Origin: Phormidesmis sp.
GTDB lineage: Bacteria; Cyanobacteriota; Cyanobacteriia; Leptolyngbyales; Leptolyngbyaceae
Assembly: GCA_965248535.1 (NCBI GenBank)
Contig: CBDFJR010000002.1
Coordinates: 576,001 to 640,000 of the forward strand
DNA length: 64,000 bases
Reading direction: 5' to 3'
Shown: positions 1 through 64,000 of the stretch, piece by piece
Position numbering within the stretch: the first letter of the stretch is position 1
How the letters are laid out: the number at the start of each line of letters is the position of its first letter
Made by a program: the position numbers and the translations under genes
The notes under the pieces: model-generated
Databases searched by the model: none
What the model saw: only the letters and a program-made list of their open reading frames with translations
What the model was told of the DNA's origin: nothing

Positions 1-294
1 GCGCTCTCTGCCGCGATTAATCACTATCGACAACTGTTTGCCTCTTGGCAGTGGATGCGAGACTGGTGGCGATCGCCCGATCCCATTACAACCCCGACTT
101 TGGTGCTTTGGGGTGAAGAAGACTCAATTTTGAGCTACAAACTTGCCGATGGCCTAGATTCTCTGATTCAAGCGCCTCACAAGATTAAGCTAGTTCCCCA
201 CTGTGGTCACTGGATTCAGCAAGAAGCGCCTCAAACCGTGAACCGTGAACTGCTGGAGTTCCTGAGAAGTCCAGGGTTGACTCGACAGAGTTAG
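1..294 (+). CDS. Alpha/beta hydrolase (epoxide hydrolase-like), C-terminal part; 5' end lies outside the window
   Basis: Open frame from base 1 (ALSAAINHYR...) with PTLVLWGEED and CGHWIQQEAP (catalytic His) motifs. Confidence 0.85.
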   Translation, partial: ALSAAINHYRQLFASWQWMRDWWRSPDPITTPTLVLWGEEDSILSYKLADGLDSLIQAPHKIKLVPHCGHWIQQEAPQTVNRELLEFLRSPGLTRQS

Positions 295-732
295 TTGAAC
301 AGGTCACAGGTTTTTTCTATATCGGTTCAAAAATCGGTCTTCCTTGAATCAGGTTTGTCCGCACTTCTCTGGCATTGCCTAACAGCAAGTTGAGCTTGGA
401 TTTTGGATGGATCAATCAACCCAAAATCCAAATCTAAACCTAGTGTCTTGCAGAACGGCGATCGTCGGTGACAGGAATCGCGATCGGCTGAACTTCAGAT
501 GAGTCCCAAGAGTGCAGTGGGCTGAATTGACGCAAAGCATCTAGAGAATAGCCTTGATTCCCTAAAACGACGATCGCGACCCAGCTAGCAATAAACAGCG
601 CAGTTAGAACAATCATTAGATGACCTCTTAAAACTTTTATATCTAAGTATTAAGAAATATAACATATCTGAAGAACTGTAAGCACTATTTTTGCCAGACT
701 CAGGATGTCTGTCGAAATACATACAATTCAAA

Positions 733-746
733 GTAGTATTTTATAC
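733..746 (+). promoter_or_regulatory. Possible NtcA-binding site
   Basis: GTA-GTATTTTA-TAC matches GTA-N8-TAC in an AT-rich upstream region; no canonically spaced -10 box seen. Confidence 0.3.
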
Positions 747-899
747 TAGTATCAATAAGATTCTGGCGCTAACCGTTTGTAATCAAGCAGGCAGGGCACA
801 CTAAGCCTGATCTTCTAGTCTCACGCTCAGTGGCTCTCTGCTAAGGGATGGCAGATATCTCGGATCGATCGCTAGTCTTTGCATGACCAATGCACGCGC

Positions 900-1712
900 A
901 TGAACAAGCCCTTTAAAAAGTTAGCCTCGATCGACGAGCCAATTAAGTCGCCCTACTCTCAAGACTCTCAGATCAAAAATGTGCTTGATAAGCTGCCTCC
1001 AGAAGCAAAACATTGGGCAGAAAGTTTGCCCTGGAACCAGCGGCGATATGTGCTATCTCTCTGCCATTTGCTGTGTGCAGCAACCCCCAATATTCAAGCA
1101 GAGTTTTTAGATGAATATACCGCCAATGGTCTGATTGCAAAGCTGGTTGAAAATCGAGATGTCAAGCAAAAAGTCAAAGAAAATCTCCAGCGATTTCACA
1201 TTCCAACCGAGCTTAGTGAAAGCCTGGTGAGAAGCTATATTCGGCAGTTTTATATTCACTCGGCTCAAGACGCTCGTCGAAAGCCTGATTTGCTTCTAGA
1301 GTCGGCTTTGCGAATTATTGCCAGCACTGAAGAGCGCAGCAGCATTCTCAGCTATATTCTAGGATTTGAACTGATTAAAATGCTGTTTAAGATGAGTTGG
1401 TTTCAGCATGAAAGACTCTATCGTCTGCAAAAAAATCAAGAAGAGTTTATCAATACCTATATCAAACCAATTCGCCACGCCCATCGAGTCAATCAAATCA
1501 TTGTGCCCAGAGATGAAAGACTGTTTTTTGCCCGCCGAGATTACTTCGTGCAAAAACCTAATCTTTCAGATAAGAAGCTAGTTGAGTTAGCGATCGCGAC
1601 CTTCACCACAGACGTGACTATAGAGTTTGGGTTTTCCATCGTTCGCCACACTCATTCTTTAATTTTTAACTATGACGATATCTTTGCAAACGAGCAAGAG
1701 CCGATTTTTTGA
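900..1712 (+). CDS. Conserved cyanobacterial hypothetical protein
   Basis: Long ORF (ATG at 900, alternative TTG at 879); no recognisable catalytic motif. Confidence 0.7.
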   Translation: MNKPFKKLASIDEPIKSPYSQDSQIKNVLDKLPPEAKHWAESLPWNQRRYVLSLCHLLCAATPNIQAEFLDEYTANGLIAKLVENRDVKQKVKENLQRFHIPTELSESLVRSYIRQFYIHSAQDARRKPDLLLESALRIIASTEERSSILSYILGFELIKMLFKMSWFQHERLYRLQKNQEEFINTYIKPIRHAHRVNQIIVPRDERLFFARRDYFVQKPNLSDKKLVELAIATFTTDVTIEFGFSIVRHTHSLIFNYDDIFANEQEPIF

Positions 1713-1734
1713 GCGATCTAGAAATTAGCCCCGT

Positions 1735-2739
1735 CTAAGCTACTTTGCCGCCACCCATCAGATAAAGCAGCGCCATTCTGACAGCAACTCCGCTAGTGAC
1801 CTGCTGCGAGATCAAACTAAATTGGGGATCATCCATCAGATCAGAGCTAATCTCTACGCCTCGATTGACAGGGCCGGGGTGAAGCACTTTTACCTCTGGC
1901 TTGCAGAGTTTAAGGCGATCGCGGGTGATGCCAAACTGCTGATGATATTCTCGCAAACTGGGCAATAGATGACTGGTCATGCGCTCTTTTTGCAAGCGCA
2001 GGGTCATGACAAAATCGGCATTTTCAATAGCCGGGTCAAGAGTCCAGTGCAGAAAAAGCTGGCGCGAATTGAGATCAGGGCACGCATCTGAGTCAGCAAC
2101 AAAATCGGCAAACCAGTGAGGCAAGAGCGTTGGGGGAGCCGCTAAATGCACTTCAGCCCCGCTAGCCGTCAAACTCCAAAGGTTGGATCGGGCAACGCGA
2201 GAATGAAGAATGTCGCCTACGATCGCGATCTTTTTGCCCGCCAATAGCGATAGTCTCGGCCGCTCAGAATCGAACAATGTGCAGAGGGTGAAGAGGTCTA
2301 AAAGGGCCTGGGATGGGTGCTCGTGTTGCCCATCTCCCGCATTGAGCACCCCCACCCGCACCCCCAGTCGATCCATTTCAGCGGCGATCGCCTGCGGCAC
2401 TCCGGCCTCTTTATGGCGAATCACCATCATGTCGGTGCCCATTGCCAAATAGGTTTTTGCCGTGTCAAGAATCGTCTCTCCTTTAGACAGAGAAGAGGTT
2501 CCGGCAGCAAAGTTAATAGTGTCAGCCGAGAGGCGTTTGGCTGCTAGCTCAAAGCTGCTGCGAGTGCGAGTAGACGACTCAAAAAATAGATTGGCGACAA
2601 CCTGCCCTTGGAGGGTGGGCACTTTCTTGGTTCGGCGAGACAACACTTCTCGAAAGCTGCTAGCCGTTTGTAAAACAACATCATATTCAGCCGGAGAAAA
2701 GTCAGCGAGCGAAAGAACGTGGCGGCGAGTCCAGACCAT
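1735..2739 (-). CDS. pyrB: Aspartate carbamoyltransferase catalytic subunit
   Basis: [20 protein letters not shown] and LHPGP motifs. Confidence 0.97.
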
Positions 2740-2855
2740 TAAGGGCGTGCGTTTAAGAAGGTCTCATCATTCATACCCCAAAACGATCGCCCTCACAACC
2801 CAGAGCTTAATTTCACTGTTCAGAGTATACTTGTACTGTTTCGCCGATGTTCTGC

Positions 2856-3761
2856 ATGACTCGCACTCCTTTTGACACGTTTTCTAAACAACTTTTAGAA
2901 GCGTTTCTGACTCCCTTTGGCACAGTTGAACTCAATCGAGAAATTGCTGGAGAATCTCGATATATCGATGTCTGGTTTTCACCTGTTGCCCCGCCCGATC
3001 GGGGTTTGGGTCTCTTAGCGCATATCGCCACAACGCCTTGCCTGATCGAGCCTTATCGCAATGCACCGGGCTTTTCAGAGATGCGATCGTGCTTACTCAA
3101 GCTGTTTTTGGTTCAAGCTGACCATCAGCGTCAGGCTAGGCGCGAAGATGCCTCTCTTTCAGAAGCCGAACTGCCTCACCTGTGGATTCTTTCACCAACC
3201 GCCTCAGAAATATCGCTTCAGAGTTTTGGTGCCACTCAGAGTTTGGAGTGGTTGCCCGGAATTTATGCCCTGCCTGCCGCTTTGAGAACTTCGATCGTGG
3301 TCATTCATCAGCTTCCCAAAACACCGGATACGCTTTGGTTGAGGCTGTTAGGGAGAGGCAAAACTCAGCAGCAGGCTGTAGAAGAAATCCTTTCCCTCGC
3401 CAGTGACGACCCTCGTCGTTCACAAACCTTAAACCTCTTAACAACGTGGAGAATTACTATGAGAGTTGAAGACCTCGACGAGGAAGATCAAATTTCACTG
3501 ATGGCACTTAATCAGGCTTATTTGCAGTGGGAACGAGAAACCATTGAACGCGGTAAACAAGAAGGCAGACAAGAAGGTGCACAACTGGGGCAGCGCCTAG
3601 TCATCGAAAATTTGCTGAAAGCTCGGTTTGGTGAGATAGACGATCGACTGACGGCCCTAATTCCTACAATCCTGACATTTTCGGCTGAGGAATATACGCC
3701 ACTCTTGCTGCAACTGTCTCAAGAGCAACTGTTAGATAGATTTTGGGGTCAAGGTGATTAG
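2856..3761 (+). CDS. Rpn-like / 'flagellar assembly protein H'-annotated cyanobacterial PD-(D/E)XK-like protein
   Basis: N-terminal FDxFSKQLLE and IDVWF; C-terminal GKQEGRQEG repeats and LLKARFGEID tail. Confidence 0.7.
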   Translation: MTRTPFDTFSKQLLEAFLTPFGTVELNREIAGESRYIDVWFSPVAPPDRGLGLLAHIATTPCLIEPYRNAPGFSEMRSCLLKLFLVQADHQRQARREDASLSEAELPHLWILSPTASEISLQSFGATQSLEWLPGIYALPAALRTSIVVIHQLPKTPDTLWLRLLGRGKTQQQAVEEILSLASDDPRRSQTLNLLTTWRITMRVEDLDEEDQISLMALNQAYLQWERETIERGKQEGRQEGAQLGQRLVIENLLKARFGEIDDRLTALIPTILTFSAEEYTPLLLQLSQEQLLDRFWGQGD

Positions 3762-3769
3762 AAGCCCAA

Positions 3770-5125
3770 TCAAGTAGGCAGATGGAGGATATTTAGGCTA
3801 AATGTAATCAGCGTTAGAAAGAGGATGAAGCCGATCGTGTCTAGCATGGTGGTCACAAGTGGGCCACTGATCAACGCAGGATCGAGTTTTAGCCGCTTTA
3901 AACCCATGGGCAGCAGCGTTCCTAAGGTGACAGCGATGACCGAGTTTGCCGCCATGACCAATCCGGCGACGTAGCCAACCCAGCGAGTTTCGGGCGAAGT
4001 CCAGATCAGGGATAGCAAAACCATTGTGGTTCCTAGGGCAAAAGCGGTTCCTAACCCTGCCAGCAATTCTTTGCGAAGAATTTTCATCGTGTCGGCTGGC
4101 GTGACTTCACCCACCCCTAGCGATCGGATCGTCACCGTAAGAGCCTGAATGCCCACAGTTCCGCCTGTGTTTGAGAACAAGGGCATGATCACAGCCAGCA
4201 CTGGCACTAGGGAGATGGTTTTTTGAAACGGTGCGATCGCGCTAGATGCCCCAATATAAAGTGCCATTACGCCCACGAGCCAAGGCAGACGATTCCGCAG
4301 CTTTTCTAAGGGATGAGAGAGAGACGATTCATCGCCCCCGCTGACCCCGGCTAACTTTTGAATATCTTCGGTGGCTTCTTGTTCTAAGATGTCTACCACG
4401 TCGTCAACCGTGATGATGCCCACGAGTCGGTCTTCACGATCTACGACAGGCACCGCAATCAAGTCGTAGCGTTTCATCAGTTGCGCCACTTCTTCTTGAG
4501 GCATCTCGGTTGTGGCTTTGATCACCCGATCGCTGGCGATGTCTTCAATGCGCACATCGGGAATCGAGAACAGCAGTTGCCGCAGCGAGACCACCTGTTT
4601 GAGCTTGCGGTTATTGTCAGTCACATAGGCATAGTAAACCGTTTCTTTATCTCGGTCAGCCAGTCTAATCTTGGTCAGGGCTTCGCCTACGGTCAAGCCT
4701 TGCCGCAGCCGCACATATTCGGTGGTCATCACCCGACCTGCGGTGCTCTCTGCGTAGCCTAAAATGGTGGCTGTTGCCTGCCGCTCTTCGGGGCTGAGTT
4801 GTTGAACGAGTCGTTTTGCGATTCCAGCCGGGAGTTCGTCAAACAGTTCGGCACGATCGTCGGGTCGCATTGACTCAACAATCTGACACACCTGGGCATT
4901 GTGCAGCGACCCAATCAGATCTTCTTGAATTTCTTGGGGCAGATATTCAAAGACATCGGTAGCCTGAGTTTTGTTGAGCAGTCGAAAGGCGATCGCGCGT
5001 CTCTCAGGAGGAAGCTCTGCTATATAATCGCCCACATCGATCGCGGGCATCTCGTTCAACTCGTGCTTAAGCTGATTGAGATCAGCAATATCAGACAGGG
5101 AAGTGCGACTTTCCTGGGTTAGCAT
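3770..5125 (-). CDS. mgtE: Magnesium transporter MgtE
   Basis: MgtE N-domain, CBS pair (TAGRVMTTEY, LVGIITVDDVVD) and TM region with DPALISGPLVTT. Confidence 0.95.
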   Translation of the reverse strand: MLTQESRTSLSDIADLNQLKHELNEMPAIDVGDYIAELPPERRAIAFRLLNKTQATDVFEYLPQEIQEDLIGSLHNAQVCQIVESMRPDDRAELFDELPAGIAKRLVQQLSPEERQATATILGYAESTAGRVMTTEYVRLRQGLTVGEALTKIRLADRDKETVYYAYVTDNNRKLKQVVSLRQLLFSIPDVRIEDIASDRVIKATTEMPQEEVAQLMKRYDLIAVPVVDREDRLVGIITVDDVVDILEQEATEDIQKLAGVSGGDESSLSHPLEKLRNRLPWLVGVMALYIGASSAIAPFQKTISLVPVLAVIMPLFSNTGGTVGIQALTVTIRSLGVGEVTPADTMKILRKELLAGLGTAFALGTTMVLLSLIWTSPETRWVGYVAGLVMAANSVIAVTLGTLLPMGLKRLKLDPALISGPLVTTMLDTIGFILFLTLITFSLNILHLPT

Positions 5126-5173
5126 AAAAACCTCCTAAGTCTCCCTCGCGCTGGAAGACTGAGGCTTCTAGCG

Positions 5174-5215
5174 CTAAAGGAGTTTAATACTGTGGGGTAA
5201 TGGACACTGGTCCAT
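5174..5215 (-). CDS. Putative mgtE leader peptide MDQCPLPHSIKLL
   Basis: 13-codon ORF ending 48 nt upstream of mgtE, containing PLP; overlaps hairpins and an anti-SD segment. Confidence 0.55.
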   Translation of the reverse strand: MDQCPLPHSIKLL

Positions 5216-5350
5216 GAACTTTACAAAACGCAACATCGACATCCAATCCGGGTGTCGCTGAGTCTATGCTAACCCTGAAGCCACAAATCCACAATCCTTC
5301 GAGATGACCTTCTCACAAAGATCCTACTTTTGTTAACGGTGATTAACCCT

Positions 5351-5968
5351 ATGATCAGCACTCCGAGGTATGTCTCTCATCTCCTAAGTCAGAAGCCAAA
5401 AACCGGAAAAAGCCACAAACTCTTTTTTTACGGGGGGCCGTTGATAATGTCACTAATCTTGAGTAGCTGCAAAACGGCTCCTTTGGATCAGCCCCCGATC
5501 GCCTCGTCTCCCCCCCTAACTCCGAGGGCTGCCCCTAGTCCCGGTCTGTCGCCGATCGCCAAAAGCCCGTCTTCACCGCCCACGGGTCAGTCACCCCAGA
5601 CGGCTTCACTCGCGCCTCAAAAGACCGTTCCTGTTAGCGTCTATAAAGTGGATAACCAGTGCAGAGACTTCGTAGCAGAAAAAACGGCCGTTCCTGCCAA
5701 TCAGCCGATCGCCGCAGCCGTGGGCAAAGTCTTAGCCAATGCTGACAGTGCCGACTTTAGCTTGTCTGGCTATCGAGTGAACGTCGTTTCTGGCGTGGCC
5801 ACCGTCGATCTGCGTGTTGCCCCTGACTCAAAGCGCAAGTTAGTGTCTCTCTCAAGCTGCGAGCAGATGGCGATTTTTGGCAGTCTTCGCAAAACCTTAA
5901 TCAGCAATGCTGAATGGAAAATTAAATCAGTGCGGTTTACCGATCGTGGCAAAGAAATCGTTCTTTAA
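5351..5968 (+). CDS. GerMN-domain lipoprotein
   Basis: Lipobox-like LILSSC, Pro/Ser linker, C-terminal ATVDL...SLRKTL...IKSVRF; start codon uncertain. Confidence 0.75.
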   Translation: MISTPRYVSHLLSQKPKTGKSHKLFFYGGPLIMSLILSSCKTAPLDQPPIASSPPLTPRAAPSPGLSPIAKSPSSPPTGQSPQTASLAPQKTVPVSVYKVDNQCRDFVAEKTAVPANQPIAAAVGKVLANADSADFSLSGYRVNVVSGVATVDLRVAPDSKRKLVSLSSCEQMAIFGSLRKTLISNAEWKIKSVRFTDRGKEIVL

Positions 5969-5972
5969 AACG

Positions 5973-6579
5973 TCAGCCTTTTTTCGACACGGCGGCACAA
6001 TGTTTAACATACCACCGCCAAGGCAGATCGGCTCCTTGAGTTAGCCCGATGCGAGTGGTCTGAACAAAGGCGATCAAGTCTTGGTCAACCTGTGCTTGAA
6101 ACTGGGGACTGCGCGGCTCTAACCACATTGACTGTCCAGGTTGAAAAGACTGTGCACTGAGCGTGAGATCGATTTTGAAAGCCCGACAGAGTTTGCCAGG
6201 GCCCGGCAGCGACGCGAGCCAACTTTTCGTCTATGCACCAAGGCGGCAGGCTGTCAAGCTGCAAAGCACGAATTAAGACAGCGCTGGGCACTCCGTCGCG
6301 ATCGGTGACCACATTCAAGCAGTGATAGATGCCATAGATCAGATAGACATAGCTCATTCCGGCGGGGCCAAACATGATGCGGTTGCGATCAGTCTGTCGC
6401 CGATAGGCATGACACGCTGGATCGCCCACCGTGTAGGCTTCGGTTTCGACAATCATGCCCCGCAGGGTTAACCCATCAGAAAATTGACGCACCAAAGTGC
6501 AGCCCAAGAGATCAGGGGCGACTTCGAGCGACGATCGCGATAACCACTCTGATCGAATAAAAGAGGAATCTCTAATCAT
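5973..6579 (-). pseudogene. mpg: DNA-3-methyladenine glycosylase (AAG/MPG family), one-base frameshift at about 6199-6201 (possibly a sequencing error)
   Basis: IVETEAY and YVYLIYG motifs; removing one base restores GPGKLCRA...TTRIGLT...LPWRWY ending at TGA 5973. Confidence 0.85.
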
Positions 6580-6698
6580 TTCAGCCTTTAGAAGAATCTG
6601 TCAAAAATCTTTGGTTTGCTAGGATTTGAAGGAGTTTGCGGTAGAATTCTAATCACATTAGCTAGCTCTAGAAAACCATCATAAAAGCGATTACTATC

Positions 6699-6821
6699 AT
6701 GGATGTCAAACTCGTTTTACTGGTTCTCACCGGGTTCTTCACCATAGCTTGTCTGTTTTTTGGCACCCGCAACGGTTTTTATGACTCCGATAATTATCAC
6801 GGCAATGGGTCGGCGCACTAG
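6699..6821 (+). CDS. ndhP: NDH-1L complex small subunit NdhP
   Basis: MDVKLVLLVLTGFFTIACLFFGTRNGFYDSDNYHGNGSAH, with the characteristic FFGTRNGFYD...YHGNGSAH tail. Confidence 0.93.
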   Translation: MDVKLVLLVLTGFFTIACLFFGTRNGFYDSDNYHGNGSAH

Positions 6822-6959
6822 ATTTCGTCAGATCATGACCGCTTCTAGATCCAACGTTAAACATCGTGGGCGTTGCTAAATCGCCTACTTCTCTCCTCCC
6901 TTTGCACTGTGTTGATCTTAAGTTTGATAATCTCAGAGATCAAAAACTAGCCATCCAAC

Positions 6960-8636
6960 GTGACTCAACTGGAATGCTTGCCCTACGGCGTTGGTCATGC
7001 TGATGAAGGAGTGTCTCTCCTAGTTCGCATGGGACCCTATCGAATATTGCTGGACTGTGGCTTGAGAGATATTTCGCCTCTGAGTCAGCAAAAAACTGAT
7101 TTGGCGCTTCCTGCTGATTTGGTGTTATGCACTCATGCTCATTCTGACCACGCCCGCGGGCTGCTGGCGCTTCATCAAGCGTTTCCTAAACTGCCGATCT
7201 ATGCGAGTGAGGTGACGACTCAACTTCTGCCGCTCAATTGGGTGGATGAGTCAGTTCCTCAATTTTGTCATGCTCTGCCGTGGCGATCGCCCGTAGAGTT
7301 TTTTGACGGGTTAACCGCCGAACTGTTTCCAGCGGGTCATTTGCCCGGAGCGGCGGTGATTTTGTTGACCTATGTGCCGCCTGCGTCACCTCAAGAGCAG
7401 CGCCCCTACAAACTGCTCTACACAGGCGATTTTTTCTTATCAAATTCTCGGTTGGTTGACGGGCTGCGGCTAGAAGAACTGCGGGGGTTAGCGCCAGATG
7501 TGCTGATTGTTGAAGGCAGTTATGGCACGGCTCGATATCCCCATCGGCGGCAGCAAGAAAATCAACTGATTGAGCGCATCAGTCTCGCGATCGCTGAGGG
7601 GCGCTCGGTGCTTTTGCCTTTGCCGACTTTGGGGTTGGGGCAAGAGTTGCTGATGCTGCTGCGGAGTCATCATCTCTTTACCGGGCGAGAGGTAGATATT
7701 TGGGTCGATGGCACGGTAGCCGCAGGCTGTGATGCTTATCTAGACCTGCTGCCCCATCTGCCCAGCGCGGTGCAAAATTTTGCTCGTCACCAGCCGCTCT
7801 TTTGGGATGAGCGGGTGCGGCCGCGGGTGCGGCATTTGCGGCCTGAGCAGCGATCGGCTATTGACGCTCCCTGCATTGTCTTAACTGATTTAACGGTTGA
7901 CCTGCATGAGTTTTGTCAATCTGATGCGGCGTGGCTGGTGCTCTTTCCTCAACAGAGCAGTCAGCTAGAGATTGAACCCGGTGGGATTTCTGCGGTTCTT
8001 GCCTCTGACTCAGAGCGGGCGACGGTGGAATTTTATTTGCTGGCGCAGCACTGTGACGGGCCTAGCACCACGCAACTGATTCACAATTTGCGCCCTCAGC
8101 ATGTGCTGTTTGTGCACGGGTCGCCGACTTATCTGGCTGACTTGACGGGTTTAGAAGAACTGCATAATCGCTATCATCTGCATTCACCCTTGATCGGGGG
8201 GGTAGTTGAACTCCCGATCGGGGAGACGTTTTTGCAACCTGCTGCCCCCGACCACAGCTATGAAGGCGAACTGGCTGAACTGGGAACGGGGGTGACGATC
8301 ACGCTGCCGGATGCGATCACGGCTGACCCGCGCTGGCGCACACTGGCGGACACGGGGCTGATCGAAGCCCGTTGGCAGGGAGAAGATCTCGTCTTGCGGG
8401 GGCTGCATCAGCGTGAGTTGTTGAGTTCGGGGGGCGATCGCTTGCCGATTTGGGCAGACGGGACGCTAAAAGACTGCTGCTCAAACTGTCGTCACTGTCG
8501 GGGTCAACGCTGCTGGAATCCGAGTTCGCCGTTGTTTAACTTTAAAGTGACGCTGGATGGCTACTGTCCGGTATTTGAGCCGTTGATGCTCTCGACAGAG
8601 GTGGAGATGCGAGACGAAGACGAGTCCGATCGCTAG
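6960..8636 (+). CDS. MBL-fold metallo-hydrolase (beta-CASP-like) with Cys-rich C-terminus
   Basis: LLDCG, THAHSDH, AGHLPGA and YTGDF motifs. Confidence 0.85.
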   Translation: MTQLECLPYGVGHADEGVSLLVRMGPYRILLDCGLRDISPLSQQKTDLALPADLVLCTHAHSDHARGLLALHQAFPKLPIYASEVTTQLLPLNWVDESVPQFCHALPWRSPVEFFDGLTAELFPAGHLPGAAVILLTYVPPASPQEQRPYKLLYTGDFFLSNSRLVDGLRLEELRGLAPDVLIVEGSYGTARYPHRRQQENQLIERISLAIAEGRSVLLPLPTLGLGQELLMLLRSHHLFTGREVDIWVDGTVAAGCDAYLDLLPHLPSAVQNFARHQPLFWDERVRPRVRHLRPEQRSAIDAPCIVLTDLTVDLHEFCQSDAAWLVLFPQQSSQLEIEPGGISAVLASDSERATVEFYLLAQHCDGPSTTQLIHNLRPQHVLFVHGSPTYLADLTGLEELHNRYHLHSPLIGGVVELPIGETFLQPAAPDHSYEGELAELGTGVTITLPDAITADPRWRTLADTGLIEARWQGEDLVLRGLHQRELLSSGGDRLPIWADGTLKDCCSNCRHCRGQRCWNPSSPLFNFKVTLDGYCPVFEPLMLSTEVEMRDEDESDR

Positions 8637-8646
8637 GGTTTACGTC

Positions 8647-9183
8647 TTAGCTTTCTCGAATCGAGGGAGCTGTAGACAGGGCTTTTGCCCCCGATCGCAT
8701 CTGCTCAATATCGAAGTCTGACCAGGGGTGAATCGAGCGATGATGGGCAACGAGCAGCCCCCACAGTCCTTTGGCGGTTAAAATGGGGACGACTAAATTA
8801 GCGCGCACTTGAAGATCACGCAGAAACTCACGGTGGCAGGGTGCGATCGCTTCAGTTTCAATATCTGAGATAGCGCGAACTCTGCCTTCTAGATACATCA
8901 TGGCATAGTCGCCGTTGAAGCATTCATCTGGGCCAGTTGAGCCGTAGATTGAAAGCTCGTCAGCACTCAAAGACTCAAAGGTAACTTGCCCTTTCCATTG
9001 GCGATAGAAATAATATAAGACCACGCGATCGACGGCAAGATTATCGCGTAGTTGGTTGGTGGTTTGTTGAACTAGCTGATCTCGCTCAATAGTGCCAGAA
9101 ATGCGATCGAGCACTTTCTGAAGACTAGGAGCATGAGTGAGTTGAGGAAGACGATCGGGGTTTGAATCAGAATAAACTTGCAC
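8647..9183 (-). CDS. Stand-alone GAF protein, DXCF-type cyanobacteriochrome
   Basis: DRVVLY, DECF (second Cys), PCH (bilin-binding Cys) and ANLVVPI...LWGLLVAH. Confidence 0.8.
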   Translation of the reverse strand: MQVYSDSNPDRLPQLTHAPSLQKVLDRISGTIERDQLVQQTTNQLRDNLAVDRVVLYYFYRQWKGQVTFESLSADELSIYGSTGPDECFNGDYAMMYLEGRVRAISDIETEAIAPCHREFLRDLQVRANLVVPILTAKGLWGLLVAHHRSIHPWSDFDIEQMRSGAKALSTAPSIRES

Positions 9184-9338
9184 GGCTCTAGGCTTGGAAT
9201 TGGAACAACAGATAGCAATGTTGTATAAAGCTAGTTAAACGGTAATTAAATCAACCCTAGTAATACCAGCGAAACTAACTAAATTCGGTTTTTGAAAGCA
9301 AGATTTAAGCTTTATAGCCATCAGCATAATTAGAACGC

Positions 9339-10124
9339 TTACACAAGCTGCCTAGGTTTAAGTCTCACAAAGAGAATCAGCAGCCCTAATGCGATCGCGA
9401 GTCCAATCGCTGTCATTGAGATCATGGATTGACTTGCTTGCCGAACCGCGATCGCAACCAATGCCCAAATGATCACCGACGTAAAGGCAACATCGCGATA
9501 TCGCCAGGTCAGGGTTGCGGCGATCGCTGCACTGATTGCTGACACGATCACTGTCCAGATCGCTGGAGAAACTCCGCCGCCCATCCATCCAGAACCGTAT
9601 AAAGCTGATGCAACATTCACTACAGTTGCGACAGTAATCCACCCAAAATAAACGCTGACGGGAATTTGAATCAGCCATTTTTCTCGTCGAGAAATGCGAT
9701 CGTCTACGGTTCTCAATTGCAAAAATGCTGAGACTAGAGAGAGCAAAATGCCCATCATCACGATCACCGAGAGCCAAAAGAGCCGCCCTTCAAAGGCCAA
9801 CACCCAGAGAATTTGTAGGAGAGAGGCAGCGATGATCGGCGATCGCACGGCGTGCAGCCGGATGTTATCTCGTTGAGCAGGCGAGATTTGATAGATCCCA
9901 AAGGCGATCAGCCCCAAATAAATCACGCCCCAAATCGCAAACGCATAATTAGCAGGAGTCACCAACACTCCGCCAAAAATCGTGTTTGAAATTGCGCCAA
10001 TATTCAGCCCATTGAGCGGGAAAAAGTTAGAAAGCCCATTCACCACGATCGCGCCTAAAATCGCTGCGATCGTCGCAATTTGCTGACCAGACATTGATGA
10101 AGGAGAGCGATCGGAGCGCTGCAT
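9339..10124 (-). CDS. TspO/MBR-like tryptophan-rich membrane protein
   Basis: TPANYAFAIWGVIY motif; multiple TM helices. Confidence 0.75.
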   Translation of the reverse strand: MQRSDRSPSSMSGQQIATIAAILGAIVVNGLSNFFPLNGLNIGAISNTIFGGVLVTPANYAFAIWGVIYLGLIAFGIYQISPAQRDNIRLHAVRSPIIAASLLQILWVLAFEGRLFWLSVIVMMGILLSLVSAFLQLRTVDDRISRREKWLIQIPVSVYFGWITVATVVNVASALYGSGWMGGGVSPAIWTVIVSAISAAIAATLTWRYRDVAFTSVIIWALVAIAVRQASQSMISMTAIGLAIALGLLILFVRLKPRQLV

Positions 10125-10188
10125 AGAAGCCTATTTCTTAGGAACCCCTTTAGGATAACGAGGATATCAACGCCCTATCTCTCTCTAA

Positions 10189-10224
10189 TTCCAGGTTTCT
10201 GAATTTTTCCAGGTTTCTGAATTT
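10189..10224. repeat. Perfect 18-bp tandem duplication
   Basis: TTCCAGGTTTCTGAATTT x2 directly abutting the stop codon of the CyRepA1-like gene. Confidence 0.9.
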
Positions 10225-13200
10225 CTAAGCTGACATCTGCATCCAGTCATCCATATCGGCAAATGAGCCGCATCCGGTCACATCCATCAAGGTTTGCAGC
10301 GTGGCTAAATCGCGCTTTTCCCACTCGACGAAGATCGTGTCTCGATCGTCGTCGGGCGGATGATAGCGATAAACTCGAACGCCGCCGCGTCGCCCATCAG
10401 CCGCCTGATCGCGTCCGGTGCAGGTGAGCTTGATGCCAATTTTGCCCAGCAGTGCTTGCACGATCGCCATCGGCACCATTCTCTCAGTGATGGTGACATT
10501 AAATAAGGTTTTGATGTCGTCTTTATACTGCATTGCAAAGGAGACGATATGCTGCACCTCTGCGTCAGTGGCTCGAATCTTTTCGTCTAGTTTGAATAGG
10601 TCGAGGAGCTTGAGCGCTCGCAGGGCTTCAACCTGGGCTGTTAACAGCCGCAAATCTTGAGCCACAACCTTACCGTTGCCCCGATCTAAATGTCCTTGAA
10701 GCTCTTGCATATCATGCAGTTGCACAAATTCGGGATCGTGCGTTAAGTAATAGTGAAGTCGTAGTTGAGCATACCAGCCTTCATCATCTTTGAGCTTTAC
10801 TTCTGGCGTAATTTCAACAGCATAGCGACGTTGTAGCTCGTGTTTGCGTTTGCTGTGGCGCTTGCGTATCGTTTGTGATGAATAATCTCTCAGTTCGTCA
10901 TATTCTTCGGAACTCAACTCCGCAGAGGTTGAGATAGCGATCGCTTCTGCTTTTTGATTTTGAGTTCTAATTTTTGCGACCGCTTGCACGACTTGCTCAG
11001 TGCTTTGGGCGTTGTGTCGCCAGTCTAAAAACTCAAACCCAGAAACTTTGAGCGACCCATTTTTTAATAAATACAGCATTTCTTGAGTGACCGGAGTTTG
11101 GGTAAAAATCTTGGTGGCATCATCGGTGACGATCGTGACTTGATGACCTTCCATAAATAAGCCGTTGTGGAGTTCTTTGCGGTAGCTCCAAAGCGAGGCG
11201 TTGACCCGTGCCGCCATTTTTGCCCAAGTGCGAAGCGCGATCGGGTCGCTCTGCTCGTCTAAATCAAAATCGACTTCCTTTAAAAGAGAAATGTTGTATT
11301 TGACGGCTTTAGTGATTGATTGCGCTACGTCTCGATAGTTGCAGCTTCCGTTACCAATCTTGATCGGGCTGAAGTGAGTGCCCCACACAAAGCGCGGCAC
11401 CGATTCACGCACTCGTGCCAGGGCTTGACGCGATTCTGAGTCGGGCGTGACTCCTTGAAAGATGCCAAACACCGCTTGAAAGTGTCCGCGCACGTCGATC
11501 GAGACTCCACTCCCGATCGTCGGGGTTGACAGCACAATATCGTAGTCAGAAATAATTTGATTCAGTCGATCAACCACCCTAAACGCCGGATGTTCTGGAT
11601 CGGCAACACTTTCACTGTCGATTCTCAAAATGCGCTTGTCTGGGAATCGCAACTTAAGATAACTCTCTAAGTTTTTAGAACTCCACTTGCCCTTAACTTT
11701 TTGAGAATCGACACAGACAAAAACGGCTCCCGTTTCGATGACTTCTTCCATGCGGGCAACCAGCGGCGCAGGATTTTTGGTGTCGTAGAGAGAGACATCC
11801 CAGCCTAAGTCAGGCTTCCATTGGTTGATGACAAGCCAGGGCGCGATCGTAAACTCTGCCAGTCCTTTTAAATAGTCCAAACTGACATCCGACAGGTCAG
11901 CATCTTGGGCGATCAACAATCCCTGAGTTGAGAGAACAATCTGCACCAATTCTCTCAGCGTCTCTAAAATTCTGACGCGCTGGTGACAGCAGGTTGAACT
12001 GTTGAGCGCGTGCCAGAGAACCTGCTCGACCTCATCAAGAATGACGATCGCGCCCTCCCAATCTTCGGGGTTAAATCGCGCTTTTGAGCCAGAATGCAGA
12101 GAGTCAATGCACAGCCCATAGCCATAGATGCCTTGAGTTTCAGACTCTGGCACGTCTTCGATCCAATCTAAATCTAAGCTGTTGCAAATTGCTTTGCCGA
12201 GTTGAATGCGGTGCGTAATCACTAAAACCCTTCGCCCTTGCGATCGGGCGGCTTTGATCAGGGCTTGCAGCGCTGTTGTTTTGCCCGTCCCTTTAGGACT
12301 TTTGACCCCGACTAAACCAGAGGTTGGGTAAGGCAAATCTCCTAGATAGGGTTGATTGAGGGCGATCGTCGGCGCATAAGTTAACGACCACAAACGAGAG
12401 GCTTGCCAAAACTCTAGCGTGACAGCAGCGTCATAAATGTCTGCAAACGCCTCCTGTCCCCAAGCGACGACGAAATCATCTACGCCTTTTTGCGGCCCTG
12501 GCAGGGCGATGACTTTGACTTCACAGCCTGCACGATTTAACAATTGACCCAGCCGAGACGTTGCCAGCACAATGTTTTGAATGGTCTTCGGCTTGGTCTC
12601 ATAGTCAAAGCAGATATACACCGATCGCCCCTCGCTCGCAAAGTGGGCCAACTCTGCAATCAACTGCCGGGTGTCTCGACGATAGCCGCTAAAAATGCCG
12701 GGTAGCGCGATCGCCACATAGCCCAAACTCAGCAAGCACCCAGCTTTCTTTTCGCCCTCGGTCAAAATCAACGGCAGATTATTTTGCCAAACCCATTGCC
12801 AAAACATTTTTTTGTCTTCAAGGTCTGTCGGCAGGGCAATCTGATAGCGATCGGCAACGCGCTGCCAAATCGACTCTGGCACCTCTAGCAGCACCAATCG
12901 GCTAGACCCTTTGCCTAGACTGGGACTGAGATACTTTGCAGGCTTTCGCTTGGCCCGATCGAACACGGGTGTCTCAGCATCTGGCTTAAACCGTCCCCAC
13001 TCCATGCGCTGCCAGTCGCCAAACGGGTCAATGCCGCTGACCCACCAACCCCGCACATTTTGACGCGCTTCTTGGCCAAACCGCGTCACGCTCCAGTGCA
13101 AATGTTCGGCGATCGGGTAAGAAACCTCGTGAGTAAAGGGGTCGATCGCCGTGTCGCCCAGGGTTCGCACATTGAGCCGAATGATGCCCCGATCGACTCC

Positions 13201-13326
13201 GCTATCTAGCCATTCTTGCTCGTGCTCAAGGGCAAGCTCAGAGTCTGTTAGAGCTAAATTAAGGGGTTGCAAAGCGAGGGGCGACTCTAGCATTGAGCCG
13301 CCACAACTGGTACAATTTATCAGCAT
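10225..13326 (-). CDS. CyRepA1-family plasmid-type replication protein (DUF3854 TOPRIM-like primase plus helicase-like domain)
   Basis: ILTEGEKKA, ICFD and KGVDDF (TOPRIM/DUF3854); SPKGTGKT Walker A; ILDEVEQV; STPTIGSGVSID; QALARVR. Confidence 0.88.
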   Translation of the reverse strand: MLINCTSCGGSMLESPLALQPLNLALTDSELALEHEQEWLDSGVDRGIIRLNVRTLGDTAIDPFTHEVSYPIAEHLHWSVTRFGQEARQNVRGWWVSGIDPFGDWQRMEWGRFKPDAETPVFDRAKRKPAKYLSPSLGKGSSRLVLLEVPESIWQRVADRYQIALPTDLEDKKMFWQWVWQNNLPLILTEGEKKAGCLLSLGYVAIALPGIFSGYRRDTRQLIAELAHFASEGRSVYICFDYETKPKTIQNIVLATSRLGQLLNRAGCEVKVIALPGPQKGVDDFVVAWGQEAFADIYDAAVTLEFWQASRLWSLTYAPTIALNQPYLGDLPYPTSGLVGVKSPKGTGKTTALQALIKAARSQGRRVLVITHRIQLGKAICNSLDLDWIEDVPESETQGIYGYGLCIDSLHSGSKARFNPEDWEGAIVILDEVEQVLWHALNSSTCCHQRVRILETLRELVQIVLSTQGLLIAQDADLSDVSLDYLKGLAEFTIAPWLVINQWKPDLGWDVSLYDTKNPAPLVARMEEVIETGAVFVCVDSQKVKGKWSSKNLESYLKLRFPDKRILRIDSESVADPEHPAFRVVDRLNQIISDYDIVLSTPTIGSGVSIDVRGHFQAVFGIFQGVTPDSESRQALARVRESVPRFVWGTHFSPIKIGNGSCNYRDVAQSITKAVKYNISLLKEVDFDLDEQSDPIALRTWAKMAARVNASLWSYRKELHNGLFMEGHQVTIVTDDATKIFTQTPVTQEMLYLLKNGSLKVSGFEFLDWRHNAQSTEQVVQAVAKIRTQNQKAEAIAISTSAELSSEEYDELRDYSSQTIRKRHSKRKHELQRRYAVEITPEVKLKDDEGWYAQLRLHYYLTHDPEFVQLHDMQELQGHLDRGNGKVVAQDLRLLTAQVEALRALKLLDLFKLDEKIRATDAEVQHIVSFAMQYKDDIKTLFNVTITERMVPMAIVQALLGKIGIKLTCTGRDQAADGRRGGVRVYRYHPPDDDRDTIFVEWEKRDLATLQTLMDVTGCGSFADMDDWMQMSA

Positions 13327-13388
13327 AAGAAATCGATTCCCAGCAAAATGTTGGAATCATAAGGTTGCATTCAGACCCCTTTAGCAGA

Positions 13389-13474
13389 CTGTGGTAGGGA
13401 CGCTAGAGGGGTTTTGCTTGTCTAGACTTCTGCGAGTGGTAGGTCACAGTCAGTCTGAGTGGTAGGTCAGACTG
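13389..13474. repeat. GTGGTAGG direct repeats and a hairpin upstream of the CyRepA1 gene
   Basis: GTGGTAGG at 13391, 13436 and 13459 (GAGTGGTAGGTCA exact x2); CAGTCTGA/TCAGACTG inverted repeat around the third copy. Confidence 0.7.
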
Positions 13475-13590
13475 CATCTAGCAAAGCAAGATTGGTCATC
13501 ACGCTACGGATAGTAGTTCTAGGAACTGCCGTGGTGTGAATGAGACATTAGCATCCAACATTTCACAACTCAAGGGGCAGTTCGTTGGCA

Positions 13591-13894
13591 TACGCGCAAG
13601 TTATAGGTGAATTTTACGCGGGCGTTGCAGGCTAAAACCAGACGCGGGAGTGACGGGATCGCTCGGTGTTCCTCCGCCAAAGTTATGGCAAAAACTCGAC
13701 GCTAAAGTTACAGGACGCAGGATGAAACGCTTGATGGCAACGAGTCTGATTTGCCTAGATGAGCCATAAGGAAAGCGTTAAGTGAGACGCTGGAGTCACA
13801 GCCACGATCGGCGTTTCTACTCCAAAGTTACAGGCGCAAAACAGACGCTAAAGTTACAGGTCAATCGAAAAAAAACATACGCGGGCGTTATGGC
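13591..13894 (+). repeat. Iteron-like array of nine degenerate 17-bp direct repeats
   Basis: Starts at 13591, 13615, 13641, 13673, 13698, 13786, 13818, 13844 and 13878; approximate consensus KACGCNRRMGTTAYRGS; GACGCTAAAGTTACAGG exact x2. Confidence 0.85.
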
Positions 13895-13995
13895 ATCAGA
13901 TCGAAGGTACTATCTACATACAGAGTTAAAGCAAAGCTTCTCTGAGTCACACCGCTAGATATAGCGTCCAACTTCTGGACAAAATCGAAACCTTA

Positions 13996-15173
13996 ATGCA
14001 GGATATGTACGGTCAGCCATTTGAGGTGAGTCGGTCGGCCCTAGCCGTCAACCCGTCCTCCCTGTGCTCCCGTTCCTTTATCTGCGATCGATGAAAAAAC
14101 TAGAGGCAACGTTCCCTGTAGACGGGCAACTCTTGATGGTGTTGCCCAGGGCTGCCGCATCTCTCAAAAACCCAGATTTGCAACTTCCGATCTTGCGGTC
14201 TGACGCAGACGGCTATTATCTCGAAGTCCGCGTTGAGGCAGACCCCAGAGAGAGCAGCGAACTCACGCTGATTCGGCGAGTGCCGCTCGAAAATCTCTCG
14301 GCCGAGGAATGGGAAGATCTCAAGGCCGAATATGCCAAGCTCGACTGGAGTGTTTGCGCCCATCAAGGCATCAGCAAAGGGCTAGAGAAAATTCAAGACC
14401 GCAAAACTCAGCGTTTGTTTGCCGCTCTGCTGACGTTTCTCAACCCTCGACAAGTGTCGATCGTGCTTTATCTCTACAAGCTGGCGGCTCAACAGGGCAA
14501 TGGCGCGATCGTGACCTTTCGATCAAACGATTTGTTAGAGATTTTGGGCTACACCCGCACCAAAGATGGCGGATTTGCATCCAAGCTACGATCGCAGCTT
14601 AACCGTGATTTAGTCTCGCTTCACCGCACTGAATTAGTGCTAGCTCAATCCTTTAGAAAAGGCGCTCAAACTATGGGAGCCAAAGTCATGATCAAGAGTG
14701 TTTTGAGGATTAAAGATTACGAAATCGACAACGTGCCTCGTGATTTTGATCTCAGCAAAGCCGCCGATTATACCTATGAGTTAGCAGACGCTTATACGAT
14801 TTCTTTAGAGTTTTTTGATGGCCCGTCTCGCACCGGAGATTCTGTTCTATTTGCTAGCACGATCGACATCACTCAAAAGTTAGGCAATAACGCTAAAAGT
14901 GATTATAAAACAAAGCTATTGATCTACTTGGCTAGCCGCATGAAATGGGACACGCTGCAAGAGGGTCAATATGTCGTAATTTCCAAGCAATACTTGTTTA
15001 AAAACCTAGATTTGTTGGGCAGCAATTCATCTCGAAACAATCAAATTTTTTGGCGCACTGTTGAAGAATTAAAGCAAGCCGGCTACATTTTAGGCGCTCA
15101 AGAGCTACCGGGTAAAAACAAGATTGTGAGTGTGCAGTTTCAAATTAATTCGGCAAAGTTGAAATGTCATTGA
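13996..15173 (+). CDS. Putative replication-initiator-like DNA-binding protein; probable one-base frameshift near 14060 (intact frame 14064-15173)
   Basis: wHTH-like segments FRSNDLLEILGY...LRSQLNRDL and VEELKQAGYIL; lies directly downstream of the repeat array; adding one C joins MQDMYGQPFEV...NPSS to PVLPFLYLRSMKK. Confidence 0.55.
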
Positions 15174-15288
15174 GCGGACACCTCCAGCGAAGCTATTTGC
15201 TCTGTCTCTGCTCCCTATTCCGCACGGCATATCGTGCCTAGACTTTATGTGTTAGCATCGGGGCTAATGATGTCTCAATAATTCATCA

Positions 15289-15786
15289 ATGGGCAAGGTT
15301 CTGGTGCTCAATGCCTCCTACGAACCGCTCAACATAACCAGTTGGCGACGAGCGGTCGTTTTGTTAATCAAGGGCAAAGCAGAGCAGGTCGAACATAACG
15401 GTAAATATGTTTACTCAGGGTTTCCGTTGCCAACGGTGATCCGTCTGCGCCACTATGTCCGCGTTCCCTACAAAGAAATTCCTCTGACTCGAAAGAACCT
15501 GCTGCATCGAGACAGCCATTCCTGTCAATATTGTGGCTATGGGGGTGATGATTTGACGCTTGATCATGTGATCCCGCGATCGCGGGGCGGTGGTGACTCG
15601 TGGGAAAATATCGTCACGGCTTGCGTGCGCTGCAACGTCAAAAAGGGCAGCCGCACCCCTAAAGAAGCCAATATGCCCCTGCAATATCCGCCTCGCAAGC
15701 CCTATAGCAGTCTCTATTTTGAAGTCACAAAACACGTCAAAAACGGCGTGAATCAAGAATGGCGTAAATACGTCATTGGTATTTGA
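15289..15786 (+). CDS. HNH endonuclease (conserved McrA-like type)
   Basis: VLVLNASYEPL, CQYCG, LTLDHVIPRSRGG and CVRCN. Confidence 0.92.
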   Translation: MGKVLVLNASYEPLNITSWRRAVVLLIKGKAEQVEHNGKYVYSGFPLPTVIRLRHYVRVPYKEIPLTRKNLLHRDSHSCQYCGYGGDDLTLDHVIPRSRGGGDSWENIVTACVRCNVKKGSRTPKEANMPLQYPPRKPYSSLYFEVTKHVKNGVNQEWRKYVIGI

Positions 15787-15957
15787 TCCTCCTTGCCTTG
15801 ACTGGCTTGGAGGGTTTTTCTTGTGGTGTGACTCTCTCTCAGGTCAGTCAGTCTTGAGGGATAACCTCGATAAACTTCACCGTTTTTTGCGTTTTTTTGC
15901 GAAGATCAAGGCAGCGATCGCGTCAAACGGTCAACAAATCTCTACAAACTGGCAGCA

Positions 15958-17316
15958 ATGCCCTACCAGGGTAGCATCCTGGCTCCCTCCTCTATGCCAC
16001 CCACTATGCAATCTGATTCGAGTCCATCGCTTAATACATCGCTTAATACTTTGTTAATCACAATGGAACCAGATCCCGCATCTGGGTTGAGTTCGACGGT
16101 TGACTATTCCACCCTTGAGCCTGCTACAAAAGTGACTAATGGCGGGGGATATGCTAGTGAATATCGAGGCCGCTTTCCTTACGATGCGGCTCGATCGCCC
16201 GAACAAGAGCAAAAAATAGACGCATTTCGGCAGACTCTAGACCGTCACCGTGGCGATCGTCAGATTGTGATTCTGCAAGACTTTCCTGACCCTGATGCCC
16301 TGTCTTCAGCGTGGACTTATAAACTGATTGCCCAAAAATATGAAATTCACTGCGATATTGTCTATGCAGGAACCCTCAGCCATCAAGAAAACATTGCCTT
16401 AGTTAAGTTGACGGGGCTGCCCCTTCAGCGCTGGACGGTGCAATCACTCAAGACAAAAGATCTGTCGATCTACAAAGGCTGTGTGTTTATTGACAACCAG
16501 GGAACCACGAGCCAGCTATTTACGTCGATGCAGCAGGCTGGCGTGCCGATCGCTGTTGTTATCGATCATCACAGTATGCAAGACGACATGAGGGCAGAGT
16601 TTGTCGATATTCGTCCCCACACTCGTGCAACTGCCACGATTTTGACCCAATATCTGCAATCTGGGCTGCTAAAACTCGACAATAATTTGACTGAGCACGT
16701 CAAGTGTGCGACTTCGCTGATGCATGGGCTGAGATCCGATACCAATCGCCTCATGCAGGCTCAAGAAGAGGATTTTTTAGCGGCAGCTTATTTGAGCCGC
16801 TTTTATGATGCTCAGTTGCTAAATGCAGTGCTGCAATCATCTCGATCAAAGCAGGTCATGGATGTGATCGAGAGATCGCTGAAAAATCGCACGGTGCACA
16901 ACAACTTCTCGATCGCGGGGGTTGGCTATCTGCGCTATGACGATCGCGATGCGATCCCGCAGGCTGCTGATTTCCTAGTCACGGAGGAAAACGTCCATAC
17001 GGCGGTCGTTTACGGCATCGTTCATGACGAAGACGAGGAGCTAGAAGTGGTGGTCGGCTCGTTAAGAACCAATAAACTCACCCTTGATCCCGACGAGTTT
17101 ATTAAAGAAGCCTTTGGGCAAGATGCTCAGGGTCGCTTTTTTGGCGGCGGGCGATCGCAGGCGGGCGGGTTTGAGATTCCGATGGGCTTTTTGTCTGGCT
17201 TCACCGAAAACAGCGATTATGCCAAGATGAAGTGGAGCGTTCATGATGCCCAGGTCAAGCAAAAACTGCTGCGGCTGGTCAACCCAGAGCAAAACTATCC
17301 CAAAGGCGTGAACTAA
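15958..17316 (+). CDS. DHH-family phosphoesterase (NrnA-like)
   Basis: PDPDAL, VIDHH, GLRSDT and GGGR motifs; start codon uncertain. Confidence 0.88.
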   Translation: MPYQGSILAPSSMPPTMQSDSSPSLNTSLNTLLITMEPDPASGLSSTVDYSTLEPATKVTNGGGYASEYRGRFPYDAARSPEQEQKIDAFRQTLDRHRGDRQIVILQDFPDPDALSSAWTYKLIAQKYEIHCDIVYAGTLSHQENIALVKLTGLPLQRWTVQSLKTKDLSIYKGCVFIDNQGTTSQLFTSMQQAGVPIAVVIDHHSMQDDMRAEFVDIRPHTRATATILTQYLQSGLLKLDNNLTEHVKCATSLMHGLRSDTNRLMQAQEEDFLAAAYLSRFYDAQLLNAVLQSSRSKQVMDVIERSLKNRTVHNNFSIAGVGYLRYDDRDAIPQAADFLVTEENVHTAVVYGIVHDEDEELEVVVGSLRTNKLTLDPDEFIKEAFGQDAQGRFFGGGRSQAGGFEIPMGFLSGFTENSDYAKMKWSVHDAQVKQKLLRLVNPEQNYPKGVN

Positions 17317-17363
17317 ATCTTTTGCAAAACAAGGTAGAACGTAGAGAGCGTTCTACTTTGTTT

Positions 17364-17864
17364 ATGTCAACCTTTGATCTCTATCTTATTCGTCACGGAC
17401 TAGCCGGACAGCACGGCGACTATGAAGATGATCGCCAACGACCATTAACTGAAGAAGGCGATCGCAAAACTCATCAGGTTGCCAAGCGAATGGGTGAGTT
17501 GGGTTTGACGTTTGATCTGATCTTGACGAGTCCACTAGTTCGGGCTAGGCAAACGGCCGAGATTCTGCAAAAAGCTGGGTTGAGCAAGCATCTTCAAGAA
17601 GCTGCCTATCTTGCGCCGGGTGGTAATATCCAGACCTGGAGCAATTGGCTAGACGATTGGAAGCAAGCCGAAAAATCTCTAGCATTAGTCGGCCATGAGC
17701 CAGACTTGAGCACGTGGGCTGAGACCTTGATCTGGGGGAGCGCTCAAGGCAGGTTTACCCTCAAAAAAGCGGGCGCGATCGGGCTGACGCTGCCGTTGTC
17801 AGGTTCTCCGATCGCCCACAGCCAACTATTCTGGCTAACCCCCCCTCGGTTGCTGATTGCTTAA
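17364..17864 (+). CDS. sixA: Phosphohistidine phosphatase SixA
   Basis: LIRHG, SPLVRARQTAE and LVGHEP. Confidence 0.9.
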   Translation: MSTFDLYLIRHGLAGQHGDYEDDRQRPLTEEGDRKTHQVAKRMGELGLTFDLILTSPLVRARQTAEILQKAGLSKHLQEAAYLAPGGNIQTWSNWLDDWKQAEKSLALVGHEPDLSTWAETLIWGSAQGRFTLKKAGAIGLTLPLSGSPIAHSQLFWLTPPRLLIA

Positions 17865-17951
17865 AAACTCTTCACTGAGTTTATGCGGTTTGATACCCGG
17901 TCATGTGTAAAGTTATCTATTATTAAGTGTTCTAAGTAATCTTTGAGTTAG

Positions 17952-18902
17952 ATGGTCTCTCCGCCCCCTCAACATCAGCCTCTCTCTGAGGTGCAAAGCA
18001 GCTTGGCTCCCCACGGAATTGGATATCGGATCAAGCTGCTCTCCCAACTATCAGGGCGCAAATTTCAAGAACGCTTAGAACCCTTTGGCTTAACGCCGTT
18101 TCATTGGGTGGTGCTCTGCTGTCTGTGGCAAGAAGACGGGCTGACAACCTCGACCTTGGGCGATCGCTTGCAGCAAGTCGGCGGCACATTAACCGGAGTG
18201 CTCGATCGCATGGCCGAGCGCACCCTAATTCGCCGTGAGCGAGATCCCCACGATCGTCGAGTTTGGCGGATTTGGCTCACCGATGAGGGTCGAAAATTAC
18301 AGCAGATCTTGCCTCCGATCGCCGTCGAACTGCGTGAAGCGGCGTTACAAAATATCTCCCATGCCGACCGAGAACATCTGTCTCAACTGCTCGATCGGAT
18401 GCTCGTCAATGTGCAGCGATTTGTGGTTTCAAACTCTGAAAAGCTGCCCCTTTCAGATTCCCCCAGACAGGGCTGGCAAGAGATTTTAGCGCCTCATAGT
18501 TTGGGATATCGCCTTAAGCTGTTAGCTCAATTGGTGACCCGCAGTTTTCAAGACCGTCTAGAGCCGATCGGGTTAACGCCGTTTCACTGGGTGGTGCTCT
18601 GCTGCCTGTGGCAAGAAGACGGGCTGGCCACCTCAAATATTAGCGATCAGCTTCAGCAGGTCGGCGGCACGTTAACCGGAGTGCTCGATCGCATGGCCGA
18701 GCGCAACCTGATTCGTCGTGAGCGCGATCCCCACGATCGCCGAGTTTGGCGCATCAGACTCACCCCGGCAGGGCAAGAACTCAGCCAAGTGTTGCCCCCG
18801 ATCGCGATCGCGGTAGTTCAAGAAACCATGCAGGGCATTTCTGCCTCTGAGCAAGCGCAGTTTTCGCAGTGGGTCGATGTGTCGATCGTCAATCTAACGT
18901 AA
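17952..18902 (+). CDS. MarR-family regulator with two tandem MarR domains
   Basis: Two near-identical GLTPFHWVVLCCLWQEDGL...DPHDRRVWRI units. Confidence 0.9.
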   Translation: MVSPPPQHQPLSEVQSSLAPHGIGYRIKLLSQLSGRKFQERLEPFGLTPFHWVVLCCLWQEDGLTTSTLGDRLQQVGGTLTGVLDRMAERTLIRRERDPHDRRVWRIWLTDEGRKLQQILPPIAVELREAALQNISHADREHLSQLLDRMLVNVQRFVVSNSEKLPLSDSPRQGWQEILAPHSLGYRLKLLAQLVTRSFQDRLEPIGLTPFHWVVLCCLWQEDGLATSNISDQLQQVGGTLTGVLDRMAERNLIRRERDPHDRRVWRIRLTPAGQELSQVLPPIAIAVVQETMQGISASEQAQFSQWVDVSIVNLT

Positions 18903-20441
18903 TCAATGACTAGACTCGTGACGCTCTAAGTCTGCTGCAATCTTAACTTTGAGCTTCTCAAATTCTCCTTTGAGAACGTCTTTGCTGAGAATGGGTTGCC
19001 CGATCGATCGCCAAGTTCGACTCTCGATCGCCCAAGTTTGCAGTTGAGACAGTTGAGAATCATTCAGCGTGACTTGCATCACATAGGCGCAGTGCTGAGG
19101 ATCTTCAATGGCAAAAAACAGCACATAATATTGTTTACGCTCGACCAGCAGCCGAATGATTTGCTGACCCTCGGCCGCCTTCAAATCTAAATAGCAGCGC
19201 AGCCAGCGCGGGCCCATTTTTTTGTGATGCAGTTGATTATAGAGAGCGGTCATCCACAGCAGCATCGGGTGGGGCGACATGCAGCACAAAAAGTTTTTAT
19301 AAAGCTTGTTATAAAGCTTGCCTAACTGAATGTTCTCAATCTCCTGCTGTTGCAGCATCACCCAAACTGTGGCAATCTCTTCTCGCTTTGTTTTCAACAC
19401 ATGGGGAAAGACGATCTGAGCAACGGGCTTGTTTTGGGGCCAGGTCGTCAGTTGACACGCTTCATCAGGCGAAAGCGTTTCAGGATCGCGAACAGGAGCC
19501 GCCACCGGACGTTTTAGCAGCGCTTCACCAATGCGTTGACTGATCTGACGAGTCGCGTTATAGCGTTGCTCTAGTGGCTCTAGCGCTTTTAAAACTTCGC
19601 CCACAGTTTGAGGACGATCGTTGGCTGACTTGGCCAGACAACTCATCACTAGGCTCTCTAAAACTTTAGGCACCTTCAGATTGGGATTGACCACTTCAAA
19701 GCTGCGCGGTAGCTGAAAGTGATGAGTTTTATACCAACTGCCAAAGGAATGGGTTTCTGCCTGAAGGGGCATTTTGCCCGTGAGCATCTCAAACAGCATC
19801 ACCCCCAGCCCATAAATGTCCGATCGAGAATCCAGTTCCTTGCCTTCCATCTGCTCAGGCGACGAGTAGGCCAGCGTGCCCATAAATGAACTGGTTTGAT
19901 TGGCATCAGCTTGGAGAATCTTAGCAATTCCAAAGTCTAAAATCTTGACTAACTCGCCCCAACTGGGGTCTTGACTGACCAAAATATTGCTGGGTTTGAC
20001 ATCTCGGTGAATGATCGGGTAGATCGAGCCATCAATGGCAATGCCCTGATGGGCGCACTGAAGCCCCTGGCAAATTTGACGAGCGATGCTGAGAAATCTC
20101 GGCAGCGGCAGGTTTTGAGTGGTGATCACCTCACTGAGACTGTGGCCCTGTAAATATTCCATCACATAGAAAGGCACTCCTTCGTCGTTCACGCCATAGT
20201 CCATGACTCGGACGATGTGCATACTCTTTGTGCTCAAGAGCGCCGAGGTGCGCGCCTCACTGCGAAAGCGATCGCGCATTCGTGGGGTCAAAAGGGTCTG
20301 GGCCAAAAACTTGACGGCGACAATCACGCCGCCGAGCAGCACATCTTCGGCTCTATAAACCTGCCCCATTGCGCCGCGCCCTATCAACTCCATTAGCCGA
20401 TAGCGATTAGTCAATAAGGATTCGCCGTTGGGGTCTGTCAT
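18903..20441 (-). CDS. Hanks-type Ser/Thr protein kinase with cyanobacterial C-terminal domain
   Basis: IGRGAMG, VAVK, HRDVKPSN, DFG and YSSPEQ. Confidence 0.93.
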   Translation of the reverse strand: MTDPNGESLLTNRYRLMELIGRGAMGQVYRAEDVLLGGVIVAVKFLAQTLLTPRMRDRFRSEARTSALLSTKSMHIVRVMDYGVNDEGVPFYVMEYLQGHSLSEVITTQNLPLPRFLSIARQICQGLQCAHQGIAIDGSIYPIIHRDVKPSNILVSQDPSWGELVKILDFGIAKILQADANQTSSFMGTLAYSSPEQMEGKELDSRSDIYGLGVMLFEMLTGKMPLQAETHSFGSWYKTHHFQLPRSFEVVNPNLKVPKVLESLVMSCLAKSANDRPQTVGEVLKALEPLEQRYNATRQISQRIGEALLKRPVAAPVRDPETLSPDEACQLTTWPQNKPVAQIVFPHVLKTKREEIATVWVMLQQQEIENIQLGKLYNKLYKNFLCCMSPHPMLLWMTALYNQLHHKKMGPRWLRCYLDLKAAEGQQIIRLLVERKQYYVLFFAIEDPQHCAYVMQVTLNDSQLSQLQTWAIESRTWRSIGQPILSKDVLKGEFEKLKVKIAADLERHESSH

Positions 20442-20622
20442 TAAAGGTGAACGATTCTGCACAGGGTGTAGGGAGAGGGTGCCAGTTTTGACCGTCAAAC
20501 TCAGGCTGATAGTCTATTGTAGAGTTTGAGTTTCTCGATTGCCTAGGCTGATTTGGTCAAAACAGTGAGACCCTTCGTAGCTTCAATTATGGACACTCTC
20601 TAGCATAAAGTAACGATAGAAA

Positions 20623-21069
20623 CTACTCTGGCTGACGTTCGAGGGTGGCTTCCATGGCGCTGGTTAAGTAGTGCCCTGACAAAATGCCGCTTGACAGGTA
20701 ATATTTATTGTCATCTAGACGCACCATTGTTTCAAAGCCACTGCGCCGCTGCCGATCGCCCAACACCCAGTAGCGCTGTACGAGAGAGTCAGGGGCAACC
20801 CAGCCTTCTCCTTCGACGCGACCGAGCAGGCTGTGTTGCAGCACAAAGGTGTAGCGCCGCTCTCCAGAGTCTAAGCGCCCTTTATATTGAGAGCTAATTT
20901 CGTCACGATCGGCGTTAGGAAAGACCAACTTGGTAACCATCGTAAACCAGTCATCGCGGCTCCAAACAACAATGGTTTTACCTTTGACCGTGATCGGCAT
21001 CCCGTGGCGTTCTAACCAGCTTCCTTGCAGAGTCCAGCGTCCTGGTTGTATTAAAAAGGTGTGGGTCAC
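20623..21069 (-). CDS. Conserved hypothetical protein (beta-rich)
   Basis: 148-aa ORF co-oriented with neighbours. Confidence 0.7.
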   Translation of the reverse strand: MTHTFLIQPGRWTLQGSWLERHGMPITVKGKTIVVWSRDDWFTMVTKLVFPNADRDEISSQYKGRLDSGERRYTFVLQHSLLGRVEGEGWVAPDSLVQRYWVLGDRQRRSGFETMVRLDDNKYYLSSGILSGHYLTSAMEATLERQPE

Positions 21070-21170
21070 AATGCCATTCCTTGCCTCAATTTAGACCAAC
21101 TAGATGGCTGGCAGATTTGGGGGTCTTATGAGTTTACGCCCGAAGGTGAGCCAGTGAGTCTAATGGCACT

Positions 21171-22322
21171 TTATGCTATCACGCGAGAGTTTTCGCGAGC
21201 GTAGTTAATTTCGCCTAAAAGCACGGCTTTTGCAGCCCCCGTCGCCTCTGGAGAATTACCGGGAATTTTCTGATGTCTCCAGTAGGCTAGGACAGCGAAG
21301 GCGATCGCTTCTTTGAAATCTGCGTTTAAGCCAGCTTCATCCGTCGTGATCACGGTCAGGTCACTCAGTATAAACCGCAGTCTTTGTTTTAAGTACAAAT
21401 TGCGACTGCCGCCTCCGCAGAGCAAAATCTGATCGGGCATTTGTGGCAAAAATGTGCGGTAGCTGTGGGCGATCGAGGCGGCGGTGAACTCGGTGAGGGT
21501 GGCGAGAATATCAGCAGGACTGAGGTGATAGGCCTCGGATTCTCTCAGGCAAGTGTGCAGATAGTCTGGCCCAAAGTGTTCTCGCCCGGTCGATTTGGGC
21601 GGCGGCTGTTGAAAAAAGTCTTGGTGCAGCCAGCGATCGACGAGGGCTTGACAGGGGGTTCCGGTGGCGGCCCAGGCTCCATCTTGGTCGTAGGTTTTGG
21701 CACCCTGCGAGAGGTGCTCAACGGCGAGGTCAATCAGCACGTTGCCGGGGCCAGTGTCCCAGCCGCGGACGGGGCAGAGTGCCGCAGATGTAGCTGGCAA
21801 ATAGGCGACATTGCCAATGCCCCCGATATTTTGAATGCAGCGGCTATAGGTGGGGTGGGTGAGCAGTGCGGCATCGACAGGCGGAACCAGGGGCGCACCG
21901 TGGCCCCCGATCGCGATATCTGCTTCGCGAAAGTTGCTGATGGTGGTGATGCCTGTCTGATCGGCGATCGCTGCGCCGCGCCCTAACTGAAGGCTATAGC
22001 CTAAATTTTGTTGGAGCGGGGGCTGGTGATAGACCGTTTGCCCGTGGGAGCCAATCAGATCAGCGATCGCGTCTGCCTGAATCGATCGGGCAGCTTGGGC
22101 AAACTGAGTGGCGATCGCGTCATCTAACTGAGCAAAGTCTGCCATTGACAGGGCTGCACCGCCACAAACCGCCAAGATTTTTTCTCTCAGGTCAGGAGGA
22201 TAGGGATAGGTTTCTCCGGCTAAAAGCTGGACGGTGAGGTCGTGGGTGGTGCCTGAGATGTCAACCAGCGCTGCATCAATGCCATCGACAGATGTGCCGC
22301 TGATTAATCCGACTACGCGCAT
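21171..22322 (-). CDS. anmK: Anhydro-N-acetylmuramic acid kinase
   Basis: [31 protein letters not shown] and PKSTGRE. Confidence 0.95.
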
Positions 22323-22915
22323 TGGTTTCTTGCTCCCTAACAGATTGCCGCTTCGTTGCAATCGTGACACTCCTCGGACTGAATGTGCGAGGATTCTTGG
22401 CTCTACGAATGACCTTAAAATTCACTATCCTTACGGCAATGCTTAAACCTTTCAACCGGGCTTTTGCCCGCATTGACGAGCTTAACTTAATGAACCCCAG
22501 AGAGTCTATCTCCCCAAGCGTACTAGGATACAAGCCTAGTGTTCGGGCGTGCCCCGCCCTACATTTCCTAACTCCACAATATTATTTAGTTCTCTGGGGG
22601 TGAGATGTGGTTGTTTTAATCCCTAGCTGTTTTAAGAGTCTTCGCTGCTCTTTGCTCAATAGGTTTACGCCTAAAAGTGTGTCTTGCAACCGTTTCACGA
22701 TGGCGAAGGAGTTTAACCCTAGCAGGTCAATCGTACCGCAAGACCGTGCCAGAAGCACAGGATTTTAGACCCATTTTTCTGATAAGCACGTCGATGCGTT
22801 TGATCAAGCACGCGGCTGATGGGGGAGTCTGGAGCTACGTGAGATTGTGGATTTAGTTCACGTTCATAAGGTCTAGCACGATCGCGTCATAGTCCTTTTC
22901 GGTATTACAAACCTG

Positions 22916-24574
22916 TCAATGCCAGACAAAAACCTTGGCTTCGTGTGGGCCTAAATCAGTCATCAGGTGACGATCGCCCACTTGCACATCATAGTTACCC
23001 GTCCATTCGTGCCAGGTGCCGTCTTCAGGAAAATCAGGAACGCTGTAGCCTGCCAAAAACTGGTCTGAGAAGTTGACCACCACCACCACGCGAGACCCCT
23101 CGTTGTTCCAGCGCGTGTAGGCCAACACTTTTGCGTCAGGGTTTTCGTGGAAGAAGGTAATCTGCTCGGTGTAGAGCGCGTGATTTTGTTCACGCAGGGC
23201 AATTAATCCTTTGTAGTAGCCGTGCAGGTTTTGATTTAAGTCGCCGATCAGCAGCGTCCAGTCAATCTTGGCTTGATCTTGGGTTTTGTAGTGATATTCG
23301 CCAAATTCTTCACCCATCCACAGCATCGGGATGCCCACGGCCGTCATTAGCAGCGAGACACCGAGCTTGACGCGACGAAAGGCTTCTTCACCGAGAATGC
23401 CCCGATCGCCCAATTCTGCCATGACGTGATTGTGATCGTGATTGGTCAAATAATTGACGACATTGGTTGCCCCCATAAAGCCCTGACGCTTGCAGTCAAG
23501 CGCGTCTTTGAGCCGCTCTAGATCGAAGGTGTCGCCTGTGATGTGTTCTAAAACGCAGTGATAAAAACTGTCATGCCAACAGCCATCCATCGGGCCGTCA
23601 ATATTCGTGATGCTTGGGGTTTCAGGAATGTGTTCGGCTACGTTGTAAAACGGTTTTGCTCCAGCAGTTGCTTTGGCTTCTTGCACAATCCAGCGCATAA
23701 AGTCATAGTTGGCAATCTGCCGCGCCGCATCATAGCGAATGCCGTCGATGTGAAATTCGCTCACCCAATAGCGAACGACTTCGCCGATAAAGCGACGAGC
23801 CGGATAGGTTTGCAGGTTTTCGTCATATTTTTCATAGTCGAATTCTGGCCCCCAATTGTTGTCGGGGTCACGGGGCTGATGGTGATACCAATAGTCGTGA
23901 TCGATCTGCGTCAACGGGGCAGACGCTTCGGAGTGGTTATAGATTCCGTCCATGATCACGCGCATTCCGCGACCGTGACATTCGTCGATCAGTTGCTTGA
24001 GTTGTGCGGTTTCGCCATAGCTTGACTCGGTGGCAAAGAAGTGACGCGGGTTGTAGCCCCAGCTATAGTCACCAGGATATTCTTTGATGGGCATTAGCTC
24101 GATCGCATTCACGCCCAAATCGCTGAGATAGTCGAGTTTAGCGATCGCGTCTTGATAGGTGCCGCGCCCCTCGTGATTGGCTTCGCCCCCCGAAAAATCA
24201 GCAATGTGTAGTTCATAAATTACAAGCTCGTGATCGGCAGGAAGCGGCTGATCATCATGTCGCCAAACGTAGGTGTCAACGATGCGTTCTCCACCTTTGA
24301 TGTGCGCGATCGCATTCTCAGACGCGCTCATTCCATCGATATCTGTTGCATAAGGGTCAGTGACATCAACCCATTGATCTGGCTCAAAAAACCAGCTTTT
24401 TGACTGAACTCGAAACTTGTATTGATACGTCCCATCTTTGAGGTCAACCTTGACTCGAAAATAGCCATCTTTCCCCTTCTTCATAGGGATTTCTTCCCAG
24501 TTAGAAAAAGAGCCTATTAATGAAACTGCCTGATTATAGGGGGCAAATAAATTGAACTCAATAGGATTTTTCAT
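22916..24574 (-). CDS. GH13 alpha-amylase family glycosidase with N-terminal CBM48
   Basis: IYELH, WGYNP, DGIYNH, GIRYDA, VAEH and NHDH. Confidence 0.9.
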   Translation of the reverse strand: MKNPIEFNLFAPYNQAVSLIGSFSNWEEIPMKKGKDGYFRVKVDLKDGTYQYKFRVQSKSWFFEPDQWVDVTDPYATDIDGMSASENAIAHIKGGERIVDTYVWRHDDQPLPADHELVIYELHIADFSGGEANHEGRGTYQDAIAKLDYLSDLGVNAIELMPIKEYPGDYSWGYNPRHFFATESSYGETAQLKQLIDECHGRGMRVIMDGIYNHSEASAPLTQIDHDYWYHHQPRDPDNNWGPEFDYEKYDENLQTYPARRFIGEVVRYWVSEFHIDGIRYDAARQIANYDFMRWIVQEAKATAGAKPFYNVAEHIPETPSITNIDGPMDGCWHDSFYHCVLEHITGDTFDLERLKDALDCKRQGFMGATNVVNYLTNHDHNHVMAELGDRGILGEEAFRRVKLGVSLLMTAVGIPMLWMGEEFGEYHYKTQDQAKIDWTLLIGDLNQNLHGYYKGLIALREQNHALYTEQITFFHENPDAKVLAYTRWNNEGSRVVVVVNFSDQFLAGYSVPDFPEDGTWHEWTGNYDVQVGDRHLMTDLGPHEAKVFVWH

Positions 24575-24719
24575 ATCACTCCCAAGAATAAAGATTTTTC
24601 TGCACTCAAAACGAAGTGGGTGTATTGTCTAATGATTGTTTAGATCAGCGCATCTTGCTCTCGTGGGATAGTTTTCTGCTCATTGCAGTTTCTCTACCTC
24701 TTGGGGAATAAATCTTTTG

Positions 24720-25442
24720 TTAGAGTTGCCAGCAGGTGAGGGTGCAGGTTTGACGAGAGGTGACGATCGCGCCCACAAAATTTTCTGCGGGCCTGATTTC
24801 TCGAAGGTGCCAGTCTGCAATCTTTCCTTGAGGAACTCTTGTCAAATAGGCTTGATGGGCATCTAGAGAAATCTCTAAGTCTTGCAGCTTTGCGAGACCG
24901 TCGCCTGTTGCTTTGAGATAGGCTTCTTTGCAAGTCCAGTGACGAAAAAAAGCTTGAGACTGTTGACTGGCAGGCAGATTGCAGATCGCCATATGTTCTT
25001 TAGGGGTAAAAAAACGCTGGGTTAAGGCGTTTAAATCGGCGATCGCTCTCATCTCTTCTAAGTCAACGCCGACTGGATAATCGAGGGTAACTGCATAGAG
25101 TGCCAATCCTTGAGAATGTGCGACATTGAACTGCAATCGTTGATTTTCTAAAGCAGGTTTTCCTGTTTTGCTGTAGATCAACTGCACGCGATCGGGGGCG
25201 ATTTGCAGATAGCGACCGAGGAGCGATCGTAGAATCCCCCGTCCGACAATAAATCGCTGTCGATGGTGATCAAACCGCAAGCGATCGGCACGAATTTGTT
25301 CATCCGATGACAGAAATTTGGCAAAAAATTCGATCGCTTCTAACGGCAAATCAAGGGACGATCGCCAGAGGTGAACCTCGTTAGGTTGCAGCCTCAACTC
25401 AGAGGGGGGACGCAGCCAATCGCCTTGATTGTTCGCGCTCAA
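24720..25442 (-). CDS. 4'-phosphopantetheinyl transferase (Sfp/HetI type)
   Basis: GKP, FNVAHS, VGVDLE and WTCKEAYLKATG. Confidence 0.92.
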   Translation of the reverse strand: MSANNQGDWLRPPSELRLQPNEVHLWRSSLDLPLEAIEFFAKFLSSDEQIRADRLRFDHHRQRFIVGRGILRSLLGRYLQIAPDRVQLIYSKTGKPALENQRLQFNVAHSQGLALYAVTLDYPVGVDLEEMRAIADLNALTQRFFTPKEHMAICNLPASQQSQAFFRHWTCKEAYLKATGDGLAKLQDLEISLDAHQAYLTRVPQGKIADWHLREIRPAENFVGAIVTSRQTCTLTCWQL

Positions 25443-26116
25443 ACCGATGCAGGCTGTTGATGAATCACCTCTGATTTAGACTGCTCAATCACCGGGGGAC
25501 GCAAGGCAAGATAGGCGATCGCTCCCAACAACGGCACAACTGAAACTGCCCAAAAAATTCGTGGGTCGGTCAATCCTCTCCGGGCCATATCGTCACCCAA
25601 CAGTGTTGGAAACAAAAGACATAACAAACAAAAATCTAAACTCATGACATGAATAAATCGGTTGGTTTGCCACTGGTGCACAAAGTCATTCCAATCGCCT
25701 TGAGTCATGCCATAAACGACCAGCGCGATTGCTGCGATCGCAATCAATGCCCCCGTCCCACGAGAGTCTAATAGCTTGAGAAACCAGCTTTTTTGTCCTG
25801 GAAACGTGGGATTAGATTTGCGAAAAATCAAGTAGGGCAAAATCGCGAAAGCGCCCACCGCAAACGATGCCGTTGAGAACAACCACGCCGGAAGTTTCTG
25901 TCCTTTGCCGTCGAGATACATCACGCAACTGTAGATCATGGGAAACACGCCCATAATATTGAACAACGCCACGATTAAAGGATTAACGCCTTGAATCTGC
26001 CCAGTAGACAGGTTTTTAATTAAGTCGATCGTGTCGGGGCTGTCGGGCGGCGCAAGCAGAAAGGCATAGCTGACAAATCCGACCCAGATCAGGGTGAGGG
26101 CAACTTTTTTGAACAT
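25439..26116 (-). CDS. Conserved membrane protein (DUF2834-like)
   Basis: Multiple TM helices; FIHVMSLDF motif. Confidence 0.7.
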   Translation of the reverse strand: MFKKVALTLIWVGFVSYAFLLAPPDSPDTIDLIKNLSTGQIQGVNPLIVALFNIMGVFPMIYSCVMYLDGKGQKLPAWLFSTASFAVGAFAILPYLIFRKSNPTFPGQKSWFLKLLDSRGTGALIAIAAIALVVYGMTQGDWNDFVHQWQTNRFIHVMSLDFCLLCLLFPTLLGDDMARRGLTDPRIFWAVSVVPLLGAIAYLALRPPVIEQSKSEVIHQQPASV

Positions 26117-26158
26117 CAGAATCGAAAATAAGAGAGAGTGATTATATTCTAAAGGCGT

Positions 26159-26488
26159 ATGACCCAAGAGACAGAAGGCTATGGAGTCGTGTTGGTGACG
26201 GCGGGTTCGCGGCAAGAGGCAGAGACGATCGCAGAATCTCTGATTCAGGCAAAACTCGCGGCTTGTGTCACTCTGCTGCCCGTGTTTTCAATTTATACCT
26301 GGCAAGGAACCATGCATCACGACGAAGAGTGGCAACTGCTGATCAAATCTGAACGATCGCGGTTTGACGAACTAGAAGCCAAAATTCGAGACCTCCATTC
26401 TTATCAAGTGCCAGAGATCATCGCGTTGCCGATCGTCGCCGGATCGCTGCCCTACTTGCAGTGGATCTCTAGCCAACTCCAGGAATAA
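26159..26488 (+). CDS. cutA: Divalent-cation tolerance protein CutA
   Basis: KLAACV, SIYTWQG and HSYQVPEII. Confidence 0.93.
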   Translation: MTQETEGYGVVLVTAGSRQEAETIAESLIQAKLAACVTLLPVFSIYTWQGTMHHDEEWQLLIKSERSRFDELEAKIRDLHSYQVPEIIALPIVAGSLPYLQWISSQLQE

Positions 26489-26556
26489 CCGATTTTGCAC
26501 TTTTAGGGCTGTGGTTTTAAATTAAGCTTATTCGCAATTGAGAATCCAAAATCATC

Positions 26557-27042
26557 ATGATCCGCGATGCCGTTGAAGCTGATTTACCCGCGATCGTCAC
26601 CATTTATAACGCTGCGATTCCTTGTCAAATCGTCACCGCAGACCTGATGCCTGTGACGATCGAGAGCCGTCTTGCCTGGTTTGAGGCTCACAACTCTCAC
26701 CGCTATCCACTGTGGGTCACCGACCTTGATGGCGCTGTTGCCGGATGGTTGGGATTTCAGCCGTTTTATGGCAGACCTGCTTACCAAAGCACGGCTGAGT
26801 TAAGCCTCTATATTCATCCTAATTATCAGCGAATGGGGATTGGGCGGAAACTTTTGAAACAAGCGATCGAGACGGCTCCGTCTCTAAAATTAGCCACGTT
26901 GCTAGGGTTTATCTTTGCCGATAATCACCCTAGCCTGAAGCTATTCCAGCAGCTTGAGTTTGAGCAGTGGGGCTATTTGCCCAGAGTGGCCCAGTTTGAC
27001 AAAGGAGAACAGGATTTAGCAGTTCTTGGCAGACGGATCTAG
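26557..27042 (+). CDS. GNAT N-acetyltransferase (phosphinothricin/methionine-sulfoximine acetyltransferase-like)
   Basis: IRDAVEADLPAI, AELSLYI, QRMGIGRKLL and NHPSL. Confidence 0.88.
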   Translation: MIRDAVEADLPAIVTIYNAAIPCQIVTADLMPVTIESRLAWFEAHNSHRYPLWVTDLDGAVAGWLGFQPFYGRPAYQSTAELSLYIHPNYQRMGIGRKLLKQAIETAPSLKLATLLGFIFADNHPSLKLFQQLEFEQWGYLPRVAQFDKGEQDLAVLGRRI

Positions 27043-27176
27043 CGAATCAGGCTACTAAACCTTAGCGTGGGCGATCGGCTGAGAGAAGTTAGTTGATTGT
27101 TGGAATGGTGAATGCAGTTTCAGATCTCCTTCACCTGATTGTTCGAGTCCTTTGAGGACAAACTGTTTAAATTCTC

Positions 27177-27226
27177 GAATCAGTCTATTTGGCACCCTAA
27201 CAGTCCGAAATAGACTGATTCTTTTT
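27177..27226. terminator. Intrinsic terminator between convergent genes
   Basis: 14-bp perfect inverted repeat GAATCAGTCTATTT/AAATAGACTGATTC followed by TTTTT. Confidence 0.75.
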
Positions 27227-27249
27227 ATCCTAAAAGGACTGGTCGCCCC

Positions 27250-30200
27250 TTAGACAGTTGCCGCTTGCGGAGCAAAAGACACACCTCGTAAGACTTCGCC
27301 GTATTTAGCTTGGTCGATGACGCTGAACTTTTCACCTGCGGCTTGCGCTGCTGTGGTATTGGAGAGCACATCGACGATCGCCACCAGTTTGTTGGGATCT
27401 GCTCCCTGATCGGTACTGGCGCTAATGGTTGAAGTCACCGCAAACAGAGATACCGTGCCATCGCCATTGACCTTGCCCGTCAGGTTTCGCAGACCATCTG
27501 TTGCAGGATTAAAGGCAGCATCTAAACCGGGCACGCTGTAGGAGATCCCAAGATCCAAGCCATTTTGCAGAACATAGTCTTCGACCCAAGTGCCGTTTAC
27601 TAGACTCCACTTCTGGAGACCCGCAGAGGTGCTGGTGGCAGCATCTGCCTTCACCCCGTCGCCCTCATCGGCAACATAAAGCGTGGTGGCGTTGGCAAAC
27701 CAAATGCCAAAGGGATGGGTGATGGTGTTGGCAGCGCCCTTAGCGAGAACCGTGGAAAAACCGGGCAGGATCGTAATCGGTGCAGTGGCGGCGTTGGTGA
27801 GGTCTGGGAGAGTGCCAGCATTGCCGACCTGATAGACCGTGTTGATGCCGTTGCCGCCGCTGCCCTTCGACACAAAGAGAGTGTTGTTGAAAATTGTCTC
27901 ACCCCGGAAGTTGTTGTCTTTGGCAGTCTTGTCTGCCGCGTAACCATATTGAGTGATGTTGAAGTTGCCCACTTTTGTTGTTCCCGGAGTGAGCGCGGTC
28001 GCATCTTCTCCCGGAATCACAATCTGCACTCCTGCTGCATCGGCAACCGCCGCTGATCCGTCTCCGTTCCCTGCGTTGCCTGCGGTATAGTACAAGCCAT
28101 TTGGAGCGAGGATTACCGCCCGACCATTGTTGCCGGGGTAGATATTGCTCGTGGTGATATCGAGGGAGCCATCGGCGTTGAGTTGCGCGATCGCTCGGTA
28201 CGTGGGAGCCGCCGTCACTGGGTTGCCGGGTTCAATAATTCCCGGCGTGTTGGAGTTTGACACGTCAAGTTGATTGACTCCCGTTGCATAGGCAATGAAA
28301 GTCAGCCCTGTGCCGTCAGGTGTGAGATTCAGCGCCAGTTCTGACTTTGACGGGAAACTAGTGGTGATCAGGGTCGGATCGATCGCCACTGTTCCGATCT
28401 TGAGTCCTGTTGTCGTGATTTGATCCAAGAAAATGGGCGACGTGATGCCAAAGCTGGCATCTGCTTTAGCGTTGTTGAACACAGTTGGATAGGAACCATC
28501 CGCGATCGCGGCACCGCCGCCCGGTAGAGGTTGCCCTACAGTGATGGTGGATGCTGTGCCCTGATAGACGCTGCGTGAGACAATCAGGTCGCCCGGAGCA
28601 AACAACAGTGCTGTAGATAGCTGGGTCGCCGCAATGCCTTCTACGATCGCCAGTAGCTTGCCTGAATTGAGCCGAACCAGAGTATCGTCAGCGTTTGCGC
28701 CTGTTCCCTGAACAAACGTGAGTTGCCCAAAGGTGAGACCGTCAGCCAAATTGATGCGATCGCCCTTGGCAAAGTCTAAGCCTCGAATGATGTCCAGTCC
28801 ATCCGTTGCTTTCAACTCAAAGGTATCCTTGCCGCTACCGCTCACCATCGTGGTGACACCAGAGCCTCCATTCAGGATGTCATTGCCTGCGCCAGCATAG
28901 AACGTATTCTTGCCAATGCCCCCGCGCAGAATATCATTGCCATTGCCCGCGTAAACAATGTGATCACCCACCGACGCGTTGATGACATCATCAGACCCGT
29001 CAAAGCCATACACCACTTGGCTAATGGCATCTAGATAAGTGACTGTGCTGCGATTAAATAGAGTGTTGCGAGGCGCATCATTGTTGAAGACATCAAAGCT
29101 GTCTGTGCCCTGGGTTTGTCCATCAAAAATGATGTTCCGTAAGTCAGCCGTTGCCCCAGTAGACTTGCTGAGGTTGTCTAGATCTTCCAGCTTGAAGTTC
29201 TTGAGCACCACTTTGGTATCGGCGATGCCAGCGAAGGTAATCACCAGATCTTGCCCGATCGGGGTCAAAATCATGTTGCGAGCAGTCAAGCCATCGCCCA
29301 CAAACTTAATCGTGTCAGCGTTTGCCAGCCCAGATTGAGAAGGCGCAGCCCCCTGACCCACGCCGCCAAAGTTGGCGATCGTCACGGTCTTGCCGCGAGA
29401 CACCGCAAAGGTTTTGTTGCCGCCGCTCCCGTCTTCTTGTTGGGCCACCAAACCAGGCAGTGCTTGGGTCTTTTCTTGAACGGCACCCTGCAACTTGCTG
29501 GCATCTAGCCCCAGCGTCTCTAATGCCGTGACCGCAATCTGTTTGGTGCTCACCCTAGACGATTGAACACTGCCGCGTAACTCAGCCGCGATCGCGCCAC
29601 CGCCGACAATTAGCGCCACATGGGTGTCGTCTTCCGAGAAGCCCCCGTGTTCAGCCTGCTTTTTGGGCTTGGTTGGATCGCCTACCAGCACAAAGCCAGG
29701 CTTCAGTTTCACAATTAAATCGGGAGTCGTAGCATCCTGAGCGGGGTTGCCAAATCCTGCCTGCTGCAAGCTGCTGCCAAACAAAACCGTATCGATCCCA
29801 GAGTTGGGATTGGCGGCTTTGAGATCAGTCAGAGCTTTGGCGGCGGCGGCGGTCTGCGACTGGTCAGATAACCAGAGCAAGGTGATGTCATCTTGGGTCG
29901 CCTGAGCGACTTTGATGCCAGCCTTGTCTAGGACGTTGGTGTAGAGGTCATCCTTCAGCAGGGTTGCGGCACCTAGACGGGGATTTTGACCATGCTTTGC
30001 CGTCAAAACAATTTCAGTAGAATCGTATAATCCGGCTGTCTTCAAAGCTGAGACGATCTGACCAATGCTGGCATCGGTATGGCTCAAAGCATCTTTAAAG
30101 GCAGCCGATGGGGTGCCATCTAGAGCGATTCCGCCGATGGGCAGCTTTTCGCCGACGCTTACCGCTTGAAAGTTCAGACCAAAGATCGAGGGGGTGCCCT

Positions 30201-31032
30201 TCACCTCAGTCCCTAGAGAATTTAGCCCGTAGATCTCATTGACGATCGCTCTAACTTTCAGGTCGTCATAGGCTTCTGTCAGCGTGACGCTATTAGTAGT
30301 GGTCGTAAAGGTCAGCTTGCTCGGATCTTGAGCCGTGGACTTGTCAACCAGTTTGCCGTTCTCGATCGCCACCGCAGCATTAATTTCTGGAGTGTAAAGG
30401 TCATCGACCCCATTGCCGCTGGGCCCGTTCGCGATCTCATAAGAAGGATGCTTGTCAGAAAAGGCAGTCGATAACCCGGCATCGTGGGCGACGTTAAAAA
30501 TGGTGTTGACTTGCAGGAAACTGTGGGGATAGACAGGATTACCCGCCGCATCTAGAGGCAATTGGTTGGGGTCAATGCCGCCGCCACCGTTCAGCAAGGT
30601 GGGATCTTTGTCGATGTTTTCAGCGTAGGCAACTTCAGTGCCAAAGGGTGTGGCGCTGGTTGCGCCCGGCGCTTTTAGAGTGCGGGAGTAAGAGTCATCA
30701 TAATAAACGCCTGTGGTAGCCGGGCCAGCACCTGTGAGGTAGTTAAGCTCACCGGGGAAAGAGTCTGAAGGCACACTGGTGTAAGCATTAGAATAGGCGA
30801 CACCGCCAGCAGCCAGGCTGAGAATATTGGTCAGGTTTCCCTGGAGTTTAGCATCGGTTAAATCAGCTTCCCGCAGCCCGTCGATGGAGATCAACAGAAC
30901 GTGCTTACCGTTCCCAGAACTGGAAACTTTTGCGAGTTGCTGGTCGATCGGGGCTTGAAGGGTGGAGCTACTGGATAGGGTCGGTAGGCTGATATCAAGA
31001 CTAGAGGTGGCGTTTAAAGGATTAGTCGTCAT
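27250..31032 (-). CDS. Large alkaline phosphatase/NPP-superfamily protein with RTX Ca-binding repeats and a C-terminal beta-rich domain
   Basis: LISIDG, PSDSFPG, TAKHG and AEHGG; GNGNDILRGG and GAGNDILNGG repeats. Confidence 0.8.
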   Translation of the reverse strand: MTTNPLNATSSLDISLPTLSSSSTLQAPIDQQLAKVSSSGNGKHVLLISIDGLREADLTDAKLQGNLTNILSLAAGGVAYSNAYTSVPSDSFPGELNYLTGAGPATTGVYYDDSYSRTLKAPGATSATPFGTEVAYAENIDKDPTLLNGGGGIDPNQLPLDAAGNPVYPHSFLQVNTIFNVAHDAGLSTAFSDKHPSYEIANGPSGNGVDDLYTPEINAAVAIENGKLVDKSTAQDPSKLTFTTTTNSVTLTEAYDDLKVRAIVNEIYGLNSLGTEVKGTPSIFGLNFQAVSVGEKLPIGGIALDGTPSAAFKDALSHTDASIGQIVSALKTAGLYDSTEIVLTAKHGQNPRLGAATLLKDDLYTNVLDKAGIKVAQATQDDITLLWLSDQSQTAAAAKALTDLKAANPNSGIDTVLFGSSLQQAGFGNPAQDATTPDLIVKLKPGFVLVGDPTKPKKQAEHGGFSEDDTHVALIVGGGAIAAELRGSVQSSRVSTKQIAVTALETLGLDASKLQGAVQEKTQALPGLVAQQEDGSGGNKTFAVSRGKTVTIANFGGVGQGAAPSQSGLANADTIKFVGDGLTARNMILTPIGQDLVITFAGIADTKVVLKNFKLEDLDNLSKSTGATADLRNIIFDGQTQGTDSFDVFNNDAPRNTLFNRSTVTYLDAISQVVYGFDGSDDVINASVGDHIVYAGNGNDILRGGIGKNTFYAGAGNDILNGGSGVTTMVSGSGKDTFELKATDGLDIIRGLDFAKGDRINLADGLTFGQLTFVQGTGANADDTLVRLNSGKLLAIVEGIAATQLSTALLFAPGDLIVSRSVYQGTASTITVGQPLPGGGAAIADGSYPTVFNNAKADASFGITSPIFLDQITTTGLKIGTVAIDPTLITTSFPSKSELALNLTPDGTGLTFIAYATGVNQLDVSNSNTPGIIEPGNPVTAAPTYRAIAQLNADGSLDITTSNIYPGNNGRAVILAPNGLYYTAGNAGNGDGSAAVADAAGVQIVIPGEDATALTPGTTKVGNFNITQYGYAADKTAKDNNFRGETIFNNTLFVSKGSGGNGINTVYQVGNAGTLPDLTNAATAPITILPGFSTVLAKGAANTITHPFGIWFANATTLYVADEGDGVKADAATSTSAGLQKWSLVNGTWVEDYVLQNGLDLGISYSVPGLDAAFNPATDGLRNLTGKVNGDGTVSLFAVTSTISASTDQGADPNKLVAIVDVLSNTTAAQAAGEKFSVIDQAKYGEVLRGVSFAPQAATV

Positions 31033-31487
31033 AAAACTCAGGTTGGAGGATGGAAACCAGACGTGGAAACTAGGACTCATCGCTGCTGATCTGGACTTGT
31101 CAACAAGCGACAGGCGCGTAAAGCCCTCTAGATATGCTTTACAGCTATTTGAAGGCGGTTTAGCATAAATTCTTAGAGCAAGTTTTTCAAACAGATGACG
31201 CTCTTCTAGAGACCCGTGAGTCAGGTGAGTGAGTCAAGTGTCTGAATTAGAAGCTTTTCACTAAGCTAAATTCCGTATTAATACAGAATTTAATTCACCC
31301 CTTAGAACTTTAGTTGAAGTAGATTAAGGGCAAGCTATGCGGAGCTTAAAGAAGAAACAGAGTGAGGTTAATTAGTTAAAATGTACCATGTGCTAAAAGT
31401 TTAGCTACTTGCCGCAGCGTTGCCTCTGTGTCATTAGTTTGACCGAGAGCCGAAAAGGGGAGCAATCCAGGATATTAATATATGGTT

Positions 31488-32438
31488 TTACTTCTTATTT
31501 TCAATACGTTCTAGTATTTCTGTGACAAGGTTTTTCCATTCTATTTGATGATCTTTTGTTGATCTCTCAAAGAACTATCAGAAGGGTGATATTCGATCAA
31601 GGGACGGTTGTCGGCTTCCGCTTTACGTATGATATCTGAACTCTTAATACGGCTCTTAAATATTATTGATTCTTTTCCTTTGCGAATATTTTTTGACAAC
31701 CATTCGTTAAACTCTGTCCCCATTTTTGGAATTCAAGATCCCATTTGTTGTTTTCAATCGTTGCTCTTGTATCAACCTTCGAGTAAAGAACCCCAAGTAA
31801 TTCAACTTCACAAGAAGCTTTGCACCTCTTCAAGCGCTTTACGCATTCGACAATTTTATCCAATCCCCAATGAGAATATGCATCCAGAAGAGTTGGCACA
31901 ATAAAGTAAGTGCTGAGGGAGAGAGCGTTTAGAGTGATCAGCCCAAGGCTTGGAGGACAATCAAAAATAATATGCGTATAAGCCTTACCTTCGGGATTTT
32001 TTAACTTGTGCAAAGCATTGAAAAGGATATCTGTCGCACTAAGGTAGTACCGGTGATACCCAACAAGCTTATCTTGAATATCGATAAGCTTTAGGCTGGA
32101 CGGCAGTAAATCAAGATTGAGTCCCTTGATCGGTGTCACCCTAATGTCACCGAGGTCAAAAGTTTCACTATCATCGTCTCGTGAGATCTCATTTTCAAAA
32201 AGCTGGTACAGAGTTTTGTTTTATCTATTTCTGCATATTGCTCTTTGTTCAATAGAGTAAGTGAGGCATTACTCTGAGGATCTAAATCAATAAGCAACAC
32301 TGATGCTGGCTTCGATCCCGATCCAAACTTGATTTCTCTTTTTGCCAAAGTAGCTGCCACATTTACTGCAGATGTTGTCTTTCCTACGCCACCTTTGAGG
32401 TTGATAAAGCTGATCACTGTAGCGTTGCCGATCTTCAT
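31488..32438 (-). pseudogene. ParA/Soj-family ATPase broken by three one-base deletions (possibly sequencing errors)
   Basis: [17 protein letters not shown] and FDCPPSLG; adding one base in each of three homopolymer runs gives a single 317-aa ORF. Confidence 0.85.
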
Positions 32439-32469
32439 ATTGCCTCTTAAACAACTAAGGTTTGGATCT

Positions 32470-32516
32470 GCCTAACGAAACGCAAAGTTGAGCGGCGGCC
32501 TGTTGGGTGTCCGCTG
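32470..32516 (-). mobile_element. Degenerate attC-like site (3' half)
   Basis: Minus strand GCAGCGGAC...GCCGCTCAACTTTGCGTTTC-GTTAGGC (GTTRRRY), about 30 nt before the parA start. Confidence 0.55.
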
Positions 32517-32529
32517 CCTCCTCACCAAG

Positions 32530-33090
32530 ATCTCTCGCCCGTCCTGCGCCCACCTCTTCCACACGTCCACTAGCGTCGAAGCCAAGCAGCAATGGCAGGC
32601 GCTCTGCTTCATCGACGAGCCGTGTATCGCCCAAAGACCAAAACTTGCAGCCGAGCCGAAAGCTAATGGCGTTCCTCATGCTTCCTGGGAAACCGTTACC
32701 AGCAGCTTGCCTTGAGAACCACCGTGATCCAAATGAGCTTGCGCCGCACCAAAGTTCTAATCCGAGCGCCCTGAGATACGACTGCCGTGCAACTGCGATC
32801 GTCCAGCATTCTCGCTGTGCGCTCCAAGTCATCGCTGGGTTGATTGCGCCAAGGCGAGCAAGCGCGTTGCGCGGGTGAATGCGCGAGAGCCAGCCCCGGC
32901 CAGAACGAATACCGTCGGGTTTCAAGGAGCCCAAGAACTCTCCTCGGACAAGATCGAATACCAGATCCATCTGGCCCGCCAACTCTCGGAGCTGATCCGT
33001 GAGTCAATCGCTACATCTGCGCCCAACTGCCGTAGAAAATCCTGATTTTTGCCGGATGCCGTCGCATAAACATGGCACCAAGCCTTCATC
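32530..33090 (-). pseudogene. Degraded MDR-family (NADP-dependent quinone reductase-like) oxidoreductase fragments
   Basis: Fragments YATASGK, NQDFLRQLGADVAID, DLVFDLV and PLLLGFDASGRVEEVGAG, not all in one frame. Confidence 0.45.
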
Positions 33091-33205
33091 GTCTTGCGGA
33101 AGTTGTAGTTGAGTTCTGTGACATAGCTAAATCTCCTCTTCGGCGTTGTTCAACATCTTTATTCAATTTTATTAAACACCGGACACGCGACCAAGCTGCG
33201 CGAAT

Positions 33206-33289
33206 CAACAACGGCAAAGCTGACCGCAGCTAGTGTCCTCTGCCCTGAGTCACCAGATCTCATCGCCAAGTCCGCTCCAACCGGGTTGC
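33206..33289 (-). mobile_element. attC-like site interrupted by the group II intron (remainder at 33980-33985)
   Basis: With the intron removed the minus strand reads GTCTA|GCAACCCGGTTGGAGCGGAC...GCGGTCAGCTTTGCCGTTGTTG, close to RYYYAAC...GTT. Confidence 0.6.
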
Positions 33290-33979
33290 TACGCCCAGCA
33301 TGGGTGTGAACTAATGGGGTGAAAGTCCCCTGTCGGAGAACCAACGTCCAAATGATCCCAAAAGATCCGAGTGACGACAACGACTAGCTTAAGGTAAGGG
33401 CGTTTCCGCGAGGAAGGGTCTGAAGGAAGCCAGCGGCAAATCTGCGAGCTGAGACAGAAACGTCATAGAAGGCGAGATTCCTGTGGCAAGTGAGCACAAC
33501 ATCATGAAGCCTTTTGGTTCAGGGAACACAGTAAATCAGTTGTGCAGAGACAGTTCACGTTCTTATCTGGGGAGAAGCTCAAAGGGCGGTCTGAGGGTCT
33601 ACGGGAGTCTGATTGAGGTCTAGCGGGAAACGGCTAGGGAGCCACGGAACCCTAAGGACATTCAGGCAGCGTGAGTCATGGCAACAGGACTCATGATTGA
33701 GCAGAAGTCAGCAGAGGTCATAGTAGCCAAACACTCACCGTAATGGGTGAGACAGGGTGAAGGGCTGAACCTTAGAAAGCAGGGAGGAGTTGCAAAGCTC
33801 GACTGGGCGATGAACCCGAACGGGGGAGCTATTTTGTCGGCGCTTAACTGCACAACCAGCCCTGGATATTCAGTTCTATTGAACTGGCTTGTCTAAAACT
33901 TTTCTGGGGACGCGCCCCGTGCGGAGCCGCACGCGGGGTGCCGTGGGGACTGGGGGAGAAAATCCCCTGGTTACCCGAT
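33290..33979 (+). ncRNA. ORF-less group II intron, bacterial class C (IIC, attC-targeting type)
   Basis: 5' CGCCCAGCATGGG...GGGGTGAAAGTCCCC; TCTGAAGGAAGC; AGAAGTCAGCAGAGGTCATAGTAG; domain V hairpin at about 33911-33942; domain VI ending ACCCGAT; no RT ORF. Confidence 0.88.
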
Positions 33980-34014
33980 TAGACCGTGCCACACCGATCG
34001 CTCCTAAATTGGGA

Positions 34015-34383
34015 TCACAAGGCTTCAATTTTAACGATACCGCCTTCAACAGTATCAACCTGTAATCGATACCCGTAGAGCATCGCCATTCCTAGCAGAG
34101 GTTCTGTCTCTGATTCCGCAATATCGATCGTGCGGTACTGCCCATCCCAGATCACAGTTCCGGTGTAAAAATCAAACAGAGTTTCGCTGCCATCAGCTAA
34201 GGTCGCTGTGTTGGAAATTGTCCAAGGCAACCCAAAGCGAACGATAGTTTCGGACGGCAAAGATAGAAAGCCATCAAACCCAGTGTCAATCACAGTATCG
34301 ATGACTTGCCGTTGTCTAGATGAGTTACCAACCACAAGGGGAAGTGTTGCTTCACGACGCAAATTCACGACTCCATAAATCAT
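34015..34383 (-). CDS. Clan AA (retropepsin-like) aspartic protease
   Basis: VIDTGFDG catalytic motif, LADGS and PLLGM. Confidence 0.85.
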   Translation of the reverse strand: MIYGVVNLRREATLPLVVGNSSRQRQVIDTVIDTGFDGFLSLPSETIVRFGLPWTISNTATLADGSETLFDFYTGTVIWDGQYRTIDIAESETEPLLGMAMLYGYRLQVDTVEGGIVKIEAL

Positions 34384-34655
34384 GGATTCTTTTTCAGACT
34401 CCGCGATCCAAAATGATAAACGGCGCGATGTCCAATCCGAACCCCCCAAGGTTGAGCAGCAGGATGGCGTTCAAATAGCCGATCGGTTGCAGCCATAACA
34501 GTTTCATCAACCTCAAAATCTCCGGTTTCGATGTCGATCGCCACAATCTTGCCGTCATTTCCCGCCTCAACTTGCTGCCGAATGCCAGACTCATAGAGTT
34601 CTTGCCCGCGCCGAGCTAACTCTTCTTTGCTGTAACGTCGTTGGCGAACTGCCAT
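34380..34655 (-). CDS. Small protein coupled to the aspartic protease (DUF5678-like)
   Basis: ARRGQELYE...GKIVAIDIETGDF; ATGA overlap with the protease gene. Confidence 0.75.
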   Translation of the reverse strand: MAVRQRRYSKEELARRGQELYESGIRQQVEAGNDGKIVAIDIETGDFEVDETVMAATDRLFERHPAAQPWGVRIGHRAVYHFGSRSLKKNP

Positions 34656-34726
34656 AGGGTTGATCTCGTTGCAACTTGACCTATCCATCTTAGCTTGGAG
34701 TTATAGATCGTTGGCTTCAGAGCTTG

Positions 34727-34758
34727 TGTTGGGTTTCGCGATGCTCCACCCAACCTAC
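34727..34758 (-). repeat. GTAG-type REP-like palindrome
   Basis: GTAG-GTTGGGT-GGAGCATCGCGAA-ACCCAAC. Confidence 0.75.
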
Positions 34759-34814
34759 AAGATCAGCAATCGCACTACTAACTCAGCCTAAATTACAGCA
34801 AAAGAATTGCTGTT

Positions 34815-35621
34815 TTATCTGCCTTGACTTCGGTTTACCATATCTTGGTTAACTCGGTCGAGTGTCCATCCTTCCCCTGCTAAACGCAGTGCATACGAAT
34901 GAACTTCCTCGGAGGAAACTTCTTTCCTGAAAATTGAGGAGTAAAGCCTCTGAATATTATTTCTAGACTCGGTGTCAAGAGCAATTCGACTTCTGACTTC
35001 TTGTAATGATAATCCATTAGCTAGACCACCTCTCCAGCTATCTAATCCCCCAGCATCTGGATTTCTTCCCAACACTTCTCGGTAGATAGCTGTAACGTTG
35101 TTTGTAGACTCAGTGTCGAAAGCAATTCGATATCGAGCTTCGTTTAGAGAAAGTTTATGACTGTCAACAGCAAAGCTCTAGCTATCCAATCCTCCTGGAT
35201 CTGAACCTCTTCCTAAAACATCTCGATAGATACGGTCTACTGAAGCTCTTGTGCATGAATTAAAACCTGAGTTTGCACATGAATTTGAGTTTGAGCCTGA
35301 ATTTGGATCTTGACCTGAAAACCTTATTGGAAAACAGATCTTGTTGCTGACAGTATTCTGACCATTGTTATTAATATCTCTAATAATTTTTCCATCTAAG
35401 TCTCGTCTAGCCTCGCTCTCTGTTGAACTTACTCCGCTATAAGTAGAATTACCAGCAGTCCAATCAGCCCTACATTGCCAAGCTTGAGCTTGAGCTAGAT
35501 ACACTTGGTTAGGCTCAATCGCAAATGTCTGAGATGCAGGCATCACAAGGAGAATGACACCAGCTTTGAGGAAGGGTACTTCGTTGAGAAATTTCATTAT
35601 TGAATAAGTAGGAAGGCACAA
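34815..35621 (-). pseudogene. Secreted DUF4214-like repeat protein with an in-frame TAG at 35178-35180
   Basis: Both ORF pieces share one frame; repeat 1 IYRDVLGRGSDPGGLDS* versus repeat 2 IYREVLGRNPDAGGLDSW. Confidence 0.75.
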
Positions 35622-35925
35622 TTATTTGTAGGATGCGGTGGATTCTTTGTAAAGCGTCAAACATATGAACAGCAACGTTTACGCTCCGCTAATCTATCTT
35701 ACGTTTAATTCAACCCACCTACTTACCAGGCGACTTGAATTGAACCCAATCTAATCTCCATACACCTGCCTTGTCAGTCGGATAAGGTCAGGAAAAAGTC
35801 GGAGAAAAGCTCAGATGCACTTTACCGATAACCTCGCGATCGCACATTGAACAGTGATACGTACTCACTTTAGAGTTTGCATCCACCGATAACCTTTTGA
35901 CTGCGCCCTGACAGCAGATTTAGCG

Positions 35926-35961
35926 GTCTAACAATTATTTAGACGAAAAGTTTCCGTCTAA
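35926..35961 (-). mobile_element. Putative attI-like simple site
   Basis: Minus strand TTAGACG...C-GTCTAAA-TAATT-GTTAGAC: inverted L/R boxes 5 bp apart, R box = GTTRRRY, at the head of the cassette-like genes. Confidence 0.45.
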
Positions 35962-36022
35962 GATCCCAAATCATCGATTTAGGCTGATGTTAGAGACTCA
36001 ATTTCTATGCGATCGCCCCAAT

Positions 36023-37516
36023 CTAACCAGTATTTTGACTCTCAAAAAAGCCCGTCAGCCACTCTTTGATGTGATAAGTTGCGCGGCAATCGTCTTCGTT
36101 ATAAATCACGATCGAGTCTAAAAATGCCCGATCGCCCGTCGCCAACCACTGAGCATACCAATAGATCGATTGGGCACCGTTGGCGCTAGAGTCTCGCCAA
36201 TCAAACCCTAACCAGCGGGCAATGTGCTTGAGCGCATAGCTTTCGACAGGCAGCGTTACCGATTTTGTGACTCGCTCATGTAAATCTACAAAACGCGCTA
36301 ACAGAGGCGTAATCCGTTCTTTGGGAGTGCCATACAATTCGGCAAGTTGTCCGACGGTTTGCACTTCAAAGAGGCAAAAATGAAAAATGGGCGCATCTGG
36401 ATACGCCCACACAAGGTCAAGAAATTCTTGCCAGATTTTTGACTCGTCTTCAGGTTTATCAGCTAATAGCGGATGGAAAACCTCGGTTTGTTTCTGGCGA
36501 TCGACGACCAGCACTCCATGTAAATAAATCAGATTTAACGATGGCTCGGCTTCGATGTCAAAATAAAGCTCGATCGGCGCAGTCGGAAGGAAAAACTCTG
36601 GGCGATGATGGATGGGTTTGTGTCCGTTGAGCACCTCTGCATCGGGCAACGGAATGTAACTTTCCCCTAACAAAGCGCGATTTTGAATCGTAGATTGAGC
36701 CTGACGCACCAGCTTCCGAGCCGCCTCACCGCCAAAGCCTGGTAAGGGTTCTAGCTTATTGGGCGAGAGAGCAGCCAGCGACTCTAACGTGGTCAGATTC
36801 AGCGTTTGGAGTTGCAGATAGCGGCTAGGCGTGACACCGGGAAGTAAGGAAAGATGCTGTTCGGCTTTAGCGATCGCATAGCACTGCCCATACCAATGAC
36901 ATAGACTACAGCGACTGCGCGAGATAAACACCTCTGGCTCGCGGTCATGCTTTAAGGTGGCGAGACACTCGCCTAAAATCGCCTCCATGAGGGGGATCGC
37001 CTCCCACAAATCGACTTCATAATAGCCTTTGCCGCGCAGCAGCAGCCACGCCGTCTCACACCAAGCCTCTTGCACGGCGGCTAACACCTTGACGTGGTAA
37101 GCAACAATGATTTGATATTCTTGCTTGGGGCGTTTGCTCAACTTGATCTCAGTTGGCACATACATCCAGTCGCCAAACACCGACTCTCCGGGCTGTTTGG
37201 TCAACAGATCAGGAACGCTGACTAGCATCACGCCATCTTGCTCAGACACTAAGACAGGCTGGTAGATCTGCTCCACTCCTTGGCGCATCAGTTCTAATGT
37301 TGCGGCGGCTCCGGTGGCCCAATCGCCCGATCGATAGCTAGGTTTTTGGTAGGTTTCGCCCGTCAAAATCTGCTGATGATTGGCGATGCTGTCTTGAATT
37401 AATTTCAGCAAATAGTCATTAGGAGCATCTCGTTGATTGAGATCTCCATATAAATCGAGAAACGCTCGACGGCTACACCGTTGATAATTAAGCAGAAGGT
37501 CGGCAGTCAGCAACAT
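36023..37516 (-). CDS. TM0106-family RecB-like nuclease with RNase H-like C-terminal domain
   Basis: YQRCSRR, PDLL...EIK, CSLCHWYGQC, YFDIE and YNEDDCRAT. Confidence 0.88.
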   Translation of the reverse strand: MLLTADLLLNYQRCSRRAFLDLYGDLNQRDAPNDYLLKLIQDSIANHQQILTGETYQKPSYRSGDWATGAAATLELMRQGVEQIYQPVLVSEQDGVMLVSVPDLLTKQPGESVFGDWMYVPTEIKLSKRPKQEYQIIVAYHVKVLAAVQEAWCETAWLLLRGKGYYEVDLWEAIPLMEAILGECLATLKHDREPEVFISRSRCSLCHWYGQCYAIAKAEQHLSLLPGVTPSRYLQLQTLNLTTLESLAALSPNKLEPLPGFGGEAARKLVRQAQSTIQNRALLGESYIPLPDAEVLNGHKPIHHRPEFFLPTAPIELYFDIEAEPSLNLIYLHGVLVVDRQKQTEVFHPLLADKPEDESKIWQEFLDLVWAYPDAPIFHFCLFEVQTVGQLAELYGTPKERITPLLARFVDLHERVTKSVTLPVESYALKHIARWLGFDWRDSSANGAQSIYWYAQWLATGDRAFLDSIVIYNEDDCRATYHIKEWLTGFFESQNTG

Positions 37517-37643
37517 AGCTATACGCTAGCAAGAAATTGGGTCAACTGCATGACCATTATTTGCCATCTGTCAAGAGAGATTTGTGGTTTTGACTTCTCT
37601 CGGATAGATCGCACGAATCACTCACTTTAGAGCAGGATAAACG

Positions 37644-38828
37644 ATGGCCAGTATTTCTACGGAGAATGTTTCATTAACGCAGTATCGGCAGCAGTTTCCT
37701 TCTCTAGAAAATGCCGCTTATTTTAACTATGGTGGGCAAGGCCCAATGGCACGATCGGCGCTCAACGCCATTAATCAAGCTCAGGAATTATTGCAAAAAA
37801 TGGGACCGTTTTCGAGTGCGGTCAATGCTTGGATGGGGGAAGAAGCGAAACAAACGAGAGGCGCGATCGCCGCAGAGTTAAACATCCCCATCGAGACGAT
37901 GACTCTGACTGAGGATGTCTCGGTCGGCTGCAATATTGCTCTTTGGGGCATTGACTGGCAAGCCGGAGATCACCTCCTGCTAACCGATTGCGAACATCCT
38001 GGAATTGTGGCGGCGGCGCAAGAGATTCAGCGGCGATTCAATATTGAAGTCTCGATGTGTCCGCTCAAGGCGACTCTAAATGAGGGCGACCCGGTGGCGG
38101 TGATTGTTGAGCATTTGCGTCCTCAGACTCGGCTCGTTGCTCTCAGCCACATTCTTTGGAACACGGGACAGGTTTTGCCGCTAGCGGCGATCGTGGCCGC
38201 CTGCCAAACCTACCCCAGTCAAAATCCCGTGAGAATTCTCGTCGATGCCGCTCAATCAGTGGGCGTGTTGCCCCTGAATCTTACCGACTTGGGAGCCGAT
38301 TTTTACGCTTTTACAGGGCATAAGTGGTGGTGTGGACCGGCAGGAGTGGGCGGTCTTTATGTGCGTCCAGAAGCGCGAGAAAGTTTGTCTCCGACCTTTA
38401 TTGGCTGGCGCAGCATCACCACGAATTCGTCAGGCACCCCGATCGGATGGCAACCCGATGGGCGACGCTATGAGATTGCAACGTCAGCCGTGCCCCTTTA
38501 TGCAGGATTGAGAGAGGCGATCGGGCTTCACTCAACCTATGGCACGATCGCCGATCGCTATCAGCAAGTATGCGATCGTAGCGCCTATTTGTGGCAAGCC
38601 TTGAACACATTACCGGGGGTGAACTGTTTACGAACGATCGCTCCCGAAGCGGGGTTAGTCTCATTTCAGTTAGATAACAGCAACCATAATTCACTCGTTC
38701 AATTGTTAGAAAGCAAAGGTATCTTTGTGCGTACCATTCTTGATCCCGATTGCGTTCGCGCTTGTGTTCATTATTTCACTACCGAATCAGAGATCAATCG
38801 ATTAGTAGAAACGATTCGAGAGTTTTGA
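37644..38828 (+). CDS. Class V PLP-dependent aminotransferase (cysteine/cystine lyase-like)
   Basis: YFNYGGQGP, VDAAQSVG and FTGHKWWCGP. Confidence 0.9.
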   Translation: MASISTENVSLTQYRQQFPSLENAAYFNYGGQGPMARSALNAINQAQELLQKMGPFSSAVNAWMGEEAKQTRGAIAAELNIPIETMTLTEDVSVGCNIALWGIDWQAGDHLLLTDCEHPGIVAAAQEIQRRFNIEVSMCPLKATLNEGDPVAVIVEHLRPQTRLVALSHILWNTGQVLPLAAIVAACQTYPSQNPVRILVDAAQSVGVLPLNLTDLGADFYAFTGHKWWCGPAGVGGLYVRPEARESLSPTFIGWRSITTNSSGTPIGWQPDGRRYEIATSAVPLYAGLREAIGLHSTYGTIADRYQQVCDRSAYLWQALNTLPGVNCLRTIAPEAGLVSFQLDNSNHNSLVQLLESKGIFVRTILDPDCVRACVHYFTTESEINRLVETIREF

Positions 38829-38903
38829 AGAGAATTGAGGTAAGCCTCTTACAATGTCTCTGTACAATAATTCAAGCTTTGACGTAATCCTTTACCCTTT
38901 CCC

Positions 38904-39992
38904 ATGCCTCAACCCATTCTCTATATCGCCATCACCAATCACGGATTTGGACACGCGACTCGTGCCGCTTCGGTGGCTGCCAAAATTCAAGAACTGTGTC
39001 CCGAAATTCTATTAATTTTGGCGACGACTGCGCCCCGATCGCTGCTAGAAGCTTACATTCCGGGTGATTTTATTCACCGTCCGCGTGGGCTTGATGTGGG
39101 CGTGGTGCAGTCTGATAGTTTAACAATGGATAAACCTGCAACGCTAGAGAAATTGCGAGCGATCAAAGCTAATCAACGATCGCTGATTGCCTCTGAGGTC
39201 AATTTCATTAAACAAAATCGCGTCGGATTAATTCTGGCAGACATTCCGCCGTTAGCGGCTGCGATCGCTAAAGCTGCGGGCGTTCCGGGTTGGATGATGG
39301 GCAACTTTGGCTGGGATTTCATCTACCGCGCTTGGGGCGGCGAATTTATTGAAATGGCAGACTGGATTAGCGAGTGTTTCACGCACTGCGATCGCTTGTT
39401 TCGGTTGCCGTTTCACGAGCCGATGGCGGCGTTTCCCACGATCGTAGATACCGGGTTAACGGGAGTGAATCCGCGCTTTGACTTGGCAGAACTGAAGGCG
39501 AAATTTAATCTCGCTGAGACTCCAAAAGAAAACATTGCGCTGATGACCTTTGGCGGATTGGGACTCGATCGCATCCCCTACGAAACGATGCAAAAATATC
39601 CTGACTGGCGGTTTATTTGCTTTGATCAGAGTGCGCCAGAGTTGCCCAATCTGCTGCGCGTTGACGATCGCTTCTATCGCCCCGTAGACTTTATGCAACT
39701 GTGCGGTCGCCTGATCTCAAAGCCGGGATACAGCACGTTTTCAGAAGCGTGTCGGCTTGACTTACCGATCGTCTCCCTGACTCGCGAAGGCTTTGCCGAG
39801 GCTCCCGTTTTGCTCGAAGGCATTCAAGACTATGCTTATCACCAAATTCTTTCGCCTGCGGAGTTCTTTCAGGGAAACTGGGAGTTTTTACAGCAACCGT
39901 TGACTGCGCCTCGTTTGTCTGAGTCGCTTTCTAAAGATGGCAATAACACGATCGCTCAAGCTGCGATCGAGTATTTGATGCCAAACCGTTAA
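38904..39992 (+). CDS. Glycosyltransferase-like protein (GT-B fold)
   Basis: HGFGHATR and ISKPGYSTFSEA. Confidence 0.8.
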   Translation: MPQPILYIAITNHGFGHATRAASVAAKIQELCPEILLILATTAPRSLLEAYIPGDFIHRPRGLDVGVVQSDSLTMDKPATLEKLRAIKANQRSLIASEVNFIKQNRVGLILADIPPLAAAIAKAAGVPGWMMGNFGWDFIYRAWGGEFIEMADWISECFTHCDRLFRLPFHEPMAAFPTIVDTGLTGVNPRFDLAELKAKFNLAETPKENIALMTFGGLGLDRIPYETMQKYPDWRFICFDQSAPELPNLLRVDDRFYRPVDFMQLCGRLISKPGYSTFSEACRLDLPIVSLTREGFAEAPVLLEGIQDYAYHQILSPAEFFQGNWEFLQQPLTAPRLSESLSKDGNNTIAQAAIEYLMPNR

Positions 39993-40020
39993 AATCGAAG
40001 TACCTCATTCGGTCTGCAAA

Positions 40021-40695
40021 ATGACGGCTTCCCTCTCTGTCACAGCCAACGTAGCCCATGATTCTAAAGTTCTTACCTGGCAGCCTGCCACTTGGGACGA
40101 GTATTTGACCGTTAGAGACTCAGCGCCCGATCGGGTCAGGTTATGGTTTAATGACGGCTATCTTTTAGCAGACGATATGGGCGGCGAGGGCATTAATCAT
40201 TCTAAAGTTTGTGATCTTTTTGTGATGATCCTGGCCTTCTGGTTTGCGGCTAAACCAGAGCAAATTGCAGAATCATTAGGGCGCTGTTTACTAGAAAAAC
40301 CTCAGCAGAAAGCCTGCGTTCCTGATCTGGTTTTGTATGGGGGCGATCGCATACCGCAGTGGAGTGAAGGGGAACCTCGACGCATTGATTTGACTCAGTG
40401 GCGTGTGCCTGATTTGGTCGGCGAGATTGCAGACACCACCCTTGCTAGCGATTTGGATGAAAAGAAGCAACTCTACGCCGCGTTGGGCATTCCTGAATAT
40501 TGGGTGATTGACGTGTTGGGTAAGCGAGTGATTGCCTTTCGGTTGCAGGAAAACGGCAAATATCTTCAGTGTGTCGAGTCTGTAGCGTTAGCAGGATTGC
40601 CTATTACATTGTTAGAGCAGACGCTCGATCGGTTAATTCAAAACACTAACATCAGCGCTGCAAATTGGTTTGCTCAACAAATCAGTTCGCTTTAA
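40021..40695 (+). CDS. Uma2-family endonuclease
   Basis: PDLVGEIA...DLDEKKQLYAALGIPEYWVID. Confidence 0.9.
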   Translation: MTASLSVTANVAHDSKVLTWQPATWDEYLTVRDSAPDRVRLWFNDGYLLADDMGGEGINHSKVCDLFVMILAFWFAAKPEQIAESLGRCLLEKPQQKACVPDLVLYGGDRIPQWSEGEPRRIDLTQWRVPDLVGEIADTTLASDLDEKKQLYAALGIPEYWVIDVLGKRVIAFRLQENGKYLQCVESVALAGLPITLLEQTLDRLIQNTNISAANWFAQQISSL

Positions 40696-40735
40696 ACTTA
40701 CTCATTCAAAACACAATTCAAACCCTATAATTTTC

Positions 40736-41152
40736 ATGGCTCAACATCAAAAAATTCTGACCATTCCCACTTCTGGCAAAGCGCTGCTGAGAATTAGCCA
40801 AAAGATTCAAGCGATCGTTACCGAATCCGGCATCAAAACGGGCATCTGTCACTTATTTTTGCGCCACACCTCCGCCAGTCTGATCATTCAGGAAAACGCT
40901 GACCCCGATGTGTTGAAAGACTTAGAGAACTTTTTCTCTAAACTCGTCCCCGAATGGGAAACCTATATTCACAGCGCTGAAGGTGATGACGATATGCCCG
41001 CCCACATTCGCACCGTGCTCACCCACACGTCAGAGCAGATCCCGATCGCTCAAGGCCGTTTGCTGCTCGGCACTTGGCAGGGCATCTATATTTGGGAGCA
41101 TCGACAGCGCAACCATCACCGCGAATTAGTGGTGCACATCACCGGAGAATAA
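40736..41152 (+). CDS. YjbQ-family protein (secondary thiamine-phosphate synthase)
   Basis: HTSASL, ENADPDV, DDMPAHI and LGTWQGI. Confidence 0.92.
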   Translation: MAQHQKILTIPTSGKALLRISQKIQAIVTESGIKTGICHLFLRHTSASLIIQENADPDVLKDLENFFSKLVPEWETYIHSAEGDDDMPAHIRTVLTHTSEQIPIAQGRLLLGTWQGIYIWEHRQRNHHRELVVHITGE

Positions 41153-41159
41153 AGGAAGA

Positions 41160-42197
41160 GTGACCGAGCTACCGTTTTCGTCTAAAAAATCTAATCTGAT
41201 CTGGATTGTCTTAATCGCCAGTCTCAGCCTGGGTGGATGCAGCATTGAGAAAGCGCGGGCGCTGCAAGGGGCAGCCGTGCAGTTTAAAACAGAATCTTTG
41301 GCTGCGATCGACGCGATCGACCAAATGCGACAACGAGAATTAGAAGCACCGCCACGATCGCAGTCTGAGATTCGTCAGGGGTTTATCTCGCGGTTGCTCA
41401 ACTCTAAAGTTGACCTCAACAGCACCGTAATCGACCTAGCGATCGACCCGTTTCAGCCGCCCAAAGTTGCCGAGTGGGATGATTTCATCATCGATCTGCG
41501 GAGCCAATATGAAGGGTTTGCCTCGATTTTTGACAAGCTAAATAGCGGCACCTTAATCAGCCAAAGCGAAGCCCAGCAGTCGGCTGAATATGCCCGCAGG
41601 CTAACGGTGCAAATGGCGCTGCTGGCCGACGCGATTAACAAAAATCCGCCGATGCTGGGTCAATATCGGTCGCGCACGATCGTCAAACTCAAAAAACTTC
41701 GGCAAGATTATCAAACCCTGCTGACTCGCCTCAAAGCTAAAGAGTCAGGAAATTTCGATGGAACCGAAACCCTACAGCAGATGAACCAACGCAAATCAGA
41801 TCTTGAAAACCAAGCCGGAGAACTGATGAATGAATGGCAGCAGACCAAACAAGAAGAACAAAAGCTCCTCGAAACCACCGTTTCTCAATGCACTAAAGCC
41901 GCAACGATGGGCAAAGAATTGGTCGAAGTCGCCAATCACTACGACGAGCTAGATGTGAGTCAACTCAACACCCTGATTCCGAGAATTTTGACAACAGCGG
42001 CTGCTTTTACGGGTCGCGATTACAATACGGTCAGAGTTAAAGCGACTAATCTGGTGGCTCAAATTCAGTCTGACCCCCTGTGGAGTGACGTGACCAAAAC
42101 GCTGCTCGATCGGGTCAACACTGCCGCTGCTAGTCGCACTCAGCTACAGGTCAGATTGCCCCTGTCGCTTCCACCTGCTAATAGCCGCAATCGATAA
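41160..42197 (+). CDS. Putative helical lipoprotein, first gene of the PknG-type operon
   Basis: Basic N-terminus, hydrophobic stretch and LGGC lipobox; coiled-coil character. Confidence 0.7.
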   Translation: MTELPFSSKKSNLIWIVLIASLSLGGCSIEKARALQGAAVQFKTESLAAIDAIDQMRQRELEAPPRSQSEIRQGFISRLLNSKVDLNSTVIDLAIDPFQPPKVAEWDDFIIDLRSQYEGFASIFDKLNSGTLISQSEAQQSAEYARRLTVQMALLADAINKNPPMLGQYRSRTIVKLKKLRQDYQTLLTRLKAKESGNFDGTETLQQMNQRKSDLENQAGELMNEWQQTKQEEQKLLETTVSQCTKAATMGKELVEVANHYDELDVSQLNTLIPRILTTAAAFTGRDYNTVRVKATNLVAQIQSDPLWSDVTKTLLDRVNTAAASRTQLQVRLPLSLPPANSRNR

Positions 42198-42214
42198 CCT
42201 CACCTCACCGCTCT

Positions 42215-42514
42215 ATGTCTGACTCTAATCACCTGTTTTTGCAACAAGTCGCCAATTTGATGAATGACCTCAACGTGCGCTACATGGAGGCGGAATTTGA
42301 CGATCAGGTGCAGCTTAAAGATCAGCTAGATCAAGCGATGAATGATTTTTCTAAAGCAAAGTTAGCGATTCTCAAAAACACCATCACCTGCACCGCCGAC
42401 GATGTGAGACAGATGCAGCAACTGCGACAGCGACTCGCAAAAGCCCCTAATTTGCAGCAAATTTTGACGACCGTTATTAGTTTTGCAAACTTTGTTCGAT
42501 TGCGGTTTCTCTAA
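42215..42514 (+). CDS. Small helical hypothetical protein
   Basis: 99-aa ORF tightly packed in the operon. Confidence 0.7.
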   Translation: MSDSNHLFLQQVANLMNDLNVRYMEAEFDDQVQLKDQLDQAMNDFSKAKLAILKNTITCTADDVRQMQQLRQRLAKAPNLQQILTTVISFANFVRLRFL

Positions 42515-42541
42515 GCATCACGGGCTATTGGCAAACGAACT

Positions 42542-43753
42542 ATGATCACGATCGAGCGCCTTGATCAACTTCTCACCGACTGGAAGCACAAACTCAATTT
42601 GGTCAGTCAAAACCTGATTGACCTTCAAGATTTGCCCACTTATCAACAGTTGGCAGGCGCGCCCGGAGTCGCAAAAACCCAGTTAATCGGAGTCACCGCC
42701 ACCCAGGTCACGCCAGCTTTAGAGGCGATTAACGAGCTATTTCAGCAGTTTGATTTGCTGACTCAGCCGATCGAGCAGGCGACTCAGCTTCGCAAGCAAA
42801 TGTCTCGGTTTTTGGGGTCAGAAAAAGCGCTGCAAGATATTGAAACGCTGCTGACGGGCGCTTCGATTCGGCTGCCTGTGGTACAAACGCCCCTCGCCAA
42901 CCGAGATTTGCTCACGGCCGCAGAAACCACAGCGACGATCGCGCCTGCTCAACTGCTGTCGGTGATGATGCAGCGATTTCAAGCCGCGAGAGATGTGGTG
43001 TTGGCCGTTGATGCGGCATGGCTGGCACTAGAGTCTATGCTGGTGGCGGCTGAGGCTGAGATCCGATCGCTTCAGCAATCGGCAAATTTAATCGATCAGG
43101 GTTCTCTAACAGAATTGGGGCAAGTGCATCAAGCGATCGCCACTTTGCACGATCGCATTCAGCAAGATCCGTTAGGGGTGAGAATAGAATTTGAGCAAAC
43201 CCTTCAGCCTTTGATCACACGAGCTAGAAATGCCGTTCAAAAAGGAGTTCAGCAACAGGCGCAAGTGCGAGAGAGACTGGCGATCGCTCAAACGCTATTG
43301 ACTCAATTAGAAACACTGCATCAAAAAAATCTAGCCGCCTTTGCGGAAAGTCAAGAAAAAGTTGTGGATCACTCTTTGCTACAAGCTCCGATCGCTCCAG
43401 AGCATCTTTCTGCCCTCGGTCAATGGCTGACTCGCCTCGCAGCCAAATCAGCCGAGGGGCTAGTCAGCCCCGTTTTGATTGGCCTAGACAATTGGATCAC
43501 CCAAGCCCAAGCGTCTATCGCCTCCGAAAAACGGGCATACTCAGCTAATCTCAAACCCCTCGAAACTCGCCGTGAGTTACGCGGCCGACTCGATGCCCTC
43601 AAAGCCAAAGCTCTCGCGAGAGGATTTGCTGAAGATGCCACCCTGGTTGAACTTGCCGCCCAAGCTAAACAGCTTCTCTACACCCGTCCTACGCCCCTAG
43701 ATGCCGCGATCGCATTAGTTGCCCACTATGAAAAACGTCTCAATAGTCATTAG
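42542..43753 (+). CDS. Coiled-coil protein of the type found before PknG-like kinases
   Basis: All-helical; C-terminal RRELRGRLDALKAKA...LYTRPTPL. Confidence 0.75.
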   Translation: MITIERLDQLLTDWKHKLNLVSQNLIDLQDLPTYQQLAGAPGVAKTQLIGVTATQVTPALEAINELFQQFDLLTQPIEQATQLRKQMSRFLGSEKALQDIETLLTGASIRLPVVQTPLANRDLLTAAETTATIAPAQLLSVMMQRFQAARDVVLAVDAAWLALESMLVAAEAEIRSLQQSANLIDQGSLTELGQVHQAIATLHDRIQQDPLGVRIEFEQTLQPLITRARNAVQKGVQQQAQVRERLAIAQTLLTQLETLHQKNLAAFAESQEKVVDHSLLQAPIAPEHLSALGQWLTRLAAKSAEGLVSPVLIGLDNWITQAQASIASEKRAYSANLKPLETRRELRGRLDALKAKALARGFAEDATLVELAAQAKQLLYTRPTPLDAAIALVAHYEKRLNSH

Positions 43754-43777
43754 CAGTCTACTCACAGGAGTGGTTGA

Positions 43778-45946
43778 ATGAACGGCGCTCCCTGCACTCG
43801 AACCCCTTGCACAGGAACCCTTGACGATGGGTATTGCGACGTTTGCGGACTCGCGGCGATCGCGACTTCTAGCGCTCAGTTCAGCGCCAGAGTCACCGGA
43901 AGAAGCGTCCCTACGACCGGAACGGGGTCTTCGCCCTTGACCAATCGGGCTTCTAAAGGGTCGCGGCGCACTCAATCGACCTCAGCCCGCAGCACTCGCA
44001 GACAGTTAGGCGCAGGCTTAATTTCGGTGCCCGACTTGCCTTCAATCGAGCCAGAAAAGGCGATTTTGATTGAAGCAAAAGTGCCCGAAAACAAACGCTT
44101 TTGCGGCAACTGCAACAATGCTCTCAAGCGAGAAAAAGGCTTTTGCAGCAAATGCGGACAGAAATATTCCTTTGTCGCCACCCTAAAACCGGGCGATGTG
44201 GTGGCGGGTCAATATGAAGTCAAAGGCGCGATCGCTTACGGCGGTCTAGGCTGGATTTATCTCGGCATTGACAAAACTCTGTCGCGCTATGTGGTGCTCA
44301 AAGGGTTGCTCAACACCGAAGATGCCGCTAGCGCTGCCGTTGCGGTGGCCGAGCGTCAGTTTCTCGCGGCGGTCAAACACCCCAACATTGTGGGCATCTA
44401 TAACTTTGTCAACCACGGCACCGAAGGCTTCATCATCATGGAGTATGTCGGCGGGCAAACTCTCAAAGACCTTCGCAAACAGCGAGGCTTGCTGCCCGTC
44501 ACCGAAGCGATCGCCTATATTCACCGCATTCTCAGTGCCTTTGCTTATCTGCATCAGTTGGGGTTGGTCTATTGTGACTTTAAGCCTGACAACGTGATGC
44601 TAGAAGGCGATGATGTCAAGCTGATTGACTTGGGCGGAGTGCGCCGCATTGATGATCCCAATGGGGATATTTACGGCACAGTAGGCTACAGTGCCCCCGA
44701 AGCTGGAGACGGCCCCACAATTCCATCCGATCTGTTCACGGTTGCGCGGACGCTGGCGGTGTTAATCACCAACATCAAGGGCTTTAGCAAAGAGCATCTC
44801 TTCACGTTGCCCAATGCCAACGAAGACCCGATTTTTGCTCAACACGAGTCACTCTATCGATTTTTGATCAAGGCGACGGCGGATAATCCTGACGATCGCT
44901 TGCAGACGGCTGATGAGATGGCCGATCAGCTATTGGGGGTGCTGCGAGAAATGGTGGCGTTAGAGACTAACATCCCTCGCCCCACGTCTAGCAATTTATT
45001 TAGCGGCGATCGGTTAGCGCTGATTAACAGCAGCGACTCTGCACCAATTAAAGCCGATTATGATCAGTTACCCATCCCGTTGTTAAATTCCGCCGATCCC
45101 GGATTTAACGCTGTGATGAATGCTAGCGCGATCGCAGACAGCACCCATCGCATTGAGAATTTATCCCAAGCGGTTAAACAGTTTCCTAAGTCAACTGAAG
45201 CGGTTTTGCGATTGGCCAATAGCCTGATCGGAGTCAACTCTGCTCAAGCTGAAACCTATTTAGCCGAGGTTGAAGCCAAAGACCCGTGGGATTGGCGAGT
45301 CTTGTGGTATCGCGGACGATCGCTGATGGCCCAAGGCAAATTTAAAGACGCTCAGGCAGCCTTTGATCAGGTTTATTTTGACTTGCCCGGAGAGTTAGCG
45401 CCAAAACTGGCGTTAGCCCTATCAGCCGAGCAAGCCAAAAATTATCCTTTAGCGATCAAGATGTATGATTTGGTGTCTCGCACCGATCCCGGTTATGTCT
45501 CGGCGGCCTTTGGGCTAGCGCGCTGTCTGTGCGCCACGGGCGATCGTCCAGGAGCCGTTGCCGCTTTAGAACGGGTGCCGCCATCGTCGAGTTTGTTCAC
45601 CCGATCGCGGGTTGAGGTGGCCCGCACGTTGATCAATCGCGATCGCAGCGCGCCCGGTGCTTCTGAGCTAAAGGCGGCTTCGACGGCGATCGAGGCATTG
45701 ACCTTAGACGGCGTTGAGCGGCATCGGCTGACCCAACAAGTGCTCGAAACCGCCCTGCATTTAGTGACCACCAAAGCCGTTTCGCCGACTGCCTCGATCG
45801 CGATTCTCGGTCAACCGCTAGAGGAGTCCAAAATCAGAAAAGGACTCGAAAAAGCCTTACGTGCTCTCGCCCATCTCGCAACAGGGGACGAAAAAATCAA
45901 GCTGGTCGATGAAGCCAATCAGGTCAGACCGAGGAGTTTATTTTAA
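43778..45946 (+). CDS. PknG-like Ser/Thr kinase (Cys-rich N-terminus, rubredoxin-like domain, kinase domain, TPR domain)
   Basis: VPENKRFCGNC...FCSKCG; GQYEVKGAIAYGGLGWIYL; VVLKGLL; DFKPDN; TPR region with PGELAPKLALA. Confidence 0.9.
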   Translation: MNGAPCTRTPCTGTLDDGYCDVCGLAAIATSSAQFSARVTGRSVPTTGTGSSPLTNRASKGSRRTQSTSARSTRRQLGAGLISVPDLPSIEPEKAILIEAKVPENKRFCGNCNNALKREKGFCSKCGQKYSFVATLKPGDVVAGQYEVKGAIAYGGLGWIYLGIDKTLSRYVVLKGLLNTEDAASAAVAVAERQFLAAVKHPNIVGIYNFVNHGTEGFIIMEYVGGQTLKDLRKQRGLLPVTEAIAYIHRILSAFAYLHQLGLVYCDFKPDNVMLEGDDVKLIDLGGVRRIDDPNGDIYGTVGYSAPEAGDGPTIPSDLFTVARTLAVLITNIKGFSKEHLFTLPNANEDPIFAQHESLYRFLIKATADNPDDRLQTADEMADQLLGVLREMVALETNIPRPTSSNLFSGDRLALINSSDSAPIKADYDQLPIPLLNSADPGFNAVMNASAIADSTHRIENLSQAVKQFPKSTEAVLRLANSLIGVNSAQAETYLAEVEAKDPWDWRVLWYRGRSLMAQGKFKDAQAAFDQVYFDLPGELAPKLALALSAEQAKNYPLAIKMYDLVSRTDPGYVSAAFGLARCLCATGDRPGAVAALERVPPSSSLFTRSRVEVARTLINRDRSAPGASELKAASTAIEALTLDGVERHRLTQQVLETALHLVTTKAVSPTASIAILGQPLEESKIRKGLEKALRALAHLATGDEKIKLVDEANQVRPRSLF

Positions 45947-45951
45947 GCGTC

Positions 45952-46917
45952 ATGCCAACTATTCAATGTCCAACCTGTGATGCCGCCGTTTTGCAAGACG
46001 ACCAGTTTTGTGAAGAATGCGGCACGGCTTTAATCGAGAAATCTGGGATAGGCTGTGAGAAATGCGGTGCGCCGCCGGACACGATCGACGCAGAAGGCTT
46101 TTGCAATCAGTGTGGGTTTCGGCGAGAAGCCAAGACGGGCGATCGTGTGGAAATCATTCTCAACCCCAATTTGGCTGGAGTCAGCGATCGGGGCCTCAGA
46201 CATCATCAAAACGAAGATTTTCTGGCATTGCAAACCCTTGGGACTGCTGAAATTCTGGTCGTTTGCGATGGGGTATCCAGTTCTCATCACCCCGAACTTG
46301 CGTCTCAAGCGGCTTCTAAAAGTGCAAGTTTAGCGCTGGCATCAGCCCTGCAAACCGGAGCCGCGCCAGAGGTTGCCCTTCAGTCGGCGGTCAAGACTGC
46401 CCTCTCAGACGTTTGTCGCTTGGTGGAAGGTCAGTCAGATGCCGAGCCGCCGTCTACCACTTTGGTCGCGGCAGTAGTGCAAGCGGGCATCGCCACGATC
46501 GGGTGGCTGGGCGACAGTCGGGCTTACTGGATTTCGGAAACTGGATCACGACAGTTAACTCACGATCACTCCTGGGTTAATGACGCGATCGCGTCGGGCA
46601 AAATGACCGCAGTCGAGGCCAATCACGCGCCGCAGGCCCACGCAATCACGCGCTGGCTAGGAGCCGATGCCCAAGATGCAGGTGATCCTACGATCGTCCA
46701 GTTTCCGCTTCCTGGCGCTGGTTATCTGCTGCTCTGTAGCGACGGGCTGTGGAACTATGCACCCGCAGCCCAACAGATTCAGGGATTAGTGCAAAAAAGT
46801 TTGAAACTAGATGCGGTGACGATCGCCCGATCGTTGGTTGAGTTTGCCCGATCGCAGGGGGGACGCGATAATATTACCGTTGCGCTATTCATTCATCCTT
46901 CGTTAACGTCTGATTAA
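45952..46917 (+). CDS. PP2C-family phosphatase with N-terminal zinc ribbons
   Basis: Four CxxC; NEDF, VCDGVS, GDSRAY, CSDGLWN and GGRDNITV. Confidence 0.92.
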   Translation: MPTIQCPTCDAAVLQDDQFCEECGTALIEKSGIGCEKCGAPPDTIDAEGFCNQCGFRREAKTGDRVEIILNPNLAGVSDRGLRHHQNEDFLALQTLGTAEILVVCDGVSSSHHPELASQAASKSASLALASALQTGAAPEVALQSAVKTALSDVCRLVEGQSDAEPPSTTLVAAVVQAGIATIGWLGDSRAYWISETGSRQLTHDHSWVNDAIASGKMTAVEANHAPQAHAITRWLGADAQDAGDPTIVQFPLPGAGYLLLCSDGLWNYAPAAQQIQGLVQKSLKLDAVTIARSLVEFARSQGGRDNITVALFIHPSLTSD

Positions 46918-46963
46918 TCCAACCGTTATCTTTTTTGTCATATTCTCCATTCCTTACAAATCT

Positions 46964-48241
46964 ATGGCTACTCAATTCACGGCTGAAGTCTTCCAAAATC
47001 AATTTTTGCCCCAAGGGTCGAGAGAAGTCCACGCGATCATGACTGTGAACGCTGGCGAGAACACAGAAATCTCAAGTAGCGTATCGGGCGATCGACTGTT
47101 TGGCATTATTTGCGACACGTCAGGATCAATGGGCGGACAAAAAATCCGATCGGCAAAAGATGCCCTGATCAAAGTCGTCAATCTGCTTCCCGAAGATGCC
47201 CATTTTTTCATTGTCACGGGGGCAAGCAGTGCGCGATTAGTCGCTCCATTAACCCAAGCCACGCCTGAAAATAAACAGCGCGCGATCGTCAATATTCGCT
47301 CGATCGAAGCCAGTGGCGGAACGCTGATTTCAACCTGGCTGAATGCGGCGCTTAAACAGTTTCAGCAAATGCCGACCGCCATTCGTCAAGCCTTATTGCT
47401 GACCGACGGGCAAAATGATGAATCGGATGAAAAAGCCTTCGATCGGGTGCTTAAAACCTGTGAGGGCGTGTTTCAATGTGACTGTCGAGGAGTCGGAACC
47501 GACTGGCGCGTTGCTCAACTCAAACGCATTTCTAGCAAGCTTCTGGGCACCACTGACATCATTGCCGATGCGCTGCTGATTGAAGCTGATTTTCAGGCGA
47601 TCTTGCAGCAGGCGATGGGCAAAAACATTAGCGATGTGGCCATGCGGCTGTGGACACCTCAAGGAGCCAAGATTCTGTTTTGCAAGCAGGTCAGCCCTGA
47701 TATTGTCGATCTCACCGATCGGGCAAAATCTCTAAAACCCCAAGTGGTTGACTATCCCACAGGAGCGTGGGGCAAACGCGAATCACGAGATTATCACTTC
47801 TGCATTGAGGTCAATCCGGGGAATGTGGGCGACGAAATGCTGGCGGGTCGAGCGAGTTTGATCTGCACGATCGCGGGCACCGAGACTAAAATCGCCGAAG
47901 CCCGCATCCTGGCAGTTTGGACGGATGACGATGCAAAATCCACTAAGATCGATCGCCGCGTCGCTCACTACACCGGGCAAGCCGAACTCGCCCAAACCAT
48001 TCAAGAAGGGCTAGATGCCCGCAATCAAGGCAACGTTGAAGTCGCCACCGCCAAACTCGGACGAGCCGTTAAAATCGCTCACGAATCGGGCAACGAAGCC
48101 ACCGCTAAACTTCTCAGAACGGTGGTAGAAATCGAGGACGCGCCCACCGGAACCGTGCGATTGAAAAAAGCGATCGCCAAAGAAGACGAAATGGCCTTGG
48201 AAACCCGATCAACCAAAACCACCCGCATTCCCAAGTCATAA
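46964..48241 (+). CDS. von Willebrand factor A domain protein
   Basis: MIDAS DTSGSM and LLTDGQN. Confidence 0.9.
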   Translation: MATQFTAEVFQNQFLPQGSREVHAIMTVNAGENTEISSSVSGDRLFGIICDTSGSMGGQKIRSAKDALIKVVNLLPEDAHFFIVTGASSARLVAPLTQATPENKQRAIVNIRSIEASGGTLISTWLNAALKQFQQMPTAIRQALLLTDGQNDESDEKAFDRVLKTCEGVFQCDCRGVGTDWRVAQLKRISSKLLGTTDIIADALLIEADFQAILQQAMGKNISDVAMRLWTPQGAKILFCKQVSPDIVDLTDRAKSLKPQVVDYPTGAWGKRESRDYHFCIEVNPGNVGDEMLAGRASLICTIAGTETKIAEARILAVWTDDDAKSTKIDRRVAHYTGQAELAQTIQEGLDARNQGNVEVATAKLGRAVKIAHESGNEATAKLLRTVVEIEDAPTGTVRLKKAIAKEDEMALETRSTKTTRIPKS

Positions 48242-48249
48242 CCGCTACT

Positions 48250-48948
48250 ATGTCTACCTATCTCTGCCCCAAAGGTCACCAATCTAGCGAGTCAGACTAT
48301 TGCTCAGAATGCGGTGTGAAAATTGTCAGCAGTTCTGCCCCGATCGTGCCTTCCATTCCTCAGCACGCTGCTGTCTTATGTCCCGATTGCAGCGCTCCTC
48401 ACGAACTACACGGCGGCAATTTTTGCGAAATTTGCGGCTATAACTTCTTGACCAAAGCTCACGGAGAATTGCCGATCGTCCCGCCTGCTGTGCCCGTTGT
48501 TGCACCCGTTGCTGTGCCCGAAGTCATAGCACCCCTTGAAACGGTCACGACGAAACAGCCAGAATCAGCGCCTTGTGGCTGGCAAGCAGTGGTCACGATC
48601 GACCCATCTCTACGTCACCCCGATAGCCCAGGGCCGCCAGCAGACCAGCCTCCGATCACGATTCGTCTCGATCAGCCAACTCATTTAATCGGTCGCACCA
48701 GCCAAGCCAGAGCCGTTTATCCCGATATTGCGGTGGATTTGGATGACGCTGTTTCTCATCGCCACGCGATTGTCGATCGCTCGTCAGACAACACGCTGAT
48801 CTTGCGCGATATCGGCTCCTCTAACGGCACTCAATTGAATGGAGTTGAACTCCAACCCATGACAGATGTGACCCTTAAAGACGGGGACGAGATCACGATC
48901 GGGCATTGGACAAAAATCATCATTCAAGCCATTACTCAATCCGCATAA
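48250..48948 (+). CDS. Zinc-ribbon plus FHA domain protein
   Basis: CPKGH...CSECG and CPDC...CEICG; IGR, VSHRHA and DIGSSNGT. Confidence 0.92.
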   Translation: MSTYLCPKGHQSSESDYCSECGVKIVSSSAPIVPSIPQHAAVLCPDCSAPHELHGGNFCEICGYNFLTKAHGELPIVPPAVPVVAPVAVPEVIAPLETVTTKQPESAPCGWQAVVTIDPSLRHPDSPGPPADQPPITIRLDQPTHLIGRTSQARAVYPDIAVDLDDAVSHRHAIVDRSSDNTLILRDIGSSNGTQLNGVELQPMTDVTLKDGDEITIGHWTKIIIQAITQSA

Positions 48949-48961
48949 TTTGTGATCTACC

Positions 48962-50371
48962 ATGACTGCTATCAAAAAAACCGCAATCAGATCCACTCAA
49001 AAACTAACGACTCCTCAAAAAATTAGAATTGGTGTAGGAATCACTTGGGGACTAGGATTACTATCACTAATTACTACGATTTCAGGAGTGCAACAGCAGC
49101 GTGACGCGATCAAAACGGTGGGCAAAGACACAACGCCTAGCATTATCACAGCCCAACGCTTAAAAGATGGGCTATCGGGAATGGATGCCTTCGCAGCTAG
49201 TGAATTTTTAGTGCCGTCTAGCAACACCCAAAATTCATTTCTAGACCCCATTGGGAAAGATCAAAATGGAGCCATTATTCAAGGCTATAACGAGCGCTAT
49301 AAATCGGTTGCCGAACGATTAGTTATGGCAGCCAATAACCTTACCTATGAGGAAGAGCGAGAACCGATCCAAACCATGCAGCTTGGGATTGGGGAGTATG
49401 TGGCTAAGATTCAGCAGGCGCGAGACGCACACATTCGCCGCGACCAAACTGGAATGTTGACCGCTTATTTGGCGGCGGCTGAAGTTATGGACAATACTCT
49501 TTTGCCTGCTGCCGATCGCTTAGACCAGGCAAACGTTAAAGTTCTCGATCACACCTATGATGAGCAAAAATTTGCCTTTGCCCGATCGCTGTTTTTGATC
49601 ACAATCATCACCCTAGGGCTAACCGGATTCTTAGTCCTGTTTCAGCTATTTCTCAGCCGCCGCACTCGGCGCACGCTGAATCCTTTTTTGCTGTCAGCTA
49701 CGGCGATCGCGCTGGTGTTTTTAGCCCACACGATCGGGTCATTGCTGTCTGCTTCCCATCATCTCAAAGTCGCTAAAGTAGATGCCTTTGACTCAATGCA
49801 CTCTCTGCGTCAGGCTCGTGCGCTTGCTTATGGGGCCAATGCTGACGAGAGCCGCTATTTGCTAGATGCTAAAAATGCCGCCACTCACGAGCGAGCCTTC
49901 TTTAACAAGATGAACCAAATTGCCGCCCCTCCCAACGGTCAGACGCTTGAGCAAATCACGCTTCTCGCTCAACAGCAAACCAAACTCGTCGGGTTAACTG
50001 GGTTTTTGGGAGAAGAGTTAAGCAACATCACATTTCCGGGCGAACGAACGGCCGTGATCGATACCCTGTCTGCGCTCTCTAACTATCTAAAGATCGATCA
50101 ACAAATTCGCCAACTTCAGCAAAGCGGAAAATATCGAGAGGCGATCGCGCTCTGCACAGGCAACAATCCCGGTGAGTCTGATTGGGCCTTTGAGCAATTT
50201 AAAACAGCCAATTCAAAAACCTATGATGTGAACAGTAAAGCCTTTGACGCTGCCATCGGTCAGGGCAATCAAGATCTGGAGGGATTTGAAACCAAAACCA
50301 CGATCGCCCTCGCCGCGATCGCCCTACTCACTCTGCTAGGGACAATGCCTCGCCTTAAAGAATATTCTTAA
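48962..50371 (+). CDS. GlnX-like membrane protein (about four TM helices, two helical sensor-type domains)
   Basis: TM / helical domain / TM-TM / helical domain / TM; motifs MDAFAASEFL and ANADESRYL; terminal PRLKEY. Confidence 0.65.
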   Translation: MTAIKKTAIRSTQKLTTPQKIRIGVGITWGLGLLSLITTISGVQQQRDAIKTVGKDTTPSIITAQRLKDGLSGMDAFAASEFLVPSSNTQNSFLDPIGKDQNGAIIQGYNERYKSVAERLVMAANNLTYEEEREPIQTMQLGIGEYVAKIQQARDAHIRRDQTGMLTAYLAAAEVMDNTLLPAADRLDQANVKVLDHTYDEQKFAFARSLFLITIITLGLTGFLVLFQLFLSRRTRRTLNPFLLSATAIALVFLAHTIGSLLSASHHLKVAKVDAFDSMHSLRQARALAYGANADESRYLLDAKNAATHERAFFNKMNQIAAPPNGQTLEQITLLAQQQTKLVGLTGFLGEELSNITFPGERTAVIDTLSALSNYLKIDQQIRQLQQSGKYREAIALCTGNNPGESDWAFEQFKTANSKTYDVNSKAFDAAIGQGNQDLEGFETKTTIALAAIALLTLLGTMPRLKEYS

Positions 50372-50384
50372 TGGAGGGCGATCG

Positions 50385-50759
50385 CTAAACCCAACGACCC
50401 ACAACCACCCGCACCGTTCCATCGCTCAAAACGTCCTCTTCTTCAACGTTAAACCCCTGTGCTTGAGCGGTTTCCATTAGAGTTTTGTGAGCATATTTTT
50501 GGCTGATAGAATTCAGAAAGTCCTGCTGGTTAATCTTTGCGCCCCAAAAATCAGCAATCAACTCGTAAGTTTCACCACTGCGCCGAAACCCCAAATCATA
50601 GCCCGTTGACTGCCGAATCACATAGTCAGCTTGAGTGGTGTTGCCTTGATAGCCGCGCACTGGACGATCGCACTCGACTTTATAGCCCAACTCGCTCAAG
50701 ACTTGGTGCAGCCTGTCGCCATTTTTGATCTGAACTTTAACGGTCGTGAAGTGAGACAT
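50385..50759 (-). CDS. DUF1257 (Ycf35-like) protein
   Basis: MSHFTTVK, YDLGF, LIADFW and QKYA. Confidence 0.88.
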   Translation of the reverse strand: MSHFTTVKVQIKNGDRLHQVLSELGYKVECDRPVRGYQGNTTQADYVIRQSTGYDLGFRRSGETYELIADFWGAKINQQDFLNSISQKYAHKTLMETAQAQGFNVEEEDVLSDGTVRVVVGRWV

Positions 50760-50839
50760 TCATTCACCTTTCAGTTGAGCGCTCTTTTCCGATTGTAGTG
50801 CAGACTCAGACCCAGACCTTTCCCTGGGAATCGGTCAAT

Positions 50840-50869
50840 TCTACCCAAGGCTTAACATAGAGTTCATCT
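50840..50869 (+). promoter_or_regulatory. Possible cyanobacterial Pho box (SphR site)
   Basis: TCTACCCA-3nt-CTTAACAT-3nt-GTTCATCT with 11-bp period upstream of the GDPD gene. Confidence 0.4.
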
Positions 50870-50908
50870 TTATTGGGTAGTCTGAAAACACAATGGAGGA
50901 GGAGTCCT

Positions 50909-51901
50909 ATGGTCATTCAGATCGAGCCAGCATTCGTTGATCGCAGTGAACTGATTAAGCCAACTGATAGACCCGATCGTGGGTTTGAAGCGATCGGGCA
51001 TCGAGGCGCACGGGGGCTATTGCCCGAAAACACCTTGCCTGCCTTTAGTTTAGCGTTGAGCTTAGGAGTCGATTCGCTAGAGCTTGATGTGGGCATGACC
51101 GCCGATGGAGTGCTTGTGGTTAGTCACGATTCAGAGATTTCGCCCGTGCTTTGTCTGCATCCCAATGGCAAGCCTGTGCGCCGCTATCCTCGGCTGTTGA
51201 TTCGCAAACTGACCTTTGCTGAGGTGCAGCGTTTTGACTGTGGCTCACTCAACCCCGATCGGGCGAAGTTCCCGCACCAGCAGCTTTTGCCCGGCGAAAA
51301 AATGCCCTCGCTGGCGCAAGTCTTTGAGCATCAGATGCAGCATTTTCCAACCTCTCAGGTGCGATACACGATCGAGTGCAAGGTTAGCCCGCTACGATCG
51401 CGAGACACTTTTAGCCCCGATATTTTTGCTCGGCGAGTGGTCGATTTGGTGCGCGATTATCAGATCTTCGATCGCGTCACCATTCAGTCGTTTGATTGGC
51501 GCGTTTTGCTGGCTGTTAAGAAAATAGATTCTCAGATTCAAACGGCTGCGCTGGTCAGACAAAAGCGCGGCAAACCGGGCACGTTGCTGTCTCAAGCAGG
51601 CATTGCTTCCCCATTTTTGGCCGGGCTGGACTTTAGACGCTATCGCGGCAACCTGGCAGACTTGCTCAAAAATGCAGAGTTTATCGATCGCTACTCGCCC
51701 AATTTTGAAACCCTGCTGCCACAGTCAAAAGATTTCATCCAGTCAATTCAAGAGATCCAGGAAGCGGGCTTTCCGGTAATTCCGTGGACAGTAAACGACG
51801 CAGAGACGATGGAGCAACTGATCGATCTCGGCGTAAATGGTTTGATTACCGACTTTCCTGACGTGTTGCTTAAACTTCTGCAACAAAGAGGTCTGCGTTA
51901 A
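50909..51901 (+). CDS. Glycerophosphodiester phosphodiesterase
   Basis: GHRGARG, PENT, LELDV, VSHD, QSFD, WTVND and ITDFP. Confidence 0.93.
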   Translation: MVIQIEPAFVDRSELIKPTDRPDRGFEAIGHRGARGLLPENTLPAFSLALSLGVDSLELDVGMTADGVLVVSHDSEISPVLCLHPNGKPVRRYPRLLIRKLTFAEVQRFDCGSLNPDRAKFPHQQLLPGEKMPSLAQVFEHQMQHFPTSQVRYTIECKVSPLRSRDTFSPDIFARRVVDLVRDYQIFDRVTIQSFDWRVLLAVKKIDSQIQTAALVRQKRGKPGTLLSQAGIASPFLAGLDFRRYRGNLADLLKNAEFIDRYSPNFETLLPQSKDFIQSIQEIQEAGFPVIPWTVNDAETMEQLIDLGVNGLITDFPDVLLKLLQQRGLR

Positions 51902-52083
51902 GAGGAAATCAACGAACCGCTTCACAGCGATCGCCCGTCCGGGAACGCCCTTCCAGTCAGGGTTCCGGGCTTCAGTTCCCAAAATCACTCACCAGACCAA
52001 CGCTGCGCTAGACCAAAAACCACCTGCGCGACCAAACCTATCCTTAAGAAATGTTGACATTTTGTAACTAAACCTTTACATTG

Positions 52084-52101
52084 TTTACATAAGGTTACAA
52101 A
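52084..52101 (+). promoter_or_regulatory. HLR1 element (RpaB site) in the hli promoter
   Basis: TTTACATA-AG-GTTACAAA matches (G/T)TTACA(T/A)(T/A)-N2 repeat. Confidence 0.75.
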
Positions 52102-52123
52102 ATTCAGTTGTCAAAGGAACGCG

Positions 52124-52339
52124 ATGAGAAACGGCAGTGTCATTGAGAGCGACGGCAAAATTAATATGTTCGCGATCGAGCCGCCAATGATCGTCGAAGA
52201 GTCGAAAGTGGGTTTTACACCCGATGCAGAACTGCTCAACGGGCGTTTAGCCATGATTGGGTTTGTCTCGCTGTTAGCGCTAGAAGGAATCACAGGCCAC
52301 AGCTTGGTCTATTGGGTGACTACCCTGCTCAACCTCTAA
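52124..52339 (+). CDS. High-light-inducible protein (HLIP/SCP)
   Basis: GFTPDAELLNGRLAMIGF chlorophyll-binding motif. Confidence 0.93.
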   Translation: MRNGSVIESDGKINMFAIEPPMIVEESKVGFTPDAELLNGRLAMIGFVSLLALEGITGHSLVYWVTTLLNL

Positions 52340-52375
52340 AACGCAACGGCTATAAATATTGAACACTCTCTTCTC

Positions 52376-52409
52376 ATTAGCTCTGATATGGCATCAGGGC
52401 TAATTTTTT
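52376..52409 (+). terminator. Intrinsic terminator between hli and clpB
   Basis: ATTAGCTCTGAT/ATCAGGGCTAAT stem followed by a T-run. Confidence 0.7.
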
Positions 52410-52410
52410 G

Positions 52411-55066
52411 TTATGAATCGGTGGGCACCTGCGGGACAGCAACAACTTTTTTGTCAAATGCCAGTTTGTCATCTACCAAATCGACCAGAATGGTGTCGCC
52501 ATCGACAAAAGTGTTTTCGAGCAGCTTGGTGGCGATCGGGTTCTGCAATTCTCGCTGAATCGCCCGCTTTAACGGACGAGCACCATACACCGGGTCATAG
52601 CCCAAATCAGCAATATAGTTTCGAGCCGCGTCGCTGAGTTGGATCTGGATTTTTTTGTCAGCCAACATCCCTTGAATGCGCTTTAGTTGCAGCACGACGA
52701 TTTCGCCCAACTCAGCCCGACTGAGGGGATGGAAGAGAATCGTGTCATCAATCCGGTTGAGAAACTCCGGCCGAAAATGTTTTTGTAGAGCAATCATCAC
52801 TCGCCGCTGCATCTCATCATATTTAGAGTCATCGCCCGCAACATCCAAGAATGTGTTCGCTGCCAATATTGCTGGTCATCACAATCACGGTGTTGCTGAA
52901 GTCGATCGTTCTGCCTTGAGAATCGGTAATGCGCCCATCGTCTAACACTTGCAGCAAAATGTTAAACACATCGGGGTGAGCTTTTTCGACTTCATCCATC
53001 AACACGACAGAGTAGGGTTTGCGCCGCACCGCTTCCGCCATTTGTCCGCCTTCTTCATAGCCGACATAGCCCGGCGGTGCCCCAATCACCCGCATCACCG
53101 AGCTTTTGTCCATATATTCCGACATATCCATCCGCACCATTGCGTCATCGGCATCAAACAAAAATTGCGCTAATGCTTTGGCAAGCTCGGTTTTTCCGAC
53201 TCCTGTTGGCCCCATGAATAGGAACGACCCGATCGGGCGACCGGGATCTTTCATGCCCGATCGGGCCCGACGAATGGCCGCCGACACCGCCTCGACCGCA
53301 TCTTGTTGCCCAATCACTCGCTGATGCAAATGGTGTTCTAACGTCAAGAGTTTTTGCCGCTCTGACTCCAGCAAGCGATTCACCGGAATGCCCGTCCATT
53401 TGGCGACAATCTCGGCAATATCAGCCTCAGAAACTTGCTCTCTGAGCAGCGTTGAGCCATTGGTCTGCATTTCGAGCAGTTGCGCTTCTTGGGTTTCTAA
53501 ACTGCGCTGCACCGTGCTGAGGCGATCGTATTTCAGCTTGGCGGCCGTGTTGAGATCATAGGCCCGTTCGGCTTGATCGATTTGTACCTTGAGGTGTTCT
53601 TCTTCTTCTTTGAGGTGGTTAATTTCTTCTAGAATCTGCTTTTCATTTTCCCATTGAGAACTCAGCCCTTGCTGCTTTTTCCCCAACTCTTCGATCTCTT
53701 GCTGAATGCGCTCTAACCGATCTTTTGAAGGCCGAAACGCTGCCCCTGTCGTGGCTGTTTTGCCTTCTCCTTCGAGAGAAAGCTTCTCCATTTCTAGCTG
53801 TCTCAAGCGCCGCTCGGTCGTCTCTAACTCGACGGGTTTTGAGGTGATCTCCATCTTGAGTTTGGCGGCGGCTTCGTCTACGAGATCGATCGCTTTGTCG
53901 GGCAAGAAGCGATCGGCGATGTAGCGGCTCGACAGCGTTGCCGCAGCAACCAAGGCAGAATCGGTAATTTTCACCGCGTGGTGAACTTCGTAGCGATTTT
54001 TTAGCCCCCGCAAGATCGAGATGGTGTCCTCAACCGACGGCTGCTCAACGAGAACTTGCTGAAATCGCCGTTCTAACGCGGCATCTTTTTCGATATATTT
54101 ACGATATTCATCTAGCGTGGTTGCGCCAATGCAGCGCAGTTCGCCCCGGGCCAGCATCGGCTTCAGCAGGTTGCCTGCATCCATGTTGCCTTGAGTGGCT
54201 CCGGCTCCAACCACGGTGTGAAGCTCGTCGATAAAAAGCACGACTTGCCCATCGGAGTTGATCACTTCTTTAAGCACAGCGCGGAGACGGTCTTCAAATT
54301 CGCCGCGATATTTTGCGCCAGCGATTAAAGAACCCATGTCTAGCGAGATCAAGACGCGATTTTTTAAAGATTCCGGCACGTCGCCGTTGACGATGCGTTG
54401 GGCTAGGCCTTCAGCGATCGCCGTTTTGCCCACGCCCGGTTCACCGATGAGAACCGGATTATTCTTCGTCCGGCGAGACAACACTTGAATCACCCGCCGA
54501 ATTTCTTCATCTCGCCCGATCACGGGATCAATCTTTCCGGCTTTGGCCTTTTCGGTCAGATCTTGTCCAAATTTTTCGAGCGCAGAATAGCGGGATTCAG
54601 GACTTTGGTCGGTGACTTTTTGGCTGCCCCGCACTTCTTTGATCGCCGTTTCTAATTTGGCGGTGTCGAGATTAAACCCGCGAAACAGCTTCATTCCCAA
54701 GCGGGGATCGTTGGCAAACCCGATTAAAAAATGCTCGATCGAGATAAAGTCATCTTGCCAATTGTTGCGCGCTAGCTCCGAGCGATCGAGCAACGTGTCT
54801 AAATAGCGACCCAAATAAAGCTGCTCAGTGTTGCCGACTTTGGGCTGTCGCTTGGCATAGTCATCGACCTGCTGACCCAACTGCTGCACATCGACCCCGG
54901 CTTTAGTAAGAATCTTATTAGCCAGCCCATCTTTTTGCTCAATGACGCTGGTGAGCAGGTGCTCAACTTCTAAATTTTGGTGTTTATAGCGCCGAACCAC
55001 ATCCTGCGCTTGGACGATCGCCTCCCATGCTTTGTCAGTAAATTTGCTTGGGTCAGTGGGTTGCAT
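52411..55066 (-). CDS. clpB: ATP-dependent chaperone ClpB, split by a one-base insertion at about 52846 (likely sequencing error)
   Basis: GEPGVGKT and GPTGVGKT Walker A motifs, coiled-coil M-domain; removing one base joins SNIGSEHIL to DVAGDD...[10 protein letters not shown]. Confidence 0.93.
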
Positions 55067-55153
55067 GTTCTCCAGTCGGTCTTTCTAAATCGGCTTCTCT
55101 AAATCTCATTGTAGCCTTTAGTGATGGGCGGTTTGCTGTTAGTGGCAAGCTTT

Positions 55154-56791
55154 CTAAAACTCAAACCCAAACCGAATCAACCACTGCCAAATCATCGGGC
55201 TGGCTCGATTATTGGGGTTAGAAACGATCAGAAATCCGGGGCTGATGTTGAAGTGATCATTCAACGCTAACCCAAAATAGCCTTCTAGATTGGTTTGGGT
55301 CGCGTTGCCGAGCTTATGTTCAACAAACGGTTGACCGAGGGCGATCCCGGCTCTAGACCCTGGGATCAAGAAATTTCGCACCGCAAACCCCAAGGCCCAG
55401 CTTTTAGGATTGAGGTCTAAATCTCTTCCTAGCGCGGTGTTGAAGCCAGTGTAGTTGCCGATTCCTAGTCGTCCAAACACCCCAAATGGCCGTTTGATTG
55501 TCCATTCTGCATTGATGCCGCCTGCGTTAATCGTGCTGCCGTTAATTTCTGCGTGAGTATATTGCAATCGCACGGTGATCGGCTGTTGAGGAAGGCTATA
55601 TTCAACCTCTAAGGTGCCCTGGTAGCGATCGCCAAACAGTCCGCCTCCGTTAGGAGTTTTAGCAGGATTGTTGGCATCGGCAGCCGCATAAAATCCGCGC
55701 AAAATCAAGCGATCGCGAACCGTCCATGCCACAGCAGCCCCGGCTCCCCCAAAGCGATCGAGTTCGTTTTGCACGATTAAAGGATTGTTGGCAAAAAAGC
55801 TAGACGTGAAATTATCACCCGCTTGATTGGCAAACGTGTTGCGATCGACAAAATCACTGGGGGGCAGCTTAGACCCAACGGCGACTTCCAGATTTGAAGA
55901 CGGCTGAAACAGGTAGTAGAGCTTTCTCAACCGCACCTCAGGCGGAACGCCCACATAATCTAAGCCACCGCCATCGGCCAAAACACCCGTCGTGCCCAAC
56001 AGATTTTGTCGTTGATTTTGAGCCGTCGAAATCGCGTCTCTGCCGTTGTTTCCGGCTTCTAGCTGGCTGACTAAGCGATCGCGGCCGTTAAAGCTCGTGA
56101 TCAGATTCAGTCGAGTCCGCGAGTCTAGACTGAGCCTGTCTCTAGAACCGTTTGTGACGGCAAAAATTGTTTGCCCATTGAGCTTAGTGGTGGTCGAAAA
56201 TTGGCGATCGTCTAACTGAAGACTGCGGCTCGTGATGGTGTTGAGGCGCGATCGTAGGTCACTCAGCGCATTACCATAGGCTACATTTAGCCGCCGAATT
56301 GTCAACACATCTTGTTGCGCCGTGCCGCCGATGTCTCCGGCCAGCAGTTGCTCTTCGACTTTGCCCAGCACTGCACTTAGAGTCACGCTAAACTCATCGC
56401 GGGTCAGCGATCGGTTGCCGCGAAAGGTGCCATCTGGATAGCCGACAATCACGCCATAGCGCTCAACCAGAGATTGCAGCGCCTGAAAAGCCCAATCACC
56501 CGGCTTGAGATCGGATAGCTGCGAAACCGATGTGACTTGCGCCATCGAGTCTTCAGGACTCGACAGATCGAGATCTTGACTCCACTCAGGCGCATTGAGA
56601 GATTGGGGAGGCGCGATCGCCGCCGTCTCTTGAGCATCAAACCTCTGGGAATCTCGCACCCCAGAAATCACCGGAAGAGCGCTAGGGGGAGATAGTGAGT
56701 TGGTCTCATTTGCCCACCCAGACCGGGGTGCCAAAATGCTAAGGCTCCCTAAACTGACCGCCAACCATTTAGACTTCTTCACCGATCTCAC
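55154..56791 (-). CDS. Cyanobacterial SLH-domain outer-membrane porin (OprB/iron-uptake porin type)
   Basis: QVTSVSQLSD...WAFQALQSLVERYG...YPDGTFRGNR; FSTTTKLNG; terminal Phe. Confidence 0.9.
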   Translation of the reverse strand: MRSVKKSKWLAVSLGSLSILAPRSGWANETNSLSPPSALPVISGVRDSQRFDAQETAAIAPPQSLNAPEWSQDLDLSSPEDSMAQVTSVSQLSDLKPGDWAFQALQSLVERYGVIVGYPDGTFRGNRSLTRDEFSVTLSAVLGKVEEQLLAGDIGGTAQQDVLTIRRLNVAYGNALSDLRSRLNTITSRSLQLDDRQFSTTTKLNGQTIFAVTNGSRDRLSLDSRTRLNLITSFNGRDRLVSQLEAGNNGRDAISTAQNQRQNLLGTTGVLADGGGLDYVGVPPEVRLRKLYYLFQPSSNLEVAVGSKLPPSDFVDRNTFANQAGDNFTSSFFANNPLIVQNELDRFGGAGAAVAWTVRDRLILRGFYAAADANNPAKTPNGGGLFGDRYQGTLEVEYSLPQQPITVRLQYTHAEINGSTINAGGINAEWTIKRPFGVFGRLGIGNYTGFNTALGRDLDLNPKSWALGFAVRNFLIPGSRAGIALGQPFVEHKLGNATQTNLEGYFGLALNDHFNISPGFLIVSNPNNRASPMIWQWLIRFGFEF

Positions 56792-56879
56792 TCCTCAAAG
56801 AGGGCTGTTGGCCCGATCGGGCATCACAATCGCCCGCCATTCTCACCATCAGGAGTATAAACGCTCGTTGAGATCGGGA

Positions 56880-56917
56880 AAAAGAAAAGGGAGAAAGGGA
56901 CGCTCCTTCTTCCCTTT
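56880..56917 (-). terminator. Intrinsic terminator after gloA
   Basis: Minus strand AAAGGGAAGAAGGA-GCG-TCCCTTTCTCCCTTT followed by a T-rich tail. Confidence 0.65.
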
Positions 56918-56926
56918 CTAGAGTTT

Positions 56927-57355
56927 CTAAACCGAGGCGGCAGAGGGAGATTTTTCGGGGGCAGCAGCGATCGTCTTTTGCTGAATCAACTCGACTTTGT
57001 AGCCATTGGGGTCTTCAACAAAGGCGATCACCGTTGACCCGTGCTTCATCGGGCCGGGTTCGCGGGTGATTTTGCCGCCGCGATCGCGGATCTCTTGGCA
57101 GGTGGCGTAAATATCATCGACCCCGATCGCAATATGCCCATAAGCGTCGCCCAAACTGTAGTCATTTTTGCCCCAGTTATAAGTCAACTCAATTACAGTA
57201 TGGTCAGACTCATCGCCATAGCCAATGAACGCCAGCGTAAACTCACCGCCCGGATAGTCTTTCTTTCGCAGCAGCGTCATCCCCAGAAGCTCGCAATAAA
57301 ACTTCAGCGATTCATCTAAATCACCGACTCTTAGCATGGTGTGCAATAGTCGCAT
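56927..57355 (-). CDS. gloA: Lactoylglutathione lyase (glyoxalase I)
   Basis: [28 protein letters not shown] and [11 protein letters not shown]. Confidence 0.95.
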
Positions 57356-57522
57356 CGAAGTTTCTCCATTCTTTATCGAGTGTTCGCTACTATTCTGGCA
57401 AACCTCGCTCAATAATCTTGAGACACCCTAAATATCCTCCCAGAATGTCCTGTAAGGACGTATTCTAAGCGATGGGCAAATGCTGCCATTCATCCCTCCT
57501 CCCTTTTATCTGAGGTCTATAG

Positions 57523-58815
<1,293 letters not shown>

Positions 58816-58857
58816 GATCGTCAATTAAATCACTTCGACCATCGCCAAGGTGTCTCG

Positions 58858-58885
58858 CCCCCCTCTCCCAAACTGGGAGGGGGGA
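58858..58885. repeat. Short dispersed GC-rich palindromic repeat (cyanobacterial SDR-like)
   Basis: CCCCCTCTCCCA-AAC-TGGGAGGGGGG hairpin between convergent genes. Confidence 0.6.
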
Positions 58886-58963
58886 GCAAGAGTCCGGTTT
58901 GCGAGGAGGGCGAGAATCTTGGCATTCATCACCCAATCCTCAGTGTCTTCTGGAGCGATCGTG

Positions 58964-60124
58964 TCAAACAACGCAACTTAATGAGCGGACTAATTGCTCA
59001 ATGTGTTGGCGATCGTGGGTTGCCATGATCGTCATGCGAATGCGACTCGTTGGCACCGTTGGGGGACGGATTGCAGGCGCAAAAATGCCCGCATCTTTAA
59101 GGGCTTGCCCAACTTGCAGGGCGATTTCTATGTTGGGTAATTGCAGACATACGATCGCAGACTCTGACGGCAAAAGCTCTAAAGAGTGCTGTTGGATTAA
59201 TTGTTTGAATAATGCGACGTTTTGCCAGAGTTTTTCTCTACGTTGTGGCTCATGTTGCACAATCTCGATCGCTGCAATGGCGGCTGCCGTGTCTGCGGGT
59301 GATAGCCCGGTTGTATAAATCCAGCTAGCAGCACGATTGCGAAGAAATTCAATCAGCGTTGTCGAACCTGCTACATAGCCACCCAAACTGCCTAATGATT
59401 TACTTAACGTTCCCATTTGAATCAGCAATCGTCCTGTGCATCCAAAGTGTTCTACACAGCCTGCCCCCATCTTGCCCATGACTCCTGTTGCGTGGGCCTC
59501 ATCGACTAACACCATGCAGCTAAATTCATCTGCTAAATCGAGCAGTTGGGGCAGTGGACAGAGATCGCCATCCATGCTAAAAACCGTGTCAGTGAGAATT
59601 AGACAGCGTTGAAAATGAGGGCGCTGTTGCATCAGTTTGGTTCGCAAATCTTGCCCATCGCAGTGGGCATACTCTAGAGTAGTTGCACCACTGACGATCG
59701 CGCCAGTTCTCAAGCTAGAGTGATTGAATTGATCAGAGAGAATCAGGTCACGTTTGCCGACGATCGCCGATATCGTCCCCAAGTTTGCCAGATAGCCAGA
59801 GCTAAAGATGATTGCATCTTCAGTGTTCTTGAGACGTGCGATCGCGCCTTCTAACTCTCGATGCAGTTCTCGATGTCCTGTGATTAATCGCGATCCTGTG
59901 CTTCCCGTTCCATAATGTTGAGTTGCAGCAATCGCTGCTTGAATTAATCGTTCGTCCCCTGCCAATCCTAAATAATCATTGCTGGCAAAGTTGAGAAACG
60001 GTTTTCCTTCAATTTGCACGATCGCACCGGGGCGACTCTCGATCGCGGTCACCGACCGATGCCAGCCAGCCTTGTGAATCGCCGCGAGGGATTGATCAAC
60101 CCAAGCGTAAACATTCGTCATCAT
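58964..60124 (-). CDS. bioF: 8-amino-7-oxononanoate synthase
   Basis: [34 protein letters not shown] and IRPPTVP. Confidence 0.93.
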
Positions 60125-60339
60125 TCTTGGGGCGGCTCGTCGGGTTGAATCTCAGCACTTTTGCCGCGCACGGGTGGCAGGCGATCAACTAAACCCATGT
60201 CAAACGCCACATCGGGCAAATCTCCGGTGATGTATTTGCCGGGTTGAAAGACTCGCCCCGGCGTAAAACAGACTTGACGAAGCACCACTTCTTCACCGGG
60301 TAAAAACATACTGCGAGACAGTCTGCGTTCGATCGCCAT
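60121..60339 (-). CDS. Small hypothetical protein
   Basis: 72-aa ORF with GGAG-like RBS; ATGA overlap with bioF. Confidence 0.6.
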
Positions 60340-60365
60340 TGCTCATTCTCCCTGGTTTTTAGACG

Positions 60366-61046
60366 TTATAAATCAGCCGGATCGATGCCCAACTCTTGAA
60401 GCTTTCTCAAAAAGATTGCTGCTTGAGCTTCGGCTTGATCCGCTCGTTGCCGCTCTTGAATTTCAGCTTCTTCAGGAGTCGGAACTAATGCTCCTTCTAG
60501 CGTGAAAAATCTTAGCTGCTCATTGAGAACCCCTAGAAATAGCTGTAGTTCATCACTCCAGAGCCAGCCGCGATCGTTGGGTTCGATGATTTCATAGTGA
60601 CGATAGTTCAGCTTAAAGCCTGTGAATTCTAACGTGTAGGGGTGGAACCAAAAATAATCGGGAGTCCGAAATATGTCTTGATACAGTTGTTTTTTTAAGC
60701 CGCGATCTACCTGAGCCGTGCTGTCAGAGAGCACTTCAAGAATGAAATTAGGATATTTGCCATCTTCAGCCCACACGACCCAGCTTTTACGATCGCGCCG
60801 CTCAGTGTCTAACACCACAAAGAAATCAGGCCCTCTCACGTCTTCAGATTTGCGTTGGCGAATGCTGTAATAAATGCTCAGATTCCCACCCGCAAAGAAG
60901 TCAGTGCGATCGCTCCACAACCGTTCTAAGCAGGTTAACAACAGAATTAGCTGTCTAAGGTGTCGCGTAGTTTCCAAGGGTGGCTCGTCGCTCAATAACT
61001 CATCAGGCGGAAAGATAGGAGTGTCAGGTTGGGTGCTGAGAACCAT
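60366..61046 (-). CDS. Uma2-family endonuclease
   Basis: SDEPPLET, GPDFFVV, LEVLSDST and PDYFWF. Confidence 0.9.
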   Translation of the reverse strand: MVLSTQPDTPIFPPDELLSDEPPLETTRHLRQLILLLTCLERLWSDRTDFFAGGNLSIYYSIRQRKSEDVRGPDFFVVLDTERRDRKSWVVWAEDGKYPNFILEVLSDSTAQVDRGLKKQLYQDIFRTPDYFWFHPYTLEFTGFKLNYRHYEIIEPNDRGWLWSDELQLFLGVLNEQLRFFTLEGALVPTPEEAEIQERQRADQAEAQAAIFLRKLQELGIDPADL

Positions 61047-61078
61047 GTTGCTCACCAATGATCAAGCTTGCCTCTAGT

Positions 61079-61447
61079 CTAGTGGCCAATGCCATTGAGT
61101 TGCAGATAGCTCAATAGCCAGTTAGCGATCGTGGCTCGTCGGGTCTTGCGCGGAATTAATTCATCCAATTTATAGCCCCCAAATCCCAGCTTTTCTTTGA
61201 GGAGTTGCTTATTCTCAACCGGGATCGATCGCGTCAGTTTCACCACGGCCGGGCGACTTTCAATAAAATCGGGCGGATCGGGATACACCGATCGCCAAGC
61301 TGGGTCAACGTCTTCACTGATCCACGTCGTGCCGTCATAGCGATAGCCCAAACACTGCCAAACCAAACGATTTACGGTGTCATCGTCTAGGGTGTCGTTG
61401 AGAATCGCCCAAATCACATCAGTCGTTAGCAGAGGAAGATTAGACAT
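61079..61447 (-). CDS. DUF1823-like conserved protein
   Basis: YPDPPDFI...LTRSIP...KQLLKEKLGFGGY...TRRATIANWLL. Confidence 0.8.
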   Translation of the reverse strand: MSNLPLLTTDVIWAILNDTLDDDTVNRLVWQCLGYRYDGTTWISEDVDPAWRSVYPDPPDFIESRPAVVKLTRSIPVENKQLLKEKLGFGGYKLDELIPRKTRRATIANWLLSYLQLNGIGH

Positions 61448-61534
61448 CAGAAGCCGCAGATCAGACTGCGATCAGCATACAACTTGTCTCCGATCGCTGT
61501 CACAATAAACGATGGCATTCACACTACTCACGCG

Positions 61535-61771
61535 ATGCGATTTACAATTTCGAGCGGGTCTGGGCAAACGTTAGCGATCGGGCAACTCTTCATTCAAACC
61601 AGCGAAACGGGAGAACAGCGGCTTTGTTTTCAGAGCGATCGCGGCACCCTGATTGAAGGCGGCCCGATCGCTGCCGATGGCGATCTGACTGAGGCCAGTC
61701 AAGAATTATATCGGCAGTTCTTCGCCACTTGGGGCGTGATGGGCATTACGATGGCTTCCCCATCTCGTTAA
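61535..61771 (+). CDS. Small hypothetical protein
   Basis: ORF starting MRFTISSG; no motif recognised. Confidence 0.5.
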   Translation: MRFTISSGSGQTLAIGQLFIQTSETGEQRLCFQSDRGTLIEGGPIAADGDLTEASQELYRQFFATWGVMGITMASPSR

Positions 61772-61773
61772 CC

Positions 61774-62685
61774 TCACCTCAACTGGGCCACGGTGGAGGG
61801 CATCAAGTCTGACTTTGCCATTTGCGATCGCTGCTGGTTGTGATGTTCTAATGCACTGGCGATCGCGTCTCTTCGCCGCTCTTGATCACCTGTAATGCTG
61901 TCATAGCGATTGCCCAATCCGGGTGCGTCCCACGTCTGAGTTTTGGGGTTGAGAAACGAATAGGTGCGCGCCCACAAAACCGCACTTGATCCGGTCAATC
62001 CTTTTTGGTGAGCGGCTCTCAGCCAATCGACATATCCCCCTTGATCCAACGCCGCCAAAGGCGCTTGATTGGCTAAATCAATGCCGTTGAGTCTTTCTTC
62101 TAAAGTCATTTGAATGCCGTTGCTATCGGCTCTTTGGGTGAGCACCTGACTCTGACGACGCAGGCGGCGCAGTTGACGATCGTCGGCTTCTTCGGGGGTG
62201 CAGGTTGCGTCACAGTGTTGATAAGAAAAGCTGCCCAGATTCCAGACCCCATTGCCGGGGTCAACGTGCCCATAATAGGCGCGAGTTTTGCTGCCATTCA
62301 GCGATCGGGTGCCTTCGGCATGGCCGACCACTCTGGCCACGATCGAGTTGCTGCCCCCTTCAAAGATCGCATCGGCATTGTCAACCCCAGGCAAAACCTC
62401 CGACCCCGCAGATTGAGGACGTTCTGCCACGATTTTTTCTGTCGCTGCTCTCTCTGATAGAGGAGGATTCAACGACTTCAGAAGATTAAAACTCAGTTCG
62501 GGAGATGAGTGAGCCGGGGGAGCCTCGACTTGAAGACGGCTAGCTGCGGTGGTTTCTGCGGGGTTGCGCTTTGCGCTAATCGTGACATCAAAATTCAGCG
62601 GCCCAGATTGAGAGGCGTGAGCGATCTTGGCGGCGCTAAAAAACATGGCGACGAAGCTAACCGCAACCAAGAGAAATTTTTTCAT
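61774..62685 (-). CDS. Secreted protein, possible lysozyme-like domain
   Basis: Signal peptide ending AHA; VGHAEGT...YYGHVDPGNG core. Confidence 0.6.
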   Translation of the reverse strand: MKKFLLVAVSFVAMFFSAAKIAHASQSGPLNFDVTISAKRNPAETTAASRLQVEAPPAHSSPELSFNLLKSLNPPLSERAATEKIVAERPQSAGSEVLPGVDNADAIFEGGSNSIVARVVGHAEGTRSLNGSKTRAYYGHVDPGNGVWNLGSFSYQHCDATCTPEEADDRQLRRLRRQSQVLTQRADSNGIQMTLEERLNGIDLANQAPLAALDQGGYVDWLRAAHQKGLTGSSAVLWARTYSFLNPKTQTWDAPGLGNRYDSITGDQERRRDAIASALEHHNQQRSQMAKSDLMPSTVAQLR

Positions 62686-62735
62686 CGTTGGGTAGATTAA
62701 CAGTTGGGTAGATTAAAAGATTAAGGGCAAATCTG

Positions 62736-63125
62736 CTATGACCTGCGGAAGCTAAAGGCATAGCCTCGATATTCATCGCCCTCATAGAGCACAATCAGCC
62801 AAGTCTGCGGGTCAAACGCTAGAGGATAGACCTCTCGATCAGACTTCACCCCAGGATGCACCTCTAAAGGTGCCAACGTGCAATAAGGCGTTTTGAGCAG
62901 CGATCGCACGTTATCTCTACGATCGCCTTCTGCAATGGTGAGCAGTTGAGTCAGCCGCTCTCTAGAGAGCGTGACTTCAGACTTGACTGCGGTTTGACAG
63001 AGGTCGTTAGGCGCTTTGGCCCCCAACAGATCTCGCGGATTGATTAACATCCCTGCTAGGGCAACGAAGGTGCCTGCTGCTAGCAAATACTTCACAGACT
63101 GTCTTCGAGAACGTCGGTATTTCAT
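62736..63125 (-). CDS. Conserved hypothetical protein with N-terminal TM/signal segment
   Basis: Basic N-terminus, TM helix, two Cys, REVYPLAFDP. Confidence 0.7.
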   Translation of the reverse strand: MKYRRSRRQSVKYLLAAGTFVALAGMLINPRDLLGAKAPNDLCQTAVKSEVTLSRERLTQLLTIAEGDRRDNVRSLLKTPYCTLAPLEVHPGVKSDREVYPLAFDPQTWLIVLYEGDEYRGYAFSFRRS

Positions 63126-63376
63126 AGTCTTTCTCCTGTGGGCTAGAGGGTGAGAAGAGGACAGGACAAAGGATCGCGATGACGCTAAAAGCGAGTCGCT
63201 TTCAAGTCGTTATGGATTTTATAATACGTTTGTTCTAACTATAGCAGTACGTCAGTACTAAAAAGCAAGAGGGTTTTGAGAAACTCCTGTCAATTTCCTG
63301 TTGATCAGGCTTCATCAGGCGTTGAGAAATAGCGTAGGATAGGAAAGTTGACTAAAAATGACCACGGTCTAAAATC

Positions 63377-63550
63377 ATGGCAGTTCCTAAGAAGAAAACC
63401 TCTAAATCTAAGCGCGACAAGCGCAAAGCCACCTGGAAAGCCAAAGCCAGAGTGCAAGCTCAAAAAGCGCTCTCGATCGGCAAATCGATTTTGACCGGGC
63501 GCGCTCAAGGCTTTGTTTACCCCACCGATGAAGAAACCGAGGAAGAATAG
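63377..63550 (+). CDS. rpmF: 50S ribosomal protein L32
   Basis: [21 protein letters not shown]...; absent from the ORF track (57 aa). Confidence 0.95.
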
Positions 63551-63553
63551 AGC

Positions 63554-63600
63554 GATAAATGATGAACGCGAAATCGTCGATTCATCATTTATCACTCTTT
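63554..63600 (+). terminator. Hairpin/terminator after rpmF
   Basis: 13-bp inverted repeat GATAAATGATGAA/TTCATCATTTATC. Confidence 0.6.
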
Positions 63601-63665
63601 GAGAAGAGACATCGTTGCAGACAGTTTGCTACACAGTTAGAGAAAGACTCTGTAGGAAGAAATCA

Positions 63666-64000
63666 ATGCTGGGGAAGTTTTTTCGCAAACCAGAAGCAGA
63701 ACACGGCGATCGGGTGCCTCCCGGTCAACACCTGACCAATGGGTTTCCGGTGTTGACCTATGGCGACACGCCCCACATTGATCGGGCAACCTGGCAGTTT
63801 AAGGTTTGGGGCTTGGCTCAAGAAAAAACCTTTAGCTGGTCAGACTTTATGAGCCTGCCTCAGAGCGATTTCACTGCCGATTTTCACTGCGTCACCACCT
63901 GGTCAAAGCTCGACGTGCAGTGGACAGGGGTAAAAGTGACCGATTTTATGCAGCATATTCAGGTAGATCCAGCCGCTCAGTATGTTTTAGAACACTGCTA
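63666..64000 (+). CDS. Sulfite oxidase-like molybdopterin oxidoreductase, N-terminal part (runs off the window)
   Basis: RVPPGQHLT...FPVL and ADFHCVTTWS...WTGV. Confidence 0.88.
   Translation, partial: MLGKFFRKPEAEHGDRVPPGQHLTNGFPVLTYGDTPHIDRATWQFKVWGLAQEKTFSWSDFMSLPQSDFTADFHCVTTWSKLDVQWTGVKVTDFMQHIQVDPAAQYVLEHC

Follow-up and report, generated by a model that had tools for sequence, protein, structure and literature searches.

Does the run of signalling genes on this Phormidesmis contig represent an actinobacterial PknG operon residing in a cyanobacterium, as the initial annotation supposed, or is it one copy of a more widely held system? The window analysed is a 64 kb stretch of DNA, within which the region under study covers 9.2 kb and eight plus-strand ORFs, g1 to g8 (Table 1), separated by gaps of 17, 27, 24, 5, 46, 8 and 13 nt. 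All eight ORFs are present, and the domain assignments first made for them hold, as judged by Pfam and NCBIfam matches, a signal peptide with lipobox and predicted fold. The co-oriented run exceeds eight genes, as four further plus-strand ORFs at 37644-41152 (an aminotransferase, an unassigned ORF, Uma2 and UPF0047) lead into g1. The region has 19 terminator-like sequences, which does not stand out from shuffled sequence (14.0, sd 3.1). There are 13 copies of the HIP1 element (GCGATCGC) in the 9.2 kb region, or 1.41 per kb, compared with 71 copies, or 1.11 per kb, in the whole 64 kb, and the GC content of the region is that of its surroundings. The neighbouring genes in the window are mostly housekeeping, and the 64 kb includes neither a nuclease nor any other effector gene, and neither TelA nor secretion-system genes.

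Table 1. Genes of the region, with positions in the 64 kb window
Gene	Position	Strand	Description
g1	41160-42197	+	Predicted lipoprotein, helical, 345 aa; lineage-specific neighbour outside the conserved module
g2	42215-42514	+	Small protein, 99 aa; outside the conserved module
g3	42542-43753	+	All-helical cytoplasmic protein; proposed scaffold/adaptor
g4	43778-45946	+	PknG-family Ser/Thr kinase (predicted)
g5	45952-46917	+	PP2C phosphatase (predicted), N-terminal double zinc ribbon
g6	46964-48241	+	Cytoplasmic vWA protein, complete MIDAS motif, conserved Ser/Thr-rich C-terminal tail
g7	48250-48948	+	Two zinc ribbons, variable Pro-rich linker, FHA; putative phosphothreonine reader
g8	48962-50371	+	GlnX-family four-helix transmembrane protein, two large periplasmic loops; proposed sensor/transmitter

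The identification of g4 as a PknG-family kinase is well founded, and its sequence predicts an intact member of that kinase family. Both the rubredoxin and the TPR domains of PknG were matched (PknG_rubred, 59 bits; PknG_TPR, 233 bits) together with the kinase domain itself (Pkinase, 114 bits), and g4 aligns end to end with M. tuberculosis PknG (2PZI) over residues 76-722 with a score of 455.6 bits, whereas the best PknB chain gives 88.5 bits. Its layout runs from an N-terminal zinc ribbon (C6, C11, C20 and C23), through a Ser/Thr-rich linker, to a rubredoxin-like domain (C109, C112, C123 and C126), followed by the kinase domain and then the TPR domain; K175, E192, D267, N272, D284 and both sets of cysteines are invariant or nearly so in 26 diverse sequences. 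Homologues that are at least 72% identical occur in many cyanobacterial genera, several already labelled PknG by their source, and for both the kinase and the vWA protein identity is 73-74% in Nostoc, 65% in Bryobacteraceae and 43-44% in Kribbella.

The three genes that follow encode proteins whose key residues are likewise preserved. The phosphatase g5 matches the Pfam families DZR, PP2C_2 and PP2C and the NCBIfam Stp1 model (151.6 bits), and its metal-site motifs (N87, D89, D106, G107, D188, D264 and D306) do not vary among 63 sequences, which predicts an intact PP2C. The vWA protein g6 matches VWA_3 and VWA_3_C, and among 60 sequences the MIDAS residues T120 and D148 are invariant, and D51, S53 and S55 reach 90% conservation or more. 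The same level of conservation (at least 90%) is seen across phyla for S416, T417, T419 and R421 of the g6 tail, where T419 has Ile/Val at +3. A structural-genomics entry described as 'von Willebrand factor type A' (PDB 4FX5), which provides a structure only, aligns with g6 over residues 4-423 (349.6 bits), covering the C-terminal domain and the Ser/Thr-rich tail. The FHA domain of g7 (Pfam FHA, 56.8 bits) has G148, R149, S169, R171, N192 and G193 invariant in 29 sequences, so that its phosphothreonine-binding residues appear intact; the zinc-ribbon cysteines C6, C18, C21, C44, C47, C59 and C62 are also invariant in this set. Kinase, phosphatase and FHA protein have a common type of zinc ribbon, in which the second knuckle is aromatic-C-x-x-C-G. 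We considered g7 as an orthologue of GarA/OdhI and rejected this, as it scores 33.5 bits against the OdhI model, where the cut-off is 200, and no ETTS-like motif is conserved in the linker in the 29-sequence alignment. These two results uphold the earlier expectation that the output cannot follow the GarA/OdhI route.

At the end of the cluster, g8 passes the cut-off of NF058618 ('GlnX family signal transduction membrane protein') with 304.2 bits against 250, in line with the initial annotation of a GlnX-like protein, but reaches only 74 bits against the cut-off of 780 for the GlnX equivalog NF041460. The GlnX-like genes of nine other loci across phyla all matched NF058618 (222-336 bits), six of them reaching its cut-off of 250. 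Hydrophobic segments at approximately 23-43, 209-227, 243-261 and 447-465 flank loops of about 165 and 185 residues, a predicted four-helix, two-loop layout that equals the experimentally determined topology of C. glutamicum GlnX (PMC9769921). Among the invariant residues are R237, in the short basic loop, and, in the C-terminal tail, G460, R464 and E467; N240 of the same loop and Y468 of the tail reach at least 90% conservation.

The remaining member, g3, matched no Pfam or NCBIfam family, and its AlphaFold model, made with a 28-row alignment, consists of long helices (pLDDT 92.3) with no PDB fold match at E<=0.001. An identity with TelA was ruled out (hhalign probability 0.1). The C-terminal ~95 columns of g3 are homologous to its actinobacterial counterpart (probability 96.4, E 1.2e-9).

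The gene neighbourhoods of the 80 best species-level loci, 40 of which are assessable because their sequence extends 7 kb or more to either side of the kinase, show how far these genes belong together. In 36 of these 40 the complete set g3 to g8 is found on a single strand, because of which the association of the six genes is far beyond chance, and the proposal that kinase, PP2C, vWA and FHA proteins form a co-conserved unit is borne out. The order is equally stable: g3 is the module gene directly upstream of the kinase in 65/65 loci, g5 follows g4 in 66/67 and g7 follows g6 in 58/58. The assessable loci come from Cyanobacteriota (to which 20 of all 80 loci belong), Acidobacteriota, Planctomycetota, Chloroflexota, Pseudomonadota and Actinomycetota, and the module is found in at least ten phyla in all. 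The module is incomplete in 4 of the 40 assessable loci; Chamaesiphon has the kinase alone in all three of its loci (L015, L017 and L025, only L015 having at least 7 kb on both flanks), and in Tumidithrix a P450 gene occupies the position expected for GlnX. For cyanobacteria, Lisa et al. 2021 already mention that Calothrix has a PknG homologue carrying a rubredoxin domain; of the six-gene module we found no published description, within a literature coverage that is incomplete.

The initial annotation had described a unit of eight genes, and one possibility is that in this lineage the lipoprotein g1, together with g2, takes the place of GlnH in sensing a periplasmic ligand and signalling to g8. 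This would agree with g1, g2 and g3 lying on one strand with gaps of 17 and 27 nt, with the predicted lipoprotein nature of g1 (a signal-like segment at 11-29 and a lipobox Cys27, the motif being kept in 74 of 88 homologues), with C. glutamicum GlnH being a lipoprotein too (PMC9769921), and with the presence of homologues of g1, the kinase and g7 in Phormidesmis priestleyi ULC007. We nevertheless regard it as unlikely, as homologues of g1 and g2 are absent from all 80 related loci, including the 40 assessable ones, and the 88 homologues of g1 all come from Leptolyngbya-like cyanobacteria; a Stenomitos locus with 9 kb of upstream sequence has neither gene, although g1 has a homologue in a species of that genus, and in several cyanobacterial loci the gene preceding g3 is on the opposite strand. 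Close spacing extends, moreover, to the unrelated UPF0047 gene, which ends just 7 nt upstream of g1, and g1 has no solute-binding fold signature in family searches and no relative in Pfam, NCBIfam or PDB, while g2 matches no Pfam or NCBIfam family. Both are lineage-specific neighbours of the conserved module. The idea of a recently transferred actinobacterial operon that still regulates 2-oxoglutarate/glutamate metabolism through a GarA-like FHA protein could draw on the first definition of the PknG and GlnX families in Actinobacteria (Lisa et al. 2021; PMC9769921) and on the FHA protein that the cluster encodes, but it is contradicted by the kinase tree. There each phylum is one side of a branch (8 label changes, the minimum possible), and the cyanobacterial kinases group with Acidobacteriota (branch value 100), apart from 36 Actinomycetota rows and five canonical PknG representatives. 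The spread of the module over many cyanobacterial families, the HIP1 density and GC content of the host, the failure of g7 as a GarA-like protein and the absence of GlnH (0/8 assessable cyanobacterial loci) stand against it as well, and we consider this reading extremely improbable; the synteny and phylogeny, with a module in at least ten phyla, do not support the picture of an actinobacterial operon that is out of place in a cyanobacterium. To our knowledge, cyanobacteria have no canonical 2-oxoglutarate dehydrogenase complex.

A stress or conflict function has also to be weighed, in which a vWA-PP2C-kinase triad like TerY-P would sense metal or infection and control a toxic-anion, membrane-stress or anti-phage response. 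Kinase, PP2C and vWA domain types do lie side by side here, TelA is present in 21 of 23 assessable Actinomycetota clusters and directly upstream of the vWA gene in two Pseudomonadota loci, and the kinase domain of g4 matches PADLOC kinase models, including PD-T4-6 and mad6. PMC10542128, which cites Anantharaman et al. 2012, describes TerY-P triads as switches made of vWA, PP2C and Ser/Thr kinase proteins and linked to tellurite resistance, and TerY-P-like modules as stand-alone phage defence. The likeness extends to adjoining genes and zinc ribbons; the TerY-P kinase described in that paper, however, ends in a zinc ribbon or OB fold, whereas g4 is of PknG type with a C-terminal TPR domain, and the present cluster adds FHA, GlnX-like and g3 proteins. 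The PADLOC matches are to generic kinase and PP2C models, with none for the vWA, FHA or GlnX-like proteins, and the mostly housekeeping neighbours of the cluster, without TelA or an effector in the window, also speak against the annotated idea of a conflict system. Unlike patchy, fast-moving defence genes, the sequence is highly conserved and the kinase tree tracks phyla, and we judge such a function distinctly unlikely. The FraH protein of Anabaena, which is needed in heterocysts for intracellular membrane reorganisation, has a double zinc ribbon, a Pro-rich linker and an FHA domain, the domain order of g7, and by analogy the output of the module might be membrane or cell-cell junction remodelling. 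Among the best 120 of 848 g7 homologues, however, no protein bears the name FraH and none is from Anabaena/Nostoc PCC 7120. Unicellular organisms and bacteria other than cyanobacteria have the module as well, and we consider this reading highly unlikely. A further comparison is with PpkA-PppA-Fha1, the threonine phosphorylation pathway of the Pseudomonas type VI secretion system, which likewise combines Hanks kinase, PP2C, FHA and vWA domains in a reversible switch answering an envelope signal. There the vWA domain is fused to the kinase in PpkA (PMC1262709), whereas g6 is a separate cytoplasmic protein, g4 belongs to a different kinase family and the window has no secretion-system genes.

We consider it probable that g3 to g8 constitute a self-contained transmembrane Ser/Thr phospho-signalling module of PknG/GlnX type, old and present in many phyla, of which the actinobacterial glnX-glnH-pknG trio would be a reduced variant. 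The high conservation and the phylum-congruent tree are consistent with a core signalling role. The assessable Actinomycetota loci read TelA-AAA-GlnX-GlnH(SBP_bac_3)-g3-like-PknG-PP2C-vWA-FHA, with GlnH, TelA and AAA each in 21 of 23, so that the known trio sits within a longer cluster, in which glnX and the gene for a GlnH-type binding protein come immediately upstream. Kinases of Rhodococcus, Williamsia, Millisia, Amycolatopsis and Frankia, which lack the N-terminal zinc ribbon and in Williamsia and Frankia are named PknG by their source, fall on the same side of a branch (value 97) as the loci with the extended cluster. That the corynebacterial and mycobacterial trio was reduced from a larger cluster is something we only infer, because the root and direction of descent in the tree are unreliable (the outgroup branch is very long, at 10, and the canonical PknG rows are long too) and the canonical PknG neighbourhoods were taken from the literature. 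The likeness to the GlnH-GlnX-PknG-OdhI/GarA pathway of Corynebacterium and Mycobacterium lies in a rubredoxin-kinase-TPR kinase that aligns end to end with PknG, a GlnX-family protein with four transmembrane helices in the cluster and an FHA protein in the circuit; the cyanobacterial cluster differs in its conserved PP2C, vWA and helical g3 proteins, in the extra N-terminal zinc ribbon of g4, and in a g7 with two zinc ribbons and no GarA-type ETTS motif. As the cyanobacterial loci have neither GlnH nor a GarA-type substrate, input and output would differ from those of the actinobacterial pathway.

We propose that the two large outward loops of g8 would sense a periplasmic or envelope cue, which its short cytoplasmic loop and C-terminal tail would relay to g4, probably through the TPR domain, the route already suggested for PknG of actinobacteria; that g1 acts as a local periplasmic co-sensor is speculation. 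The kinase may then autophosphorylate its own Ser/Thr-rich N-terminal linker and phosphorylate partner proteins, the leading candidate substrate being the Ser/Thr-rich C-terminal tail of g6, with T419 and its Ile/Val at +3. The FHA protein g7, encoded next to g6, would read the phosphothreonine and the PP2C g5 would reset the switch, while the helical g3, encoded directly upstream of the kinase, may serve as a scaffold and the common zinc ribbons may dock kinase, phosphatase and FHA protein on one platform. There is no output or effector gene in the cluster, and the most likely output would be regulation, by FHA or vWA binding, of proteins encoded elsewhere. Taken as such a signalling module, the six genes look like a fuller form of a pathway that has so far been studied only in its reduced actinobacterial version.

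The eight ORFs g1 to g8 all lie on the + strand within 41160-50371, with intergenic gaps of 5-46 nt, and their positions, Pfam and NCBIfam matches, HIP1 density and GC content all agree with the initial annotation, whose description of ORFs and domains was accurate; what it had observed stands, and its interpretation, an actinobacterial-type PknG operon of eight genes in a cyanobacterium, is supported in part only. The co-oriented run of which they form part starts four genes before g1, at 37644, and the stop codon of the UPF0047 gene upstream is 7 nt before g1. HIP1 density and GC content of the g1-g8 region are the same as elsewhere in the window, and scans for promoters and terminators gave counts not above shuffled-sequence expectation. 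The g1 protein has a hydrophobic N-terminal segment with a lipobox cysteine at its end, and 74 of its 88 detected homologues carry a lipobox-type motif; in the ESM Atlas it leads solely to unnamed lipoprotein-like clusters, which is to be taken as a lead only. Neither g2 nor g3 has a match among Pfam or NCBIfam families.

Coordinates of the cluster genes and of other features of the window
Feature	Position	Strand	Remarks
g1, lipoprotein	41160-42197	+	
g2, small protein	42215-42514	+	99 aa
g3, helical protein	42542-43753	+	403 aa
g4, PknG-type kinase	43778-45946	+	722 aa
g5, PP2C	45952-46917	+	
g6, vWA protein	46964-48241	+	
C-D-C-R-G motif in g6	about 47477-47491	+	residues 172-176
g7, FHA protein	48250-48948	+	
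g8, GlnX-like protein	48962-50371	+	
Uma2-family gene	40021-40692	+	
Uma2-family gene	60369-61058		
ClpB-type chaperone	52832-55066	-	Clp_N, AAA, AAA_2; overlaps next ORF
ClpB-type chaperone	52414-52866	-	ClpB_D2-small
ParA/AAA_31-type ATPase	32139-32438	-	half of Pfam model; abuts next ORF
ParA/AAA_31-type ATPase	31666-32139	-	half of Pfam model
Group II intron domains D1-D4 (Rfam)	33402-33561	+	94.7 bits
Group II intron domains D1-D4 (Rfam)	33670-33765	+	63.7 bits
Hanks-type kinase	18906-20498	-	531 aa; unrelated to g4
Protein with two MarR-type winged-helix domains	17952-18899	+	tail to tail with 531-aa kinase
DUF3854 protein	10228-13326	-	1033 aa
HNH endonuclease	15289-15783	+	
Type I phosphodiesterase domain and RTX calcium-binding repeats	27253-31080	-	1276 aa

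Elsewhere in the window, the splitting of the ClpB-type chaperone into two ORFs points to a frameshift, whether of a pseudogene or by sequencing error, the DUF3854 protein and the HNH endonuclease suggest mobile-element remains, and the phosphodiesterase/RTX protein is probably secreted. The ORFs near the group II intron matches had no Pfam match, and no intron-encoded protein was recognised among them. Two Uma2-family genes (putative restriction endonuclease-like) are also present, the first within the co-oriented run just upstream of g1-g8.

For the comparison of loci, one genome per GTDB species was scanned with the kinase alignment and the best 80 loci were retained, comprising Actinomycetota (38), Cyanobacteriota (20), Acidobacteriota (7), Pseudomonadota (3), Planctomycetota, Chloroflexota, Dormiibacterota, Armatimonadota and Myxococcota (2 each), Verrucomicrobiota (1) and one unclassified locus. 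All ORFs of these loci were searched with the window's eight proteins and nine proteins from actinobacterial or other loci, and the 40 loci with at least 7 kb either side of the kinase were treated as assessable. Since none of the 80 related loci has a match to g1 or g2, and g3, g5, g6, g7 and g8 are all on the kinase's strand in 36 of the 40 assessable ones, the conserved unit is of six genes (g3-g8, here called the module) and not of eight; the co-conservation of the kinase, PP2C, vWA, FHA and GlnX-like genes, together with g3, is borne out. The four exceptions are a Chamaesiphon locus with the kinase alone, a Tumidithrix locus in which a P450 gene is found instead of g8, a Dormiibacterota locus without g3, and an actinobacterial locus with broken ORF calls. 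Gene order in the module varies by rotation, as if on a ring: of the module genes, it is g3 that immediately precedes the kinase in 65 of 65 loci, g4 is followed by g5 in 66 of 67 and g6 by g7 in 58 of 58, while Chloroflexia and Pseudomonadota have the block order g6-g7-g8-g3-g4-g5 and one Pseudanabaena has g5-g6-g7-g8-g3-g4. At a Bryobacterales locus (L024), two genes for SpoIIE-type phosphatases, one of them matching GAF domains, come directly after the module (16354-20528 of that locus), and an AAA ATPase gene immediately precedes g3.

By sequence, g4 is a true PknG-family protein, as the initial annotation had it. Specifically, it incorporates a PknG_rubred domain (59.2 bits, cut-off 28.5; residues 72-136) that has two CxxC pairs and immediately precedes the kinase domain, a Pkinase domain (114 bits) and a C-terminal PknG_TPR domain (233.3 bits, cut-off 27; residues 430-720). 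Across 26 diverse aligned relatives, rubredoxin C109 and C123 do not vary, nor do the catalytic residues K175, E192, D267, K269, N272 and D284; rubredoxin C112 and C126 are conserved to 90% or more, and an extra N-terminal zinc ribbon (C6, C11, C20 and C23) is invariant or nearly so. In a search of all PDB sequences, M. tuberculosis PknG (2PZI) matched g4 residues 76-722 with 455.6 bits and the C. glutamicum kinase (7MXB) matched with 315 bits, against 88.5 bits for the top PknB chain. The N-terminal zinc ribbon is absent from the representatives of Rhodococcus, Williamsia, Millisia, Amycolatopsis and Frankia, which are classical PknG lineages and have long disordered N-termini. At E<=0.001 g4 has 7976 homologues. 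Of these, the top 120 all have 72-91% identity to it, include members from Phormidesmis, Nostoc, Calothrix, Cylindrospermum, Pseudanabaena and Coleofasciculus, and in several cases already bear the label 'PknG' from a source; an exhaustive search of 50%-identity representatives gave 1128 clusters matching g4 at E<=1e-30. Both the kinase and the vWA protein have 71-74% identity between distant cyanobacterial orders. A Calothrix PknG homologue with a rubredoxin domain is mentioned in passing by Lisa et al., 2021.

A quick IQ-TREE phylogeny was made of 81 kinases (g4, 74 locus kinases, five canonical PknG representatives and, as outgroup, the unrelated Hanks-type kinase of the window), and on this tree the phylum label changes eight times, which is the minimum possible. 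The window's kinase groups with cyanobacteria, within a group of Cyanobacteriota and Acidobacteriota with a support of 100, and one side of a branch with a support of 97 holds the five canonical PknG representatives together with the 36 rows from Actinomycetota, adjoined by the Dormiibacterota. All 80 PknG-like rows split from the single outgroup kinase, but via a branch of length 10, which is so long that the root is unreliable, and the canonical rows are long too. The tree suggests that g4 and canonical PknG belong to one family but to separate subclades. It speaks against the cyanobacterial genes having come recently from actinobacteria, so that the idea of an actinobacterial system in a cyanobacterium is not upheld. 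Three Chamaesiphon loci (L015, L017 and L025) have a lone PknG-type kinase, with the other five module genes absent from up to 10 kb of flank, and these kinases form a separate, long-stemmed clade in the tree.

The assessable actinobacterial loci have a more extended cluster, found in Kribbella, Nocardioides, Lapillicoccus, Microlunatus and many uncultured genomes, with the order TelA, AAA ATPase (SpoVK/EccA/CbbX type), GlnX-like protein, family-3 solute-binding protein (GlnH), g3-like protein, PknG-like kinase, PP2C, vWA and FHA, and therefore the known glnX-glnH-pknG trio is embedded there in a larger set. TelA is followed by the AAA gene in 25 of 25 loci, and the AAA gene by GlnX in 25 of 26; the age of this cluster within Actinomycetota may be considerable, as the kinase tree is compatible with, without proving, an old origin. 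The nine genes are stereotyped across L041-L078 (e.g. L049, 3002-15360). An hhalign comparison relates g3 to its actinobacterial counterpart over the C-terminal ~95 columns (probability 96.4, E 1.2e-9). In two Pseudomonadota loci, too, a TelA gene is present, immediately before the vWA gene. GlnH, TelA and the AAA ATPase each occur in 21 of the 23 assessable Actinomycetota loci, whereas GlnH is in none of the eight assessable cyanobacterial ones; the window cluster has no SBP_bac_3 gene, and neither TelA nor a SpoVK/EccA/CbbX-type ATPase is found in the window.

The remaining soluble proteins of the module retain the residues expected of their domains. In g5, an N-terminal double zinc ribbon precedes PP2C, whose metal-binding motifs are kept in 63 sequences. 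The g6 protein (VWA_3 and VWA_3_C) has a complete MIDAS (D51, S53, S55, T120 and D148), kept in 60 sequences, and matches PDB 4FX5 end to end with 349.6 bits. Its C-terminal end is Ser/Thr-rich across phyla, with S416, T417, T419 and R421 at least 90% conserved and an Ile/Val three residues past T419; a common form of FHA ligand is pThr-x-x-Ile/Val/Leu. A separate feature of g6 is a C-D-C-R-G motif: among 60 sequences from many phyla, G176 does not vary, and C172, D173, C174 and R175 each reach 90% conservation or more. The g7 protein has two N-terminal zinc ribbons, a variable linker and an FHA domain, and the phosphothreonine-binding residues and seven ribbon cysteines are kept in 29 sequences. 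In the translations, an aromatic-C-x-x-C-G end knuckle is common to the kinase, PP2C and FHA ribbons and to the rubredoxin-like domain of the kinase.

It was also claimed in the initial annotation that the output must differ from that of the actinobacterial pathway, and g7 bears this out. GarA/OdhI is a small FHA protein with an N-terminal ETTS acceptor motif, whereas g7 has zinc ribbons there, scores 33.5 bits with the OdhI model NF041660 (cut-off 200) and has no conserved Thr/ETTS acceptor motif in its linker in 29 sequences; a 'TT' stretch in the linker, considered as a GarA-like acceptor, is not conserved. The output cannot be by the route from GarA to 2-oxoglutarate dehydrogenase. In cyanobacteria 2-oxoglutarate is a central signal, and the target enzyme of actinobacteria is absent.

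A model of g3 from a 28-row alignment consists of long helices (pLDDT 92.3, as against 55 for a single-sequence model), and a Foldseek comparison of it with the PDB gave nothing at E<=0.001, the best being vinculin, designed helical bundles and EzrA (E 0.18-0.96). A profile search of the PDB with g3 yielded nothing but look-alikes with heptad repeats, coronavirus spike HR1 among them, read as composition and not homology, and the idea that g3 is a diverged TelA was rejected (hhalign probability 0.1). In the ESM Atlas g3 leads to unnamed clusters, which are commonest in Actinomycetota and Cyanobacteriota, and to an EzrA cluster (0.83); this too is to be taken as a lead only. A complex prediction for kinase residues 137-722 with g3 gave no answer (score 0.00, mark 0.32), which counts neither way on binding.

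The GlnX-like assignment of g8 holds at the level of the family: it passes the subfamily model NF058618, 'GlnX family signal transduction membrane protein' (304.2 bits, cut-off 250), but not the equivalog NF041460, 'protein kinase G-activating protein GlnX' (74.1 bits, cut-off 780), which the cluster GlnX genes of Kribbella, Nocardioides and Lapillicoccus also fail (73-156 bits). The existence of the NCBIfam family model shows that a wider GlnX family is already recognised by curators. Hydropathy gives g8 segments at about residues 23-43, 209-227, 243-261 and 447-465, with large loops of ~165 and ~185 residues; a basic loop of 15 residues joins segments 2 and 3. This predicted layout of four transmembrane segments and two large loops is the topology reported as experimentally shown for C. 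glutamicum GlnX. The few invariant residues include one Arg in the basic loop and, in the C-terminal tail, Gly, Arg and Glu, all of them on the face predicted to be cytoplasmic.

Taken with these domain identities, intact active sites and co-conservation, which are matters of observation, the module is most likely a membrane-coupled Ser/Thr switch; the interactions and the direction of signal flow are what we infer, partly from the actinobacterial model. The GlnX-like sensor would control the PknG-type kinase, the PP2C would reverse the action of the kinase, the vWA and FHA proteins would form a phosphorylation-dependent reader/adaptor pair, and g3 may be a scaffold. The cluster encodes no effector gene.

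A rival explanation is that the module is a stress or defence system like TerY-P, with which it has in common a triad of adjacent vWA, PP2C and Ser/Thr kinase genes (g4, g5 and g6) and a link to TelA. However, the kinase layout differs, as g4 ends in TPRs where the TerY-P kinase has a C-terminal zinc ribbon (or OB fold), the branching of the kinase tree matches the phyla, and most of the neighbouring genes are housekeeping ones. Moreover, the matches to defence models are generic and include none for the vWA protein, g6 having no match at E<=0.01 in PADLOC, a release that probably holds TerY-P models. The type VI secretion threonine phosphorylation pathway has its vWA fused to the kinase, whereas here it is a separate protein, and no secretion-system domains were found in the 48 other ORFs of the window. 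Actinobacterial kinase-PP2C-vWA genes lie beside GAP1-N2 GTPases according to Kaur et al., 2020; the loci of the present comparison showed no GTPase.

It is possible that g1 is a local stand-in for GlnH, but the comparative data give this no support. A FraH-like membrane role for the module is unlikely, and FraH as a named orthologue of g7 has no support, the name being absent among the best 120 of 848 g7 homologues. Full-text searches of the papers available gave no description of the six-gene module or of its link to PknG; a 'PknG' match in ISME J was plasmid pKNG101, irrelevant to the kinase.

Beyond the membrane-coupled switch, we put forward a more speculative theory, which on present evidence we consider rather doubtful: that the six-gene set is ancestral and the glnX-glnH-pknG trio its stripped remnant, the core being a switch of PknG, vWA tail and FHA protein. 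PknG would phosphorylate the vWA protein at its Ser/Thr-rich C-terminal tail, which is nearly invariant, the neighbouring FHA protein would capture the tail, and capture would assemble or release a vWA-FHA complex at the membrane beneath the GlnX-like sensor. In cyanobacteria the switch would have a non-amino-acid input, and its output would not be 2-oxoglutarate dehydrogenase but possibly envelope or membrane homeostasis, as hinted by the TelA and SpoVK/EccA-type AAA neighbours of other phyla.

PknG, to which GlnX passes a signal, is among the most studied bacterial Ser/Thr kinases, and no phosphatase dedicated to it is known to us. If the PP2C, the vWA protein, the zinc-ribbon FHA protein and g3 are ancestral partners of PknG, its pathway would be open to study in harmless cyanobacteria and soil actinobacteria that have all the parts. 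Concrete candidate partners and motifs would be the tail of the vWA protein, the loop and tail that GlnX has on its cytoplasmic side, and the zinc ribbons common to several of the proteins. The analysis flags candidate ancestral partners for a much-studied kinase and, for cyanobacterial biology, a highly conserved but unstudied signalling module, which, were the ancestral theory true, would be a widely distributed cyanobacterial Ser/Thr pathway.
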